Assembly (NCBI GenBank): GCA_965222605.1
Contig: OZ244960.1
Coordinates: forward strand, 1-64,000
Source of the DNA: Candidatus Latescibacterota bacterium
GTDB taxonomy: Bacteria; Latescibacterota; UBA2968
DNA: 64,000 bases
Direction of reading: 5' to 3'
Both the position numbers and the translations under genes were made by a program. The notes under the pieces are model-generated. The model was not told where the DNA came from and did not search any database. It saw only the letters and a list, made by a program, of their open reading frames with translations. This document shows, piece after piece, positions 1 through 64,000 of the stretch; position 1 is the first letter of the stretch, and every line of letters begins with the position of its first letter.

Positions 1-2
1 CG

Positions 3-2015
3 ATTTTAGAAACAGGTCCGGCAGCAATAGAGTTGATCGATAAGATGATTCTGGATCAGACCAAAGAGTCTATGGAACTGTCCAGGATGCGTTCGTGGGT
101 ACAGGGTGATCCAGAGGCTGTGCTGGCTGTTGAATACTACGGCGATTCAGAGGGCGAACTGGTCTCTAAGCTGGAAGAACTCGAAGTGCTGTTGGGAAAT
201 CAGAATCTCGAATATACTTTTTCTCGTGCTATTTCCGATGTCGAGCAGGCCAATGTTTGGAATGTGCGCAAGGCGGGGTTGGGATTGCTCATGGGCGTAA
301 AAGGCGATTCCAAACCCATTGCTTTTGTCGAAGACGCCGCTGTTCCGCCAGAAAGGCTGCCCGATTATATTTCCGAGTTTGGAGCGTTGGTGAAATCGCT
401 CAACACGCGGGCGGGTTATTATGCACACGCCAGCGTGGGCTTGCTGCACGTTAGGCCGATGGTCAATCTCAAGGATGCCGACGAGATCGCCAAAATGAAA
501 TTTATCGCCGAATCTGTGCGCGATTTGGTGATGAAATACGGCGGTGCTGTGAGCGGAGAGCACGGCGATGGTCTGGTTCGAAGTTGTTGGAACGAAACGT
601 TCTTCGGCACAACACTTTACGAAGCTTTTCGGGAGGTCAAACGCGCTTTTGATCCCAAAGGACAGATGAATCCCGGCAAAATTGTCGATGCGCCGATGAT
701 GACTGAAAATTTGCGTTATGGGGCAGACTATCGCGCAAAAGAAATAAATACCCACTTCGATTTTTCTGCCGATGGGGGATTTCACCGCGCCGTTGAAATG
801 TGCAATGGGGTAGGCGAGTGTCGCAAAAAGCTGGAGGGCACGATGTGTCCGTCTTATATGGCGACTCTGGAAGAAGAACATTCGACGCGGGGGCGGGCAA
901 ACGCGCTTCGAGCGGCGATTTCGGGGCGATGGAAAGGCGGGCTTACGGATCATCGCATCAACGATGTGCTCGCGCTCTGTTTGGAGTGTAAGGCCTGCAA
1001 AGCCGAGTGTCCGTCCAATGTGGATATGGCTAAAATTAAATATGAATTTAAGGCACATTATTACGCCAAACACGGGCGACCGTTGCGAGCTTTTTTATTT
1101 GGCAATGTGGAATTGATGGGCAAACTCGGATGTCTTGTTGCACCTCTTGCCAATCGTTTGTCCAGGACGGGTATTTCAAAGTGGATGATGAAGCGTATCG
1201 GTATCGCGCCTGCGCGATCCCTGCCGCCATTTGCGCGTCAGACTTTTACACACTGGTTCGCCCGCCGCAACGCCCCTCAAAAAAATAAACGCGTCGTGTT
1301 TTTTGCCGATACGTACATGACCTACAATTATCCCGAAATTGGCAAAGCAGCTACGGCCTTGTTTGAAGCCGCCGGTTATGAGGTGATTTTGGCGGTGAAG
1401 CGATGTTGTGGCCGCCCGTTGCTTTCGAGCGGTTATATCGACCGTGTCAAAAAAAACGCCCTGTTTAATATTGAGAATCTCTACCAATATACTGAACAGG
1501 GATATCCCATTGTGGGCTTTGAACCGTCGTGTGTTTCGATGTTCACGGATGAATACGGCGATTTAATTGACGATCCGCGCGTGCGTGCCGTAGCCGAAAA
1601 TATTTATACTTTTGAAGCGTTTGTACAGACATTTTCCGAAAAAGGCGAATTTGTCGTGCCATTTACCGACTTAAAAAAAGACATCTTGCTGCACGGCCAC
1701 TGCCATCAGAAAGCCCTGTGGGGTATGGGGCCGTCTGAGGCCGCGTTGGGATTGCCCGAGGGTTTTCGCGTGACGACCATTCAGTCGGGTTGTTGCGGCA
1801 TGGCGGGTTCTTTCGGCTATGAAGCCGAGCACTACGACGTATCGCTCAAAGTGGGCGAGTCGCGGCTGCTTCAGGTGGTTCGCGACGCAGATGCCACAAC
1901 TGATATTGCCGCAGCGGGTTTGTCGTGCAGGCAACAAATTGCGCACGCCACAGGGCGTACTGCCCGCCATCCCGCCGAGGTATTGGCCGACGCCCTGGAT
2001 AAGGGCGATGGGTAA
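3..2015 (+). CDS. FAD-linked oxidase / 4Fe-4S (GlcD-GlcF/YdiJ-like) oxidoreductase, 5'-partial
   Basis: FAD-oxidase C-terminal motifs (HASVGLLHVRP, SGEHGDG), ferredoxin motifs CNGVGEC and CLECKACKAECP, and CCG domains. The frame is open to the window edge. Confidence 0.9.
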   Translation: MLETGPAAIELIDKMILDQTKESMELSRMRSWVQGDPEAVLAVEYYGDSEGELVSKLEELEVLLGNQNLEYTFSRAISDVEQANVWNVRKAGLGLLMGVKGDSKPIAFVEDAAVPPERLPDYISEFGALVKSLNTRAGYYAHASVGLLHVRPMVNLKDADEIAKMKFIAESVRDLVMKYGGAVSGEHGDGLVRSCWNETFFGTTLYEAFREVKRAFDPKGQMNPGKIVDAPMMTENLRYGADYRAKEINTHFDFSADGGFHRAVEMCNGVGECRKKLEGTMCPSYMATLEEEHSTRGRANALRAAISGRWKGGLTDHRINDVLALCLECKACKAECPSNVDMAKIKYEFKAHYYAKHGRPLRAFLFGNVELMGKLGCLVAPLANRLSRTGISKWMMKRIGIAPARSLPPFARQTFTHWFARRNAPQKNKRVVFFADTYMTYNYPEIGKAATALFEAAGYEVILAVKRCCGRPLLSSGYIDRVKKNALFNIENLYQYTEQGYPIVGFEPSCVSMFTDEYGDLIDDPRVRAVAENIYTFEAFVQTFSEKGEFVVPFTDLKKDILLHGHCHQKALWGMGPSEAALGLPEGFRVTTIQSGCCGMAGSFGYEAEHYDVSLKVGESRLLQVVRDADATTDIAAAGLSCRQQIAHATGRTARHPAEVLADALDKGDG

Positions 2016-2292
2016 TATCAAACGCGTTCGCGTGACAATCAGCGGACGGGTTCAGGGTGTTGGATTCCGCTATTTCACACGGCGAGAAGGCGAGCGCCTC
2101 GGGCTGGTCGGATGGGTAAAAAATTTACCCAATGGCGATGTTGAGGCTGAAGCAGAGGGAGATGAAGCGCAAGTTGATACATTTGTAGAAGCGATAAGAC
2201 GAGGACCTCCTGCATCTCGCATTCTGAATTACCAGATTAATGAGATACCTGCGAACCACAGGGATGTTGCGTTTGATATAAGGTTTTTTTGA
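2008..2292 (+). CDS. acyP: Acylphosphatase
   Basis: GRVQGVGFR and GWVKN motifs; ATG at 2008 overlaps the upstream gene end. Confidence 0.93.
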   Translation: MGNIKRVRVTISGRVQGVGFRYFTRREGERLGLVGWVKNLPNGDVEAEAEGDEAQVDTFVEAIRRGPPASRILNYQINEIPANHRDVAFDIRFF

Positions 2293-2312
2293 TAAATTTT
2301 AAGGGAAAAATA

Positions 2313-2825
2313 ATGGACTTAAAAGAATTTATTCGCGAGGTGCCGGACTTTCCCAAAGCGGGTATCTTATTCAAAGATATTACGACTCTGATTGGTGATG
2401 CGGACGCTCTTCGCGCGACCATAGAACAACTTGCGCAACCCTATCGCAATGGGGCTGTCGATCTCGTGGTGGGGATCGAGTCGCGTGGCTTTATTTTTGG
2501 GACAGCACTCGCGCATGAACTCGGCGTGGGCTTTGTACCGATCCGAAAACCCGGCAAGCTGCCAGCAGACGCGATTTCTGCGGAATATGAATTGGAATAC
2601 GGAACAGATAAGATTGAGATACACACAGATGCAATCGCCGGGGGGCAGAGGGTCGCGCTCGTGGATGATTTGCTGGCAACCGGTGGCACAATGGCCGCGG
2701 CGTGTCAACTCGTATCTGAACTCAAAGGAGAAATTGTAGGTATTTCTTTTGTTATTGAATTGGACTATTTAAACGGACGAGAAAAACTCGGCATTTGGCC
2801 CATTCACACGCTGATTCATTATTGA
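2313..2825 (+). CDS. apt: Adenine phosphoribosyltransferase
   Basis: DFPKAGILFKDIT, ESRGF, RKPGKLP, LEYG and PRPP motif VDDLLATGGT. Confidence 0.97.
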   Translation: MDLKEFIREVPDFPKAGILFKDITTLIGDADALRATIEQLAQPYRNGAVDLVVGIESRGFIFGTALAHELGVGFVPIRKPGKLPADAISAEYELEYGTDKIEIHTDAIAGGQRVALVDDLLATGGTMAAACQLVSELKGEIVGISFVIELDYLNGREKLGIWPIHTLIHY

Positions 2826-2827
2826 TA

Positions 2828-2976
2828 GTAGTATGTCAAATAGGTTTCTTGCAAAAGCCACTGGACGCCTGCTTAAACCATGCAGGCGTGACGAACGACG
2901 GTTGTCATTGCGGCAGGATGTTAGCCGCAATCCAGTCTATCAAAAAAAATGTTAGCAGATTTTTTTGACAGACCAG
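2828..2976. mobile_element. MITE-like 149-bp non-autonomous element with TA flanks, containing two REP-like palindromes
   Basis: Imperfect terminal inverted repeats (GTAGTATGTCAAA vs revcomp CTGGTCTGTCAAA, 10/13). TA on both sides (2826-27, 2977-78). Removing it leaves the perfect palindrome CATTATTGATATCAATAATG. Confidence 0.6.
2861..2935. repeat. Inverted pair of 32-bp REP-like palindromes (GTCA-7bp stem-9nt loop-7bp stem-TCCAG)
   Basis: 2861-2892 revcomp = GTCA CGCCTGC ATGGTTTAA GCAGGCG TCCAG; 2904-2935 = GTCA TTGCGGC AGGATGTTA GCCGCAA TCCAG. Confidence 0.7.
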
Positions 2977-2988
2977 TATCAATAATGT

Positions 2989-3061
2989 GCCCCTGTAGCT
3001 CAGAGGATAGAGTAGCGGATTCCTAATCCGTTGGCCGCAGGTTCGATTCCTGCCAGGGGCA
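2989..3061 (+). tRNA. tRNA-Arg(CCT)
   Basis: Cloverleaf: acceptor GCCCCTG/CAGGGGC, D-arm TAGCTCAG, anticodon arm GCGGA-TT CCT AA-TCCGT, T-loop GGTTCGATTCC. CCA is not encoded. Confidence 0.97.
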
Positions 3062-3105
3062 CTTTTTTAGAAATACATTCCTTTAACGCAGCTAAGGATT
3101 GACTT

Positions 3106-3231
3106 GTGAAACGTGTTCTGACCATCTCCAAATTTGATCCAAACGAGAAAGCGTGCGATCATACGCGACATCTTACGGGTGACGAAAGGGTTTCTCTCCT
3201 TGAGGGCCTGCGCCGAGAAATGTGGACTTGA
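3106..3231 (+). pseudogene. Small hypothetical gene truncated by the IS3 left end
   Basis: AAGGA RBS, GTG start, MKRVLTISKFD...ERVSLLEGLRREM; the stop codon is supplied by the IS inverted repeat. Confidence 0.4.
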
Positions 3232-3277
3232 CCCGTTTTGGTGGGTACCTTATGAGTAGTTAGAAAGGAGACCCACT

Positions 3278-3589
3278 ATGCCACCAACACGTCCCCCTTA
3301 TCCACCCGAGTTGAAGCGCCAGATCGTCGAGCTTGTGCGCGCTGGTCGCAGTCCTTCTGAATTGGCCAGAGAGTTTGAGCCAACCGCTCAGACGATCCAA
3401 AACTGGATAGGTCAGGCTGATCGAGATTAGGGACTTCGAGAAGATGGTCTGACCAGTGCTGAGCGAGAAGAGTTGCGTCGTCTTCGACGCGAGAATAAGC
3501 AGTTGCGCATCGAGCGCGAGATCCTGTCAAAAGCAGCGGGCTAATTCGCAGCGGAGACCGACGCGATCCCCAGAAAATCTTCGCGTTAG
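3278..3589 (+). pseudogene. IS3 orfA (HTH + leucine zipper) with two in-frame stops
   Basis: MPPTRPPYPPELKRQIVEL...EELRRLRRENKQLRIEREILSKAA; TAG at 3428 and TAA at 3542. Confidence 0.88.
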
Positions 3590-4438
3590 TGAAAGCGCAT
3601 CAGGCACTTTGGCCAATCGCCACGCAATGCCGCGTGCTGGGTGTCTCCCTCAGCGGGTATTATGCTTGGCGAACACGTCCACCCTCCAAACGAGCAAAGG
3701 TTGATACGCAGTTGAAGGCGCATATCAAAGCCTTCCACACCCGATCAGATGGCACCTATGGTGCCCCTCGCATCTGGAAAGATCTGATGGATATAGACAT
3801 CCTTGTAGGTAAGAAGCGCGTAGCGCGTCTGATGCGTGAGATGGACATTTGTGGCGTTAGTCGCCGAAAGAGCACGCAAACGACGCGTAAGGCGCAAAAA
3901 GCTGATAAGGCTCCTGATCTGGTAAAGAGAGACTTCACTGCTGCAACGGTCAATAAACTCTGGGTGGCTGACATCACCTACGTACCCACCTGGTCTGGCT
4001 TCTTGTATCTCAGTGTTGTCATGGATGCCTTCTCTCGCCGCGTCGTGGGTTGGGCAATGGCGACACACCTGCAGAGCGAGTTGGTCTTGAAGGCTTTGAA
4101 CATGGCCCTTTGGCAGCGTCGCCCACAAAGCGTGATCCACCATTCTGACCAGGGGGCGCAATATACCTCCATAGCATTTGGAAAGCGTTGTCGTGAGGCT
4201 GGCGTGCGTCCCTCAATGGGGTCTGCTGGCGACTGCTATGACAACGCACTTTGCGAGAGCTTCTTCGCCACCCTCGAATGTGAGTTGATCAATCGCCGAT
4301 CTTTCCGTACGCAAGCATGAAGCGCGGTTGGCTCTCTTCTCCTACATTGAAGGGTGGTATAACCCGCATCGCAGGCATTCTTCCATCGCCTACCATGCGC
4401 CGATAGCTTATGAAAAGCTGCATCAATCACAGGCTTAA
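3589..4438 (+). pseudogene. IS3 orfB DDE transposase, frameshifted near the C-terminus
   Basis: WVADITY, HHSDQGAQY, DNALCESFFATLECE. The tail HEARLALFSYIEGWYNPHRRHS continues in another frame from about 4316. Confidence 0.9.
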
Positions 4439-4574
4439 AACACAAGCCCTAAATACGCCACCGAAGCGGGGTAACTCCAAGAAAACAGCGCATCCCTGTC
4501 TTGAAAGAACTTGCTCTGGTCTTGAAAGAACACAACTATACCCTTGATATCTCACATACCTAAATAGTTACAAA

Positions 4575-4706
4575 AATTTAATTGATGATCCAGGTATGCA
4601 AGAGACAAAATCAGACCTGGAAAGTGCCATGCTCGATTGGTTTATGAGGACTTCTGATACGGTTCCTGTGGGCGGAGATCCAAGAGGCTTTCCGCTTGAA
4701 AAATAG
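4575..4706 (+). pseudogene. C-terminal remnant of a sulfatase-like gene
   Basis: NLIDDP...LESAMLDWFMRTSDTVPVGGDPRG resembles sulfatase C-terminal tails; there is no intact upstream frame. Confidence 0.5.
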
Positions 4707-4718
4707 GAGAATGAAATA

Positions 4719-5938
4719 ATGATGGAATCAAATTTTCGTGGCAAGATAGGCATCTCCTACAAGGATTCAGATCAATGGGACCATCGGTCGGACCTTTGAA
4801 GACTCAACTGCATCATGGATCACGAAACCGACTGAGTTAAAACAGTCGCCCAACATCGTGATGATTGTGTTAGACGATGTCGGGTATTCACAATTGGGCT
4901 GTTATGGTTCTGACATTGAGACACCTGCGCTGGACAGTTTGGCAGAAGATGGCTTGCGATATGCCAATTTTCATGTAACCCCACTGTGTTCCCCTACCCG
5001 CACTTGCTTGTTGACGGGTCGAAACCATCATAGTGTCGGTATGGGCCGCGTGACTGAGATGAACAACGGCTTTCCCAATACACGCGGGTTTATTTCCAAA
5101 GAAGCCGCCAATCTGGCTGAACTATTGCGACCCCATGGCTATCAGACCCTCGCCGCAGGCAAATGGCACTTGAATGCCATCGATGACACGAGTCCGGCAG
5201 GGTCCTATGATCACTGGCCTTTACAACGTGGCTTTGACCGCCCACACCAGAGGCACCGACTTCGATACAGACGAATGGGAGCTTTATCATTTGGATCAGG
5301 ACCTGGCCGAGATAGACAACCTGGCAGATCAGCATCCTGAAAAATTAAGAGAAATGATCGACCTCTGGTGGCGTGAAGCGAAGCAATACGGCGTCTTACC
5401 TCTGGATGATATAGGTGGCAGAAATGGTGTGGGCTGGTGGCCTGAACCCAAGGATCGCTGGGTATTATACCAGGATGCGGTACTGCCCCACCATTTTAAA
5501 TCCGGCCCAAGAGTGCTCGGTCTCTCACATCGCATTACCGCACGCATTGAACGTAAATCAACGGACGTCGAAGGTACTATTGTCGCCGATGGTGGTCGAT
5601 TTGGTGGCTGGAGCTTATTCATCCACGACAATCGCCTGCACTATACAAACAACCACTCCGGCGATCAAAAACGCATCTCTTCATCAGTGACAATTCCACC
5701 GGGCAATGTAACACTTCGTCTTGATGTGGTGAAAACCGGAGAAGATGAAGGGCGTGCACGTTTCTTCGTAAATGACCAGCCTGCGGGTGAAGGTCTTATA
5801 TCACCATTTCGCCAATATAACTTTGTCAACGAACCCTTTGAAGTGGGGCGAGATAGCCAGACACCCGTTGACGATCACTACAACGCCCCGTTTGTATTCT
5901 CAGGCCAAATCGTCGATGTGGTGATCGAGGAGGATTGA
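4719..5938 (+). pseudogene. Arylsulfatase (AtsA/AslA-like) pseudogene with a large internal deletion and frameshifts
   Basis: PNIVMIVLDDVG, formylglycine motif CSPTR, LLTGR, GKWHL, RGFDR. At about 5240 it jumps in another frame to WELYHLDQD and the C-terminal beta-sandwich. Confidence 0.85.
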
Positions 5939-6613
5939 ATGATCTATACCATCCGCACATTTCACGTTCACCGCAAAGACTACGCCGAATTTGTTCGCTT
6001 TAGCGAAGAACAGATCTGGCCAGCCATCGAAGAAAAAGGAGCGCGTGCACTCGGCCTCTGGGTCGCTGCCATAGGTGGCCCCGAACGCATCTTTCTCATG
6101 ACGCGATACGACAGCCATGGTCATTGGGAAGAAACCCGAAACTGGGACAATCTCGCCAATGAAGGCAGTGGACGTGCCGCACTCGTACACGAAACCGAAT
6201 GTATTTCCCTCTTGCCCCTCACGCAAAGACAGCCTGATAGCGACGCCCCCGAAAAAGAGCCTGGCATTTATACTCTGCGCTCATTCAAAGTCGCGCCCAC
6301 CGACGTTTCGCGTTTTGTCGACTTATCAGAAAATCAGTGGTGGCCCTGGGTCACCCGAGGCGAAGGTGTGCGCCCCATTGGCCAATGGATAACCAAATCA
6401 GCACCCGAAGACCGCATCTACATGATGACGCGATACGACAGCCTGTATCATTGGGAAGGCCATCACAGCAATGTCGGCACCATCGCACAACCCGATGATC
6501 CCGAAATGGGCAAAGTCTGGAAAATCGGCCAAAAAGCCATTCAAGAGCGCAAAAAAATCACCATCGATACCAACGTCAAAGTTCTGCGTCCCATCACCAG
6601 CAGAAGACCATAG
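5939..6613 (+). CDS. Tandem NIPSNAP-like (dimeric alpha/beta barrel) protein
   Basis: Two internal repeats IYT(I/L)RxF...G.R..G.W...RI..MTRYDS..HWE. Confidence 0.75.
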   Translation: MIYTIRTFHVHRKDYAEFVRFSEEQIWPAIEEKGARALGLWVAAIGGPERIFLMTRYDSHGHWEETRNWDNLANEGSGRAALVHETECISLLPLTQRQPDSDAPEKEPGIYTLRSFKVAPTDVSRFVDLSENQWWPWVTRGEGVRPIGQWITKSAPEDRIYMMTRYDSLYHWEGHHSNVGTIAQPDDPEMGKVWKIGQKAIQERKKITIDTNVKVLRPITSRRP

Positions 6614-6625
6614 CAGGAGACCCCA

Positions 6626-8299
6626 ATGCCCCAAATGACAGGTGCACGATTTCTCGCAGAAACCGTGCATGGCCACGGAATAGACACCGTCTTTTTTATG
6701 CCCTACATCGCGCCCCGAGCATTGATGGAAATGGAAAATCTCGGCATGAAACGCGTGCAAACCCACGGAGAAAAAGCCGCCGCGTACATGGCCGATGCGT
6801 ATGCGCGCGTCAGACGCGGTCCAGGTCTTTGTATGGCCCAATCCGTTGGTGCCGTTAACCTCGCTGCTGGTCTTCAAGACGCCTATCTTGCTTGCTCGCC
6901 TGTTATCGCAATCACAGGCAAAGAAAGCCATGTCAATCAGCTCCGCCATGCCTATCAGGAAGTCGATCACCGAAACCCGTTTGGTGTAGTTACAAAATAC
7001 ACCGCTGATGTCCACGCCGTCGATCTGTTGCCCGTGTATTTGCGGCAGGCTTTTCGATCAGCCACCACAGGCACACCCGGTCCCGTACATCTCGATCTAC
7101 AAGGTCTTGCCGGTCAAGTCGTCGTTGAAGCCGAAGCCGATTTTGAAGTCGTCATCGAATCTGCCTTTTCCCAGATTCCACCTTTTCGCCCGACTGCCGA
7201 ACCCGAATTGATCACCGAAGCCCTCAGCCTTCTTTCTCAAGCCAAAAAGCCGATCATCATGGCCGGTGGCGGTGTGACCACATCCGATGCCAGCGCCGAA
7301 CTCATCGCCCTTGCCGAGAAGCTTTCTATCCCCGTTGCCACATCCCTCAATGCCAAAGCCATGTTTCCCGCCGATCACGAACTCGCTATCGGCACACCCG
7401 GTTCATACTCACGCGCCTGTGCCAATCAGGCCATGTTTGAAACCGATCTGGTTTTCTTCATCGGCAGTCATACGGGCGGGCAGGTTACCAATGGGTATAA
7501 AGTGCCGCCACAAGGCACGCCCATCATTCAACTCGACATCAATGCCGAAGAATTGGGTCGCAACTATCCCCTCACCTTCGGCCTTCAAGGCGACGTGCGA
7601 AACACATTGCGCCTCATGATTGATCAGGCCAGCAAAGCAGAGCCTCGCACCCAATGGATCGCCCGCATCCACGAACTCGTCAACGCATGGAAAGAAGATA
7701 TGGCCAAACATGTCAACTCCGACACCGAACCCATGCGTCCCGAACGCCTCTGCAAAGAACTGTCTGACTTTCTTCCTTCCGATGCCATACTCGTCTCCGA
7801 CACAGGACACTCCGGCATCTGGACCGGCACCATGCTCGACTTCAAATATCCCACACAATCTTATATCCGCTGTTCTGGTTCACTCGGCTGGGGTTTCCCT
7901 GCAGCCCTCGGTGCCAAATGCGCCGCACCAGACCGTCCCGTCATTTGCTTCACTGGCGATGGGGGCATCTGGTATCACATGACCGAACTCGACACCGCCA
8001 TGAAATCCGAAATCAACACCGTCACCGTCATCAACAACAACCATTCGCTGAACCAGGAACAAGGTGGTGTAGAACGCACCTATGGCGGTCGTACCAAAGG
8101 CTCTGACGAACTCTGGCTCTTCCCAGACGCAGACTTTGCCAAAATGGCCGAAGCCATGGGATGCTTTGGCATCACCGTCAACAAAATCAGCGAGCTGCAA
8201 AGTGCTCTTGAGCAAGCCCTCAACGCAGGCAAACCCGCCGTCGTAGATGTCAAAACCCATCTCGAAGGCATTGCTGCAAAAGCCTGGATGCCAGCCTAA
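6626..8299 (+). CDS. Thiamine pyrophosphate-dependent enzyme (acetolactate synthase large subunit-like)
   Basis: HGEKAAAYMADAYAR, PGPVHLD, TPP motif GDGG...NN; GGAG RBS. Confidence 0.9.
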   Translation: MPQMTGARFLAETVHGHGIDTVFFMPYIAPRALMEMENLGMKRVQTHGEKAAAYMADAYARVRRGPGLCMAQSVGAVNLAAGLQDAYLACSPVIAITGKESHVNQLRHAYQEVDHRNPFGVVTKYTADVHAVDLLPVYLRQAFRSATTGTPGPVHLDLQGLAGQVVVEAEADFEVVIESAFSQIPPFRPTAEPELITEALSLLSQAKKPIIMAGGGVTTSDASAELIALAEKLSIPVATSLNAKAMFPADHELAIGTPGSYSRACANQAMFETDLVFFIGSHTGGQVTNGYKVPPQGTPIIQLDINAEELGRNYPLTFGLQGDVRNTLRLMIDQASKAEPRTQWIARIHELVNAWKEDMAKHVNSDTEPMRPERLCKELSDFLPSDAILVSDTGHSGIWTGTMLDFKYPTQSYIRCSGSLGWGFPAALGAKCAAPDRPVICFTGDGGIWYHMTELDTAMKSEINTVTVINNNHSLNQEQGGVERTYGGRTKGSDELWLFPDADFAKMAEAMGCFGITVNKISELQSALEQALNAGKPAVVDVKTHLEGIAAKAWMPA

Positions 8300-8420
8300 A
8301 TCGAATGCGGTGATCCAATACCGCCGAGCACTCCAATTAGTGCAGAACAACGCGCCCAGATCAAAGAAGCTCTATCAACAATCGTTTAATCATAAACATC
8401 ATTTTTTTGGAGGAGCAACA

Positions 8421-8807
8421 ATGTCAATCGAGCAATTACAAGAAAATGGCCTAACCGGTCCTTTTGAGTTGGCAGACAAATCCCTCGTCGATGCCGTATG
8501 TGAGGTCGGGATAGAACTACAAGCGCTACAACGCCAGGAAAATATCGTGCGCCAGTTGGCAGGACAAGAACCCCAATTTAGAACGAAGATCGATAGACAC
8601 ATGGAATTCAAGGTGATGAGAGACCTCTGTCTCGATGACAATGTGAAGTCCGTGGTGTCCGAACATTTCGGCAATGATCTTTTTATCTGGGGTAGCGTTT
8701 TTCAATTGAAATCTGAAGGCGTGTCAGAAAATATATGGCACCACGATCGCGCATACGAAAACGGTCGCGATCAAGTCAATCTCTATGATACCAGCAACTG
8801 GACTTGA
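8421..8807 (+). pseudogene. Phytanoyl-CoA dioxygenase (PhyH)-like 2OG-Fe(II) oxygenase, truncated by the mini-element
   Basis: GGAGGAG RBS; LQENGLTGPF start; WHHD (HxD) motif. The frame ends inside an IS3-type end at 8799, before the distal His. Confidence 0.65.
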
Positions 8808-9229
8808 CCCGTTTTGATAGACAGATTCCGCTATTCAGTCCGCTACTTTTACACGACCTCTTGTTGCCCTTCCACTGGTACAAAATTAATCTCAACCCTT
8901 TGATTCAATGCGATCGCGATTCTTTGAAGCATCGCAAGAGAGTGCCCTTCATAATCCGCATCTTCGAGCCGTGCAATTACAGGCTGTTTGGATCCGATCA
9001 ATTTTGCCAATTCGATCTGCGTCAAGCCCGCCATCTTTCTGGCTTCATATATTAGACGAGCAACTTCTGTGTTGACTCTCTCCTCTGCCATCATCTGCTG
9101 CAATTCTTCATCATCCCCTGTTACATCATCTATAATTCGATTTGCATCTCTTGTCTTAGCCATTGGTCACGTCTCCTTCAAACAAATCTCGACCAATTCG
9201 GCAACAGCATCCGAAGCGGGGTAACTCCA
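8799..9229. mobile_element. 431-bp non-autonomous element bounded by IS3 ends, carrying an XRE gene
   Basis: First 18 bp are identical to IS3 3223-3240 (TGGACTTGACCCGTTTTG); last 19 bp are identical to IS3 4461-4479 (CCGAAGCGGGGTAACTCCA). Confidence 0.75.
8849..9163 (-). CDS. XRE-family HTH protein (HigA-like antitoxin/regulator)
   Basis: LIYEARKMAGLTQIELAKLIGSKQPVIARLE; AAGGAG RBS. Confidence 0.88.
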   Translation of the reverse strand: MAKTRDANRIIDDVTGDDEELQQMMAEERVNTEVARLIYEARKMAGLTQIELAKLIGSKQPVIARLEDADYEGHSLAMLQRIAIALNQRVEINFVPVEGQQEVV

Positions 9230-9352
9230 GTTCAGTGATTGGAATGGTTGGGGAGACCAAAATTACAGCTACTGATTCAGTGAGACAAGCCTTTGGAGAG
9301 ACAGTCCCGAAGGCTCGTCTTATACCTGGTACGCGCGTTGGTATCACCAGCA

Positions 9353-10120
9353 TTAGACGCCCGTGGTCAAGAGACCGCCATCCACCGGCAGAGAGGCGCC
9401 AGTAATATTGCCGGCCGCTGGCGAGCAAAAGAAGGCGACGGCGCGTCCGATGTCCTCAGGGGTGCCGCGGCGCTGCAGAGGAATATTGGCTTTGAGGTTG
9501 TCGGGCACGCTGCCCACAGATGGAGCTGGGGCACCCAAAACGTGGCTCAGGTCCATATGGCCCGGCATCACGGCGTTGCAGCGGATATTGTGGGTGCCTA
9601 AGTCCACGGCCATGCTCTCGGTGAGACGCAGCACGCCAGCTTTGGCTACTCCATAGGCCGTATCACCAGGCCAGGTGCGATAGGCATGGACCGAAGAGGT
9701 ACTGACAATACAGCCTCCCTGGCCCTGTTCCACCATGATGCGGGCAGCCTGCTGGCTGCATAGAAAAAATCCTTTGAGACAGACGTCCAGGGTCAAATCC
9801 CAGTTTTCTTCGGTGATTTCGAGGAAGGTGGCCCCGCTTCCGGCATAGGGGTTGTTGATCAGGATATCGAGGCGATTGAAGCGGGCGATAAAGGCGGTGA
9901 ACATTGCTTCCACCTGTGCTCGGTCGGATATATCAGCCTGAAAGAAGTCGGCTTCTCGCCCCTGATCCCGGATCAGTTCCAGGGTCCTGTCGGCGTCAGC
10001 ATCTCGTTCCAGGTCGTTGATGCCCACATCACAGCCTGCCTGAGCCAGAGCAAGGGCAATGCCGCGCCCGATATTGCGGCGTCCACCAGTGACGAGGGCT
10101 TTTTTTCCATCGAGTGACAT
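9353..10120 (-). CDS. Short-chain dehydrogenase/reductase (FabG-like)
   Basis: TGGRRNIG cofactor motif, YGVAK catalytic motif, ITGASLPVDGG. Confidence 0.93.
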   Translation of the reverse strand: MSLDGKKALVTGGRRNIGRGIALALAQAGCDVGINDLERDADADRTLELIRDQGREADFFQADISDRAQVEAMFTAFIARFNRLDILINNPYAGSGATFLEITEENWDLTLDVCLKGFFLCSQQAARIMVEQGQGGCIVSTSSVHAYRTWPGDTAYGVAKAGVLRLTESMAVDLGTHNIRCNAVMPGHMDLSHVLGAPAPSVGSVPDNLKANIPLQRRGTPEDIGRAVAFFCSPAAGNITGASLPVDGGLLTTGV

Positions 10121-10348
10121 AGTGCGATCTCCCTTTTGATGTAGTTGTTATTTATGAGATAGTGCAAATTCCAATATACGCCAAAAACCGGGCGATGCGA
10201 TAGAGAAAGCCGGGCGATGGTTTGCTACATCAAATATCATCTTAAAAATTGCTTTCGGCGATGAGGTATGTTATCATTGGTTATTCCCTGATTGCCGGGG
10301 ATAAAGCGTCCTGTCCTGCTTTTCACATCTGGGAACTCGCGTTTTGTT

Positions 10349-10822
10349 ATGACAAAAGAAATTGAGCGAAAGTTTTGCGTACGAAAAATGCCAGACCTGA
10401 CGGCTTGTACTGGGGTAGAAATTTTACAGGGTTATATCTCAGTAGGTGAAAATGGCCCAGAGGTCCGCTTGCGCCGCAAAGGCGAGCGATTTTATCAGAC
10501 TGTGAAAATTGGCAAGGGTGTGCAGCGGACGGAAGTCGAGGTGGAATTGAGTCGAGCGCAATTTGATACCCTCTGGCCTTTGACTGCGGGCAGGCGGGTC
10601 GAAAAAGTGCGCTATGAGATGGTCGAAGGGACGTGGACAATTGAGCTGGATGTGTACCGCGGCCGCCTGAAGGGCCTGGTAGTGGCCGAGGTCGAGTTTG
10701 AGACCGTGGCCGAAAGTTCTCGCTTTGTCCCGCCATTCTGGTTTGGACGAGATGTGACCGATGATGACCGTTACAAAAATGCGATCCTCGCACATAAGGG
10801 TACTCCCGATGATCACGCGTAG
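10349..10822 (+). CDS. CYTH-domain protein (triphosphate tunnel metalloenzyme)
   Basis: EIERKF, QGY, VRLR, EKVRY, ELDVY, AEVEF, DDRYKN. Confidence 0.93.
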   Translation: MTKEIERKFCVRKMPDLTACTGVEILQGYISVGENGPEVRLRRKGERFYQTVKIGKGVQRTEVEVELSRAQFDTLWPLTAGRRVEKVRYEMVEGTWTIELDVYRGRLKGLVVAEVEFETVAESSRFVPPFWFGRDVTDDDRYKNAILAHKGTPDDHA

Positions 10823-12329
10823 TGAAACTTATGTTTTAAGTGAACCACATGGACGGGATGTGGTCGAACAACTCGCACCCGAGTGTCTGCTGCCTGTATC
10901 TGAGGTTGAAGAGTCGCTGCGGTATTTCGACACGTTTGACTGGCGGTTGTATCGAAAGGGATGGGCGCTGATACAAGTGGGAAATGCGGTGTATTTGCAA
11001 CAAATCTCAGATGGCGGATACCCTTTGGTGCGCGATCAGATCGAGATGAAACAACATCTGGACTTCTGGTGGATGTTTCCAGAGGGCGAGTTGCGCGACA
11101 CATTGCGAGATGCACTCTCGGTTCGCGCACTGTTGCTTCGGGCGCAGGTGACGCAGAAGGTTTGCGAATTTGGCGTTTTGAATGCAGATGAAAAGACGGT
11201 TGCTCGGTTGTTTCTCACGCATACCAGCACAGAAAACAGACACGTTGAGACTTTGACATTACGAAGCGTGCGGGGATATGAACGCGATTTTGAGAATTTG
11301 CGCCGTCATTTTATTAAATTGGATATTGTACACCCGGCAAAAGATGTGTTTGAGCGCGTGATGAATCTCGCAGGGTGCGTGCCGGGCGATTATTCTTCAA
11401 AGCTCAATCTCGGCCTGAATCACGAGGCGAGTGGGCGCGAGGCAACATGTGAGATTTTGAAATGCCTGCACGATGTGATACGCCAAAATGAAGTGGGCAT
11501 TCGCGCGGATTGGGATACGGAATTTTTGCACGATTTTCGGGTTGCGATTCGGCGCACGCGATCGGCACTGAGTCAAATCAAAGGCGTTTTGCCCGAAGAT
11601 GCGGTGGCACATTTTAAGGATAAGTTTCGGAAATTGGGCAGATCGACCAATCGGTTGCGCGATCTGGATGTGTATTTGCTCGAGGAGGAGACGTATCGCG
11701 CGATGTTGCCCCAGTCGCTACAACCCGGGCTGGATGCCGTGTTTTCGCGCTTAAAAAACGAGCGCCAGCGTGCTCTTAGCGACATGGTGCAGGTTCTCGA
11801 TGCCCCCGCATATCGAGATCTGATGAATTCCTGGGCGGCTTTTTTGCCGAGCGAACAGTCTCGGGTGGGGACAGACCCCGCTGTGCCAGCCATAGCCCTT
11901 GCGCGAAAAATTATTTTTAAACGCTTTAAGCAAGTGCTCAAAAGGGGTCGGGCGATTGGAGATGATACACCTGACGAGGCATTGCACAATTTGCGAATTG
12001 ACTGCAAAAAATTGCGGTATTTATTGGAATTTTTTACCTCGTTTTTTCCCAAAGATAAGATAGATAAACTCATCGGGTATATGAAGAAATCGCAGGATAA
12101 CCTGGGAGATTTTAACGATTTATCGGTGCAACAACAAGAATTGATGACCTATTTAAACGAGGTGTTGCCCCGCAGCCCGGACCGCCTGCTTTGTGCTGCG
12201 GCTATTGGCGGGCTTATCGCGCGTTTGCACAGCCAGCAACAAGGTGTTCGGCGCGAATTTGCCAGTGCTTTTGCCGTTTATGCGGGAAAGAAAAATGTTC
12301 GGTTGTACCGCGATTTGTTTGAAAAATGA
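10809..12329 (+). CDS. CHAD-domain protein with an N-terminal degenerate CYTH-like region
   Basis: YFDTFDWRL N-terminal motif; CHAD motifs EFLHDFRVAIRRTRS, RDLDV, LHNLRIDCKKLRY, QDNLGDFND. Confidence 0.92.
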   Translation: MITRSETYVLSEPHGRDVVEQLAPECLLPVSEVEESLRYFDTFDWRLYRKGWALIQVGNAVYLQQISDGGYPLVRDQIEMKQHLDFWWMFPEGELRDTLRDALSVRALLLRAQVTQKVCEFGVLNADEKTVARLFLTHTSTENRHVETLTLRSVRGYERDFENLRRHFIKLDIVHPAKDVFERVMNLAGCVPGDYSSKLNLGLNHEASGREATCEILKCLHDVIRQNEVGIRADWDTEFLHDFRVAIRRTRSALSQIKGVLPEDAVAHFKDKFRKLGRSTNRLRDLDVYLLEEETYRAMLPQSLQPGLDAVFSRLKNERQRALSDMVQVLDAPAYRDLMNSWAAFLPSEQSRVGTDPAVPAIALARKIIFKRFKQVLKRGRAIGDDTPDEALHNLRIDCKKLRYLLEFFTSFFPKDKIDKLIGYMKKSQDNLGDFNDLSVQQQELMTYLNEVLPRSPDRLLCAAAIGGLIARLHSQQQGVRREFASAFAVYAGKKNVRLYRDLFEK

Positions 12330-12348
12330 ATCTCACTGAGGAGCGGGT

Positions 12349-13089
12349 GTGAGTATCTTTGCGTTGTATAGCATGAAAGGTGGCGTGGGGAAGACCGCCG
12401 CTGCGGTAAATCTGGCCTATGAAGCGGTTCGTTCTGGTGCATCCGCATTGCTGTGCGATTTAGATCCTCAAGGAGCTGCGGCTTTTTATTTTCGCATTCG
12501 CGCAAAGAAAAAATTTGGGCGCAAGCGCTTCTTGAAGGGCGGCAAGCACTTAGAGAATAATATTCGGGGAACGGACTTTGAAGGTCTGGACTTATTGCCT
12601 TCGGCCATGTCTTTTCGCAATATGGATTTGGGGTTGGATGAACAGGCAAAAAACAAAAGCTATTTGAAGCGTCTATTGACGCCGATGCGGAAAGATTACG
12701 ATTATATTTTTTTGGATTGCCCGCCCAACTTGACGCTCCTGGCCGAACATGTTTTCAGGGCAGCCGATTATGTGGTTGTGCCGTGTATCCCGACGACTCT
12801 GTCGATGTTGACGCACCAAAAATTGGTAGAGTTCTTTAAAAAAAATAAATTGAAGCGCGGAAAAATGGTGTCGTTTTTCTCGATGGTTGAACGGCGCAAA
12901 ACAATGCATAAGGAAACGATCGCGCAAGTGGGTGAGCGCGAGGGTAGATTCTTAAACGCGCAAATTCCGTACACAACGGATGTAGAACGGATGGGCTGGG
13001 CGAGGCAACCCGTGGCATGCTTCAGGGCGCGTTCAAAGGCAACTCAGGCATATCGGGAACTGTGGACAGAATTGCAAATGCTTAGATGA
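12349..13089 (+). CDS. ParA/MinD-family ATPase (no adjacent ParB)
   Basis: Deviant Walker A KGGVGKT, DLDPQG, LDCPP; GAGGAG RBS with GTG start. Confidence 0.92.
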   Translation: MSIFALYSMKGGVGKTAAAVNLAYEAVRSGASALLCDLDPQGAAAFYFRIRAKKKFGRKRFLKGGKHLENNIRGTDFEGLDLLPSAMSFRNMDLGLDEQAKNKSYLKRLLTPMRKDYDYIFLDCPPNLTLLAEHVFRAADYVVVPCIPTTLSMLTHQKLVEFFKKNKLKRGKMVSFFSMVERRKTMHKETIAQVGEREGRFLNAQIPYTTDVERMGWARQPVACFRARSKATQAYRELWTELQMLR

Positions 13090-13146
13090 GTGGTGTACAA
13101 CTGCAATGCCTCACCAGCAGTTCATAGACGAATACGGCCAATAACA

Positions 13147-13177
13147 AACCCCCCCGACAAGTTTTTGTCGGGGGGTT
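13147..13177. terminator. Probable bidirectional intrinsic terminator
   Basis: Hairpin CCCCCCGACAA/TTGTCGGGGGG between the convergent parA-like gene and tonB. Confidence 0.75.
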
Positions 13178-13198
13178 GGTGTTTGCGTTTGTAGATTA

Positions 13199-13882
13199 CT
13201 AATTGATTCGGAAACGTATGGGCATGACGAGATAGACTTTCACAGGTCTATCATTTTGACGGGCAGGCTTAAAACGGTATTGATGAACCGCCTGAAGGGC
13301 CGCTTTGTAAAAAATTTCTTTGCCTTTGACAGCAGCGGCTTGTTCGACGTTCCCATCTTTGCCAACCAGCACTTTTAAGTGGACAGTACCCTCAATACCC
13401 GCCTTAAGGGCGACTTTGGGATATTCTAGTGTTCCTCGCTTGATGATCACGGGTTTTTCTTCGACCAGGAAATATTCGAGTATCTCTTCTTCTGGTTCCT
13501 CTATTATAGTGGTCTCACCAGGGGGTGGAGGCACGTGGAGATCGACCTTATCAAAGTCGAGGTCGGTGGTTTCAATAGTGACGTCGTCGGGTACATCCAC
13601 GCTTTCGGTTGCAATGGGAATGGACGGACGCGGCGGTGGCGGTGCGCGGTGAATTTGACGGGTTTCCGGTATATCGACGTTCTCGATCACGATGGTGCGG
13701 CGCTCTATTTTGCGCGTGCCGGCTGTGAATGTGGGAAACATAACCCACATGCCCACATGCAAGATGAATGCAATCCCCATGCTGATGCGAAATGTGCGCT
13801 TATAAGTACGTTTGATATCGCAAGCTGGATTTTTGGTACGCGGAATTTCAGGCGTGATCCACTGGTCTGATTTTTTTTCCAT
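13199..13882 (-). CDS. tonB: Energy transducer TonB
   Basis: N-terminal TM with His (AFILH), Pro-rich linker, TonB_C motifs YPKVALKAGIEGTV and FKPARQ. Confidence 0.85.
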   Translation of the reverse strand: MEKKSDQWITPEIPRTKNPACDIKRTYKRTFRISMGIAFILHVGMWVMFPTFTAGTRKIERRTIVIENVDIPETRQIHRAPPPPRPSIPIATESVDVPDDVTIETTDLDFDKVDLHVPPPPGETTIIEEPEEEILEYFLVEEKPVIIKRGTLEYPKVALKAGIEGTVHLKVLVGKDGNVEQAAAVKGKEIFYKAALQAVHQYRFKPARQNDRPVKVYLVMPIRFRIN

Positions 13883-13964
13883 AGCTTTTCTCGGCAGAAA
13901 GAAATGTGGGTCTATGTGATTAAGCTATTGGCTTGTTTTGCTGACCACTTATACCTATCTATAA

Positions 13965-13993
13965 ATTTTAACACCACCGTAATGGAAAGGCAA
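13965..13993 (-). promoter_or_regulatory. Putative sigma70 promoter for tonB
   Basis: TTGCCT-17bp-TAAAAT with an extended -10 TG on the minus strand. Confidence 0.4.
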
Positions 13994-14101
13994 GGTATTT
14001 TTGCAATACCCTGTTCGACAAACTACTTGTTTATTCATGGTTCATATCAATATATTGAAGTCCGTTAATATAAGATTTCCCTTCTGCTTGTGGTACAGAA
14101 A

Positions 14102-15634
14102 ATGGAAAATCGCTTCTCTTATATGGTATTCGTATGTGCTGTGGGCATTCTGATCGGATGTTATAACCCCACACGCGATCTGAGTATAGACCCATACAAT
14201 ACACCGCTTATCCACATTCTCGATGCCGATTATGACACTACTACGGGAATGGTTGTTGTTCAATGGGAGTATATGGGGCAGAAGCGCGTTGAGAATTTTG
14301 TTCTCGAGCGCCGAGATAATATCTCCGTTTTTAGAGATGTCAAGCGTTCCTCTGGTGCCGATGCCAATGGTAAATACGCGACTGTGGGGATATTTCGAGA
14401 CGATGCGTTGATTGCTGGCGAGCGCCTGCAATACCGCGTGGTTGCCGAACACAGCGAGGGTGGTTTGGTGATTACTTCTGCTGTCGAAGTCCCCATCCCC
14501 GGTGCTGGTTTGCGCGAAGTTCGGCGCGATCCCATTGCCCTTGCCGTGCAACTCGTCTGGCAAGTGGAAGCAGGAGAGATAGTGAATTATGAAGTTGTGC
14601 GTGCACCAGATGGTGGCAATTACGAGACGATATTCGTTACGAAAGACCCACATCAGACATCTTTTTGGGATCGGTCAGTTGCTGATAATCACCCCTATAC
14701 TTATGCCATAAGGTCTCGCCTATCAACGGGAGTGCAACTCACAAGTCGCGGTGTGCGCGTGCAATTTTATAGCGAAGCGGGGCGACACATCGTTGAACCC
14801 CTACGCGGAACCACTGAGAGGATGAGACTTTCGGCTGCGGATCCCGCTGGCGAAGCCGATATGCTGGCACTAATTGTTCGCCCTGACCAGACTTTTCTTT
14901 CTCGGCTTCGGCATACCCTGAATGTCGATATTCCCGATAGGCCGCATATATTGCGCCACCTTGTCGGAACTTCTTTCCCGCAATTGAACGACCTCGTGTC
15001 GCAATCGGTGGATCTGGCCGGGCCTCCGCTGACAGGACTTCGGGGTGTTTCTCCACGCACTTATATCGGGGGGATCGATTCGGTAGGGCGCGTTGTAGTT
15101 GTGGGTATTGAACTGGTTAATAACACCACGGTGTGGCATATCCCCGACAATTGGGTGAGCGCATCTTCGCATGTGCGATTGGCTCAGGACGATCAAAAGC
15201 GGGTTTACGTTGCAACAGACGGGCAATTGCGCGTCTATTCTGCCGAGGGTTCTCCTGTGGGCACTTTCGATCTCGAATATAGAGATCCCGTAGATATCGC
15301 AGTTCATAACGGTGTTATCTGGGCCGCATGGGCAAATCGGGTTCAACGAGGGATTTTGCGCTTCTCGGGTGAGGTGCTCAGTGATATCATGTGGGAGAAT
15401 ATGCCGCTGGCACCTCAGATCGAACCGCGTGCTTTAACACTCAATGCCGCAGGTCAGATTTTTGTACTGGATCGCACACAGGTGAGCGTCCTTCAGGCAG
15501 ATGGAACAGCCCTGCTATCCTGGCCTCTGCCTTCAGGTACATTTGCGGCAGGTGATCTGACCATCGGCGGATCGGCTCTAAATCTCGTCCATCTTTCAGA
15601 TGAAAATGGGGGGGTCATAACGTATGTACCGTAG
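14102..15634 (+). CDS. Putative lipoprotein with Fn3-like domains and a C-terminal NHL/beta-propeller-like region
   Basis: Lipobox-like ILIG-C; Fn3-like W...Y.V.R...F.D.....YTYAIR; propeller-like PVDIAV and PRALTLN repeats. Confidence 0.55.
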   Translation: MENRFSYMVFVCAVGILIGCYNPTRDLSIDPYNTPLIHILDADYDTTTGMVVVQWEYMGQKRVENFVLERRDNISVFRDVKRSSGADANGKYATVGIFRDDALIAGERLQYRVVAEHSEGGLVITSAVEVPIPGAGLREVRRDPIALAVQLVWQVEAGEIVNYEVVRAPDGGNYETIFVTKDPHQTSFWDRSVADNHPYTYAIRSRLSTGVQLTSRGVRVQFYSEAGRHIVEPLRGTTERMRLSAADPAGEADMLALIVRPDQTFLSRLRHTLNVDIPDRPHILRHLVGTSFPQLNDLVSQSVDLAGPPLTGLRGVSPRTYIGGIDSVGRVVVVGIELVNNTTVWHIPDNWVSASSHVRLAQDDQKRVYVATDGQLRVYSAEGSPVGTFDLEYRDPVDIAVHNGVIWAAWANRVQRGILRFSGEVLSDIMWENMPLAPQIEPRALTLNAAGQIFVLDRTQVSVLQADGTALLSWPLPSGTFAAGDLTIGGSALNLVHLSDENGGVITYVP

Positions 15635-16400
15635 TCTTTTTGTCTGGGTGTTGTTTTGTCTGGCGGTGGGATCGGCATGGGCGGATGACCGGAATATTGT
15701 CGAAAAAGCGCAGGCTGCCTATCGCGCAGGGGATTATGCCAGCGCATTTGAGGCGCTTTCCCATCTTCCGAATTTGTTGGGTGTGGTGCCCCTGCTCGAT
15801 AGGCCGCAACAGAATCGGAGAGCCGAAATTTTTTTTGATCTGGGACGCATTCACATGGCATCTGGTGACACGTCTCGTGCGCGTCTGGCACTTGTAGAGG
15901 CATTACACCTGAATCCAGAGGTCAACAAGGGGATTATGAATATCGGCACTGATCAAGCACTTACAGATACACGGGCTTTGCTTTTAGGCATGCATCACAA
16001 AACACTGCGACAAACCCTCGGGAAAACTACGTTTTTGGGGGCTGCGGGTCGCTCGCTTCTGTTGCCGGGTTGGGGGCAGTTGTATCGCGGGCATAAAAAA
16101 CGGGGGTATGGCTTTATGGGGGTTTATGCAGTGCTCGCAGCGGCCTGGTTTGTAACCGATATATCCTATCGCAGTGCATATAATACCTATCGCGGTACGC
16201 GTCTGAGTGATTTGCGGCTGGATCAACGCATAGCAGGCACGGATTCCGATGTATTTACCCAAAATTTTGAACGCGCACAATCTCGCGCTGGACGGGCCAA
16301 TCTCGTGCTGGGCCTGCTTGCTGCAGTCTGGATATCAAATGTACTGGATCATCTGGTGATCGGACCAGCACAGGTTTCTCTGTCAGTGCCCATCAAGTGA
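15624..16400 (+). CDS. Exported TPR protein with a C-terminal DUF5683-like membrane domain
   Basis: Signal peptide (AWA-D), TPR-like helices, SLLLPGWGQLYRG motif, terminal beta-strand. Confidence 0.6.
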   Translation: MYRSLFVWVLFCLAVGSAWADDRNIVEKAQAAYRAGDYASAFEALSHLPNLLGVVPLLDRPQQNRRAEIFFDLGRIHMASGDTSRARLALVEALHLNPEVNKGIMNIGTDQALTDTRALLLGMHHKTLRQTLGKTTFLGAAGRSLLLPGWGQLYRGHKKRGYGFMGVYAVLAAAWFVTDISYRSAYNTYRGTRLSDLRLDQRIAGTDSDVFTQNFERAQSRAGRANLVLGLLAAVWISNVLDHLVIGPAQVSLSVPIK

Positions 16401-16412
16401 GGGAGGTCGGGT

Positions 16413-19400
16413 TTGAGGATATTGTTGAGGCGAAAAATATTCTATTTGGCATGTTTTTATGTACTGGGCGTGTTGCTATTACCCGTCCGTGTTTTTTCCC
16501 AGCCGCCAGCCACCTTCCGATTGGCAATCGCGCCCTTTTATTCTCCCTACAATGGCGATTACGGCGTCTATATCGCCGATCGCATCGCCTATGAACTCCA
16601 TCGCCGCGCTTATGTTCCCGCTCTGGGCAGGGCGCGTTTTGTTTTGATAGAAACCGATGTGCCAACAAAGGAGATAGACCAAGCGGACAGGCAGCTTTCT
16701 CCCACGCTACGCGAGTCCCTTAGTAAAAGGGTTCCCGCTACCTATCTTTTGACGGGTTCAGTTGCATTTACGGGTATTTATTTGATCAAACTTAAACTCA
16801 TCAATCTTCAGACAGGTGTGATTGTCTGGACGGGCGAGATACGGGACAATCCGGCGTGGGTGTGGACGCGGGCGAATCGGTCAGTGGGGGAAATTCCCGC
16901 TGCCGAAGCGCGGTCGTCACTTGGATTTGCCGAAATGGAAACACCTGTGCCTGCGCCAGAGGCCGAGCGTCTGCCGCACCATATTCTCATGCAACCGCTC
17001 CACACCACGGATTATCTGCCCCTCGCTACCGATTGTGAAATGCATCTTAAAAATGCGATTCAGCGCGATGGTCTGTTTTCTCTCGTGCCAGGAGCATTAA
17101 AAGGGACACAGGGACGCGAGCGATTTTTTCGCATCAGTCCTGATTTGCGACGGCAAGCATCGGAAACAACGCTCGCGGAGGCCATTCTGACGGGTAGCTT
17201 GCTCGTGCTGGGCAAAGACGGCGCGACAGACAATATCGGCCTGGTATTGCGTTTGATTGAAGTGGAGACCGGGAAAATTCTCTGGATGGGGGCTTCAACT
17301 GGGCGAAGGGTATGGCGATGGGATAAGATGGCGGATATTGTATCTGCGACCATGAGCCGGCTCGGCGAAGACCTCTCGCAGTACGGGGCGGGGGCAGCAG
17401 AAATGCAGATTGCAGTATTGCGCGACCAGGCGAAAGACGGACAATCGTGGAGTATGCTCGGTCATGCCTATCTCGAGCGGGGATTGCTCAAGCAGGCAGA
17501 CGAAGCATTTGAAAAAGCTATGACTTTTTCCGATGCTCCGGCACAGGCACGCGCGGGAAAAGGGCTGGTGCTGCTGAGGCGGGGGGGGTATTTCGATGAC
17601 GGGGTGCAAGCGCTCAGATCTGCAATCCGATCTGATCCAGATTATCTGGATGCGTACAGCTTTTTGGCGCAGGCCCTTCTCGATCAGGGAATGGTTGATG
17701 GGGTGAAAATTGCCGAAAAAGCTATTCGGCGCGATTCGACATATCTCCCGCCATACCGCGTGCTGGGCGATTGGTATGCCGACAGTGAAGACCATCAAAG
17801 AGCACGGGCGTTTTACCAGGCGTATTTGACGCGCAATCCCGACGCCGAAGTCGCTGTGCGGTTGGGTCGAAGTCTGTTGCAGTTGAAAAATTATCGGGAT
17901 ATTGACCGCTTTGTCGCACCCATCGCACGCGAAAAACCCGAGGCCTCTCATTTGTTACCCATTATGGCAATCAAAGCACTGCGGGTGAAACGCTATGAGG
18001 AATCAACGCAATTATTCGAGAGATTTCTCGCGCAAATTGACGCGCGCGAACGCCAGCTTTACGACGATATTCGGGTGCTGTTGTCAGAAGAGGAAATAGG
18101 GGCTTACCACGCGCTTAACGATGAGGAAAAGAAAAAGTATGTGGCGCGTTTTTGGCGTGCAAAAAATCCGAATTTGTCCAGCGCATACAACGAACGGCAG
18201 CTGGTACACTACGAACGGGTCTGGATAGCGCGCTGGGCATTTGGACGAGAAAACTATCTCTGGGACCGGCGCGGGGAAGTCTATATCCGATACGGCGAGC
18301 CCGATTACCGCGCCCGCTCGGGATGGGTTTCTTCACTGCCTTCAACGCGCGTTCAGGAAGTGAAGGAAAAGGTGTACCGAGATTTATATCGGGATCCCAA
18401 TGAAAGTGAATTGATTGGCCCGGTTTTTCCCATTCGAAGCGATCGCAGGTTTGCTGTTGAGCGCGAAAGCGAAGTGCTCGATATTCCAGATCAGAGTACC
18501 TTTGGCCCGGTTGAAGGACGTCGTACAGAAACCTCTCGCAGCGATCCTTCTCAGGAAGCTTACGCGCCTGTTACCATCCAACACGACCGCAGTATCGTAC
18601 CCTGGGAGTCGTGGGTCTATACCGAGGTGGATGGCGGCATGGTCATTGATTTTACTCGCGAACTGGGTGGTGTCTCCGGGTTTGATTTCGCCCCCATTCC
18701 GCCTATTCCCCCCACTATGCTTAGAGATAATATTCGCCTTGCTGAACACGCTCCGGCAATTCGCTATAAAAACGCTACAGTGAGCCAGACCGACGATTTT
18801 CGCAAAGCACCCCGCTTGCCATTGGGTACTTTTTACTTTGATCTGGCGGACTTTCGAGGCAGTGCAGGCAAAACCCGCGTTGATATTATTTATGGCATAC
18901 CGCTTGCAAATTTGCTCGCCGTAACAGACGGACAACAGCCCCAGGTGGTGCTCGAGCACGCGGTCGCGCTGGCAGATTCAGCATACCGCGTGGTATATCG
19001 ATACGCACAAAAAGTGCAACATTTTGTGGATACCTCAAATGTCGCCACTCGGGAAGTCGTGGATATCACGCGCCAGGACGTGCCCGCAGGCATGTATCAT
19101 CTCACACTGACTGTTACCGATGCTATGACCGCACGACAAGGGGTGCTCGCGCTCGATGTGGCGATTGATGACTATAGCGAAAAACGGCTTCATATCAGCG
19201 ATCTCATGCTCGTTAAAAGCCTGTCGGATACGCTACGCAATATGCGATTTCGGCGGGGAAATTGGCAGGTCGTTCCCAATCCTCGAAGGACTGTCCGTGC
19301 GCCCAATCACCTCGCGTTTTATTGCGAAGTGTACAATTTGTCAAAAGACGAGTTTGGGCAAACCCGTTATCGCGTGACAACCGCAGTCAAGGCAACAGAA

Positions 19401-19610
19401 ACAGAGCAGAGGCGGACACCAGGAAATGTTGACCAAGCCGAGGTTGCGCTGTCCTATACACAGGTGGGCAATAGCGATTGGGAACGCCTGCCCCTCGAAG
19501 TCCATCTCGAACACGCACAGACAGGACAGAATCGCCTCTTTGTGATTATTGAGGATCTCGTCGCGGGAACACAGGTGGCAAAGGATACTTTTTTTCACTA
19601 TATTCGATGA
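16413..19610 (+). CDS. GWxTD-domain protein with two N-terminal CsgG/FlgO-like domains and TPRs
   Basis: RFWRAKNP...NERQLVHYERV...WDRRGEVYIRYGEPD; TPR block; repeated LTGS...LKLINLQTG.IVW type motif. Confidence 0.82.
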   Translation: MRILLRRKIFYLACFYVLGVLLLPVRVFSQPPATFRLAIAPFYSPYNGDYGVYIADRIAYELHRRAYVPALGRARFVLIETDVPTKEIDQADRQLSPTLRESLSKRVPATYLLTGSVAFTGIYLIKLKLINLQTGVIVWTGEIRDNPAWVWTRANRSVGEIPAAEARSSLGFAEMETPVPAPEAERLPHHILMQPLHTTDYLPLATDCEMHLKNAIQRDGLFSLVPGALKGTQGRERFFRISPDLRRQASETTLAEAILTGSLLVLGKDGATDNIGLVLRLIEVETGKILWMGASTGRRVWRWDKMADIVSATMSRLGEDLSQYGAGAAEMQIAVLRDQAKDGQSWSMLGHAYLERGLLKQADEAFEKAMTFSDAPAQARAGKGLVLLRRGGYFDDGVQALRSAIRSDPDYLDAYSFLAQALLDQGMVDGVKIAEKAIRRDSTYLPPYRVLGDWYADSEDHQRARAFYQAYLTRNPDAEVAVRLGRSLLQLKNYRDIDRFVAPIAREKPEASHLLPIMAIKALRVKRYEESTQLFERFLAQIDARERQLYDDIRVLLSEEEIGAYHALNDEEKKKYVARFWRAKNPNLSSAYNERQLVHYERVWIARWAFGRENYLWDRRGEVYIRYGEPDYRARSGWVSSLPSTRVQEVKEKVYRDLYRDPNESELIGPVFPIRSDRRFAVERESEVLDIPDQSTFGPVEGRRTETSRSDPSQEAYAPVTIQHDRSIVPWESWVYTEVDGGMVIDFTRELGGVSGFDFAPIPPIPPTMLRDNIRLAEHAPAIRYKNATVSQTDDFRKAPRLPLGTFYFDLADFRGSAGKTRVDIIYGIPLANLLAVTDGQQPQVVLEHAVALADSAYRVVYRYAQKVQHFVDTSNVATREVVDITRQDVPAGMYHLTLTVTDAMTARQGVLALDVAIDDYSEKRLHISDLMLVKSLSDTLRNMRFRRGNWQVVPNPRRTVRAPNHLAFYCEVYNLSKDEFGQTRYRVTTAVKATETEQRRTPGNVDQAEVALSYTQVGNSDWERLPLEVHLEHAQTGQNRLFVIIEDLVAGTQVAKDTFFHYIR

Positions 19611-19653
19611 GGATGTATGAAAACAATCCGCTTGATTTTTTTAGGCCGACTGA

Positions 19654-19682
19654 TTGACAGAAAAGCGTGTATTGCTTAAGTT
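19654..19682 (+). promoter_or_regulatory. Putative sigma70 promoter
   Basis: TTGACA-17bp-TAAGTT upstream of the 19701 gene and the ruvX-mltG-pcrA cluster. Confidence 0.45.
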
Positions 19683-19700
19683 TATCTGAAGGAGAGGAAA

Positions 19701-20039
19701 ATGGAAAAGCCAGATTTTAGCGAAGATGATCGCATATTGTCCGTTTTGATGGACAATGCAGATATTGAAGCGTTTAGCAATCTGATGGAGCACGCACACG
19801 AGCAAGGGGTTAGTGCGGCTGATTTTATCCGCGAAGAACCCAGGCGCACCTCTCGAAAGCGCATTCGCAAGCTCTGCCTGAAAAACCGCAAACGATCCCT
19901 GCAGGTGATGTTCCAATCCATTATCAAATCGCTGTGGGATCGCCCTGTTACTGACACAACGGCTGCCGAATCCCTGTATAGGATGCCCCCACAATTTGGC
20001 AAACCCCACCGCAATGGTCATACCAACAAAAAGGAATAA
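19701..20039 (+). CDS. Hypothetical protein
   Basis: Strong RBS (GAAGGAGAGG), 112 aa, no recognised motif. Confidence 0.6.
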   Translation: MEKPDFSEDDRILSVLMDNADIEAFSNLMEHAHEQGVSAADFIREEPRRTSRKRIRKLCLKNRKRSLQVMFQSIIKSLWDRPVTDTTAAESLYRMPPQFGKPHRNGHTNKKE

Positions 20040-20041
20040 GG

Positions 20042-20218
20042 GTGAATAATCCACTCATTCTTCGAGCGCATATTGACGAAATAGAAGCCCTTAGAGACAA
20101 CCTGCTACCATCTGCAAAACGCGGACAGGCCGATGCGCGCGAACTCGCGGTAGCCCTCCACAAAGTTGCTATGGAAAAGCGCAATCGTTTGCGAGGCCAT
20201 ACCGATGGGCAACCCTGA
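20042..20218 (+). CDS. Small helical hypothetical protein (58 aa; not in the ORF track)
   Basis: AAGGA RBS, GTG start, MNNPLILRAHIDEIEALRDNLL...; fills the gap to ruvX. Confidence 0.5.
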   Translation: MNNPLILRAHIDEIEALRDNLLPSAKRGQADARELAVALHKVAMEKRNRLRGHTDGQP

Positions 20219-20232
20219 ATGTGGAGTAGTGA

Positions 20233-20643
20233 ATGGCGCGTATTTTAGCCGTTGACTTTGGCAGGCGCCGCATGGGACTTGCGGTATGCGATGAATTGCA
20301 AATTTCTGTTCGGGGATTGCCCACGCTCAAAGTTCAGAATTTCAATGACAGTGTGGCACAGGTCGCAAAGTGTGCAAAGTGCGAGGTCGTTGAGGAAGTG
20401 GTTATTGGCTTGCCTTTAAACATGGATGGTAGCCGCGGAGAAATGGCGCAGGTCACAGAAAAATTCGCTTCCCAACTCGCCGTTTTGTGCAATCTACCGG
20501 TTCGCACGTTTGATGAGCGGCTTTCATCGGTGGGTGCAAAACGCGAATTACAGGCCATGCATACAAAGAAAAGCAGAGGAGAAGTAGATCGCCTGGCTGC
20601 TGTATTAATTCTCGAAACCTATTTGCAACACAAAGGAAGATAG
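20233..20643 (+). CDS. ruvX: YqgF/RuvX nuclease
   Basis: ILAVDFGRRRMGLAVCD, GLPLNMDG, DERLSS, DRLAAVLILE. Confidence 0.95.
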   Translation: MARILAVDFGRRRMGLAVCDELQISVRGLPTLKVQNFNDSVAQVAKCAKCEVVEEVVIGLPLNMDGSRGEMAQVTEKFASQLAVLCNLPVRTFDERLSSVGAKRELQAMHTKKSRGEVDRLAAVLILETYLQHKGR

Positions 20644-20649
20644 ACCATT

Positions 20650-21675
20650 ATGAAACGGTTTCTCTCTATTTTAAGCATTGTGCCAATTGTGTGCGTTTTG
20701 GGTGCTTGCACGGGAATTTTTATTTTTAATCGGCCAACCGGAGTGGGGGAGAAAGAGGTCGAGATTCGACACGGGGCAACGGTTAAACAAATCAGTCAAC
20801 AACTCTATCGGAAACGCCTGATCCACAGCCCGCGCCTGCTGCAGTTTCTTGCACAGCTCAATGGGAGCAGTCGCCGCCTGAAGGCTGGTATTCATCCCCT
20901 CGACGGTCAGATGACGACCTGGGAGGTTTTGCTCGAGTTGGAGCGTTCACGCGATGTCACGCAAAATGTCACGGTTCCCGAGGGTGCGCGGAAAACACAG
21001 GTTGCGGCGATCTTAGCAAAAAAATTGAATCTCGACGAAAAAAAATTGCTGTTGTTAATGAACAATGCCGCTTTTTGCAAATCCCTTTCCGTACAGGCCA
21101 AAGACCTCGAAGGCTATTTGTTCCCTGAAACCTATAATTTTCCGATAACAGTATCAGAACAACAGGTTCTGCGCAGGACGGTTGAGCATTGTCTCACTGT
21201 TTTTGATGAACGGCTTCAGAGACGCGCACATGAACTCGGAATGAGTCTTCACGAGGTGCTCACGCTCGCATCTATTATCAAAGGGGAAACCAGTTGGAAT
21301 TCCGAGCGAGACACAATTGCGGCGGTCTATCACAATCGCCTTAAAAAAGGCATGCGCCTACAAGCCGATCCCACGGTGCAATATGCTCTTCCCGGTGAAC
21401 CTCGGCGACTATTTTATAAGGATTATAGCTACGATTCACCCTATAATACCTATCGACATGCGGGATTGCCGCCCGGGCCGATTAACAGTCCTGGGCGCGC
21501 ATCTATCGAGGCTGCACTTTTTCCCGCTGATGTCGATTATTTGTATTTTGTCGCTACCGGCGAAGGCGGCCATATTTTTACACGCACTTTACAAGAGCAC
21601 ACGGCAGCCAAAAAAAGGACCGCGTCTGTACGAAAAAATACCTGGGGAAAAAAGAAACTGGTAACAGAGGATTAG
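20650..21675 (+). CDS. mltG: Endolytic transglycosylase MltG
   Basis: LEGYLFPETY, NRLKKGMRLQADPTV, SPYNTY, GLPPGPI. Confidence 0.95.
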   Translation: MKRFLSILSIVPIVCVLGACTGIFIFNRPTGVGEKEVEIRHGATVKQISQQLYRKRLIHSPRLLQFLAQLNGSSRRLKAGIHPLDGQMTTWEVLLELERSRDVTQNVTVPEGARKTQVAAILAKKLNLDEKKLLLLMNNAAFCKSLSVQAKDLEGYLFPETYNFPITVSEQQVLRRTVEHCLTVFDERLQRRAHELGMSLHEVLTLASIIKGETSWNSERDTIAAVYHNRLKKGMRLQADPTVQYALPGEPRRLFYKDYSYDSPYNTYRHAGLPPGPINSPGRASIEAALFPADVDYLYFVATGEGGHIFTRTLQEHTAAKKRTASVRKNTWGKKKLVTED

Positions 21676-21697
21676 GGGCCTGGGGCACCTTAAATTT

Positions 21698-23869
21698 ATG
21701 TCTTCGATTCTCGACGGATTAAATGAAGCACAGCGCAAAGCTGTGCAGGCCGTAGATGGGCCTGTGCTCATTCTCGCGGGGGCCGGGTCTGGAAAAACGC
21801 GCGTTTTGACGCGGCGCATCGCTTATCTGTTGAGTGAATGCGGTGTTGATCCGCGCCAAATTCTGGCGATGACTTTTACTAACAAGGCCGCGGGAGAAAT
21901 GCGCGAGCGCGTCGAAGACTTGCTGCATCGTTCGTGCAAAACCATGTGGATTGGTACGTTCCATAGTTTATGTGCGCGTCTTTTGCGAGCGCAGGCCGAA
22001 CGGGTAGGACTGCGGTCCAACTTTACGATTTACGATACAACAGATCAACTCGCGCTTCTGCGACGGGTTATTGCCGACGAAGAACTTTCTGAACGCGATT
22101 TTCCAGCGAGACTGATTCGCACGCGAATCAGCCAGGCAAAAAACCAGATGGTGGGGGTCGATGTGTTCGTCCAGCGCGCGAGTACATTTCGGGAACAAAT
22201 AATCGCGCGAGTTTTTCGTCACTATCAGGATGCCCTGAAACAGAATAATGCCGTTGACTTTGACGATTTGTTGACATTGAGCGTGGAGTTGATCCGCGAT
22301 CACGAAGATATGCGCCAAACCTATCAGACGCAGTTTTCACATATTTTGATTGACGAATATCAGGATACCAACCGCCCACAATACCTTTTTGCGCGTTATC
22401 TGGCCGAAGTTCATCAAAATATATGTGTTGTTGGCGATGACGATCAGAGTATCTATGCGTGGCGCGGCGCAGATATTCGCAATATTCTCGATTTTGAAGC
22501 CGATTATCCCAACGCGTTTGTCGTGCGTCTGGAGCAAAATTACCGTTCGACACAGGTTATTCTGGATGCCGGCAATGCCCTGATTCGCAACAATGCGGGG
22601 CGCAAGGGAAAAGAATTATGGACAGATCGCGCGCGTGGCGAGAAAATCCGTTTGAAAAGATGCGCCGATGAAGCAGAAGAAGCCCGCTGGATCGCCGGCA
22701 TAGCACGAGACTTTAAGCGCGCGCATACCTACCGAGATATGGCAGTGCTCTATCGCACCAATGCACAATCTCGCGCCCTTGAAGAAGGGTTTAGACGCGC
22801 CAATATTCCGTATCAAATCGTGGGGGATGTACGATTTTACGAGCGCAAGGAGGTCAAGGATGTGCTCGCGTATCTCAAATTGGTAGTCAATCCGCGCGAT
22901 TCCATCAGTTTTTGGCGCGTGATTAACACACCGCGCCGCGGCATTGGAGCCACATCTGCGGGACGTCTTGATGAGTTCGCCATGCGCGAGGGGCTTGCGC
23001 CCTATCGGGCACTTGCACATTTAGACGTTATTGATACGATTCCGAAGCGCACAGCCCACGCGATGCAGCGGTTTTACGACATGATCGAGGGGTTTCGCGT
23101 GGATATGGAGATAATACCGGCGGATGAACTCGCGGCAAAAATTGTCGATGAAACTGGATATTTGGGTGATTTTGAGAAACTCGTGCCAGAAGAACAGATG
23201 TCGCGAAGAGCACATGTCGCGGAATTGCTGGCGGATATTCAGATTTTTGTCGAACAGTCGGACGATGTCTCTTTAGAAGCGTATTTGAGGAAAGTTTCGC
23301 TGGTGACAGATGTGGATCAGTGGGAAAACGCCGCTGATGCGGTCACGCTGATGACCCTGCACAGCGCCAAAGGACTGGAATTTCCCATTGTATTTGTTAC
23401 CGGTCTCGAAGATGGGCTATTTCCAATTTTGCGACCCGCCAGCGACGAGGGGAATTGGGATGATGCGTTAGAAGAAGAGCGCCGTCTTTTTTACGTGGGC
23501 ATTACCCGCGCCCAGGACCGGCTCTTTTTATCCTATGCAATGCGAAGACAGCGATATGGCGGCGCGGTAACCAGTTCGGCCTCGCAGTTTTTGTCCGAAA
23601 TACCCGAAGACCTGCTCGATGCCGGTTTTAAGATCAGTGAGGTCAGTAGTGTTCCACGCCGAAAATCGGGCCGAGAACCCGCCCGACGGGTCAACCCGGG
23701 GGAACCGTTTTTAATGGATGTCGGATCCTGGGTCGTGCATCCCGCCTGGGGCCGCGGACAAATTCAGAGCCGCGCTGGATCGGGACAAACGGCCAAGCTC
23801 AAAGTGCGATTCGATGGTGGTGCCGTCAAGACACTCATAGTCGAATATGCCAACCTTCAGCCCGGATAG
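21698..23869 (+). CDS. pcrA: UvrD/PcrA ATP-dependent DNA helicase
   Basis: AGAGSGKT, DEYQD, VGDDDQSIY, TLHSAKGLEF, EERRLFYVGITRA, C-terminal Tudor-like domain. Confidence 0.95.
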   Translation: MSSILDGLNEAQRKAVQAVDGPVLILAGAGSGKTRVLTRRIAYLLSECGVDPRQILAMTFTNKAAGEMRERVEDLLHRSCKTMWIGTFHSLCARLLRAQAERVGLRSNFTIYDTTDQLALLRRVIADEELSERDFPARLIRTRISQAKNQMVGVDVFVQRASTFREQIIARVFRHYQDALKQNNAVDFDDLLTLSVELIRDHEDMRQTYQTQFSHILIDEYQDTNRPQYLFARYLAEVHQNICVVGDDDQSIYAWRGADIRNILDFEADYPNAFVVRLEQNYRSTQVILDAGNALIRNNAGRKGKELWTDRARGEKIRLKRCADEAEEARWIAGIARDFKRAHTYRDMAVLYRTNAQSRALEEGFRRANIPYQIVGDVRFYERKEVKDVLAYLKLVVNPRDSISFWRVINTPRRGIGATSAGRLDEFAMREGLAPYRALAHLDVIDTIPKRTAHAMQRFYDMIEGFRVDMEIIPADELAAKIVDETGYLGDFEKLVPEEQMSRRAHVAELLADIQIFVEQSDDVSLEAYLRKVSLVTDVDQWENAADAVTLMTLHSAKGLEFPIVFVTGLEDGLFPILRPASDEGNWDDALEEERRLFYVGITRAQDRLFLSYAMRRQRYGGAVTSSASQFLSEIPEDLLDAGFKISEVSSVPRRKSGREPARRVNPGEPFLMDVGSWVVHPAWGRGQIQSRAGSGQTAKLKVRFDGGAVKTLIVEYANLQPG

Positions 23870-23925
23870 AATCCCCTTGATTTCGCGGAATCATTTATTT
23901 TACTCTTTATCAAATACTAAACACT

Positions 23926-24204
23926 ATGTCTGTTTCAAAAGATGATGTACGAAAAGTGGCGCAACTTGCGCGCCTAAATTTTGCGCCGGAAGAAGTAATC
24001 GATGATTTGAACCGCATGCTCGAATATGTTGCGGCACTCAATCAACTCGATACAACAGAGGTCTCCCCAACAGCGCATGTACTCCCCCTGGAAAATGCGT
24101 TTCGAGACGATGTAATGGGGCAGTCCTTGGACCGGTCGGACGCGCTGGCGAATGCCCCGCTTTCTGGGCGAGGCCACTTCCGCGTCCCCAGAGTAATTGA
24201 ATAA
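23926..24204 (+). CDS. gatC: Asp/Glu-tRNA amidotransferase subunit C
   Basis: VRKVAQLARL, LDT..V.PT, RDD, NAP....F.VPRVIE. Confidence 0.93.
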   Translation: MSVSKDDVRKVAQLARLNFAPEEVIDDLNRMLEYVAALNQLDTTEVSPTAHVLPLENAFRDDVMGQSLDRSDALANAPLSGRGHFRVPRVIE

Positions 24205-24264
24205 GCACAAGTATCGGCGGTGAACTCCCGCCGATTTTCTTTTGTGAGACACAGGGAGGGCAAT

Positions 24265-26052
24265 ATGAAAAAAAATGATCGCGAGCCAAAATACATCGTG
24301 GTTGCCGGGGGGGTGATCAGTGGCGTGGGGAAAGGACTCGCCACGGCTTCTATCGGTAAAATTTTGCAGTACTACGGCTATAAAACCACAGCCATAAAAA
24401 TTGATCCCTATTTGAATTACGATGCCGGAACACTCAGGCCCACAGAACACGGTGAGGTGTGGGTCACGGATGATGGGGGTGAGATTGACCTCGATTTGGG
24501 CAACTACGAGCGGTTTCTCGGCCTGGATTTGCCCCGCACAAACAATCTTACGACCGGGCAAATTTACCATGCGGTTATTGAGCGCGAACGCCGGGGCGAA
24601 TATCTCGGGCAAACCGTTCAGCCAATACCTCATATTACCGACGAGATCAGAGAGCGGGTTCAGCATGCTGCACAGGGATCCGATATCGCGCTGGTTGAAA
24701 TTGGTGGCACCATTGGCGACGATGAGAATATCCCATTTTTCTTTGCGATGAAGGGCCTGGAGCGGGAAATTGGCGAGGCCAATATTATGTATGTGCTGGT
24801 TAGCTATTTGCCCGTGCCCAGCCATATCAACGAGATGAAAACCAAGCCCACGCAACACGCGGTCAAACAGCTCAGCGGACATGGCATGGTACCCGACTTT
24901 ATTATTTGCCGCGCCACGCGACCGATTGATGAGGTGCGAAAACGCAAAATTGAGGTCTCGGCCAATATCCCAAAAGATCGCATTATTTCTGCGCCAGATT
25001 TGGATATCGTATATCAGGTACCGATCCATTATGAAAGTGAGCAGGTAGGTGTTAAGATGCTCGCACACCTGGGGTTGAAACCTAAAAAAGAACCCGATTG
25101 GACGCGGTGGACGCATTTGGTGCAGAAGATTCGCCAGCCTTCACAGACGGTTAAGGTGGCGATGGTTGGAAAATACGTCGAGATTGGCGATTACGAATTT
25201 ACAGATTCATACATTTCTGTGAACCAATCTCTCGAACACGCCGGTGCCAATTTGGATACGCGCATCGACATTTCCTGGATTGATTCGGCCCGCCTCGAAA
25301 TGGGAGGGGCCGAAGATGTGCTTGGAGGCTTTGATGGCGTTATTGTGCCGGGGGCCTTTGGTGAAGGTGGGGCCGAAGGGGTGATTGAGGCCATTCGCTA
25401 TGCGCGTGAAAATGGTCTGCCATACCTCGGGCTGTGTCATGGGCTTCAGATGGCTGTTGTTGAATATGCGCGAAATGTGGTGGGATTAAAAGATGCCAAT
25501 TCGGCTGAAAATGATCCCGATACGCCTCACGCCGTGATCGATATTCAGATGAGCCAACGGGAAATTATTGAAGAAAGTCGTTTTGGCGGTACGATGCGTC
25601 TGGGGGGATATGTGGCCGTACTGCGCCGCGAGAGTGTCGTGCTCGACCTGTATGAACGCACGGGACGCCTGGAAGAAGACGCATGGCGCATCAATCAGTT
25701 GAGGAAGAACCCGGCTGAGGCTTTTCGCCTGGGTGTTCTCCTCGACAGCGAGCGCGGTGTGATTGAACGCCATCGGCATCGCTATGAAGTATCGCCCAAA
25801 TTTGTCGATTTGCTCGATGAATTTGGCCTGATTTTTTCCGGGTATCACCGCCGAGAGGATGGCGCCAAACTCATGGAATTTGTCGAGTTACCAGATCATC
25901 CTTTTTTTGTAGCTACGCAAGCCCACCCCGAATTCAAGTCTCGCCTTGAACAGCCTGCCCCTTTGTTTTACGGTTTTGTAGAAGCCGTTGTCGCTCATAC
26001 AAAAGCACGAGTTGGTGATGCGGATGCGTCGGTTGCTAAAAAAAGTGTCTGA
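24265..26052 (+). CDS. pyrG: CTP synthase
   Basis: GGVISGVGKG, DLDLGNYERF, KTKPTQ, GLCHG, ERHRHRYEV, HPE; GGAGG RBS. Confidence 0.97.
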   Translation: MKKNDREPKYIVVAGGVISGVGKGLATASIGKILQYYGYKTTAIKIDPYLNYDAGTLRPTEHGEVWVTDDGGEIDLDLGNYERFLGLDLPRTNNLTTGQIYHAVIERERRGEYLGQTVQPIPHITDEIRERVQHAAQGSDIALVEIGGTIGDDENIPFFFAMKGLEREIGEANIMYVLVSYLPVPSHINEMKTKPTQHAVKQLSGHGMVPDFIICRATRPIDEVRKRKIEVSANIPKDRIISAPDLDIVYQVPIHYESEQVGVKMLAHLGLKPKKEPDWTRWTHLVQKIRQPSQTVKVAMVGKYVEIGDYEFTDSYISVNQSLEHAGANLDTRIDISWIDSARLEMGGAEDVLGGFDGVIVPGAFGEGGAEGVIEAIRYARENGLPYLGLCHGLQMAVVEYARNVVGLKDANSAENDPDTPHAVIDIQMSQREIIEESRFGGTMRLGGYVAVLRRESVVLDLYERTGRLEEDAWRINQLRKNPAEAFRLGVLLDSERGVIERHRHRYEVSPKFVDLLDEFGLIFSGYHRREDGAKLMEFVELPDHPFFVATQAHPEFKSRLEQPAPLFYGFVEAVVAHTKARVGDADASVAKKSV

Positions 26053-26557
26053 GGTTCTGTTATGCGCCCTGTGCGCCTGTGCGCCTGTTGAGCAGATGGA
26101 GCAGGCCGTGGATGGCGTGCCGGTTAACCGAGAATTGTGGCACTGGTCCACGCATATTACAGATCGCGGCAAATCCCGAGCACAGGTTCGAGCCGGCTCT
26201 TTTCAACAGGTGTCGGAAGATGAACCTGCGCGGTTTTCCGATGGGGTTCAGGTCGTGTTTTTTAATTCCCAGGGCGATACGGTTTCCACGCTGAAGGCTG
26301 AACGGGGCAGAATTAACGCATCGGGCGACGATATGCAAGTGTTTGGATCCGTCGTGGTGGTCGCGCGAGACTGCACGCAGTTGCAAACGGATTCGCTGCG
26401 CTGGCAGCGCGATGAGGATCGCATTATGGGCGAGGGTTATGTGAGAATTTCCCGGCCCGATGGCACGGAGACAGGGGTGGGTTTTAATGCTTCGTCAGAT
26501 CTGAAACAGTGGACGCTTTTGTTTGTAAATACGCGGATGAGACGCAAAGAGCCGTGA
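26018..26557 (+). CDS. lptC: LPS export protein LptC
   Basis: Position between pyrG and lptA/lptB; beta-jellyroll pattern STLKAERG...LQTDSLRW...GVGF. Start uncertain. Confidence 0.8.
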   Translation: MRMRRLLKKVSEVLLCALCACAPVEQMEQAVDGVPVNRELWHWSTHITDRGKSRAQVRAGSFQQVSEDEPARFSDGVQVVFFNSQGDTVSTLKAERGRINASGDDMQVFGSVVVVARDCTQLQTDSLRWQRDEDRIMGEGYVRISRPDGTETGVGFNASSDLKQWTLLFVNTRMRRKEP

Positions 26558-27867
26558 AAAATATCAGACATTATTTTCGTTTGCGACCAGAACTCCGGGG
26601 CTTTCTCGGAGTTCTGCTTATATGCACCTGTGCGGGGGTAAATGCCGAGCAGAAGCTCAGTGCAGATTGGGTAGAAACGCTACTATTGAACGATCAGACA
26701 CAGCGCAATTACCGCGGAGGCGTGGTGTATGAAGACAGCTTGCGCCAACTCATTGTAAAAGCCGATTCTGCACATGTGCGCGTTGGGGATGCGACCTATC
26801 TTTTTGTACATCAAGTGAGTTACAAAGATACGGTGCGAGAAATTCGCGCCGATACACTTATTTTTCAAGACCGCGAAGATCTCGCGACGTTTCGGGGGCA
26901 CGTCTTTCTAAGCGACGACCAGCGCACGCTTGAGGCGCGTATCGTGCGGTTTTTAAGCAAAGAGGATTCGCTCATTGCCGAGGGTGATGTCGTCCTTCTA
27001 TTGCCCCAGGGCCGAAGGCTTCGCGCTTCCCAATTGCGCTACGATTTGATCCGCGAGCGCGGAAATCTGCAGGGACAGACGCAGTTACAGGTAGTAGGGG
27101 AATACGGCGATACCCTCGAGGCACAGTCCGATTCCATTGCCTTTGTCAATCGCGGGCAAGAACTCTTTCTCAATGGCAATTTCATCTTGCGGCAGGGATA
27201 CACACGTGGGAAAGCCTTGTCTGGCACGTACGTGGATTCTGCAATCGTCCTTTCTGGCAAGCCTCTGATGACCTGGGCCAATCCCAGTAACCGCGATTCC
27301 GTTTCTGCACAGGGCGCGAAAATTCTTATGGAAATATCTGATCAAACCATCGGTGCGTTGGTGCTTTCGGACAGCACGCTCATCCATGCTATGGTTCTTG
27401 CCGATGGTCATTCGCAAAAAATACGCTCAGATTCCGCTCGGATTGTCTTTCGGGACGAGACTCCGCAACGCATGCACGCCTGGGGTGATGTGATACTCGA
27501 TCTGAGCGAGCGAGATACGTCGCGGGCGGTGCTCTCTGGCGGCGATCTCAGATTGGCCTATAGAGATGGAAAACTGGATAGTTTGATACTGTCTGGTGGC
27601 TGCACCGGCTCTTATGTTGCTCAGGACAGCTTATCGGAAAGCCGCCTGGGGGGCAAGCGGTGTGTGTTGTGGTTTGCCAACGGCGAGTTAGACCAGATGG
27701 CAATTTCCGATGAAGCACATTGCACGCGGGTCACCCAAGATAGCGACGATGTGACGGTCTCCGGGGATTATCTCCTTCTGAAATTTGCCCCCGGACAGTT
27801 GACATCTATCCGAGCTGAAGGGGCTGTGCGAGGTCACTATACCGCTGAATTGGAGGATGCGCCGTGA
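26554..27867 (+). CDS. Long OstA/LptA-like multi-jellyroll protein
   Basis: Signal peptide, repeated beta-taco motifs (ADSA, A.G.V); lies between lptC and lptB. Confidence 0.7.
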   Translation: MKNIRHYFRLRPELRGFLGVLLICTCAGVNAEQKLSADWVETLLLNDQTQRNYRGGVVYEDSLRQLIVKADSAHVRVGDATYLFVHQVSYKDTVREIRADTLIFQDREDLATFRGHVFLSDDQRTLEARIVRFLSKEDSLIAEGDVVLLLPQGRRLRASQLRYDLIRERGNLQGQTQLQVVGEYGDTLEAQSDSIAFVNRGQELFLNGNFILRQGYTRGKALSGTYVDSAIVLSGKPLMTWANPSNRDSVSAQGAKILMEISDQTIGALVLSDSTLIHAMVLADGHSQKIRSDSARIVFRDETPQRMHAWGDVILDLSERDTSRAVLSGGDLRLAYRDGKLDSLILSGGCTGSYVAQDSLSESRLGGKRCVLWFANGELDQMAISDEAHCTRVTQDSDDVTVSGDYLLLKFAPGQLTSIRAEGAVRGHYTAELEDAP

Positions 27868-28589
27868 ACCTGAGAGCCGAGGGTTTGGTTAAAAAATACG
27901 CACGGCGCCTGATTGTCGATCAGGTCAGCTTGATTGTCAATCCCGGTGAAATTGTCGGTCTCTTAGGGCCTAATGGCGCGGGGAAAACCACGTGTTTTTA
28001 CCTTATTGTCGGCGCAATTTCGTCAAATGCTGGACACATTTTTTTAGGTGATCGGGACATCACCACATTGCCCATGTATCGCCGTGCCCGCCTGGGCATT
28101 GGTTATCTGGCGCAGGAATCTACGGTTTTTAGAAAGATGACCGTTCTGGAAAATATCCTGTCCGTTCTCGAATATGGGAAAATGAGTGAGGTAGAGCGCG
28201 CAGAGCGCGCTCGCAAGGTATTGAAAGACCTGGGAGTTGGACATTTGTCTCACCAACGCGCAGATAGTTTATCGGGTGGCGAAACGCGCCGACTGGAAAT
28301 CGCGCGAGCACTCTCCCGAGATCCGCTCTTTATGCTGCTTGACGAACCTTTTGCCGGCGTGGATCCACGTGCAGTTGAAGATATTCAGAATATTATTGCC
28401 GAGCTGAAACGCCGAAATATCGGGGTTTTGATTACCGATCACAATGTGCGAGAAACTTTGGCGATTACTGATCGCTCCTATTTGCTCTCTGAGGGAAAGA
28501 TTCTCCTATCAGGTACACCCCGGGCATTGGCAGCAAGCGACAAAGCGCGTCGCATTTATCTGGGCGACCGGTTTCGCCTCGATTCGTAA
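27864..28589 (+). CDS. lptB: LPS export ABC ATPase LptB
   Basis: GPNGAGKTT, LPMYRRARLGIGYL, DEPFAGVDP, ITDHNVRETL, YLG..F.L. Confidence 0.96.
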   Translation: MNLRAEGLVKKYARRLIVDQVSLIVNPGEIVGLLGPNGAGKTTCFYLIVGAISSNAGHIFLGDRDITTLPMYRRARLGIGYLAQESTVFRKMTVLENILSVLEYGKMSEVERAERARKVLKDLGVGHLSHQRADSLSGGETRRLEIARALSRDPLFMLLDEPFAGVDPRAVEDIQNIIAELKRRNIGVLITDHNVRETLAITDRSYLLSEGKILLSGTPRALAASDKARRIYLGDRFRLDS

Positions 28590-28680
28590 CAAATTGGGAA
28601 AAAGGGTTTACAACCCTCTCCGTTATTTGTTATTATTTAAAGGTGTTCCTTTCTCTTACTGAACACTAATGAGGACAAAA

Positions 28681-29229
28681 ATGAAACATGTAACGATGGC
28701 AAAGTTAGAAGCGGGATTAGAAAATATCCGTCAGTCGCCCACAGATGCGGGCGTGTTAGAGCTGATTGTGCGACGACCGCAGGTTGAGGCCAGGGAGGTC
28801 CTGAAAGAGGGCGAACTCCATCTGCTTGAAGGGCTTGTGGGTGACAATTGGAAAACACGCGGTAGCTCTCAAACGGTAGATGAGTCGGCCCATCCGGACA
28901 TGCAACTCAACATCATGAACGCCCGCGTGATTGCCCTGTTGGCACAGAAAAAGGAGCGTTGGGCACTGGCTGGGGACCAGTTGTATATGGATCTCGATCT
29001 GAGCGCGGAGAATGTGCCACCGGGTACCCGACTGAGTCTGGGGGAAGCGGTGATCAAGGTGACAGATCAACCCCATACAGGCTGTAAAAAATTTGCCGCG
29101 CGTTTTGGGTTGGACGCGCTGAAATTTATCAGTTCTCCCGTGGGCAAGCAGCTTCAGTTGCGCGGAATCAATGCGAAGGTCATTCGCACTGGCGCGATAC
29201 GGATTGGCAATACTGTGAAGAAAGTATAA
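28681..29229 (+). CDS. MOSC-domain protein
   Basis: LAGDQLYMDLDLS, PHTGCKKF (conserved Cys), LRGINAKVI..G.I. Confidence 0.85.
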   Translation: MKHVTMAKLEAGLENIRQSPTDAGVLELIVRRPQVEAREVLKEGELHLLEGLVGDNWKTRGSSQTVDESAHPDMQLNIMNARVIALLAQKKERWALAGDQLYMDLDLSAENVPPGTRLSLGEAVIKVTDQPHTGCKKFAARFGLDALKFISSPVGKQLQLRGINAKVIRTGAIRIGNTVKKV

Positions 29230-29286
29230 GCGAACAATGCATGGGATTATTTGATTACAAAACAAAGTGGGAGCATTTTTTATACT

Positions 29287-30777
29287 ATGATTGGGCTTGA
29301 TCATACACAATCTCAGTTGATTCAGCAGAAATTGGCGCCGCAACTCATCCAATCTTTGCACCTGCTCCAATTGCCAACTCTGGAATTAGCGGAGTTAATT
29401 CAGCAAGAATTGGAGATCAATCCGCTTCTGGAAATTGACGAAGATGTTAATCTGGATTTGGAGCAGGAAGAGCCCAAAGCCGAACTGGATGACGAATCCG
29501 AGAACGAAGACCAGGATGAAGCGCTCCTTGCAGAATTGGAATTTGAAGAATCGGATTTAGACACTCTCGATACAGACGTATTTGATGCGCAAGACTGGGA
29601 TCACTACTTAAACGAATCCGGATATGCCAGTCCGCGCGAAGAAATTGAATCCAATACTGATGACTGGCACAACGACCGCACCAGCCAAAAAACGCTAAGA
29701 GATTCACTTTTAGAACAGGTAGCTATCACGGATCTTTCACCGAGTGATCGCATTATCGCCGAGTACTTAATTGGCAATATTGACGAAGATGGGTTTTTGG
29801 GATGTTCGATAGGGGAGGTGGCTGATGAGCTTGGGATCAATCTTGAGGATGTGGAACGCGTTCTGGGCGTTATTCAGACATTTGATCCAACAGGTGTTGG
29901 TGCGCGAAATCTTCAAGAGTGTTTATTGATTCAGTTAAAAGAAAAAAATATCACAAACGGTTTGGTTGCAAAGGTGCTACACAATCACCTCGACGACTGG
30001 ATCAACCGCCGGTTTAGCCTGATAAGCCAGGCACTCGACACAAGCCTCGATGAGATGCGCGCTGTTGAGAAAGTCCTCGCATCGCTCACCCCCAAGCCCA
30101 ATATTGAACCCGAACCCGCATTGAATCTCAATCACGTTATTCCCGATCTCGAAGTCCAGAAGATCGGCGACGAGTACGTTGTTTCTCTGACCGATCGCAT
30201 CCTGCCCGAATTGCGCGTCACCCCAATTTATCGCACCTTGCTCAGACAATCGGACAGATCGAGCCGAGATGATCCAAAATTGCGAGAGACCAAAAAATTT
30301 GTCGTTGAAAAACTCAATTCTGCGCGCTGGTTTATCAATGCGATTCATCAAAGGCGCGCAACCATGTTAAAAGTCATGAGATGTATTGTCGAAAATCAGG
30401 TTCAGTTTTTTGACCGAGGCCCTGGTTTTCTCAAGCCAATGGTGCTTCAAGAGGTAGCTGATAAGGTGCAGATGCACATTTCGACTATCAGCCGCGTGAG
30501 TAATGGCAAATATGTACAAACACCGCATGGTGTTTATGAATTGAAATATTTTTTTGATGGGGGATTGAGTCGATACAACGGCGACGATATCTCTGCCAAA
30601 AGTGTAAAAGAAAAAATTGCAAAGCTCATTGGTGATGAAGACGTACAGAATCCATTGAGCGATCAACACATATCAACTATTTTAAAAAAAGAGGGCATTA
30701 ATATCGCGCGACGCACGGTAGCCAAATATCGAGGTCAACTCAACATCAGTTCCGCACGACTTCGGAAGGCACTTTAG
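29287..30777 (+). CDS. rpoN: RNA polymerase sigma-54 factor
   Basis: Gln/Leu-rich region I, DPTGVGARNLQECL, HISTISR, RpoN box ARRTVAKYR. Confidence 0.97.
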   Translation: MIGLDHTQSQLIQQKLAPQLIQSLHLLQLPTLELAELIQQELEINPLLEIDEDVNLDLEQEEPKAELDDESENEDQDEALLAELEFEESDLDTLDTDVFDAQDWDHYLNESGYASPREEIESNTDDWHNDRTSQKTLRDSLLEQVAITDLSPSDRIIAEYLIGNIDEDGFLGCSIGEVADELGINLEDVERVLGVIQTFDPTGVGARNLQECLLIQLKEKNITNGLVAKVLHNHLDDWINRRFSLISQALDTSLDEMRAVEKVLASLTPKPNIEPEPALNLNHVIPDLEVQKIGDEYVVSLTDRILPELRVTPIYRTLLRQSDRSSRDDPKLRETKKFVVEKLNSARWFINAIHQRRATMLKVMRCIVENQVQFFDRGPGFLKPMVLQEVADKVQMHISTISRVSNGKYVQTPHGVYELKYFFDGGLSRYNGDDISAKSVKEKIAKLIGDEDVQNPLSDQHISTILKKEGINIARRTVAKYRGQLNISSARLRKAL

Positions 30778-30787
30778 ACAGGCCAGT

Positions 30788-31564
30788 TCAATCTGTCTGC
30801 TGAGTGCTGATTTCGTCTTCTGAAATTTTGTGTACACTTTTGGGGTTGAAGGTTTGCCGGGTATTGATGCGAAGTGCAACTTCAATTCGCCCGCCAGTTA
30901 GCACAAAAAACTGAATCAGAAATCCGCCGCCTTGCATGGTTTCAACCTGATAAGAGTCGGTATCTAATCCGTCGAACAATTCGGGAAGGGTGGTTTCAAA
31001 TCGTGGGTGTCGTGTAATATCGGGTGGTAACGCCATGATCAGAGTTCCCGGTTCTTGATTTAGATAATGTCCAATGCGTTGTCGCGTGTTGACCATGTGA
31101 GAAATAACCCTGCATGCATAGTCGAAATCATCCCCGCCGTTTCGGTCTGGCGGTACTATGCCCCAGGTCAGGTGGTGGATAAAGGGATTGCCGTATCCCT
31201 GTCCAAGCATCTGATCGAGCGCGGGTTGGTCAACGGGGTGAACCACAGCGACGTAGTGAAACCAGCCACGGGCGAGGGCGGGATGCCCAACGGGTAATCC
31301 CGATGGCACGTTGATATAATCCTGTTCATCGACGGGTGAGGGGTAGCACTTGGTGTCCCAACCCGCAATATAACCCATCGTTTTTAGAGGTCCTGCAACG
31401 AGACACGGGGGATCTGTAAAGATCGCCGCGTGGTCCATGTTGGGATACAATTTGACGTCTGCAGCAGAAATTTTTTCGGCGACATCCAGGGCTTCGTCAA
31501 AGCGTTCAGATGCATTCTCGATTTGGAGAACTGCGTGAAAGTCTTCGGGTAATTTACAGTCCAT
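30788..31564 (-). CDS. Hypothetical protein, possible VOC-fold (HPPD/DUF1338-like) metalloenzyme
   Basis: AGGAGG RBS; DHAA...HHLTW...LIQFF...IEVALR...F pattern. Confidence 0.6.
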   Translation of the reverse strand: MDCKLPEDFHAVLQIENASERFDEALDVAEKISAADVKLYPNMDHAAIFTDPPCLVAGPLKTMGYIAGWDTKCYPSPVDEQDYINVPSGLPVGHPALARGWFHYVAVVHPVDQPALDQMLGQGYGNPFIHHLTWGIVPPDRNGGDDFDYACRVISHMVNTRQRIGHYLNQEPGTLIMALPPDITRHPRFETTLPELFDGLDTDSYQVETMQGGGFLIQFFVLTGGRIEVALRINTRQTFNPKSVHKISEDEISTQQTD

Positions 31565-31635
31565 AGTCTTATCCTCCTGTTGTTTAGACGACGCAATCAA
31601 TAACACGTTTTTTCGATATACGTCAAGCATAAATG

Positions 31636-31668
31636 AACCCCGGTCACTTTGGTGGCCGGGGTTTTTTT
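31636..31668 (+). terminator. Intrinsic terminator-like hairpin in a divergent intergenic region
   Basis: AACCCCGGTCAC-TTTG-GTGGCCGGGGTT followed by a T-run. Confidence 0.6.
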
Positions 31669-31791
31669 GAAAAATTTGATACATCCATCGCTGAAAAGTT
31701 GAAAGATTCGTACTCTTAGGCAGTTTTGTTATACAGTCTTTCAGGAGCGTAACTCACTGACTTAATGTCTCTTGCGACATTTCCCAGATTT

Positions 31792-31807
31792 TGGCACGCG
31801 ATTTGCA
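31792..31807 (+). promoter_or_regulatory. Sigma54 (-24/-12) promoter
   Basis: TGGCACG-CGAT-TTGCA matches TGGCACG-N4-TTGCW exactly, about 35 bp upstream of the lamin-tail gene start. Confidence 0.75.
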
Positions 31808-31841
31808 GATGTCATGAGAAAAAACATTGCGCGAGGCCAAT

Positions 31842-34800
31842 ATGATGAGATACTGGATTATGGTTGTGGTATTGAGCGTGCTTGGGGGAGGACAGGTTTT
31901 GGGTGCTGAAACGGATGTCGTGATCAATGAGATCCTTGCAGACCCGCCATCGGGAGATAGGGGTGATGCTAATGGGGATGGGATGTGGCCCGAGCGCAGC
32001 AACTACGAGGATGAATTTGTAGAGATACTGAATACCGGATTGGATACTATTCCGATCGGTGGGTGGCAGTTGTCAGACCGAGACTCAGATAATCCTTTCA
32101 CTTTTCCCGAAAACACACGGATTGCTCCAGGTGAATACATAGTTCTTTTTGGCGGCGGAACGCCGAACGGCTTTGGAGGCCAAGTCTTCGTCGATGACGG
32201 CAAGATAGGTAAGCGAGGATTGAGCAATTCGGGAGATGTGGTATTTTTGATCAATCCCACTTTGAGCGATACCATTGCCAGAGCAGAATGGGGGAAAGAG
32301 GGAGGAAAGGATCAATCTCTGGTGCGGTATCCGGAAGGGACTGGCAGGTGGGTATTGCACAGCGATTCACCGGGCAGGGGGCTGTTTTCGCCGGGCAAAC
32401 CACGGTCGCTTTTCGATATACTCCAGTCTTTTCCCGAATATCTGGACATGATAGAAGGAGAATCCGTTTCGCTGATACCCGCGATTTATAAAGATGGAGT
32501 ACCAATGCAGCTTGAGGATGAGGTTTTATGGGTGTCGTGGGATACCACTATCGTGCGAATTGAACAGGGCAACAAGGTGGTTGCTGTGCGTGCTGGTGAA
32601 ACGGAGGTCGGATTTTTCTGGAGAGGTCGGGAGAGTCTTCACACATATCTGCGGGTGTTGGAAAAGGAAAAACCGACATTGGTGATCTCGGAGGTGCATC
32701 CCAATCCCGCCTGGGGTGAAGCAGGTGATACCAATCGCGATAGTGTGCGGCACACCTATCAGGATGAGTTTGTCGAGATAGCGAATCTGGGCGAGAATCC
32801 CATCGACATTGGCGGCTATTTTCTCGGCGATGACGATGCCTCAGCAGATCGCCTATTTCGATTTCCCGATAACACAGTGCTCGATACGCAAGCGGTCGTA
32901 GTGCTCTTTGGTGGCGGAGAAGTGGCAGTTACCGAGCGCGTTTTTGTCGATGATGGTCGCATTGGCGATGGCCTGTCCAATGTGGGCGATACCGTGCAGT
33001 TATTGGCGCCCGACAGCAGCACAGTGGTCGCCTCAATGGTATATGAACGCTCGACCAGAGGCGTATCTTATGCCAGAGATGAAGACGGCAATTATCTGTT
33101 ACACAATCAGATATACGAAGATGAGCCTACCTCAGTCGGACGTTTAAAGCCTGGTGATGATCCGATTGAGTCCGAAGGATTGACCGAGGCATTGACTGTC
33201 CCGGATGGACTGGTATTTTCCGAAATCCTGATGTTGCCCGAACAGGTGGATGCCAATAACGATGGGGTTGTGGATCGGCATGCAGATGCTTTTGTCGAAT
33301 TGACCAATATCAGTGCAGATACGCTCGACTTGAGTGGGTGGCTACTCGGCGATGACGATATCGTTGTCTCTCAGTTTTTCTCTTTTCCCGATAATGTCGT
33401 ACTTCTGCCCGGTGGTTATGTCACCATTTTTGGCGGGGGGACGCCCGTGGGTATCCCCGGCACTGTCTTGTCCGCCGAGGGGCAGATTGGAAATGGACTC
33501 AGTAGCGGTGGCGATGTCGTCCACCTGATCATGCCCGATAGCAAGACCGTGGCGCGGTCTGTGCGCGTACCAAAAGCTACCCCAGACATTTCATGGCTAT
33601 TTTCGCCCGATGATCCTCCAGAGTTACATCCCAAAATCCCCGGCTGGCACGCGATGTCGCCCGGCACATCACCGGATGGACAAGAGGCGGCAAGAGCAGA
33701 TTTCATAGATACAGCTGGCAGAGATACACTTGACATTTTTCAACCTCCCAAAGACCTGGTGATCTCTGAAGTCTATCCCAATCCGGCCACAGGCGACGCA
33801 GGTGATACCAACGGCGATGGGGTGCGGCACACCTATCAGGATGAATTTGTCGAGATAGCAAATTTGGGCGAGCATCCCATCGATATTGGCGGCTATTACC
33901 TCGGTGATGACGATGTACCTATGGAAAAACTTTTCCGATTCCCCGACAATACGATGCTCAATCCTCAAATGGTCGCAGTGCTCTTTGGAGGTGGGGAAGT
34001 AAAAGAATCCGATCAGATCTTTGCAGATGACGGTCGCATTGGCGATGGCCTGTCCAATGGAGGCGATACCGTGCAGCTACTGGCACCCGATGGAAGCACA
34101 GTGATCTCCAGAATGACGTATGAAAACGCGCCTCAAGGCATATCTCTTGCAAGAGACGATAACGGCAATTACCTGTTACACAATCAGATATACGAAGGAA
34201 GATCTATCTCAGTCGGACGTTTAGGGCATAGCGATGATGTGATTGAACGATTAACTGCCCCCAATGGCCTGGTATTTTCCGAAATTCTGATGCTGCCCGA
34301 ACAGGTGGATGCCAATAACGATGGGGTTGTGGATCGACATGCAGATGCTTTTGTCGAATTGACTAATACCGGCGCAGATACGCTCGACCTGAGCGGCTGG
34401 ATGCTCGGCGATGACGATATTGTCGTCTCTCAATTTTTTCCTTTTCCCGATGACGTCGTGCTCGTACCCGGTGGTTATGTCACCATTTTTGGCGGAGGGA
34501 CGCCTGTGAGTATCCCCGGTACTGTCTTGTCTGCTGAGGGTCAGATTGGCAATGGACTCAGTAGCGGTGGAGATGTTGTCCATCTGATCCTGCCCGATGG
34601 TAAGACTGTAGCGCGGTCTGTGCGCTTACCAAAAGCCACACCAGATGTTTCATGGCTGTTGTCGCCTGATGCCCCTCCAGAGTTACATCCCCAAATTCCA
34701 GGCCGGCACGCGATGTCACCCGGCACACCACCTGTTTCGGAAGTGGAACCAGATACCCTGAACGGTGTGAACTATGAAAATGTCGTATCGGGAAAACCCA

Positions 34801-35144
34801 TTGTTTTTGATGGTGAAGACCAGACGGTTAATAGTCCTATATCTGACGATTCAAAACCCAGTGATCTGGAAACAGATTGGGGCATTTACCCGTCACCTAA
34901 CCCTTTCAATACTGCAACTGTGTTAGGTTTTTACACTACAGGAGGTCCTGTTTATGTGACTATATATAATATCCTGGGACAACCCATCAGACGGTTGGTT
35001 CAACAACATTTGCCAGCCGGATATTATCGGCGTATATGGGATGGTAAAAATGACTCGGGAGCATCTGTGGGATCTGGAATCTATATAGTCCTACTAAAAG
35101 ACAAGGAAGCGATATTTACAAATCGCGTTGCGCTCTTAAAGTGA
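31842..35144 (+). CDS. Secreted protein with five lamin-tail domains (LTD), one Ig-like domain and a C-terminal FlgD-Ig/T9SS-like domain
   Basis: Signal peptide; five (V/L)V(I/F)(N/S)E...D.N.D....D.FVE..N...I.G..L.D repeats; C-terminal PNPFNTAT...IYNILGQ.IR.L...WDGKN..G..VGSGIY. Confidence 0.88.
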   Translation: MMRYWIMVVVLSVLGGGQVLGAETDVVINEILADPPSGDRGDANGDGMWPERSNYEDEFVEILNTGLDTIPIGGWQLSDRDSDNPFTFPENTRIAPGEYIVLFGGGTPNGFGGQVFVDDGKIGKRGLSNSGDVVFLINPTLSDTIARAEWGKEGGKDQSLVRYPEGTGRWVLHSDSPGRGLFSPGKPRSLFDILQSFPEYLDMIEGESVSLIPAIYKDGVPMQLEDEVLWVSWDTTIVRIEQGNKVVAVRAGETEVGFFWRGRESLHTYLRVLEKEKPTLVISEVHPNPAWGEAGDTNRDSVRHTYQDEFVEIANLGENPIDIGGYFLGDDDASADRLFRFPDNTVLDTQAVVVLFGGGEVAVTERVFVDDGRIGDGLSNVGDTVQLLAPDSSTVVASMVYERSTRGVSYARDEDGNYLLHNQIYEDEPTSVGRLKPGDDPIESEGLTEALTVPDGLVFSEILMLPEQVDANNDGVVDRHADAFVELTNISADTLDLSGWLLGDDDIVVSQFFSFPDNVVLLPGGYVTIFGGGTPVGIPGTVLSAEGQIGNGLSSGGDVVHLIMPDSKTVARSVRVPKATPDISWLFSPDDPPELHPKIPGWHAMSPGTSPDGQEAARADFIDTAGRDTLDIFQPPKDLVISEVYPNPATGDAGDTNGDGVRHTYQDEFVEIANLGEHPIDIGGYYLGDDDVPMEKLFRFPDNTMLNPQMVAVLFGGGEVKESDQIFADDGRIGDGLSNGGDTVQLLAPDGSTVISRMTYENAPQGISLARDDNGNYLLHNQIYEGRSISVGRLGHSDDVIERLTAPNGLVFSEILMLPEQVDANNDGVVDRHADAFVELTNTGADTLDLSGWMLGDDDIVVSQFFPFPDDVVLVPGGYVTIFGGGTPVSIPGTVLSAEGQIGNGLSSGGDVVHLILPDGKTVARSVRLPKATPDVSWLLSPDAPPELHPQIPGRHAMSPGTPPVSEVEPDTLNGVNYENVVSGKPIVFDGEDQTVNSPISDDSKPSDLETDWGIYPSPNPFNTATVLGFYTTGGPVYVTIYNILGQPIRRLVQQHLPAGYYRRIWDGKNDSGASVGSGIYIVLLKDKEAIFTNRVALLK
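32680..34732 (+). repeat. Intragenic ~1-kb tandem duplication (32680-33673 vs 33757-34732), two LTDs per copy
   Basis: Long near-identical DNA stretches, e.g. GAACAGGTGGATGCCAATAACGATGGGGTTGTGGATCG in both copies. Confidence 0.9.
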
Positions 35145-35238
35145 AGTAGAGACGGATGGAGATGTGAGAAAGGTGAAAAGCGATGATTAATAGGCTCTTT
35201 TACATTTTACTTACCAAACAGAAGGGAGGTGAAACAGG

Positions 35239-35514
35239 ATGGCACAACCCGAAATTACATTTCGTCATGGTCTGTGTAGCACTTCGATTTTCGAAAATGA
35301 ATACAAGCGAGGTGAAGAATCTTTCACTGTAAGAACAGTCTCATTTCAGCGAAGTTATTTGGACAAAGAGGGGAATTGGCAAAGAACCAATAGCCTGAAG
35401 GTGAACGATATTCCCAAAGCCGTATTGGTGTTAAATAAAGCGTATGAGTTTTTGACATCGAACAGTCAGGCTGAAGCAGAAACAGATGATGCGGCTGCTA
35501 TAGCAGATGAATAG
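35239..35514 (+). CDS. Small hypothetical protein, possible PC4/Whirly-like ssDNA-binding fold with an acidic tail
   Basis: GGAGGTG RBS; beta-rich IFEN...VSFQRSYLDKEGNW..T.SL...DIPK followed by a helix and an acidic C-terminus. Confidence 0.65.
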   Translation: MAQPEITFRHGLCSTSIFENEYKRGEESFTVRTVSFQRSYLDKEGNWQRTNSLKVNDIPKAVLVLNKAYEFLTSNSQAEAETDDAAAIADE

Positions 35515-35631
35515 CAGATGGATGGACTTGAGGAACGGGGGTACAACGGGTCGCTTTCCTGACCTGTTCAAAGGCTCATTGTACCCCATACTCAGCCCCG
35601 TTCAGTTATCAGTTCGATAATTGTTGTATAA

Positions 35632-35660
35632 AAAAGGTCCAACTAATAATTGGACCTTTT
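35632..35660. terminator. Bidirectional intrinsic terminator
   Basis: AAAAGGTCCAA-CTAATAA-TTGGACCTTTT between convergent genes. Confidence 0.7.
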
Positions 35661-35703
35661 AGTGTTATAAACCACTATTTTATGCATGGCTTGCTTCGGG
35701 TAT

Positions 35704-36000
35704 CTACTCGTCCAAAGGCTCGTGCAATGCTTTCTTGATCAAAACACCAGCTTTGAAATAGCTCTTTCGCCGAGCAGGAACATAAACAATCTCGCCTGTG
35801 CGGGGGTTGCGTGCAGCGGGTTTCGGTTTGGTCGGCTTGATACCCAGCACGCCAAATCCCCTGATTTCGATTCGATCACCGGCAACCAAGTTTTCGCGCA
35901 TGGCGTTAAAAAGCGTATTTACAATCTCATAAGCGAGTTGCTTTTTAATTCCCAAACGATCAGAAATTTTTAAGGCGATGTCTTTTTTGGTCATTGTCAT
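35704..36000 (-). CDS. HU/IHF-family DNA-binding protein
   Basis: MTKKDI, IEIRGFG, ARNPRTGE, FKAG; GGAGG RBS. Confidence 0.93.
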   Translation of the reverse strand: MTMTKKDIALKISDRLGIKKQLAYEIVNTLFNAMRENLVAGDRIEIRGFGVLGIKPTKPKPAARNPRTGEIVYVPARRKSYFKAGVLIKKALHEPLDE

Positions 36001-36162
36001 TCGGTCCTCCCGTTTCACAGGTATCATCAAGGCATGGAGCTAATATATAGCCCTAAACCTATAAGACGCAAGGCAAAAATGTTTCACAATCGTCACGAAA
36101 TTGAAAAATTGCTTTTGCTTTATATGTTGCTTATTTTGTCATAGTTAACGAGGATAATACCC

Positions 36163-36990
36163 ATGAGAGCAAAACCACAAACCAGTGTAATATATCGCGT
36201 CACGCGGTATGATGGCTCTATCGGCAAATCCGTAGATGATGTGCTGGTCGTAGAGGAGCCTCTTGAAATTCGCGTTGCCGGAGAATCCGTTGCCGTGACC
36301 ATGCGAACACCGGGGGCGGACCGCGCCCTTGCGCTGGGATTTCTGTATGGCGAGGGGATCATCCGTAAAATCGGCGATGTTGGGCGTGCAGAACACTGCG
36401 GTCGCCCGGGGACTCCTGAGTATGGAAATGTCATTGATGTTCTCCCTCGTCCGGGCGAGATACTCGATCCCGAAAGGATTCGAGCGGGACGACGAGGCAC
36501 GCTGACTTCATCGGCGTGTGGGGTATGTGGACGCGAGCAGATAGAAGATATGATACAGCGGTGCCAGCCCATTGACGACGATCGCGCCGTTCAGGCTGCG
36601 ATGATTTTTTTTGCACAGGAGCAGATGCGCCAATCCCAATACGTGTTTGCACAAACAGGGGGCGTTCATGCTGCTGCCGCATTTTCTGAAACAGGGGATA
36701 TGTATTGCTGTTTTGAAGATATTGGCCGGCACAATGCAGTAGATAAGGTTGTGGGGCACTTGCTCGAAACACATAACATAGTAGAAGGGGAGGGAATTCA
36801 GATACTCGCGGTGAGCAGCAGAGCGAGTTTTGAAATCGTGCAAAAGGCCGTTGTTGCGCGCATACCTGTCGTGGTTGCCGTATCTGCAGCGAGTTCATTG
36901 GCAGCGGATCTTGCCCAAGCGATGGGAATAACTCTCATTGGCTTTGCACGGGATAAAAGGATGGTCGTTTATACGGGGGCTGTGCAATAG
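36163..36990 (+). CDS. fdhD: Formate dehydrogenase accessory sulfurtransferase FdhD
   Basis: EEPLEIRV, TMRTPG, SSACGVCG, TGGVHAAA, EDIGRHNAVDK. Confidence 0.95.
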   Translation: MRAKPQTSVIYRVTRYDGSIGKSVDDVLVVEEPLEIRVAGESVAVTMRTPGADRALALGFLYGEGIIRKIGDVGRAEHCGRPGTPEYGNVIDVLPRPGEILDPERIRAGRRGTLTSSACGVCGREQIEDMIQRCQPIDDDRAVQAAMIFFAQEQMRQSQYVFAQTGGVHAAAAFSETGDMYCCFEDIGRHNAVDKVVGHLLETHNIVEGEGIQILAVSSRASFEIVQKAVVARIPVVVAVSAASSLAADLAQAMGITLIGFARDKRMVVYTGAVQ

Positions 36991-37128
36991 GGTTGGGGAG
37001 GATGTCTCGCATTTCCCCATCGGCGGTTGGGCTGATTGGCCTAACCGCTAAATTTTTGTCGTCTATGGGAACTCCATTTGTAAATTTCAGGTCTAATCGT
37101 TGGCAAAGCACAATGAGGAGCTATACTG

Positions 37129-38022
37129 ATGGTCATTCGCATTTCAAACCTGACAAAAGTATATCGCCGTGGCGCAGTTCCCGCCTTAGACGATGTCACC
37201 TTGAGGATCCCACACGGAACATTTGGTTTGTTGGGGCCCAATGGTGCAGGTAAAACAACGCTGATTAAAATTTTATCAACTCAGATGGACGCATCGAGTG
37301 GTAGCGTGACCATGGATGAGTTCGATCTGGTAAAAGACCGCACAGAGATTCGCCGGCGTCTGGGATATTTGCCCCAGCATTTTGGGACCTATCCCCAATT
37401 GACGGCCTGGGAATTTCTCGATTATATGGCTGTTTTGGGCGGCATACACAATAGAAGAGTGCGTCTGAATCGCGTAGAGCAAGCTCTAAACGAAGTCGGT
37501 TTATACGAAGCGCGCAATCGGCGCTCGGGCACTTTTTCCGGTGGCATGATGCGCCGCCTTGGCATTGCACAGGCCATTCTGGCCGATCCAGAGTTTCTCA
37601 TTGTCGATGAACCCACCGTGGGACTTGACCCGGAAGAACGCATCCGATTCCGGAGTATTTTGGGACGCTTGAGTAGTGATCGCGCAATTTTGATCTCCAC
37701 GCATATAGTGGGCGATATTTCGAGCACCTGTGAAGATCTCGCGGTTTTGGATACAGGACAACTGATCTTTCGCGGTTCTCCCGCAGAACTCATTTCAAAA
37801 GCCGATGGAAAAACGTGGGAAGTACAGGTCAATGATGCTGGCTTTGAAATGCTGTCGCGGGTGTTTCGCGTGGTCACAGTAAATGTTGAAGGCGATCAGA
37901 TGCGTTTGCGTATGGTAGGAGATGGCGAGCCACCCGCTGATGCCGAAGCGATCGCACCTAACCTCGAAGATGCCTATGTCTATTTCGTCGGAGGCGATAC
38001 CACGGGCGAAATCGCAGCGTAA
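37129..38022 (+). CDS. ABC transporter ATP-binding protein (ABC-2/CcmA type)
   Basis: GPNGAGKT, FSGGM, IVDEPT, STH, C-terminal PNLEDAY. Confidence 0.95.
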   Translation: MVIRISNLTKVYRRGAVPALDDVTLRIPHGTFGLLGPNGAGKTTLIKILSTQMDASSGSVTMDEFDLVKDRTEIRRRLGYLPQHFGTYPQLTAWEFLDYMAVLGGIHNRRVRLNRVEQALNEVGLYEARNRRSGTFSGGMMRRLGIAQAILADPEFLIVDEPTVGLDPEERIRFRSILGRLSSDRAILISTHIVGDISSTCEDLAVLDTGQLIFRGSPAELISKADGKTWEVQVNDAGFEMLSRVFRVVTVNVEGDQMRLRMVGDGEPPADAEAIAPNLEDAYVYFVGGDTTGEIAA

Positions 38023-38034
38023 AGGATCAATACC

Positions 38035-41000
38035 ATGCTATCTATTTTTTACAATATATGGGGCGTGGCGCGTTATGAGCGCAAAATGCTCTTTCGAACC
38101 ATAAAATTCCGCATTTTGGGCGGCCTGGGCATGAGCATTCCCGTTTTACTCGGCATCGGCTTTGCCATAGCAGAAGCCAACGGTGCTGAACTACCCGTGG
38201 GAATTGATTCTTATGTCCCGTTTTTAGTGTACAGTTTCTTGCAGACCATCGTCATTGCATTTATTGTGGGTGATTTTAGATCAGCGGATGAACAGGCGCA
38301 TATTTACGAAGTTGTGGCCGGGCGTCCCATTTCAACTGCGGAACTGGTTGCGGGTAAATATCTGGGCATTGTTAGTGCGCTTGCCATTTTGAGTCTGGGG
38401 GTTCTGGTTCTGACCCTGGGCATTCAGGCGGCAAAGATCAGCATAACAGGCAATCCATTTACAATAAAACCCTATATCGGATACCTCGTGTTCATGAACC
38501 TGCCCGCCCTGATTTTTATGTCTTCCGTGACCTTTTTTCTGGGTGCTTTGTTGCGGCGGCAAGCGGCAGTTGCGCTAATTGTGATCGGGTATTTGTTGGC
38601 CGTCCTATTATTCCTGGGCAAGCGATATGACGGCATCTACGATTTTGGTGCTTTTTTTATGCCTCTGTATTATTCCGACCTGATCGGTCTGGCAGATATT
38701 ACGCAAGTGGGGCTACAACGCCTGTTTTACATCTTACTCGGCATTGGATTTTTTGGCTTTTCGATTGATCGATATCCCCGTCTCGCGCATTCCATAGTCG
38801 CGCGATGGTTTGGCCGCGGATGCGCGCTGACCGGTTTTGGTCTGGCTGTGGGCCTTTACTTTTATATGGATGCAGATGCGCAAGACGGAAAAGCGTATCG
38901 CAGTTCATTGCTAAAACAACAGGAAGCGGTTGCGAATATTCCCGTCGCGAAAATAACCCATTACAATCTGGCATTGACGCTGTTGGATCAGGAACCGCTT
39001 GCCGCCTCTGGCACGATTACTTTGAAAAATCCCCACGAAGCCCCGCTCGATACGCTGATTCTTTCACTCAATCCCGGATTCAAAATTCAGAGCCTGACGC
39101 GTGCTAATGGCGATGCAATAGTGTGGGAGCGGACGGGAAGCGTGATCCGCGTCGTGCCCGAAAAACCCCTGCAATCGGAGCGAGAACTCGATCTGATGTT
39201 GGCATACGCGGGTGATATTAACACGAATGGTTTTGATCTCAAACGGGAAAAAGCCAGGCCAAAGTTACGCAAACGCGATAGGTTATTTAATAAAGGATCT
39301 TTGACGGCGTGGATTCGCGACAATTCCATCTTTTTGCCCCCGCGCAGCCGATGGTATCCGGTAACGGGCGTTGATTACGGCTATGAGGATACGCGTGCGG
39401 TCTCTTTTTCAACGGCAAATTTGCAAATAACATATCCACAGGGCATCGAAGTCATTACTCAGGGGCAGGTCGGCAAGACCGATACGCTCGGCACACAGGT
39501 AACGCGCCAATGGATCGTTGAAAAACCCGTGCCTGTCCTGTCGCTGAATGCTGGCGAATACCGCGTTTATCGCGCGACCATTCACGACATCGAATGCGCC
39601 CTTTACGCCCACCCATCTCATCTGCGTCCAGTCCGATTTTTTGAAGGTGCCGAAGAAGAGATTTTGCGTGCGCTCGAGCAAATTATGGACGCAATGGAAC
39701 AGGAATCGGGCATGAAATATCCCTATTCCAGCCTTTCTTTAGTGGAAATCCCCTTCCATGTTCAATGGTATTACGAAGGCTGGGAAGAAAAAGGCGGGTT
39801 GACGCAGCCCGGCGTGTTGATGATTGAAGAAGATGTGTTCATGCGGCAGCAATTTACCCGCGATTTTAAACGCTATCAGGATCGCTCGCGCGGCAATCGA
39901 GAACCCAAAGACATTAAAAAAGATCTTTTGGTACGCGCGGTTTTTTCGACCTTTTTTTCCAGAGAAGGAAATTCGGGCAGACAGGGACAGCCTGGCGGAT
40001 TGTTTCGCAGTCCTGTTGTTCAACTCTGGGCTTATGACAAGCAGTTTGTGGGCGAACATTATTCTCTGCTCAAAAAGGGCATGCCCATGTATCTCCAGAA
40101 TGATTTAAGCACCAATATGACCTCCGCTTTTTATTCGAGCCAACGACGCGGTGGCGGTGGCGATAGAGGGCGTGGCGGGCCCGGCGGGCGCGGTAGGCCC
40201 GGCGGGGGATCGGGCGCGGGTTGGGATACGTTGGTCGCTAAAATGCAGCGAAAATCATTTGCCGATTTAAATCCCGAAACGCAGGCCGGTCTCTATCGCC
40301 AGGTTCTCGACGCCAAGGGGCCAGCGCTTTTTCAAATGATGGAATCTTTTTTGGGTGAGGAAACATTTCGCACGGTCTTAGACGATATAGACCACAATCA
40401 CAAATACGAAGACATCGATTTTTCGACCTTTGAACGCGCTGCTGTGGGCGATACCACAGAAAGTGAAGAGAGCCAAAAATTGCAGCGTCTCGTCAACGAC
40501 TGGATTTTTAGTACAGAAATCCCGGGCTATACCCTCACAAGGGTAAAAGCTTTGAAGATGGATGACGGTTTTGGAATGGTGGTCTTTCAATTGATTCTGA
40601 GAATTAAGAACAGCGAACCGGGCAGGGGATATGTGCAAATTACAGCTACGGGGCGAGGCGATGAGGCCGTAAAGGGCGTCGAGATTGAAGGTGGGCAGGA
40701 AATTGAAGTTTCAATGGTTCTGTGGGAGCAGCCCTTCAGGGTGATGGTCGAACCCTTTTTCGCACGCAATCGCCGCCCTCTGATGTCCCCCGTGCGCGTT
40801 CCCGAAAATGTCACAGAGGGATTTCCTACTTCTTATGTCAAAGACGTGACGGGCGAAGATTCTGGTCCTGTTGAGATTATTGTAGATAATGACGACGACG
40901 GATTTTCAATGCCCGTGCGACGCGCAACGCGCTACTTCCGCCCGGGACTCAAAGGCGGCAACTGGCGCGAGCAAGGCATGCCAATGGCCTTTGGGCGATT

Positions 41001-41484
41001 TGAGACAAATTTCCGAATGAAGCCTCCGGGTGATGGCGCACAGCCGGCTGTGTGGACAGCGCAAATCCCCAGAGATGGCGAATTTGATGTGGGCTTCTTT
41101 TTTCTCGATCCCTCAATGGCCAGGCGCATGCGCGTCGGATCGACCTTTACACTGACTATTTTTCACGGGGGCAAGGCCGATACACTCGAAATGGAACGCG
41201 ACCAGATGAAAGCGGGATGGAATTATCTGGGGCGATACAAATTTGCCGAAGGCGAAGAAGCCGTAGTCGAATTGTCTGACCGCGCAGAGGGGCGCCTGTA
41301 TGCCGATGCCGTGCGATGGCGCTTTTTTGATCCGCAAAACCCCGATGCTTACGAAGATGAAATGCCCACCTTTATGTTTGGACGCGGCAGAGGTAGACCT
41401 GATGGCGGGCGTGGGGATCGCGGCGGCGAGAGACGTGGTCCCGGCGGTGATAGACGCGGCGGGGGCGGGGTGTTGGGATTTTAA
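38035..41484 (+). CDS. ABC-2 permease fused to an M1-aminopeptidase-like (HEXXH-less) domain and a golvesin/Xly-CBD-like domain
   Basis: About 7 N-terminal TM helices; M1-like ITHYNL, SRWYP, YPYSSLSLVEIP, KG...F.M; C-terminal IIVDNDDDGF...GWNYLGRYKF...ADAVRW; RGG-rich inserts. Confidence 0.8.
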   Translation: MLSIFYNIWGVARYERKMLFRTIKFRILGGLGMSIPVLLGIGFAIAEANGAELPVGIDSYVPFLVYSFLQTIVIAFIVGDFRSADEQAHIYEVVAGRPISTAELVAGKYLGIVSALAILSLGVLVLTLGIQAAKISITGNPFTIKPYIGYLVFMNLPALIFMSSVTFFLGALLRRQAAVALIVIGYLLAVLLFLGKRYDGIYDFGAFFMPLYYSDLIGLADITQVGLQRLFYILLGIGFFGFSIDRYPRLAHSIVARWFGRGCALTGFGLAVGLYFYMDADAQDGKAYRSSLLKQQEAVANIPVAKITHYNLALTLLDQEPLAASGTITLKNPHEAPLDTLILSLNPGFKIQSLTRANGDAIVWERTGSVIRVVPEKPLQSERELDLMLAYAGDINTNGFDLKREKARPKLRKRDRLFNKGSLTAWIRDNSIFLPPRSRWYPVTGVDYGYEDTRAVSFSTANLQITYPQGIEVITQGQVGKTDTLGTQVTRQWIVEKPVPVLSLNAGEYRVYRATIHDIECALYAHPSHLRPVRFFEGAEEEILRALEQIMDAMEQESGMKYPYSSLSLVEIPFHVQWYYEGWEEKGGLTQPGVLMIEEDVFMRQQFTRDFKRYQDRSRGNREPKDIKKDLLVRAVFSTFFSREGNSGRQGQPGGLFRSPVVQLWAYDKQFVGEHYSLLKKGMPMYLQNDLSTNMTSAFYSSQRRGGGGDRGRGGPGGRGRPGGGSGAGWDTLVAKMQRKSFADLNPETQAGLYRQVLDAKGPALFQMMESFLGEETFRTVLDDIDHNHKYEDIDFSTFERAAVGDTTESEESQKLQRLVNDWIFSTEIPGYTLTRVKALKMDDGFGMVVFQLILRIKNSEPGRGYVQITATGRGDEAVKGVEIEGGQEIEVSMVLWEQPFRVMVEPFFARNRRPLMSPVRVPENVTEGFPTSYVKDVTGEDSGPVEIIVDNDDDGFSMPVRRATRYFRPGLKGGNWREQGMPMAFGRFETNFRMKPPGDGAQPAVWTAQIPRDGEFDVGFFFLDPSMARRMRVGSTFTLTIFHGGKADTLEMERDQMKAGWNYLGRYKFAEGEEAVVELSDRAEGRLYADAVRWRFFDPQNPDAYEDEMPTFMFGRGRGRPDGGRGDRGGERRGPGGDRRGGGGVLGF

Positions 41485-41501
41485 TTTAAGGGAGGATGGA
41501 T

Positions 41502-42569
41502 GTGAAATTTGATTTTTGTCCAAAAATATTTTTGGTAATGGTCCTTTGTGGGCTGGTCGCCTGTGAGCGGCAAGCGGAACAGCGCACAGTTGATCTGACG
41601 GTTCCCGTTACTGTTCAATCTGTGGAGACGGGAACAATCGAATCCATTGTGACGGCTACCGGAACCCTCAGACCAGTGCGCGTGGCCCAGATCACAACGG
41701 AAATTCGCGGAAGTCTGTACTGGAGCAAAGGGAGCAACAACCGCTTGCTCGCCAAGGGGTCGGAGGTTAAAAAGGGGCAAACCATAGCGAAAGTCGACAG
41801 TGATGAATGGGTTGTCGGCGCGCGGGTGGAAGCGCGTAAACTGGCGGTTGAGACAACCAGGCGAACGCTAGAGGAGCAAGAAACCCTGTTTAGCCGACAA
41901 TTGGCAACGGAAATGAACGTTGAAAATGCGCGCAAAGCATGGGCCGATGCAGAAGCCAACTACCAGGATGCCCTCATCAAGATCGATAAAACCAGGCTTA
42001 TAGCCCCCATTCATGGCGTCATGTCGGAACTTGCGGATATTACGCAGGGAACGCTGGTGACTCCAAATACCACAATCGCAAAAATTATGGATTATTCACA
42101 GTTATATGTCGATCTGAAAATTCCAAATGCCCAGATTATTAACGTGAAATTGGATCAGGGCATCCGCGTGAGCAATTACGCTTTGCCCGAAGAAATTTTT
42201 GAGGGCGAAATAGTCGAGATGGATCCCGCCATCGATCCGGTCACGCGCACGGTTCAGGTCGTTGGGTTGGTCGATAATCCCGACTTGCTTTTGCGAGCGG
42301 GTATGTTTGTCAAAACAGAAATAGTCACGGAATCGCGGCAAAATGTCGTACTTATTGCGCGCAATCTCGTTTTGCGGCGGCGAAATCAGAAGGTCGTTTT
42401 TGTCGAAGAAGAAGGCCGCGCACAACAGCGAGAAGTCGAAACCGGCCTGGAAGACCGAGATCGCGTGGAAATTGTGGTTGGACTTGAACCGGGAGAACAA
42501 TTGATCACGAGCAATTACGAAACACTGAGGCCGCGGACTCGAGTGCGGGTCACGGGAGATAGACGATGA
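41502..42569 (+). CDS. RND efflux periplasmic adaptor (MFP), lipoprotein
   Basis: Lipobox LVA-C; GSEVKKGQ, IAPIHG, IDPVTRT, LRAGMF, GLEPGEQLI. Start is GTG 41502 or ATG 41496. Confidence 0.93.
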   Translation: MKFDFCPKIFLVMVLCGLVACERQAEQRTVDLTVPVTVQSVETGTIESIVTATGTLRPVRVAQITTEIRGSLYWSKGSNNRLLAKGSEVKKGQTIAKVDSDEWVVGARVEARKLAVETTRRTLEEQETLFSRQLATEMNVENARKAWADAEANYQDALIKIDKTRLIAPIHGVMSELADITQGTLVTPNTTIAKIMDYSQLYVDLKIPNAQIINVKLDQGIRVSNYALPEEIFEGEIVEMDPAIDPVTRTVQVVGLVDNPDLLLRAGMFVKTEIVTESRQNVVLIARNLVLRRRNQKVVFVEEEGRAQQREVETGLEDRDRVEIVVGLEPGEQLITSNYETLRPRTRVRVTGDRR

Positions 42570-45500
42570 ATTTGCCGGAATTTTCAACGCGATATCCCGT
42601 GACAATTGCCATGGCGACCCTCGCGGTGGTATTGCTCGGCTGGATATCACTGGACGGTTTGGGAACCGATCTCTTGCCCGATTTGCAGACGCCTGTCGTC
42701 ACCATAGACCTAACAGCACCGGGCAAATCGCCCATCGAGATCGAAGAAATCTACACGCGCAGACTCGAACGCGATGTGAGCACCATTAAGGGCGTCAAGC
42801 GCGTATATTCGATTACCCGCTCGGGACAAGCCGTGGTCATTGCGGAATTTGCCTGGGATGCGGACATGGATTATGGGTTGCTCGACGTGCAAAAAAAAGT
42901 GGGGCGCTATGCGGCAAATGAAGATGTATCGCAGTTGGATGTGACGCGCGAAGACCCGCTCGCGCTCGCGGTGATGCGAATAGCGATTACGGCAGACAAA
43001 AATACAGAACTCGACGCACTAATGGGTACGGTAGAATTGCTGATCAAACCGAAATTGGAAGCCCTCGAAGGCGTGGCATCTGCCGAGGTGGAAGGGGGGA
43101 CAGAAAAGGAAGTGCGCGTTTCGCTAGATCCCTATTTGCTCGAAGCGTTTGGACTTTCACCCGATGCAGTCATCAACCGCATCGCGCAAGCGAATGCCGA
43201 TGTATCCGGAGGCACACTCAGAGAAAATCAGCAGTCGTATCTGGTCAAAGCCCTCGGTCGCTTAAATGACATAAACGATGTACGAGAAGTCATTGTGGGA
43301 GAAAAGCGTGGGGGAGGGGGCGCGGTTTCTGGAGACCGCGTGCCGGTGCGCGTGCGCGACGTGGGCACGGTTGATCTGGAATATCAAGAGCGAGAAACCA
43401 TTGTACGCCTCAATGGACACGAATGCGTTGGCCTCGCCATTTACAAAGAAGCCGGCAGCAATACAGTCGCTGTGGTCAACACGGTATTGGATGCAATAGA
43501 CGACCTCGAAGCAGATTTGAGCGGCATGCAGTTCACAACTGTCGAAAATCAGGCGCGATTTGTCGAAGATGCCATAGGCGAAGTCGAAACATCTGCTATA
43601 CATGGGGCATTTTTGGCGATTCTCGTGCTTTTGCTCGCGTTGCGGAGTTGGACGGTGACGCTGGTGATTGGGTTGGCGATTCCCATTTCCGTATTGGCGA
43701 CGTTCACGCTCATGTACTTTGAGGACCTGACCCTGAATATTATGACGCTGGGCGGGTTGGCGCTGGGCGCGGGTATGCTCGTTGACAATGCCATTGTAGT
43801 TATTGAGAATATTTATCGGCATCTGGAAAGCGGCGAGGATGCGCGCACAGCATCGAGCCGCGGCGCATCTGAAGTCGGCGTGGCAATTCTGGCCTCAACG
43901 TTGACGACCGTGGCTGTTTTTTTGCCCATTGTCTATTTGCAAGGGCTGGCTGGCAAACTCTTTGTGGATCAGGCGTGGACTGTTGCATTTTCGCTGCTGT
44001 CATCGCTGGTTGTGGCAATGACGACGATTCCGATGCTGACGTCGCGCATTTTTAGGCGGTTGAATACCACGCGCCACATGACCATTCGGTCGGACAAATA
44101 CTATCGGTTTCTCAATAGTATTTTGAATCACAAACCCATCCTGCTCGTCGTCGTGCTGCTGATTCTTGGCGGAACGGGATATATCGCCCGCGAGTTGCAG
44201 ACCGAATTTATCCCGCGCGAAGATCAGGGGCTGTTTCAAATTGACCTCACACTATCCGAAGGCTCGCGTGTAGAACTAAGCGATCGGGTCGCCCTGCACG
44301 CCAAAGAGATCGTCGAAAGCGTTGGGGGGGACGATGTGGCGCATGTGTACGCGCTGGTCGGCCTCAATCCCGCCCGGGTATCGAGCGGAGGCGAACCGAC
44401 GGGTCCCAATCGCGCGACTCTATCGGTGGCTTTAGAGACACAGCGATCGCGCAGTGTCAGCGAATTGGTGCGCGATCTGGATCCCATTTTGAGTGCTATG
44501 CACGATATTGAGGTGAAATACAAGCTGCACGAAACCGCGCTCGAAGGCGTGATGGGGGGGCAAGAAGCACCCATTCAGGTCGAAGTGTCTGGGGAAAATC
44601 TCGATATTTTGGCGCGTATCACAAAAGAACTTCAGGTGAGGATCGAGGACCTGCCTTCGGTGTACAATGTACGCACGAGTTTTCAAGGTGGACAGCCAGA
44701 AGTCGATCTGGCGATTCGCGATGAAGTGGCATCGGCTTTTGGACTGACCACGCAGACCATCAGCCGCACATTGGAAAGACAACTGTCGGGTGAAGTTGCC
44801 GGCGAACTGTCTAAAGACCAGCGCACGAGAGATATCCGCGTGAAATATCGAGATGTCGATCTGCGCGAACTCCGCACCATGCAAATCGAGGGATCAGATG
44901 GCGCAATCCTGACATTGGGGGATATTGCCGATCTCAATATTATTGAAGGTCCCCGCGAAATTTTGAGAGAAAATCAGCGGCGCGTGGGGCGCATTACGGG
45001 ATATCTCACAGAAGGGCGCATTTTAAGTGAATCCATTGCCGACATACGCGCCACCATACAGGCTATGGCCGTGCCGTCGGGGTACCGCATTGAAATTGGC
45101 GGGGAAGAGCGCGAGCGCGCAGCGTCATTTGAAAGTCTCAAATTCGCACTCCTGCTTTCAATTGTGCTGGTCTATATGGTTATGGCATCGCTATTTGAAT
45201 CCACGCTCCATCCGTTCACCGTGATGTTTTCCGTTCCTTTAGCTGGCGTCGGTGTGGTGTTCGGATTCTATCTTTTGGGCGAACCGCTCAGTGTAATGGC
45301 CTATATCGGCATTATTATGCTGGGCGGTATTGCGGTCAACGATGCGATCGTGCTCGTGGATCGCATCAACCAACTCAGGCAAGCTGGCATGGCGTTGCGA
45401 GAAGCGGTCCTCCAGGGCGGGCAGGACCGCTTGCGCCCCATTATGATGACGAGTGCGACGACCATTCTCGCTCTGCTGCCCATGGCAATCGGCTTTGGCG

Positions 45501-45631
45501 AGGGGGCAAAATTGCGCGCGCCTATGGCTATTGCCGTCATTGCCGGTCTGGTGACATCTACATTGATGACCTTACTCGTGATACCTACCCTGTATGAACT
45601 GATTGATCGACTTCGGGGGAAATCCGCGTGA
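42566..45631 (+). CDS. RND efflux permease (AcrB/MdtB/SwrC-like)
   Basis: TM4 GMLVDNAIVVIENI, TM10 GIAVNDAIVL, TM11 RLRPIMMT; 1021 aa. Confidence 0.95.
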   Translation: MNLPEFSTRYPVTIAMATLAVVLLGWISLDGLGTDLLPDLQTPVVTIDLTAPGKSPIEIEEIYTRRLERDVSTIKGVKRVYSITRSGQAVVIAEFAWDADMDYGLLDVQKKVGRYAANEDVSQLDVTREDPLALAVMRIAITADKNTELDALMGTVELLIKPKLEALEGVASAEVEGGTEKEVRVSLDPYLLEAFGLSPDAVINRIAQANADVSGGTLRENQQSYLVKALGRLNDINDVREVIVGEKRGGGGAVSGDRVPVRVRDVGTVDLEYQERETIVRLNGHECVGLAIYKEAGSNTVAVVNTVLDAIDDLEADLSGMQFTTVENQARFVEDAIGEVETSAIHGAFLAILVLLLALRSWTVTLVIGLAIPISVLATFTLMYFEDLTLNIMTLGGLALGAGMLVDNAIVVIENIYRHLESGEDARTASSRGASEVGVAILASTLTTVAVFLPIVYLQGLAGKLFVDQAWTVAFSLLSSLVVAMTTIPMLTSRIFRRLNTTRHMTIRSDKYYRFLNSILNHKPILLVVVLLILGGTGYIARELQTEFIPREDQGLFQIDLTLSEGSRVELSDRVALHAKEIVESVGGDDVAHVYALVGLNPARVSSGGEPTGPNRATLSVALETQRSRSVSELVRDLDPILSAMHDIEVKYKLHETALEGVMGGQEAPIQVEVSGENLDILARITKELQVRIEDLPSVYNVRTSFQGGQPEVDLAIRDEVASAFGLTTQTISRTLERQLSGEVAGELSKDQRTRDIRVKYRDVDLRELRTMQIEGSDGAILTLGDIADLNIIEGPREILRENQRRVGRITGYLTEGRILSESIADIRATIQAMAVPSGYRIEIGGEERERAASFESLKFALLLSIVLVYMVMASLFESTLHPFTVMFSVPLAGVGVVFGFYLLGEPLSVMAYIGIIMLGGIAVNDAIVLVDRINQLRQAGMALREAVLQGGQDRLRPIMMTSATTILALLPMAIGFGEGAKLRAPMAIAVIAGLVTSTLMTLLVIPTLYELIDRLRGKSA

Positions 45632-48600
45632 CACTTGCTGGTATTGCCGTTCGGCGGCCCGTGACCACGGCCATGTTTTTTATTGGTCTGGCTATTTTGG
45701 GTGCGATTTCACTGGATCGATTGCCCGTTCAGATATTTCCAGAACTCGTTCGCCCAGAAGTCTTTATTACGCTCAATCAGCAGGGCTATTCGCCCGAACA
45801 GGTCGAGCGAGATCTGGTGATGCCCGTCGAGAGGGAAGTGGGTAAACTCGAAGGTATTGAGGCGTATGAGTCCTTTTCGCGCCAGAACAATGGCGGGGTA
45901 CGCATTTCCTACGCACCCAATACGGATATGAAATTCGCATTGCTGCAGCTCGAGAGCCGCATCACGCGCCTGCAACCGCTTTTGCCCGAAAGAACGCGGG
46001 TCAATGTACAGCGCTTTGATTCTTCTGACTTGAGTGCCTCAGTGATGCAAATTCACGTGTTGGGCGAGGGTGATATAAACTGGTTGCGTGAATTTGCCGA
46101 GGAGAAAATCAGGCCGGAATTAGAAGCGGTCGATGGCGTTGTCAACGCGCAAGTCCTGGGCGGACAAAGAACAGCTATTGAAATTATTGTCGATCCATTG
46201 ATGCTACAAGCACACCAGCTTTCGATGTCTGATATTCGCAATCGCATCAATGCGTTTAATACACGGCGACAATATCTCGGGCGGGTGTATGACGGCAATC
46301 AGACCTATGCGGTCAGCATTCAGGGCCAATTTACAGATCTCGTGCAAATCCGCAGGGTCGTAATCAAGCCGGAATTGCCCCTGCACCTTGGCGACATTGC
46401 CGAAATCCGCTACGGTCTTCAGGAGCGCACGGACCTGCAACGCATCAATGGCAAAGCCGCCGTTGGCATTCGCATTCAAAAAGACGACGAAGCCAATCTG
46501 ATCGACATTGCAGAGATACTCGAAGACACCATCGAACGCATAAATCGCGATCTCGTCTATGAAAATATTCAGCTCGTGATCAGCCAGAACCAGGCAGAGA
46601 TTATGAACGAAGCCCTCAATATCCTCAAACGGGCCGCTGTTGTCGGGGGATTGCTCGGGCTTTTTGTTTTGTTCTTGTTTTTGAGAAATCTGCGCTTTGT
46701 CGCTGTTTTGCTCCTCGCCATTCCGTGTTCTTTGCTGCTCACATTTAATCTGATGTATATGTGGAATCTCAGTTTGAATGTGCTCTCGATGTGCGGCCTC
46801 GCGCTTGCAATTGGTATGTTGACGGACAATGGCATTGTGGTCATGGAAAATATCTTCAAGCATTTTGAACAGGGCAAATCCCCCAAAGAAGCCGCAAAAG
46901 CCGGAACCGATGAGGTCGCACGCGCCGTTGTTGCGGCAACAGCGACTACGATTACGGTTTTTTTACCCGTAGTTTTTATTCAAAGCGACTTTCAGGATAT
47001 CCTGCGAGAACTCGCGCTGTCTATGACATTTCCGCTGCTTGCCTCTCTTCTCGTTGCTCTTACACTCGTGCCTGCCCTCGCATCAAAAACCCTCTCCCTC
47101 GCATCCAGGCCGCCAACAGAAACAGGCACGTTGATTGAGATGTACACAGTGTGTCTCAAAGCGGGCTTGCGCCACAGAATCAGCGTGTCGCTGGGTATTG
47201 TCGGCGCGCTTGTCGTCACGTTGATTATTTCTTTTTTCTTTATGCTGCAACAAGATATTCGCCGAGAAGAAAGCCGTTTCACCGTCTATATCAGCATGCC
47301 CGAAGGCACGACCATTGAAGCCCTCGATGCTGTTGTTGGCGAAATTGAAAGTGCTGTGCGAGGACTCAAAGGTGTGGATCGCTTTACGACCAGTATTAGC
47401 GAAATCCAGGCGAGTATAAATGTAGAGCTTTTGCCCTTATCCGAACGCCCCGATCAGATTTCTGTCGATCTCATCAAAGAGAATCTCGAGGAGTCATTCG
47501 CCGATGTCCAAGACGCGATTGTGAGCTATGAGGCCATCGCGCGCACGGGTAGGGGAGGTGGTGGTGGACGCGGAGGTGGGGGGAGGGGGATTCGGGGCGC
47601 CGGTCAGGCCTCTGGCGGATTCAATCTGGAAGGGGGGACACCTTCGGAAATGGCTGTGATTCGCGGCTACGATTTTACAGTGCTTCAAATGCTGGCCGAC
47701 GATCTGGTCTATCGCCTCGAAGAATTGGAGGAAATCGATCCCAATAGCGTGCGAGCCGATGCAGAACGCGGCGCGTCTGAAGTGCATGTTTTGCCCGATG
47801 AAGAAGTGATGTTTGATCGGCGATTGCAGGTTCGTCAGGTGCTCAATGCCGTATCCGACGCCAATCCGCGCGGAGCGCGGTCCAATATTGCATTTCTCAC
47901 ACCCGAAGGCACTGAAATCCCGATTGATATTCGCAATGTTGAAGATCCCGAAGAAGAGGGGGAAGGCATTGCGGGGTTGAGACAGACGCCGATTCTGGGT
48001 GCGGGGGGGACGTACATTCCCCTTGTGGAAGTTTCGCATGTGCGCCGAGATCAGGGCAGAAGCATGATTTTGCGCACCGATCAATCGCGGCGCGTGATTG
48101 TGTCCTATAATTTCGGCGACGAAATTTTGCAATCTCAACCTCTGCTGGAAGCCTCCCGCGCTTATGTGCAAGACGTAGTCTCCGAAATGGTGCTGCCCGA
48201 AGGGTATAGCATCGAAATGATCGAGGCAGAGGAAGAGACGATTTATTACTGGATGATCGGCATTGCCGCGTTGCTCATTTTTATGATTTTGGCCTCTTTG
48301 TTTGAATCGCTTTCCGCGCCTTTGATTATTCTGTGTACGTTGCCCACAGCAATTATTGGATCGTGCTGGGCACTGGTCTTATCGGGTACGGGATTGACCC
48401 AACAAGAAGGGCCAATGGCACTGTTGGGATTTATTATTTTGGGCGGTATTGCCGTCAACAACGGGATCGTGCTGATTGACGCGATTGAAACCCTTCGCCG
48501 CCGCCGCGGGTTCAGGCGAGAACGCGCAGTGCTTGCGGCGAGCCGGTCGCGCGTGCGTCCCATTTTAATGACTTCGGCGACCACCATTTTGGGCGTGTTG

Positions 48601-50352
48601 CCTCTGGCACTCAAGTTTGGCGGCGATTACGAAATTTGGCCGCCCTTTGCGATTACACTACTGGGAGGGCTGGCAGTTTCAATGGTTTCTACTCTCGTAT
48701 TTATCCCCGTGGTGTACATGGGAATTGACCAGACCAAAGCCTGGCTGGCGGATATTGGCTGGTTCGGGATTGTATTGGGGACGGCAGCGGCAGCGGGATT
48801 GACGTATTGGGTTGACGATTATTACCAGAGTTTGTTCTGGACCTGTCTTCTGGCATTGCCGGCGTGGATGGTGTGTATGGGCGCGGTCTGGATTGTGCAG
48901 CGCATTTATCGCTCGCGTATGGCTTCTCGCGTTGAGATCGGCAGGGTCGATCATCTCGAAATTCGCAATCTGACAAAAATTTACGGCGCGCCGGGGCAGT
49001 TTAAGCGAGAATGGGATCGTTTTAAGCGGCGCAATCAGCGCCTTTCAGAGCGCGGACAGGTAATGGTAGATAAAAAGGCGATTCAGGACAGTTTGTGGTG
49101 GAAGTTGCCTCTTCTGGCTCTGCTACTTTATTTGGAAACCTATTTTGAACAGGGAACATGGATCTTTTTAACAGGGCTCGCCCTGTGGGGCCTCGTGCAT
49201 CATCTCGTGCTATGCACGGCTGCTTTGCGCGGTTTCCAGATTGAGAACCGATGGATATTGCAAATCGCCCGATTGATTTTGCCGCTGGTCTTTGTGGCCT
49301 TTGTTCATTGGCGTTTGGAACTTCTGTCTTTGACCATAGCCACTTGTGCAATTTACTTGCTCTATCGCATTATCGGATTTTTGGCAGATCGCGTTGCACG
49401 AGGCCGCGTTGATCCCGAACATATACCGGGGCGGTTAGGACCTGTTAAAGGTATTGTGTATCGCGGTGCTGCAGCCGTTCCCATCATTGGTGTTCCCCGC
49501 CCGCAATTCCAGGCCCTCGGCGGCGTGAGTCTCGATATTCCGCGCGGGATGTTTGGGCTTTTAGGCCCCAATGGCGCGGGCAAAACCACGCTGATGCGGA
49601 TTGTGTGTCGGGTTTTGTCGTCAAATTACGGATCAGTGCTCGCCAATGGCAAAACGCCGCTCACCCATCGGAATATGCAGGGGGTGATTGGATATTTGCC
49701 GCAGCACTTTGGCCTGTATTTGCACATGTCTGCGTATAATTATCTGGAATACCGCGCGCTTTTGGAGGGATTTAAGGACGGGGTAGCACGGCGCAAGCGC
49801 GTTCAGGAATGTCTGGAGCAGGTCAATCTGTGGGACAGGCGCGACGACCCGATTGGTTCGTTCTCTGGCGGTATGAAACAACGCGTGGGCATTGCACAAA
49901 CCCTGTTGCACTTACCACAGATTATTGTGGTGGATGAGCCAACAGCGGGATTGGATCCACTCGAGCGGATCCGGTTTAGAAATTTACTGGCGCGATTTAG
50001 CCAGGAAAAAATCATTATTTTTTCCACGCATATTGTCGAAGATATTGCGGGCAGTTGCAACCGATTGGCCGTGCTGAATCACGGCAAGGTGCTCTATACG
50101 GGAACCCCACTTGAAATGCGCGATTTGGCGCGCGATAAGGTGTGGGAAGCCCTGCTACCAGATCCGCGTTTTGAAGCGTTGGAACGCGACCTGGATATGA
50201 TTACACATGTGCGCGTGCCCGATGGGATTCGGGTGCGATTTCTCGCAACCGATCCCATCCCAGAAGCGCGTGTAGTTGATCCCACCCTCGAAGATGCATA
50301 CCTCTATCTTTTGCGACATGGCGATGAATACAAACAGGCTAACATGGCGTGA
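45628..50352 (+). CDS. RND permease fused to extra TM helices and a C-terminal ABC ATPase domain
   Basis: Full RND ([22 protein letters not shown]), then about 6 extra TMs, then GPNGAGKT / FSGGM / VVDEPT / STH / PTLEDAY, all in one 1574-aa frame. Confidence 0.92.
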   Translation: [1574 protein letters not shown]

Positions 50353-51052
50353 GTTGTTTTTCTTTGTCGGGAAATTGCACAGCCTGAGCATGAGAATCGT
50401 TTTTCACCGCAAAATGATTTTTATGTTCGGCGGAATTGTGGCGTATTACGCAATTTTGTACGCGATCGCAATCTGGCGTCCCGGTGAGGGGTTTTCAGTC
50501 GAGCAAGCCCTCCATGTATTGGTCGAAGTGCCAGGCACGGTGCTTGCGATCTATCTAACGATGGATCTGGTGTCCGGGGAGAGAGATAAGGATACGCTTG
50601 AAATTTTGTTCAGTACGGCTATCAGCCACTACGCGACATGGTCCGTGAGAATTGTGTCGATCTGTGCTGCGCTATTTGCCACGCTGATGGTGATGAGCAC
50701 GATTTCCTACTATTTTTTTGCAGAGTTTCCCTATCTCCTGGGCGGATTGAATGCCTGTATCCCTGCCTTTTTTATGGTGGGGGCCACATTTCTATTTTCG
50801 GTATTGTGTCGCAGTGGCAATGCGGCCGGCATGCTCGCTGTTGGGCTTTTGATTGCGGTTTTGCTTTCGACCGAGACGTTTGAGGATACATCGTATTACC
50901 TTTTTCTCAAACCATTTGACGCGCCTTCAGATTTAGATACCAGCTTGTGGATAAATCGCGTGGTGTTAAACCGCGCGGGCATTGCCATTCTGGGTATATT
51001 GTTCATTTTTCTGGCTCTGAGACGAATGATAGAGCGCGAAAAGCTGCTGTAA
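50324..51052 (+). CDS. ABC-2 type permease
   Basis: About 6 TMs; ERDKDTLEILFST coupling-helix motif; overlaps the upstream stop. Confidence 0.85.
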   Translation: MNTNRLTWRELFFFVGKLHSLSMRIVFHRKMIFMFGGIVAYYAILYAIAIWRPGEGFSVEQALHVLVEVPGTVLAIYLTMDLVSGERDKDTLEILFSTAISHYATWSVRIVSICAALFATLMVMSTISYYFFAEFPYLLGGLNACIPAFFMVGATFLFSVLCRSGNAAGMLAVGLLIAVLLSTETFEDTSYYLFLKPFDAPSDLDTSLWINRVVLNRAGIAILGILFIFLALRRMIEREKLL

Positions 51053-51180
51053 AAGCAACCACAGAAAAACCGCTCTCTGTGAATGTTTTTGGGTTTATCT
51101 TGCCCAAACTGCGCGATTTATATACTTTGAATACCTTAGCATGTTAAAATCTCATAATAGGGTAGGGGAGGAGAACATTT

Positions 51181-51843
51181 ATGAATCAAACAACACCGCA
51201 ACAAGAAGACATACTGGTCTGGTTTCTCAAGGTGTGGAATCAGATTGAAGCAAATTATATCAGGATCCTCACGGGATTTGGCATTGCCATTGTCGCTGCG
51301 CTGGTTGTCTTATTTTTCTATCGCGGACAAACACAACGCGCAGAGGCGGCTCGTGCAGCTCTCGGCGACGTTTATATCGCACTTTATGAAGGGCGCGCAG
51401 AAGAAGCGATTACCTCATCACAGGACGTAATAGAAACCTATGCGGGCGAAGCCGAAGCGGGCGAAGCATTGATGGCTCTGGCCAATTTGCACTATGAAGA
51501 AGGCCGCATCGCAGAGGCACGCACATATTTTCAACAATATATGAATGACTATCCAGCAGAAGGGCCATTGGGCTATGGTGCCTGGGCGGGGTTGGCATCC
51601 TGTCTTGAAAGCGAAGGAAAATTCGCCGAAGCGGGTCAACAGTTCGCGGCCTTCGCCGAAGCGCAACCCAAATCGCCATTTGCGCCGATAGCCCTGAAGG
51701 AAGCTGGCAGATGTTACGAACTTGGAAAAATGCCTCAGCAAGCAAGTGATGCGTATCAAAAGATCGCCAAAGAATACGATGAGTCATCTGTCGCCAGATT
51801 TGCACGCGGACAATTGAACATGATGGGAGTTGAGATAGATTAG
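51181..51843 (+). CDS. Membrane-anchored TPR protein (YfgM-like)
   Basis: Single N-terminal TM followed by TPR helices; GGAGGAG RBS. Confidence 0.75.
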   Translation: MNQTTPQQEDILVWFLKVWNQIEANYIRILTGFGIAIVAALVVLFFYRGQTQRAEAARAALGDVYIALYEGRAEEAITSSQDVIETYAGEAEAGEALMALANLHYEEGRIAEARTYFQQYMNDYPAEGPLGYGAWAGLASCLESEGKFAEAGQQFAAFAEAQPKSPFAPIALKEAGRCYELGKMPQQASDAYQKIAKEYDESSVARFARGQLNMMGVEID

Positions 51844-51887
51844 CGCAAATCCCGAGTTGAATTTGGCGCAATACCATTTTTTCAAAC

Positions 51888-51925
51888 AAATCCCTGAGAA
51901 GTAGAAAAACGCTTCTCAGGGATTT
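51888..51925 (+). terminator. Intrinsic terminator
   Basis: AAATCCCTGAGAAG...CTTCTCAGGGATTT followed by a T-rich tract. Confidence 0.75.
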
Positions 51926-52018
51926 TGTGTTTTTTTAAAAAAGTCCCGAAGTTCAAAGATAGACCAAAATTGACCTGACTTACAGATATTATGGATCGCT
52001 AAAAAATTTCAGCAAAAA

Positions 52019-52046
52019 ATACGGTATAAGATACATTATGTAAACT
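52019..52046 (+). other. dif site (XerCD chromosome dimer resolution)
   Basis: ATACGGTATAA-GATACA-TTATGTAAACT: 11-6-11 layout with inner ATAA/TTAT symmetry. The right arm equals the Bacillus/Staphylococcus dif arm. Intergenic and AT-rich. Confidence 0.8.
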
Positions 52047-52161
52047 CAGTGCAATAATCAGTCCAAATCCTGCCTGAAGCCGCTTCTAACCACTCGAATC
52101 TCAATCCGCATCTGAGAATAATAATTTCCACTATTTTGTGGTCCATTTACTGGCGTTGTGG

Positions 52162-52776
52162 TTATGGCTCCGCCATTTCCTCTGCGCCCGTGTGTGCAAG
52201 TCCAAGAGCCTGTTCATATAACAGATCTGACAGCCGTTGATTCTCTTCACGCATTTTCTGAATCGTTTTTACGCTTCTCTGAGCGCTTATTTCCACTTCT
52301 TTTTGTTGTCTGCGCAGCCAATTTGCGTCTTCTTGCGCTTGATTTCCCCTTTTTTTTGTCTCATGCAGTTCTTCTCGTGTTCTTTCAAGTTCTTCTTTTA
52401 ACGCCCGCGCTTCCGTCCATCCAGACGCAGATGATGCCTCTAATTGTGCATTCCGTTCGTTCAGGTTGCGAATTTCCGTTCTCAGTTCTCTTTCGGCTAT
52501 TTCGATCATCGCCAATTTTCCCAGTTTCTGTTGTTGGACTTCAAATTCGGATTTTTCAACGAGAATTTGATCGGGATTATAGCTCACATCAATATGATTT
52601 TCTCCCAAATTTTTTCCAAATTTTTTCCAAAATAATTCCTCAATTTCTTTTCTAGATATTCGCCATGTTCCATTCCATTTTTCAGGCTTTAAAAAACCTC
52701 TATTAATATAGTTTCTTATTGTTTTATCAGTCACTTGAAGAATTTTAGCGGCTTCGAGAATTCCATAATTTTCCAT
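52162..52776 (-). CDS. MerR/excisionase-type HTH protein with a long C-terminal coiled coil
   Basis: YGILEAAKILQVTDKTIRNYINRGFL...WRISRKEI HTH, then a heptad-rich E/K/R/Q region; AAGGA RBS. Confidence 0.8.
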   Translation of the reverse strand: MENYGILEAAKILQVTDKTIRNYINRGFLKPEKWNGTWRISRKEIEELFWKKFGKNLGENHIDVSYNPDQILVEKSEFEVQQQKLGKLAMIEIAERELRTEIRNLNERNAQLEASSASGWTEARALKEELERTREELHETKKRGNQAQEDANWLRRQQKEVEISAQRSVKTIQKMREENQRLSDLLYEQALGLAHTGAEEMAEP

Positions 52777-52825
52777 TTTCTATTCCTTTCTTGAAATTCC
52801 ACTATATTTACAATAAATTTCCGTT

Positions 52826-52854
52826 ATATTAGCACTTTTTTTCCATATTGTCAA
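52826..52854 (-). promoter_or_regulatory. Sigma70 promoter of the HTH/coiled-coil gene
   Basis: TTGACA-17bp-TAATAT with an extended -10 TG on the minus strand. Confidence 0.6.
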
Positions 52855-53018
52855 GTGGTAAAAAAGAGAAAAAAAACGCGCAGATAATGAATTTTTGTTA
52901 TTTTTGGAAGAGAGACGCATTTTACACTGATAAAAAATAAACGCCCCTAAAAAACAACAGGAGCTGAATATTTCCCAAAAAAACGAGAAATAGAGAACAA
53001 AAAGAGAGGAGAAAATAG

Positions 53019-54110
53019 TTGGAAAACTTAAAAAAAACCCCACTAAATGAAATGCACCGCAAAATCAACGCCCGAATGGTTCCATTTGGCGGCTGGGAAA
53101 TGCCGGTTCAATACGCGGGCATAGTCGCGGAACATCGAGCGGTGCGATCACAAGCCGGGCTTTTTGATGTCTCGCACATGGGCCAATTTGAACTTAAAGA
53201 CAGAGGGGCCAGGGATCTAACCCAATTTCTAACTGCGAATGACATAGACCGCATTGGTGTTGGGCGCGGACAGTATTCTCTATTTCTCAACAAAAATGGT
53301 GGCGCGATTGACGACATCATTGTTTACCGCCTTGGTGAGACAACCTATCTGATCGTCGTAAATGCCGCAAATATCGATAAAGACTGGAAGCATGTCCAAT
53401 CGGTCGCAAAATCATTTGATAATGTTCAGGTAACCAATCGCAGTGAAGAATTTGCCCTTCTCGCGCTTCAAGGACCAAAAGCAGAGGCTGCACTCTCCCC
53501 TATCGCAAACCGGGACCTCTCTGAAATCGGTTTTTTCCGCATTCGCAAAGCAGAACTCGCGGGAATACCCGTTCGCATTGCCCGCACGGGATATACAGGT
53601 GAGGGTATGAATGGTTTTGAGATATTTACACAAGCAGAAGACGCGGAGGTAATATGGAATGCCCTCATCGCATCGCCCGACGTAGTACCTGCAGGATTGG
53701 GCGCGCGGGATACACTCCGCATCGAAGCCTCTCTCCCCCTCTACGGGCAGGAACTCGACGAGGCAACAACACCATTAGAAGCCGGACTGGATATATTCGT
53801 GTCACAGACGGGCGGGTTCTCTGGTGCCGAAGCACTTGAGAAACAACGTGTGAATGGCCTGACCAAAACTCTTGTGATGGTCGAAATGATCGACCGCGGT
53901 ATCCCCCGCCACGGTTACGAAATCCTGGATAGCTCGGGGAATGCTATTGGCGAAGTCACAAGTGGCACAGCCGCGCCCTATCTTAAAAAAAATGTCGCAA
54001 TGGGTTATGTCCCCCCCAACTATTCAGAAATTGGAACAGAACTCGCCATTGCAATCCGAAATCGCGCCCTCAAAGCGCGGGTTGTTCCCAGACCATTTTT
54101 TAAGCGGTAA
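53019..54110 (+). CDS. gcvT: Glycine cleavage system aminomethyltransferase T
   Basis: FGGWEMPVQY, LFDVSHMG, RTGYTGE, GLGARDTLRIEA; TTG start. Confidence 0.96.
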   Translation: MENLKKTPLNEMHRKINARMVPFGGWEMPVQYAGIVAEHRAVRSQAGLFDVSHMGQFELKDRGARDLTQFLTANDIDRIGVGRGQYSLFLNKNGGAIDDIIVYRLGETTYLIVVNAANIDKDWKHVQSVAKSFDNVQVTNRSEEFALLALQGPKAEAALSPIANRDLSEIGFFRIRKAELAGIPVRIARTGYTGEGMNGFEIFTQAEDAEVIWNALIASPDVVPAGLGARDTLRIEASLPLYGQELDEATTPLEAGLDIFVSQTGGFSGAEALEKQRVNGLTKTLVMVEMIDRGIPRHGYEILDSSGNAIGEVTSGTAAPYLKKNVAMGYVPPNYSEIGTELAIAIRNRALKARVVPRPFFKR

Positions 54111-54134
54111 CTCTCTCTAAAATAAAGGTTAAAG

Positions 54135-54168
54135 AAAAAAGAGACAGGTGAAAATCTGTCTCTTTTTT
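54135..54168. terminator. Bidirectional intrinsic terminator
   Basis: AAAAAAGAGACAG-GTGAAAAT-CTGTCTCTTTTTT between gcvT and leuS. Confidence 0.8.
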
Positions 54169-54189
54169 ATCCTTATTGCGTAACGTCAG

Positions 54190-56628
54190 TTAGACCACAA
54201 TATTGACCAGCCGATTGGGAATGACGATTATTTTTTTGGGCGTGTGATCCTGTATATGCGCTTTCACATTCGGCTGTTCCAGCGCCAGGCTTTCTATCTC
54301 CGCCTCCCCGGCATCGACCTCAACTTCCATTCGCGCACGAACTTTGCCATTGACCTGAATAGGCATCTCAATCGTTGCTGGTCGAGCAAGCGTTTCGTCC
54401 CATTCGGGCCAATCTCGTTGATGAACGCTGTAATCTCCCCCAATTCGAGACCACAGTTCTTCAGAAAGATGTGGCGTTACAGGTGACAGGAGCAAGACAA
54501 GCGTCTCAATGGCTTCTCCCCAGGCATCTGTATGCACAACAGGCGTATTTTGGGCCGCCAACAAACCATTGCTAAACGTCATGAGCGCGGCCAATGCTGT
54601 ATTAAATCCAAAGGTCTCAAAATCTTCAGACACCTTGCGGATAGTCTGATGGGTTAAGCGCCGCAGATCATCCTGGGCTTCTTGTGTGGCGTCGCCCTTT
54701 GCTGGAGCACCATTTTCAACAACTATACGCCACACGCGGTTCAAAAATCTCGGAATACCTTCCAGACTCGACGAATTCCACGGGCCGCCCTGTTCCCACC
54801 GCCCCAGAAACATCACATAAGCTCGAATACAATCTGTTCCATGCTGCACAATCAAATCGTCGGGATTGACAACATTGCCCCGCGACTTGCTCATTCTTTC
54901 TTGATCTTCACCCAGAATAACGCCCTGATTAAACAAACGTGCCATCGGTTCATCATCACTGACCAGGTCCATATCGCGCATGGCTTTGGTGAAGAATCGC
55001 GTGTAGAGCAGATGCATAGTCGCGTGTTCTATACCTCCTGTATATTGATCGACAGGCAACCAATAATCACCTTCGTGAGGTTCAAAAGGCCCCGCATCGT
55101 AATGTGGGCTTAAATATCGATATTGATACCAGGAAGAACACATAAACGTATCCATTGTATCAGTCTCTCGCTGGGCTGGCAAGCCACATTTTGGACAGGT
55201 CGTGTTTAGAAATCCTTCGTGATATTTGAGGGGAGATTCACCCGTCGGCAAAAACTCTGCATCATCGGGCAGCATTACGGGTAAATCACGCGCTGGCACG
55301 GGGACAGTTCCGCATGTATCACAGTAAATAATCGGTATGGGACACCCCCAATAACGCTGGCGAGAAATCAGCCAATCGTGAAGGCGATAATTGACTTTTC
55401 GCTCGCCAACACCTCGTGACTCCAGATCATCAGCCACTGCATTTTGTCCATCTTGTGAAGATAAACCATCGAAGTGCCCCGAGTTTACCATGCGTCCTGC
55501 GCCAGTATGCGGATGGACAAGGGCTTCGCCATCCCAATCATCTGGGGCAATCACAACGGGAATGGACAACCCATACTTTTTTGCAAAACCAAAATCGCGT
55601 TCATCGTGTGCAGGCACAGCCATAATGGCCCCTGTACCATATTGAAGCAATACATAGTCGGCGATGTAAATAGGCACATCTGCATTGTTCATAGGGTTAA
55701 TTGCATAAGCACCGGTGAAAACCCCATCTCGTTCTTTATCCATGGAAAGCCGCTCGATCTCAGACTGGCGGTCGGCTTTTGCACAATATGCTTTAACAGC
55801 TTCCCGTTGGTTGGGCGCGGTTATCTCATCAACCAATGGATGTTCGGGTGCTAAAACCGCAAATGACATGCCAAAAATGGTATCTGGGCGCGTTGTGAAC
55901 ACGCGAAATGATGACTCTGAATTTTTGACGCGCATTTCAAATTCAATGCCTTCACTTCGTCCAATCCAATTCTCCTGCATGGCCTGCACGCGGTCGGGCC
56001 ATGCAATTTCTGAAAAATCAAGTAACTCCTCAGCATATCGGGTAATTCGAAACAGCCATTGGTCCAGATCCTTTTTAATCACGGGCGTATCACACCGCTC
56101 GCAGTGCCTGTCCTCTCCCCAAACCTGCTCTCTGGCAAGGGTGGTATTGCACTGTGGACACCAATCAACGGGTGCTTTCTCTCGATAAGCCAGACCATTG
56201 GCGTAAAACTTGAGGAATAACCACTGCGTCCATCTATAGTATTCAGGCAAACAGGTAATCGCTTCGCGCGTCCAGTCAAACATTGCCCCCATTGTTTTTA
56301 GTTGCTCACGCATGTGATGTACATTGTCCAGCGTCCATTTGGTTGGATGAATCCCCCGTTGGATTGCAGCGTTCTCAGCAGGCAATCCAAAAGCGTCAAA
56401 ACCAATTGGAAACAACACATTATACCCCTTCATCCGCATATATCGCGCCCGAACATCGGAGGGAACAATCGCATACCAGTGACCAATGTGGAGATCTCCC
56501 GAAGTGTAGGGCAGCATAGTCAAAGCATAATGCTTGGGGCATTTGGGATCAATCTGGCTGCGGTACAATCCGGTATCTTCCCAGCGTTGCCGCCACCGTT
56601 TTTCAAATTCTGCAAACTCGTAGGCCAT
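54190..56628 (-). CDS. leuS: Leucine--tRNA ligase
   Basis: HIGH, FTTRPDT editing domain, SRQRYWG, RMSKS; GGAG RBS before ATG 56628. Confidence 0.97.
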   Translation of the reverse strand: MAYEFAEFEKRWRQRWEDTGLYRSQIDPKCPKHYALTMLPYTSGDLHIGHWYAIVPSDVRARYMRMKGYNVLFPIGFDAFGLPAENAAIQRGIHPTKWTLDNVHHMREQLKTMGAMFDWTREAITCLPEYYRWTQWLFLKFYANGLAYREKAPVDWCPQCNTTLAREQVWGEDRHCERCDTPVIKKDLDQWLFRITRYAEELLDFSEIAWPDRVQAMQENWIGRSEGIEFEMRVKNSESSFRVFTTRPDTIFGMSFAVLAPEHPLVDEITAPNQREAVKAYCAKADRQSEIERLSMDKERDGVFTGAYAINPMNNADVPIYIADYVLLQYGTGAIMAVPAHDERDFGFAKKYGLSIPVVIAPDDWDGEALVHPHTGAGRMVNSGHFDGLSSQDGQNAVADDLESRGVGERKVNYRLHDWLISRQRYWGCPIPIIYCDTCGTVPVPARDLPVMLPDDAEFLPTGESPLKYHEGFLNTTCPKCGLPAQRETDTMDTFMCSSWYQYRYLSPHYDAGPFEPHEGDYWLPVDQYTGGIEHATMHLLYTRFFTKAMRDMDLVSDDEPMARLFNQGVILGEDQERMSKSRGNVVNPDDLIVQHGTDCIRAYVMFLGRWEQGGPWNSSSLEGIPRFLNRVWRIVVENGAPAKGDATQEAQDDLRRLTHQTIRKVSEDFETFGFNTALAALMTFSNGLLAAQNTPVVHTDAWGEAIETLVLLLSPVTPHLSEELWSRIGGDYSVHQRDWPEWDETLARPATIEMPIQVNGKVRARMEVEVDAGEAEIESLALEQPNVKAHIQDHTPKKIIVIPNRLVNIVV

Positions 56629-56641
56629 TGAAATACAACTC

Positions 56642-57937
56642 CTAAGGATATAATCTTTGCAAAAGTCGAGGAAATGGAATAGTCTCGCGGACATGGGACA
56701 ATCCGCATATCCACGCGACTGTACGCTCAATACCCAATCCAAAACCGGAATGTGGCACCGATCCATAGTGCCTGAGGTCCAGGTACCACTGGAACGGCGC
56801 CTCGTCAAGACCGTGTTCGGCGAGCTTCTGCCGCAAGACCTCCAGATCGTCTTCGCGCTGTCCCCCACCGACGATTTCGCCATATCCTTCGGGAGCCAGC
56901 ACATCCATACACAATGCCAGTAGGGAATCTTCCGGATCCCCCTTCATATAAAAAGCTTTGCAAGCTGCTGGATACCGATGCACAATCACGGGACGATCGT
57001 GTGCATTGGCCAACACGGTTTCATCCTCAGCACCAAAATCTTCCCCCCATGTATGATCGCAACCCGCATCTTTGAGCAATTCATGTGCATCCGAATAAGA
57101 CATCCGGGGAAATGGTTTTTGCACCCGTTCTAAGGGCGCAAGGTCGCGTTGCAAGGCTACAAGCTCTGAACGACATGTTTTTAGCACGCGCTGAACAACA
57201 CAACAGATAAAGTCTTCGGCCAGGTCCATATTACCCGATAGGTCCATATAGGCCACCTCTGGCTCAATCATCCAAAACTCGGTCAAATGGCGCCGCGTCT
57301 TGGATTTCTCAGCTCGAAAAGTCGGGCCAAAACAGTACACCTTGCCAAATGCCATAGCCGCTGCTTCCATATATAGCTGGCCGCTCTGCGTCAGGTAGGC
57401 CGTCTCATCGAAATAATCGGTTTCAAAAAGCGTGCTGGTGCCTTCGCAGGACGACGGTGTAAATATTGGCGCATCAACGAGTATGAAGCCATTGTTGTCG
57501 TAATAATCTCGGCAGGCTTTGACGATTTCGGCACGCACGCTTAAAATGGCGTGCTGGCGCGATGAGCGCAGCCACAAATGGCGATGATCCATCAGAAATG
57601 CCGTGCCGTGTTCTTTAGGCGTAATCGGATAATCCTCTGCACAATGTACAATTTCGATATAGCTGACGCCAATTTCAAACCCGATGGACGAACGCGCATC
57701 GGCTCGAACCGTGCCCATCACGCGAAGAGATGATTCTTGCCCCAGGTCTGACGTCCTTTCAAAGACATCCGGTGATACATCGCCCTGAAAGACCACGCAC
57801 TGAATCGTACCAGAGCCATCTCTGACCTGAAGAAAGTGCAGTTTGCCACTTGATCGTTTGTTGTACAGCCATCCCTCGATCACAATTTCCTTGCCTTCCC
57901 ATGCACTTACGTCGTTTATCCTGATGATATCTGGCAT
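56642..57937 (-). CDS. asnS: Asparagine--tRNA ligase
   Basis: [53 protein letters not shown]. Confidence 0.95.
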
Positions 57938-57954
57938 ATATCGTTCCCTGAGAG

Positions 57955-58020
57955 TAAAAACACGAAAGACGACCGGGTATTACCTGCTTGCCCACCGATC
58001 GTCTTGTTTTTTTCGTGTGT
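57955..58020 (-). terminator. Hairpin/terminator downstream of pnp
   Basis: Minus strand AAGACGATCGG...CCGGTCGTCTT followed by TCGTGTTTTT. Confidence 0.55.
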
Positions 58021-58029
58021 ATGCAAATC

Positions 58030-60147
58030 TCACGATCTTTGGGGGGGGCGTTGCCTACCCTGCTGATTTGAACCACCATCGGGTTTGTCAATAAGTACTT
58101 TGCGACTCAGTCGAATTTTGCCCTGATCGTCGATAGCGATCACTTTGACCTGAACTTTTTCGCCTTCACTGAGCACATCGTTCACCTTACGCACCCGGTG
58201 ATGTTCAAGCTCGGAAATATGGCAAAGCCCGTCCTTGCCAGGCAAAATCTCGACAAATGCGCCAAAGTCAGTGATCCTGCGCACCGTGCCTTCATAGGTT
58301 CGCCCAACTTCTGCCTCTTCTACGAGCGCCTCAACCATGCCCATTGCGGTTTCACCGGCTTGAGCGTCTAAAGAGGTGACAGTAACCAGGCCATCGTCCT
58401 CAACCGAAACCGTTGCGCCTGTCTCTTCAATGCTGCGAATGGTTTTCCCGCCCGGTCCGATAACTGCGCCAATTTTTGATGGATCAATGCGGATGGACAA
58501 AATTCGCGGTGCGTATTCCGATAAGCTCGTTCTCGGCGCGGAAACAGCTTCTTCCATAAGGTCGAGAATGTGGTTTAATGCATCTCGGGCACGGACAAAA
58601 GCCACATTGAGAATTTCAAAACTTATGCCACCGATCTTGATATCCATCTGAATCGCGGTCAGACCCGCCCGCGTTCCCGCAATTTTGAGGTCCATATCGC
58701 CCAAATGGTCTTCTTCGCCCAAAATATCAGTGAGCACCGCCCACTGCTCCCCTTCCATAACCAGCCCCACGCCAGCTCCAGCGACATGGCTTTTAATGGG
58801 CACGCCCGCATCCATCAAAGCGAGAGAACTGCCACACACCGTGGCCATTGAAGACGAACTGTTGGATTCTAAAATTTCAGAAACCAGCCGAATCGTATAT
58901 GGAAAATGGTCTTCACTCGGTACAACAGGCTCGAGTGCCTTTTCGGCCAAAACACCGTGACCGATTTCACGACGGCCGGGCGCTGCGATCCGCCCTGTTT
59001 CACCCACACTGTAGTTGGGAAAGTTGTAATCGAGCATAAAGCTCTTGAACGATTTACCTTCGAGATCGTCTACCATCCGGGTGTCCATCTTGCTGCCCAG
59101 CGTCGCAACGCACAAAGCCTGCGTCTGCCCGCGCGTGAAAATAGCAGACCCGTGTGCGCGAGGCAATATACTCAGATCGATGTCAATGGGTCGAACCTGG
59201 TTGAGGTCGCGTCCATCAATACGCTGATTTTCCGCGAGGATCATCGCGCGCATATCCTTTTTGATCAATTGATCAATTTCACTGCCAATTTCGTCATCTG
59301 CAAAGTGTTCTGCGAGTGCTTCTCGCACCTCGGTGCGAATCGCGGACAACGTCTCTGCACGCGCCATCTTATCCGGCATGCGATTGGCTGCGTGAATCTG
59401 TTCTGAAGCGCGTTCGGCAACGGCAGTAACAAGGGCTTCGTTTTCTTCGGGTTCCTCGTAAGACCGCTTGGCTTTCCCAACATTGGCAATCAGATCATCT
59501 TGTAATTCAATCAGTTGCACAATCCCTTCCTGGGCGACGCGCAGTGCTTCGACAACATCGTCATCGGGTACTTCGTGAAAATCGCCTTCAACTGAAATGA
59601 TCGACTCGCGATTGCCCGACACCATCAGGTGGATATCGCTTTCTTCGAGTTCGGAAAGTGTGGGATTGATCTTATATTCTCCACCAACCCGTCCAATGCA
59701 CACAGCTCCGATGGGGCCGTCAAACGGAATATCAGAAATGCACAGTGCAGCCGAAGCACCCGTCATTGAGAGCACCGCAGGATCGTTTTCACCATCAAAA
59801 GACAACACAGTGACATAAACCTGTATTTCAAATTGATAAGCACTGGGAAACAGGGGCCTGATTTGATGATCAATCAAACGCGCATGCAATTTTTCTGTTG
59901 TTGAAGGTGCGCCTTCTCGCTTAAAAAAACTGCCCGGAATGCGTCCACCTGCATACATTTTTTCGCGATAATCGACTTGAAGCGGAAAAAAATCAAAATC
60001 CGAAGGTCTGTTATCGGAAACGGCAGCCACCAGCACAATGGTTTCACCGTACTGCATCCACACCGCCCCATGTGACTGTTTGGCCACCCGACCCGTTTCA
60101 ATGGACAACGGACGACCAGCATATTCAAGCTCTACTTTTGCTATCAT
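58030..60147 (-). CDS. pnp: Polyribonucleotide nucleotidyltransferase
   Basis: [32 protein letters not shown] and S1 domains. Confidence 0.97.
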
Positions 60148-60239
60148 TCTTTCTCCTCTATTTGCCTTAAAACACATCTATCCCAGCGCTCCGACAAAAA
60201 GGCCAGAGATACGACCGACTGCTGGAATATATAAAAAAC

Positions 60240-60509
60240 TCAACCGCGAATACCCAGTGCCGCAATCAAGCCACGATAACCTTCTAAATCTACGCGCCGC
60301 AAATATCGCAACAGCCGGCGACGACGCCCAACCAGTTTGAGCAACCCGCGACGCGAGTGATGATCTTTCTTATGGGTTTGAAAGTGTTCGATCAATTGTA
60401 CAATACGCTCTGTAAGTTGAGCAACCTGGACTTGTGGCGATCCCGTATCGCCTTCTTTGCGCCCGTATTGTGCAATTAACTCGGCCTTCTTCTCCTTTGT
60501 TAATGCCAA
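60240..60509 (-). CDS. rpsO: 30S ribosomal protein S15
   Basis: [21 protein letters not shown]. Confidence 0.97.
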
Positions 60510-61450
60510 AATTTACCTCCATAGGTATGATGCCGCGAAAGCATATCTTCCGCGGTCTGTATATCTGCTTGAATCTGTTCGATTAACGCTTCTTTGCTGC
60601 CAAATTCACGCTCGCCACGAATGCGATACCAAATCTCAAGGGGTAAAATTTTTCCATAGAGATTTTGTGAAAAATTGAGCAAATGTACTTCACAAAGCGC
60701 TGACTGCCCCCCGAATGTCGGGCGTTTGCCGTAATTGACAACGGCAATATAGGGCTGATCCAGCCTTGCAACACCAGCATAAACACCAGGCGATGGCAAG
60801 AGTTTTCCCTGCGTTTCAAACAGGAGATTGGCCGTGGGAAAACCAAGTGCTCTACCCCGCCTTTCTCCCTCTACCACACGCCCCCACAAGGGGTAAGGGT
60901 GTCCCATAAGCTGAACAACCACATCCAGGTCTCCTTCTAAGAGTGCATTGCGAATACGAGTACTGCTCACAGGTCTTTCGGCAATACACACAGCAGGTGG
61001 AGAAAAAACAGAGAACCCAAACTGTTTTCCCAACCTCTTCATCGTCTCAAACCCACCCTGACGCCCCCTTCCAAAACCGTGATCGTAACCTATAATCACA
61101 GACCTGGCACTGAGTTTATCAACCAGGAAGCATTTGACAAATGCCTCGGGAGACATCTGCCGGAGTGCATCATCGAATCCAACAACAGCCAGAATATCCA
61201 CCCCCAAAGAAGCGAGACAATGCTTTTTCTCCTCAAGCGATGTCAACACCCCGGGGGCATTGTCACCGTCGATAAACTGGCGGGGGTGTGGATCAAAAGT
61301 GACGACGATAGACGTGCCCCTACACGCCCGTGCCATATCGGTCATGGCTTTAATAACAGAGACATGCCCGATGTGAATACCGTCAAATGTTCCAACAGTG
61401 ACCACCGGATGGGCAAGCGCGATCGGTTCTTCAAGCGTTATGGTGCGCAT
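60500..61450 (-). CDS. ribF: Bifunctional riboflavin kinase/FAD synthetase
   Basis: [28 protein letters not shown]. Confidence 0.95.
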
Positions 61451-61452
61451 TA

Positions 61453-62328
61453 TCAATTCTGGATCACGCGAATAGGCTTCAAGACGCCCTCGACGATATG
61501 ACCGAGACCGAGCAAAATACCCCGAGAATTTTGCACCGTTACAATATCCTGGACATCTAATAAAATATCGGTCACGGGATTGCCATTTGAAAAACGCCCT
61601 TGCTGCGCCTCTGTCAAACAAACCGAAGACAGATGGGATAAAACAGCGTGGGGATTGAGCAACATATCAGAAATACATTCTGCACGCTCGAGTTCATAAA
61701 CCGCAACACATTGTCCCAATTCAACACACCCAACCGCGGTTCTGCGAAGCGTTGATAGGTGGGCACCACATCCGAGCCGTTTACCGATGTCGTCTGCAAG
61801 CGACCGAATATAAGTGCCCTTAGAACAATGTACGTCGAGGTGCAAGAGCGGTGGTGCATAAACCGCAATATCGAGCTTATGTATGCGTACATTACGCGCG
61901 GGGCGTTCTACCTCAACACCTTTTCGGGCGAGTTCATAAAGCCTGCGCCCCCCTATGCGTATAGCCGAATACATAGGCGGAACTTGTGCAATTCGCCCCC
62001 TGAATTCGGCAACGGCGGCCTCGACTTGTGCATAATCGGTTGGAATATCCCTCGATCTGCTGGTAATCGCACCATCGGCATCGAGAGAATCGGTCGTCAT
62101 TCCCAAACGCACAACCGCGCGATATTGTTTATCGCTGTCCGTAATATAGGAACTCAGGCGCGTATAGGCCCCCAGACAGAGTAGCAAAACGCCCGTTGCC
62201 ATGGGATCAAGGGTGCCTGTGTGCCCTGCTTTTTTTATCCCAAAGTGCTTACGCACCCAACTGACGACATCTTGAGAAGTCCAGCCAGCGGGTTTGTCTA
62301 TGCCCAGAAAGCCGTTTATTGGCACCAC
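61453..62328 (-). CDS. truB: tRNA pseudouridine(55) synthase
   Basis: GHTGTLDPMATG, QVPPMYSA, CSKGTYIRSL. Confidence 0.96.
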   Translation of the reverse strand: MVPINGFLGIDKPAGWTSQDVVSWVRKHFGIKKAGHTGTLDPMATGVLLLCLGAYTRLSSYITDSDKQYRAVVRLGMTTDSLDADGAITSRSRDIPTDYAQVEAAVAEFRGRIAQVPPMYSAIRIGGRRLYELARKGVEVERPARNVRIHKLDIAVYAPPLLHLDVHCSKGTYIRSLADDIGKRLGCGAHLSTLRRTAVGCVELGQCVAVYELERAECISDMLLNPHAVLSHLSSVCLTEAQQGRFSNGNPVTDILLDVQDIVTVQNSRGILLGLGHIVEGVLKPIRVIQN

Positions 62329-62670
62329 CTATGTGTTGAGACTATTGAGCAACTGCTCGATATGCGACCCATGAGTGATGGAATCATCCCAGACAAAAAC
62401 CAACTCGGGCACATGTCGCAATTGAACGCGCTGAGCGAGCGCACGGCGCAAAAAAGACATCGCCCCCATCAGGCGTTCGAGTACCTGTGTTTGCGCCCCA
62501 GAGTCACTCATCACACTGACGTAAACCCTGGCCGTGCGCAGGTCACGAGACATCTTGACAGCCGTAATGGTGACTTCGGCAAGACCGGGGTCACGGGTTT
62601 CCATGTGCAAAATTTCACTCAGGGCAACCTGAACGGCTTTTCCCACACTTTCCTGTCGATAAGATGGCAT
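62329..62670 (-). CDS. rbfA: Ribosome-binding factor A
   Basis: RDP....VTITAVKMSRDLRTARVY, LRHVPEL.F..D.S; synteny with infB and truB. Confidence 0.93.
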   Translation of the reverse strand: MPSYRQESVGKAVQVALSEILHMETRDPGLAEVTITAVKMSRDLRTARVYVSVMSDSGAQTQVLERLMGAMSFLRRALAQRVQLRHVPELVFVWDDSITHGSHIEQLLNSLNT

Positions 62671-62671
62671 G

Positions 62672-62953
62672 TCAGAGCAACTCCAGCGAATAGTCAACCA
62701 CAATAAGGCGATCTTCGCGCTCGATTAAATCAACCACCTTTGATAACACCTGATTGGCATACCGAGAGTTGTTGGCGACTGTTGCGACACCCAATTGCGC
62801 CCTTTGCCAGCGATCATTGTCGCCCAGTTCAGAAACAGAGACATTGAATTTGTTGCGCGCGCGCGTCGTGATGCTCTTGAGCACGCTGCGTTTCTGCTTC
62901 AGCGAGGCGCATTCGGGCAAATACAGGTCGAGATGACAAAAACCAATGGTCAT
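62672..62953 (-). CDS. DUF503 (YlxP) family protein
   Basis: SLKQKRSVLKSI...KFNVSVSE; canonical position between infB and rbfA. Confidence 0.9.
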   Translation of the reverse strand: MTIGFCHLDLYLPECASLKQKRSVLKSITTRARNKFNVSVSELGDNDRWQRAQLGVATVANNSRYANQVLSKVVDLIEREDRLIVVDYSLELL

Positions 62954-63999
62954 TAGATTGTGCGAGAAGTTTCGACAAGTTCGTAAGTTTCAATGACATC
63001 GCCGACTTTGACATCGTTAAAATTTTCGATACCAATGCCGCATTCAAAACCGTTTTGCACTTCGCTAACATCATCCTTAAAACGCCGCAAGGACCCAATG
63101 CGACCTTCGTAAATAACAACGCCATCGCGCAAAACGCGCGCGTTGGTCGTGCGGTGGATGAGTCCTTGAGAAACCAGACATCCGGCAATCGTGCCGACGC
63201 GCGGCACAGGGAAAAGCTCGCGCACCTGCGCTTCGCCCTGCACATTTTCTTCAATTTTGGGTGCCAGCAATCCAGAAAGCGCAGCGCGAATGTCTTCGAC
63301 GACTTCGTAAATCACGCGATACAAACGAATATCAACGCGTTCTCGTACTGCAACCTCTCTTGCATTTGCATCGGGACGCACATTAAATCCGATGATGATG
63401 GCATCAGAGGCCGATGCGAGCAAAATGTCAGATTCGGAGATGGCACCCACAGCGCGGTGAATCACCGATAGATGCACTTCTTCGTGCTCGATTTGCAAAA
63501 GCGCGTCTTGCAGAGCCTCGACAGACCCATCGACATCGCCTTTGATAATCAGGCGCAGTTCTTCAATATTGCCCGTTTCAATCTGATTGTGAATGTCGGA
63601 CAATGATACGCGACGTATCCGATGAAATTCTTGTTCGCGCCTGAGTTGCTGCCGTTTCTGGCTGATATCGCGGGCCTCGCGCTCATTTTCAACCACATGA
63701 AATGTATCTCCCGCCTGGGGCAACCCGGCCAATCCGAGAACCTGAACCGGACGAGAAGGACCAGCAGTTGCCACAGATAGACCGCGCTCATCGAGCATTG
63801 CGCGGACACGCCCACTGAACATGCCCGTAATAAAAGGATCACCGACTTGGAGCCTGCCTTCTTGCACGAGCACTGTTGCGATATTTCCTCGTCCACGGTC
63901 GAGTTTTGACTCCACGATCGTGCCTTTGGCGCGCTTATCGGGGTTTGCCATAAGTTCGAGCATTTCGGTTTCAAGAGCCAACAGCTCGAGCAAAGCATC
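62953..63999 (-). CDS. infB: Translation initiation factor IF-2, C-terminal part (5'-partial)
   Basis: IIKGDVDGSVEAL, IIGFNVRP, SLRRFKDDVSEV..GFECGI. Confidence 0.97.
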   Translation of the reverse strand, partial: DALLELLALETEMLELMANPDKRAKGTIVESKLDRGRGNIATVLVQEGRLQVGDPFITGMFSGRVRAMLDERGLSVATAGPSRPVQVLGLAGLPQAGDTFHVVENEREARDISQKRQQLRREQEFHRIRRVSLSDIHNQIETGNIEELRLIIKGDVDGSVEALQDALLQIEHEEVHLSVIHRAVGAISESDILLASASDAIIIGFNVRPDANAREVAVRERVDIRLYRVIYEVVEDIRAALSGLLAPKIEENVQGEAQVRELFPVPRVGTIAGCLVSQGLIHRTTNARVLRDGVVIYEGRIGSLRRFKDDVSEVQNGFECGIGIENFNDVKVGDVIETYELVETSRTI

Positions 64000-64000
64000 G

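Follow-up and report, generated by a model that had tools for sequence, protein, structure and literature searches.

How does an ATP-binding cassette come to have its chain led, as predictions suggest, through a membrane at the very hairpin that bears the residue stacking on ATP, and what might be gained by it? Nucleotide-binding domains (NBDs) are regarded as soluble units, in touch with their membrane domains only by way of non-covalent coupling helices, and the tyrosine of the A-loop is the residue that stacks on the adenine of ATP. In the window considered here, the whole stretch of 64,000 nucleotides from a Candidatus Latescibacterota contig, a single open frame in the list of reading frames (45628-50352, forward strand) encodes a protein of 1574 residues that is an AcrB-type RND permease with a canonical ABC ATPase fused C-terminally and in frame. 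The Pfam profile ACR_tran (PF00873) is covered over nearly its full length by residues 5-1033 (E 1.4e-178, 596.2 bits; profile positions 3-1020 of 1021), ABC_tran (PF00005) matches residues 1299-1440 (E 4.1e-26, 92.7 bits, cut-off 25), and residues 1034-1298, which lie between the two, match no Pfam or NCBIfam family. The operon is widespread and unnamed, and annotation now divides it under two generic names, "RND permease" and "ABC ATPase". Its parts and neighbours are collected in Table 1.

Table 1. Features of the fusion gene and its operon, with positions in the window and the evidence for each
Feature	Position	Strand	Evidence or remark
Stand-alone NBD paralogue, 297 aa	37129..38022	+	ABC_tran E 1.8e-30, from profile position 1
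Large ABC-2-type permease with M1-peptidase-like region and Golvesin_C, 1149 aa	38035..41484	+	Golvesin_C E 3.2e-14
HlyD-type periplasmic adaptor (membrane fusion protein), 357 aa	41496..42569	+	HlyD_D23 E 2.2e-24
Plain RND paralogue, 1021 aa	42566..45631	+	ACR_tran E 3.2e-231; overlaps start of fusion gene
Fusion: RND permease part (12 TM and periplasmic domains), aa 1-1033	45628..48726	+	Pfam ACR_tran
Fusion: linker with two hydrophobic helices, from RND TM12 to NBD strand 1	48757..48930	+	AlphaFold2, hydropathy
Fusion: NBD strand beta-1, ending in A-loop Tyr1119	48952..48984	+	AlphaFold2, alignments, matrix score
Fusion: insert, first soluble part, basic, two short predicted helices	48985..49071	+	AlphaFold2, charge, consensus
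Fusion: insert, four predicted membrane helices in two hairpins	49072..49398	+	AlphaFold2, hydropathy, charge
Fusion: insert, last soluble part, basic, predicted helix aa 1271-1283	49399..49506	+	AlphaFold2, charge, consensus
Fusion: remaining NBD (strands 2-3, Walker A, Q-loop, FSGGM signature, Walker B, H-loop)	49507..50142	+	
Fusion: C-terminal domain after NBD (beta strands and helix, motif LEDAY), stop codon	50143..50352	+	
Small permease of predicted type V (ABC-2) fold, 244 aa	50318..51052	+	Start overlaps end of fusion gene

Judged by its sequence, the fused ATPase is of the ABC-2/DrrA/NosF kind and should be catalytically canonical. It keeps Walker A (GPNGAGKT, nt 49564-49587), the Q-loop, the signature, a Walker B VDEPT with its catalytic glutamate (DE at residues 1436-1437) and the H-loop STH (His1468), and the corresponding columns K280, Q320, S374, G375, G376, D397, E398 and H429 (numbering of the structural model) are invariant over 73 aligned rows. 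Its nearest relatives in sequence are the NBDs of the ABCA group, TM_1403 and NosF, and in fold TM_1403, TM0544, LptB and the NBDs of the ABCG group. The C-terminal domain, modelled as strands at 466-500 and a helix at 515-534 (model numbering), aligns to those of TM_1403 (4yer) and NosF and is also present in the stand-alone paralogue, a protein with all the catalytic motifs and 43-47% identity to fused NBDs. The two differ at their beginnings, since NCBIfam NBD profiles match the fusion only from about position 15 and the free paralogue from position 1.

The initial annotation had looked for the first strand far upstream, with 176 residues between it and the second, and the count from Tyr1119 to Ala1296 bears this out: strand 1 consists of ten residues (1110-1119, nt 48955-48984) and the strand 2 segment ALGGVSLDI begins at residue 1296 (nt 49513). 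The stand-alone NBD with an uninterrupted hairpin, which had served it as the comparison, is the 297-residue paralogue of Table 1. A ten-residue matrix, built from 34 stand-alone NBDs and run along the window in all six reading frames, some 128,000 positions, gave scores of 12 or above at just two places, 37135 (15.3) and 48955 (17.1), and none of 2000 shuffled versions of the 1574-residue protein reached 17.1, the best of them attaining 13.1. The A-loop aromatic is present in every one of 86 aligned rows (Tyr in 85, Phe in one), 187-309 residues away from Walker A, and in the 73 rows behind the model the strand lysine, Lys78 in model numbering, is invariant and the aromatic nearly so.

The predicted structure points the same way. 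An AlphaFold2 model of 535 residues, built on those 73 rows (pLDDT 92.0, pTM 0.83), makes strand 1 part of a strand at model residues 70-80, in a block with a pLDDT of 97, and gives the insert helices in blocks of 71-97. All 50 VIA-align matches listed begin at model residues 64-70, and structural alignments to solved NBDs begin at model residues 67-70 and at residues 1-2 of the solved chain; 1vpl, for example, aligns with Z 28.2 and an rmsd of 1.5 Å over 234 of its 238 residues (model 69..524 on chain 2..239), and LptB (4p31_B) with Z 28.0 over 225 of 230 (model 69..523 on chain 2..231). The strand, which the initial annotation wished to see packed into the NBD sheet of such a model, lies where beta-1 lies in solved NBDs, a placement read from aligned ranges and counts in a model whose method is biased towards completing known folds. 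Taken as a structural reading alone, an NBD split by a four-span insert, with strand 1 in its sheet, is in our judgement very probable.

What lies between the two strands had been described as roughly four hydrophobic helices, and the stretches named at that time fall inside four predicted ones, TM15 (residues 1149-1172), TM16 (1176-1200), TM17 (1206-1230) and TM18 (1233-1257), equivalent to model helices 110-133, 137-161, 167-191 and 194-218, each of 24-25 residues and with hydropathy peaks of 1.75-1.94. A further pair forms the linker ahead of strand 1, namely TM13 (1044-1066, model 5-27) and TM14 (1069-1101, model 30-62), with peaks of 1.56 and 2.01. The soluble part before TM15 is predicted to contain two helices (1124-1129 and 1131-1141; model 85-90 and 92-102) and has a conserved motif, G.P..F.REW in the family consensus, and the soluble part after TM18 has a juxtamembrane helix (model 232-244) and, before strand 2, the conserved motif P.IG....F. 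The loops that would face outwards are tight and nearly free of lysine and arginine (two residues between TM13 and TM14, with a mean K+R of 0.0 over 73 rows; three and two residues in the TM15-16 and TM17-18 hairpins, with family means of 0.1 and 0.2), whereas the segments placed inside have family means of 7.2, 1.0 and 8.1, and the window protein itself has eight such residues in the first soluble part of the insert and six in the last. This distribution of charge fits the even number of spans on which the initial annotation had made its idea depend, four in the insert and two upstream, with both halves of the NBD cytoplasmic, on a basis of the AlphaFold2 model and of hydropathy and charge bias, which cannot separate full transmembrane hairpins from re-entrant ones. 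When the profiles of the two hairpins were compared with one another and with that of TM13-14, the probabilities came to 49%, 83% and 8% (16-41 columns), values too weak, for membrane helices, to decide on an origin by duplication.

The homologues keep the split arrangement, as the alignment proposed in the initial annotation makes clear, and the insert is a family trait. It is matched (E <= 1e-5) in 84 of 168 genomes of the phylum, in 34 of the 52 of high quality and in all 20 other genomes of the genus; the frames of the 84 matching genomes are all free of stops and encode about 1570-1600 residues where the contig allows. Matching proteins span several phyla, and by the protein names given in the source the operon is carried by Latescibacterota, Bacteroidota, Acidobacteriota, Gemmatimonadota and Krumholzibacteriota; a scan of the genome collection with an alignment that includes generic ABC motifs found RND-ABC fusions at two of 80 loci (L001 and L002). 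Against 11 orthologues of the genus, dN/dS is 0.13 in the linker, 0.136 in the four helices and 0.108 in the last soluble part, and it is 0.11-0.14 over the whole insert versus 0.029 in the NBD core. An error of assembly or a frameshift, or else a dead remnant of strand 1 in front of an NBD that does without it, would have to account for stop-free frames in every matching genome, proteins from several phyla, a strand score that no shuffle reached, an invariant lysine with a nearly invariant aromatic, purifying selection over linker and insert, and a model that puts the strand in the NBD sheet; with nothing found in its favour, we find such an explanation scarcely credible. A separate NBD protein started internally at Met1098 was also considered and set aside, as this methionine is unconserved, no stop interrupts the frame, and purifying selection acts on the linker helices.

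The path of the chain can then be pictured as follows. Strand beta-1 with Tyr1119 would come directly after TM13-14, whereupon the chain would exit the NBD, pass along the membrane's inner face in a pair of short basic helices, span the membrane four times in two tight hairpins, come back through the basic juxtamembrane helix and resume at strand beta-2 and Walker A, the cytoplasmic halves reassembling into a normal NBD. Such a path would give the NBD three connections to the membrane, two of them flanking the A-loop strand. We propose that the six extra helices would act as a built-in anchor or scaffold holding the ATPase beside the RND body and the type V permease or permeases of the operon, in a composite machine whose ATP-driven ABC-2 transporter may feed, or work with, the duct formed by RND, adaptor and outer-membrane factor. 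For this statement as a whole, comprising the split NBD, the helices as anchor or scaffold and the composite RND and ABC-2 machine, we would put the probability at roughly 55%; the insertion into the membrane in vivo, the contacts between subunits and the division of labour are the parts that we infer, while the layout of the sequence, its conservation, the operon and, as predictions, the fold and topology are what the analysis shows.

A sister group of fusions bears directly on what the helices could be for. A tree built from 142 NBD cores unites the RND-fused NBDs in a single set of 63 rows (SH-aLRT 97), and a subset of 50 (support 93) takes in all 40 rows with the long insert. Fusions with a short insert (about 1430-1465 residues, e.g. 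locus L002/L110) have their NBDs in the same clade as the long-insert ones and the same site enlarged, the loop between strands 1 and 2, but this loop has 13-50 extra soluble residues and no membrane helices, and the two-helix linker is replaced by a soluble linker of about 100 residues after the RND. They stand in the same gene set, made up of an adaptor, a free NBD, a small permease, a plain RND, an ABC-2/M1-like protein and an outer-membrane factor, with an order that is the reverse of the window's: here the small permease goes together with the free NBD, and the large ABC-2/M1-like protein together with the fusion. Because these sister fusions manage without the helices and the linker pair, it can be argued that the membrane insert is not necessary for coupling RND to NBD, and, because they have no membrane helix at this place, simple anchoring of the fused NBD looks redundant; the helical module may serve something more specific than anchoring.

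The enlarged loop also brings to mind the regulatory insertion of CFTR NBD1 (residues 404-435), which lies between strands 1 and 2, topologically the same site as in the fusion, and is described as placed so as to hinder NBD dimerisation (PMC2217481). By analogy, the present insert might control NBD dimerisation, the signal being the membrane or a lipid-like substrate, and it would suit this idea that every RND-fused NBD is enlarged here, with 37-75 residues between the aromatic and Walker A even in the short form versus 22-24 in free NBDs. However, the CFTR segment is a soluble, mobile stretch of 32 residues phosphorylated at a PKA site, whereas the bacterial insert has 176 residues, is hydrophobic and confidently predicted, with four membrane helices in the model, and no sensor motif was found in it, and a regulatory role of this sort strikes us as very doubtful.

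To return to the scaffold, the genes around the fusion indicate what the ATPase could be held against. The 244-residue neighbour is predicted, from its modelled structure, to have the type V ABC membrane fold. Its Pfam score for ABC2_membrane_2 (PF12679) is 21.1 bits, below the cut-off of 27.2, and it has no NCBIfam match, with precomputed PF12698/PF12679 assignments in some homologues; its AlphaFold2 model, of middling confidence (pLDDT 78.8), finds type V ABC membrane domains in all of the best 16 of 48,161 chains (Z 10.4-15.4, 203-229 of the 244 residues aligned), among them ABCH-9C (15.4), ABCG25 (15.1), NosY (14.8) and Wzm (10.4). The order plain RND, fusion, small permease recurs at eight of 13 long-form loci, one Bacteroidales genome included, where the neighbours at the other five (L095, L096, L100, L101, L104), as at one of five short-form loci (L109), are unparsed and not counted as absent. 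The plain RND is a conserved upstream neighbour, the adaptor is conserved in related loci, and the large permease, for which the ABC2_membrane_5 and Peptidase_M1 matches are weak and below their cut-offs, is conserved in the operon of both forms; long and short forms have in common the adaptor, the plain RND, the free NBD and two type V permeases. Since the fusion gene shares its 3' end with the start of a conserved type V permease gene, we favour an NBD pinned next to its permease, one of the two roles that had first been suggested for the insert. A predicted complex of the helical module (model residues 1-250) with this permease scored 0.00, with a mark of 0.32, and speaks neither for nor against binding.

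It is tempting to go further and to see in TM13-18 a transport domain in its own right, which would pair with the 244-residue permease or with a second copy of itself to make a half-transporter carrying strand 1 between its TM2 and TM3, as ABC membrane domains usually have six helices, and as those of the fusion are under purifying selection and have conserved Trp, Pro and Tyr positions. This appears improbable to us, in view of the stretch without a known family described above, the two type V permeases that the operon already provides for two NBDs and the complete lack of such helices in the short form. Foldseek and VIA-align searches with the whole 535-residue model returned NBD matches only, none of the matches listed aligning over more than 280 residues or beyond the NBD, and a search of the ESM Atlas with residues 1-256 gave no usable match.

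The other role first suggested was mechanical, and here the RND part has to be considered. Set against AcrB of E. coli, the fused RND has retained D407 and R971; asparagine stands in place of D408 and K940, as it also does in most of 19 aligned fused homologues, so that the AcrB-like HAE1 relay of D407, D408, K940 and R971 is incomplete and the HAE1 triad D407/D408/K940 only partly kept; NCBIfam RND models score far below their cut-offs on the fusion (483 versus 1250). A transducer in which ATP binding pulls on TM14, TM15 and TM18 and thereby drives or gates the RND protomer, supplementing or replacing the proton motive force, could make sense of these substitutions and of the geometry, with strand 1 seven residues past TM14 and re-entry into the membrane about 29 residues later. 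However, the plain partner RND likewise does without K940 and D408, often with N-D at 940-941, and because the partner shares the loss we read it as a family trait and not as a sign of lost proton coupling; moreover, a dedicated type V permease gene adjoins the NBD, and the short-insert fusions connect their NBD through about 100 soluble residues with no flanking helices. We therefore think it unlikely that the insert is a transducer. A bolder version, a hybrid pump that would relay the binding of ATP at the A-loop through TM14, TM15 and TM18 to the RND membrane domain, making the duct ATP-powered or ATP-gated rather than dependent on protons alone, with two NBDs and two type V permeases as an asymmetric ABC unit on one protomer of an RND heterotrimer, we hold to be distinctly unlikely.

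If the predictions hold, a bacterial family threads the chain of an NBD through the membrane at the hairpin bearing the adenine-stacking residue, which would offer a natural test of the covalent strain that this hairpin tolerates, a route to the question of physical coupling between primary and secondary active pumps, and, with a sister group that has no membrane insert, a paired comparison ready to hand. Nothing was found on RND-ABC fusions or on membrane helices within an NBD in a full-text search of the literature, subscription journals being outside its coverage, and neither the PDB searches nor those of the literature turned up a type V ABC transporter, solved or described, whose NBD contains membrane helices or is fused to an RND permease; the four-helix insertion is apparently an undescribed, and conserved, mode of stitching an NBD into the membrane. 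The large NBD insertions of SMC and Rad50, which are coiled coils, and of UvrA, which are domains, show that the chain of an ABC fold may leave the domain for a long stretch and come back to it; those insertions are soluble and placed elsewhere in the fold, and to our knowledge none is a membrane segment. In its setting the fusion resembles AcrAB-TolC (RND) and MacAB-TolC (ABC), which likewise combine an adaptor with an inner-membrane pump, the outer-membrane factor being found in related loci of the fusion, and, with two RND paralogues side by side, its operon is reminiscent of two-paralogue RND pumps such as MdtBC. In contrast to these known tripartite pumps, which have either an RND or an ABC motor, the fusion unites the two main motors of efflux in one polypeptide.

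The fused protein is encoded by a single open frame (45628..50352, + strand, 1574 aa in the ORF listing), and its nucleotide-binding domain (NBD) is ordinary apart from one insert. The domain has every catalytic motif (Walker A, Q-loop, FSGGM signature, Walker B including the Glu, H-loop His), each invariant across the family, and the A-loop Tyr1119 that ends strand 1 is followed by Ala1296 of strand 2 only after 176 residues, the same figure that the initial annotation gave when it proposed that a membrane module splits the domain at its first hairpin. For the free NBD of the same cluster, NCBIfam NBD profile matches start at position 1; for the fused NBD they start only at about position 15, as expected from a displaced first strand. 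Among solved sequences, ABCA NBDs, TM_1403 and NosF come closest, and the insert is covered by none of them; Pfam gives no match between the RND and ABC ATPase parts. The host protein is itself unusual in joining a complete RND permease to a complete ABC ATPase; it has homologues of 1550-1600 aa in several phyla, and no curated family bears a name for it.

The scores speak against a chance resemblance of the strand. A 10-residue strand-1 matrix derived from 34 stand-alone NBDs, scanned through all six reading frames of the window (~128,000 positions), gave scores of at least 12 at two sites alone, strand 1 of the free NBD (15.3) and 48955 (17.1). In 2000 shuffles of the 1574-aa protein the score never rose above 13.1, short of 17.1.

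Features of the fusion, of its predicted model (model numbering = ORF residue - 1039) and of two cluster neighbours
Feature	Location	Strand	Predicted side	Evidence or detail	dN/dS
Stand-alone NBD, 297 aa	37129-38022			uninterrupted [23 protein letters not shown]; same gene cluster as fusion	
Large protein, 1149 aa	38035-41484			ABC-2-type membrane region; weak M1 aminopeptidase-like match; C-terminal Golvesin_C	
AcrB-type RND permease, full length	aa 5-1033	+		Pfam E 1.4e-178	
ABC ATPase	aa 1299-1440	+		Pfam E 4.1e-26	
NBD strand 1	aa 1110-1119, nt 48955-48984	+		[10 protein letters not shown]	
Strand 2 segment	start aa 1296, nt 49513	+		ALGGVSLDI	
Walker A	nt 49564-49587	+			
Two linker helices	model 5-27, 30-62			AlphaFold2	0.131
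Hairpin loop	model 28-29		outside	mean K+R 0.0	
Strand 1	model 70-80			AlphaFold2, pLDDT block 97	
Segment	model 81-109		inside	mean K+R 7.2	
Two short helices	model 85-90, 92-102			AlphaFold2	
Soluble start of insert					0.134
Four insert helices	model 110-133, 137-161, 167-191, 194-218			AlphaFold2; loops 3, 5, 2 residues	0.136
Hairpin loop	model 134-136		outside	mean K+R 0.1	
Loop	model 162-166		inside	mean K+R 1.0	
Hairpin loop	model 192-193		outside	mean K+R 0.2	
Segment	model 219-254		inside	mean K+R 8.1	
Helix after the four insert helices	model 232-244			AlphaFold2	
End of insert					0.108
Strands ahead of Walker A	model 255-266, 268-273			AlphaFold2	
NBD core					0.029

An AlphaFold2 model of residues 1040-1574 (73-row alignment; mean pLDDT 92.0, pTM 0.83) predicts that strand 1 belongs to the NBD sheet, a placement judged by structural alignment ranges (VIA-align) and not by inspected coordinates. 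All 50 matches listed begin within model residues 64-70, opposite the first residues of the solved NBD; TM0544 (1vpl) aligns over 234 of 238 residues (rmsd 1.5 A, Z 28.2, model 69..524 on chain 2..239) and LptB (4p31_B) over 225 of 230 (Z 28.0), and since nearly all target residues are aligned at 1.5 A, the first strand of the target must fall on model 69-80. With a 19-residue hydropathy window and a threshold of 1.2, peaks of 1.75-1.94 in the query mark three of the four insert helices, the first crossing the threshold in the family average only, and the two linker helices between the RND part and strand 1 peak at 1.56 and 2.01. The RND C-terminus of AcrB is established as cytoplasmic, so two spans followed by four would place both NBD halves in the cytoplasm, and the charge pattern (mean K+R over 73 rows) fits the same predicted even, cytoplasm-in topology. 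The split-domain reading of the initial annotation was vulnerable on two counts, a strand lying outside the NBD and an odd number of spans, and the prediction contains neither.

The same arrangement recurs widely. A search with the last 535 residues of the fusion matched at least 8000 proteins, the best 120 of which consist mainly of RND-ABC fusion fragments at contig ends (38-93% identity, 85-100% query coverage) under the source names Latescibacteria, Acidobacteria, Bacteroidales, Odoribacter, Prolixibacteraceae and Krumholzibacterium; an exhaustive library search added many full-length proteins of 1550-1600 aa. In the homologue alignment that the initial annotation had proposed (the query plus 85 matches having at least 260 residues ahead of Walker A), the strand-1 motif I.I.NL.K.Y aligns across all 86 rows, the A-loop aromatic being Y in 85 and F in one, 187-309 residues ahead of Walker A (commonest 203). 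Furthermore, residues 1100-1301 alone found the insert region in 84 of 168 genomes of the phylum, including all 20 further members of the genus and 34 of the 52 genomes of high quality, stop-free in all 84 and in frames of ~1570-1600 aa where the contig permits, with one copy in the window's own genome. Together with the dN/dS values (table), computed against 11 orthologues of the genus, these results establish the fusion and the split as real, selected features.

The window cluster runs free NBD (297 aa), large permease, HlyD-type adaptor, plain RND (1021 aa), fusion and a 244-aa membrane protein, its start overlapping the stop of the fusion gene; between 41484 and 41496 the cluster lacks a gene for an outer-membrane factor. 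The 244-aa protein has a Pfam match below cut-off, and its model (six long helices, pLDDT 78.8) finds type V ABC membrane domains as all of its best 16 among 48,161 solved chains, with Z scores of 15.4 for ABCH-9C, 15.1 for ABCG25, 15.0 for ABCG2, 14.8 for NosY and 10.4 for Wzm. The order plain RND, fusion, small permease was found in 8 of 13 long-form loci (fusions with the membrane insert), crude ORF parsing having left the neighbours of the other five unparsed, and the free NBD, large permease and adaptor usually lie upstream in those eight. One of them is a Bacteroidales genome, which also carries an outer-membrane factor and whose small permease is 25% identical to that of the window (E 6e-25). 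A six- or seven-gene cluster is conserved between the window (37129-51052) and the related loci L001 and L093-L103, with an outer-membrane factor in some. In one related genome (locus L095, 9166-12302, minus strand) the plain RND partner reads as two ORFs of 594 and 451 aa covering both halves; a split of the gene, a frameshift or an error in sequencing may account for this. Upstream of the window cluster, 31827-35144 encodes a protein of 1105 aa that matches the Lamin Tail Domain five times (E 5.9e-74) and has a weak FlgD Ig-like match at the C-terminal end (26.6 bits, below the cut-off of 27). A single contig makes up the 6.34 Mb genome (completeness 98.7%, contamination 5.4%), and the window covers its first 64 kb.

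Sister fusions of ~1420-1465 aa, the short form, place strand 1 after a soluble linker directly following the RND part and have a non-hydrophobic insert between strands 1 and 2, with the aromatic 37-75 residues ahead of Walker A versus 22-24 in free NBDs; this form is kept in 23 of 35 genomes of another phylum. Its operon, in four of five loci parsed, reads adaptor, free NBD, small permease, plain RND, ABC-2/M1-like protein (~920 aa), fusion and an ORF of ~540-570 aa that matches Pfam OEP in L002 and L110. The small permease is 27-33% identical to that of the window in three of four loci, BLAST giving no match between the window's and that of L108. The gene set is that of the window with the NBD-permease adjacencies swapped (L106-L110, L002), the free NBD adjoining the small permease and the fusion the large ABC-2/M1-like protein. 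In a quick IQ-TREE of 142 NBD cores (rooted at the midpoint, with SH-aLRT as the only support measure), a single starred set of 63 rows comprises the RND-fused NBDs (support 97): 40 rows are long, 13 short and 10 mostly truncated. All 40 long-insert rows fall inside a 50-row subset (support 93). With the root so placed, this would fit a single fusion in which the strand 1-strand 2 loop was already enlarged, and then one main gain of the membrane module.

Two-step efflux, in which one pump crosses the inner membrane and an RND empties the periplasm, is an established concept. The conserved operon supplies an adaptor and a pair each of NBD paralogues, type V permeases and RND paralogues, and the model ties NBD strand 1 to membrane helices on both sides. 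Most likely the six extra helices would serve as anchor and scaffold, keeping the ATPase membrane-bound next to the RND body and to the type V permease or permeases that partner it, in a composite machine where an ABC-2 transporter and an RND duct would act on the same substrate. The swapped adjacencies suggest, speculatively, one heteromeric ABC unit of free and fused NBD with small and large permease, and such a unit would in turn suggest a single fused protomer per RND trimer. The short form does without membrane helices, so plain tethering cannot be the whole story, and the insert may have a more specific role, such as docking the small permease, transmitting force to the RND, or controlling NBD closure, by analogy with the CFTR insertion at the same site (PMC2217481). 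In an alignment to E. coli AcrB, D407 and R971 are retained in the fusion, which has N at 408 and 940, and the plain partner does likewise, often with Asp at 941. In the window (42566-50352; RND TM4 and TM10) both paralogues read D-N for D407-D408 and N for K940, followed by Asp in the plain paralogue (N-D) and N in the fused one (N-N). With D408 and K940 replaced in both, the proton relay differs from the HAE1 type, and because the plain partner shares N408/N940, the residues do not clearly point to a loss of proton coupling in the fused RND.

NCBIfam has no model naming an RND-ABC fusion family, its best RND and NBD models falling far below cut-offs, and the full-text literature outside subscription journals yielded no paper describing an RND-ABC fusion or an NBD with membrane helices in it. 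The nearest precedent is the insertion that CFTR carries at the same NBD hairpin, which is soluble and spans 32 residues (PMC2217481). A looser one is provided by the coiled-coil insertions of SMC/Rad50. Every domain of the fusion is familiar; the manner of their joining is not.
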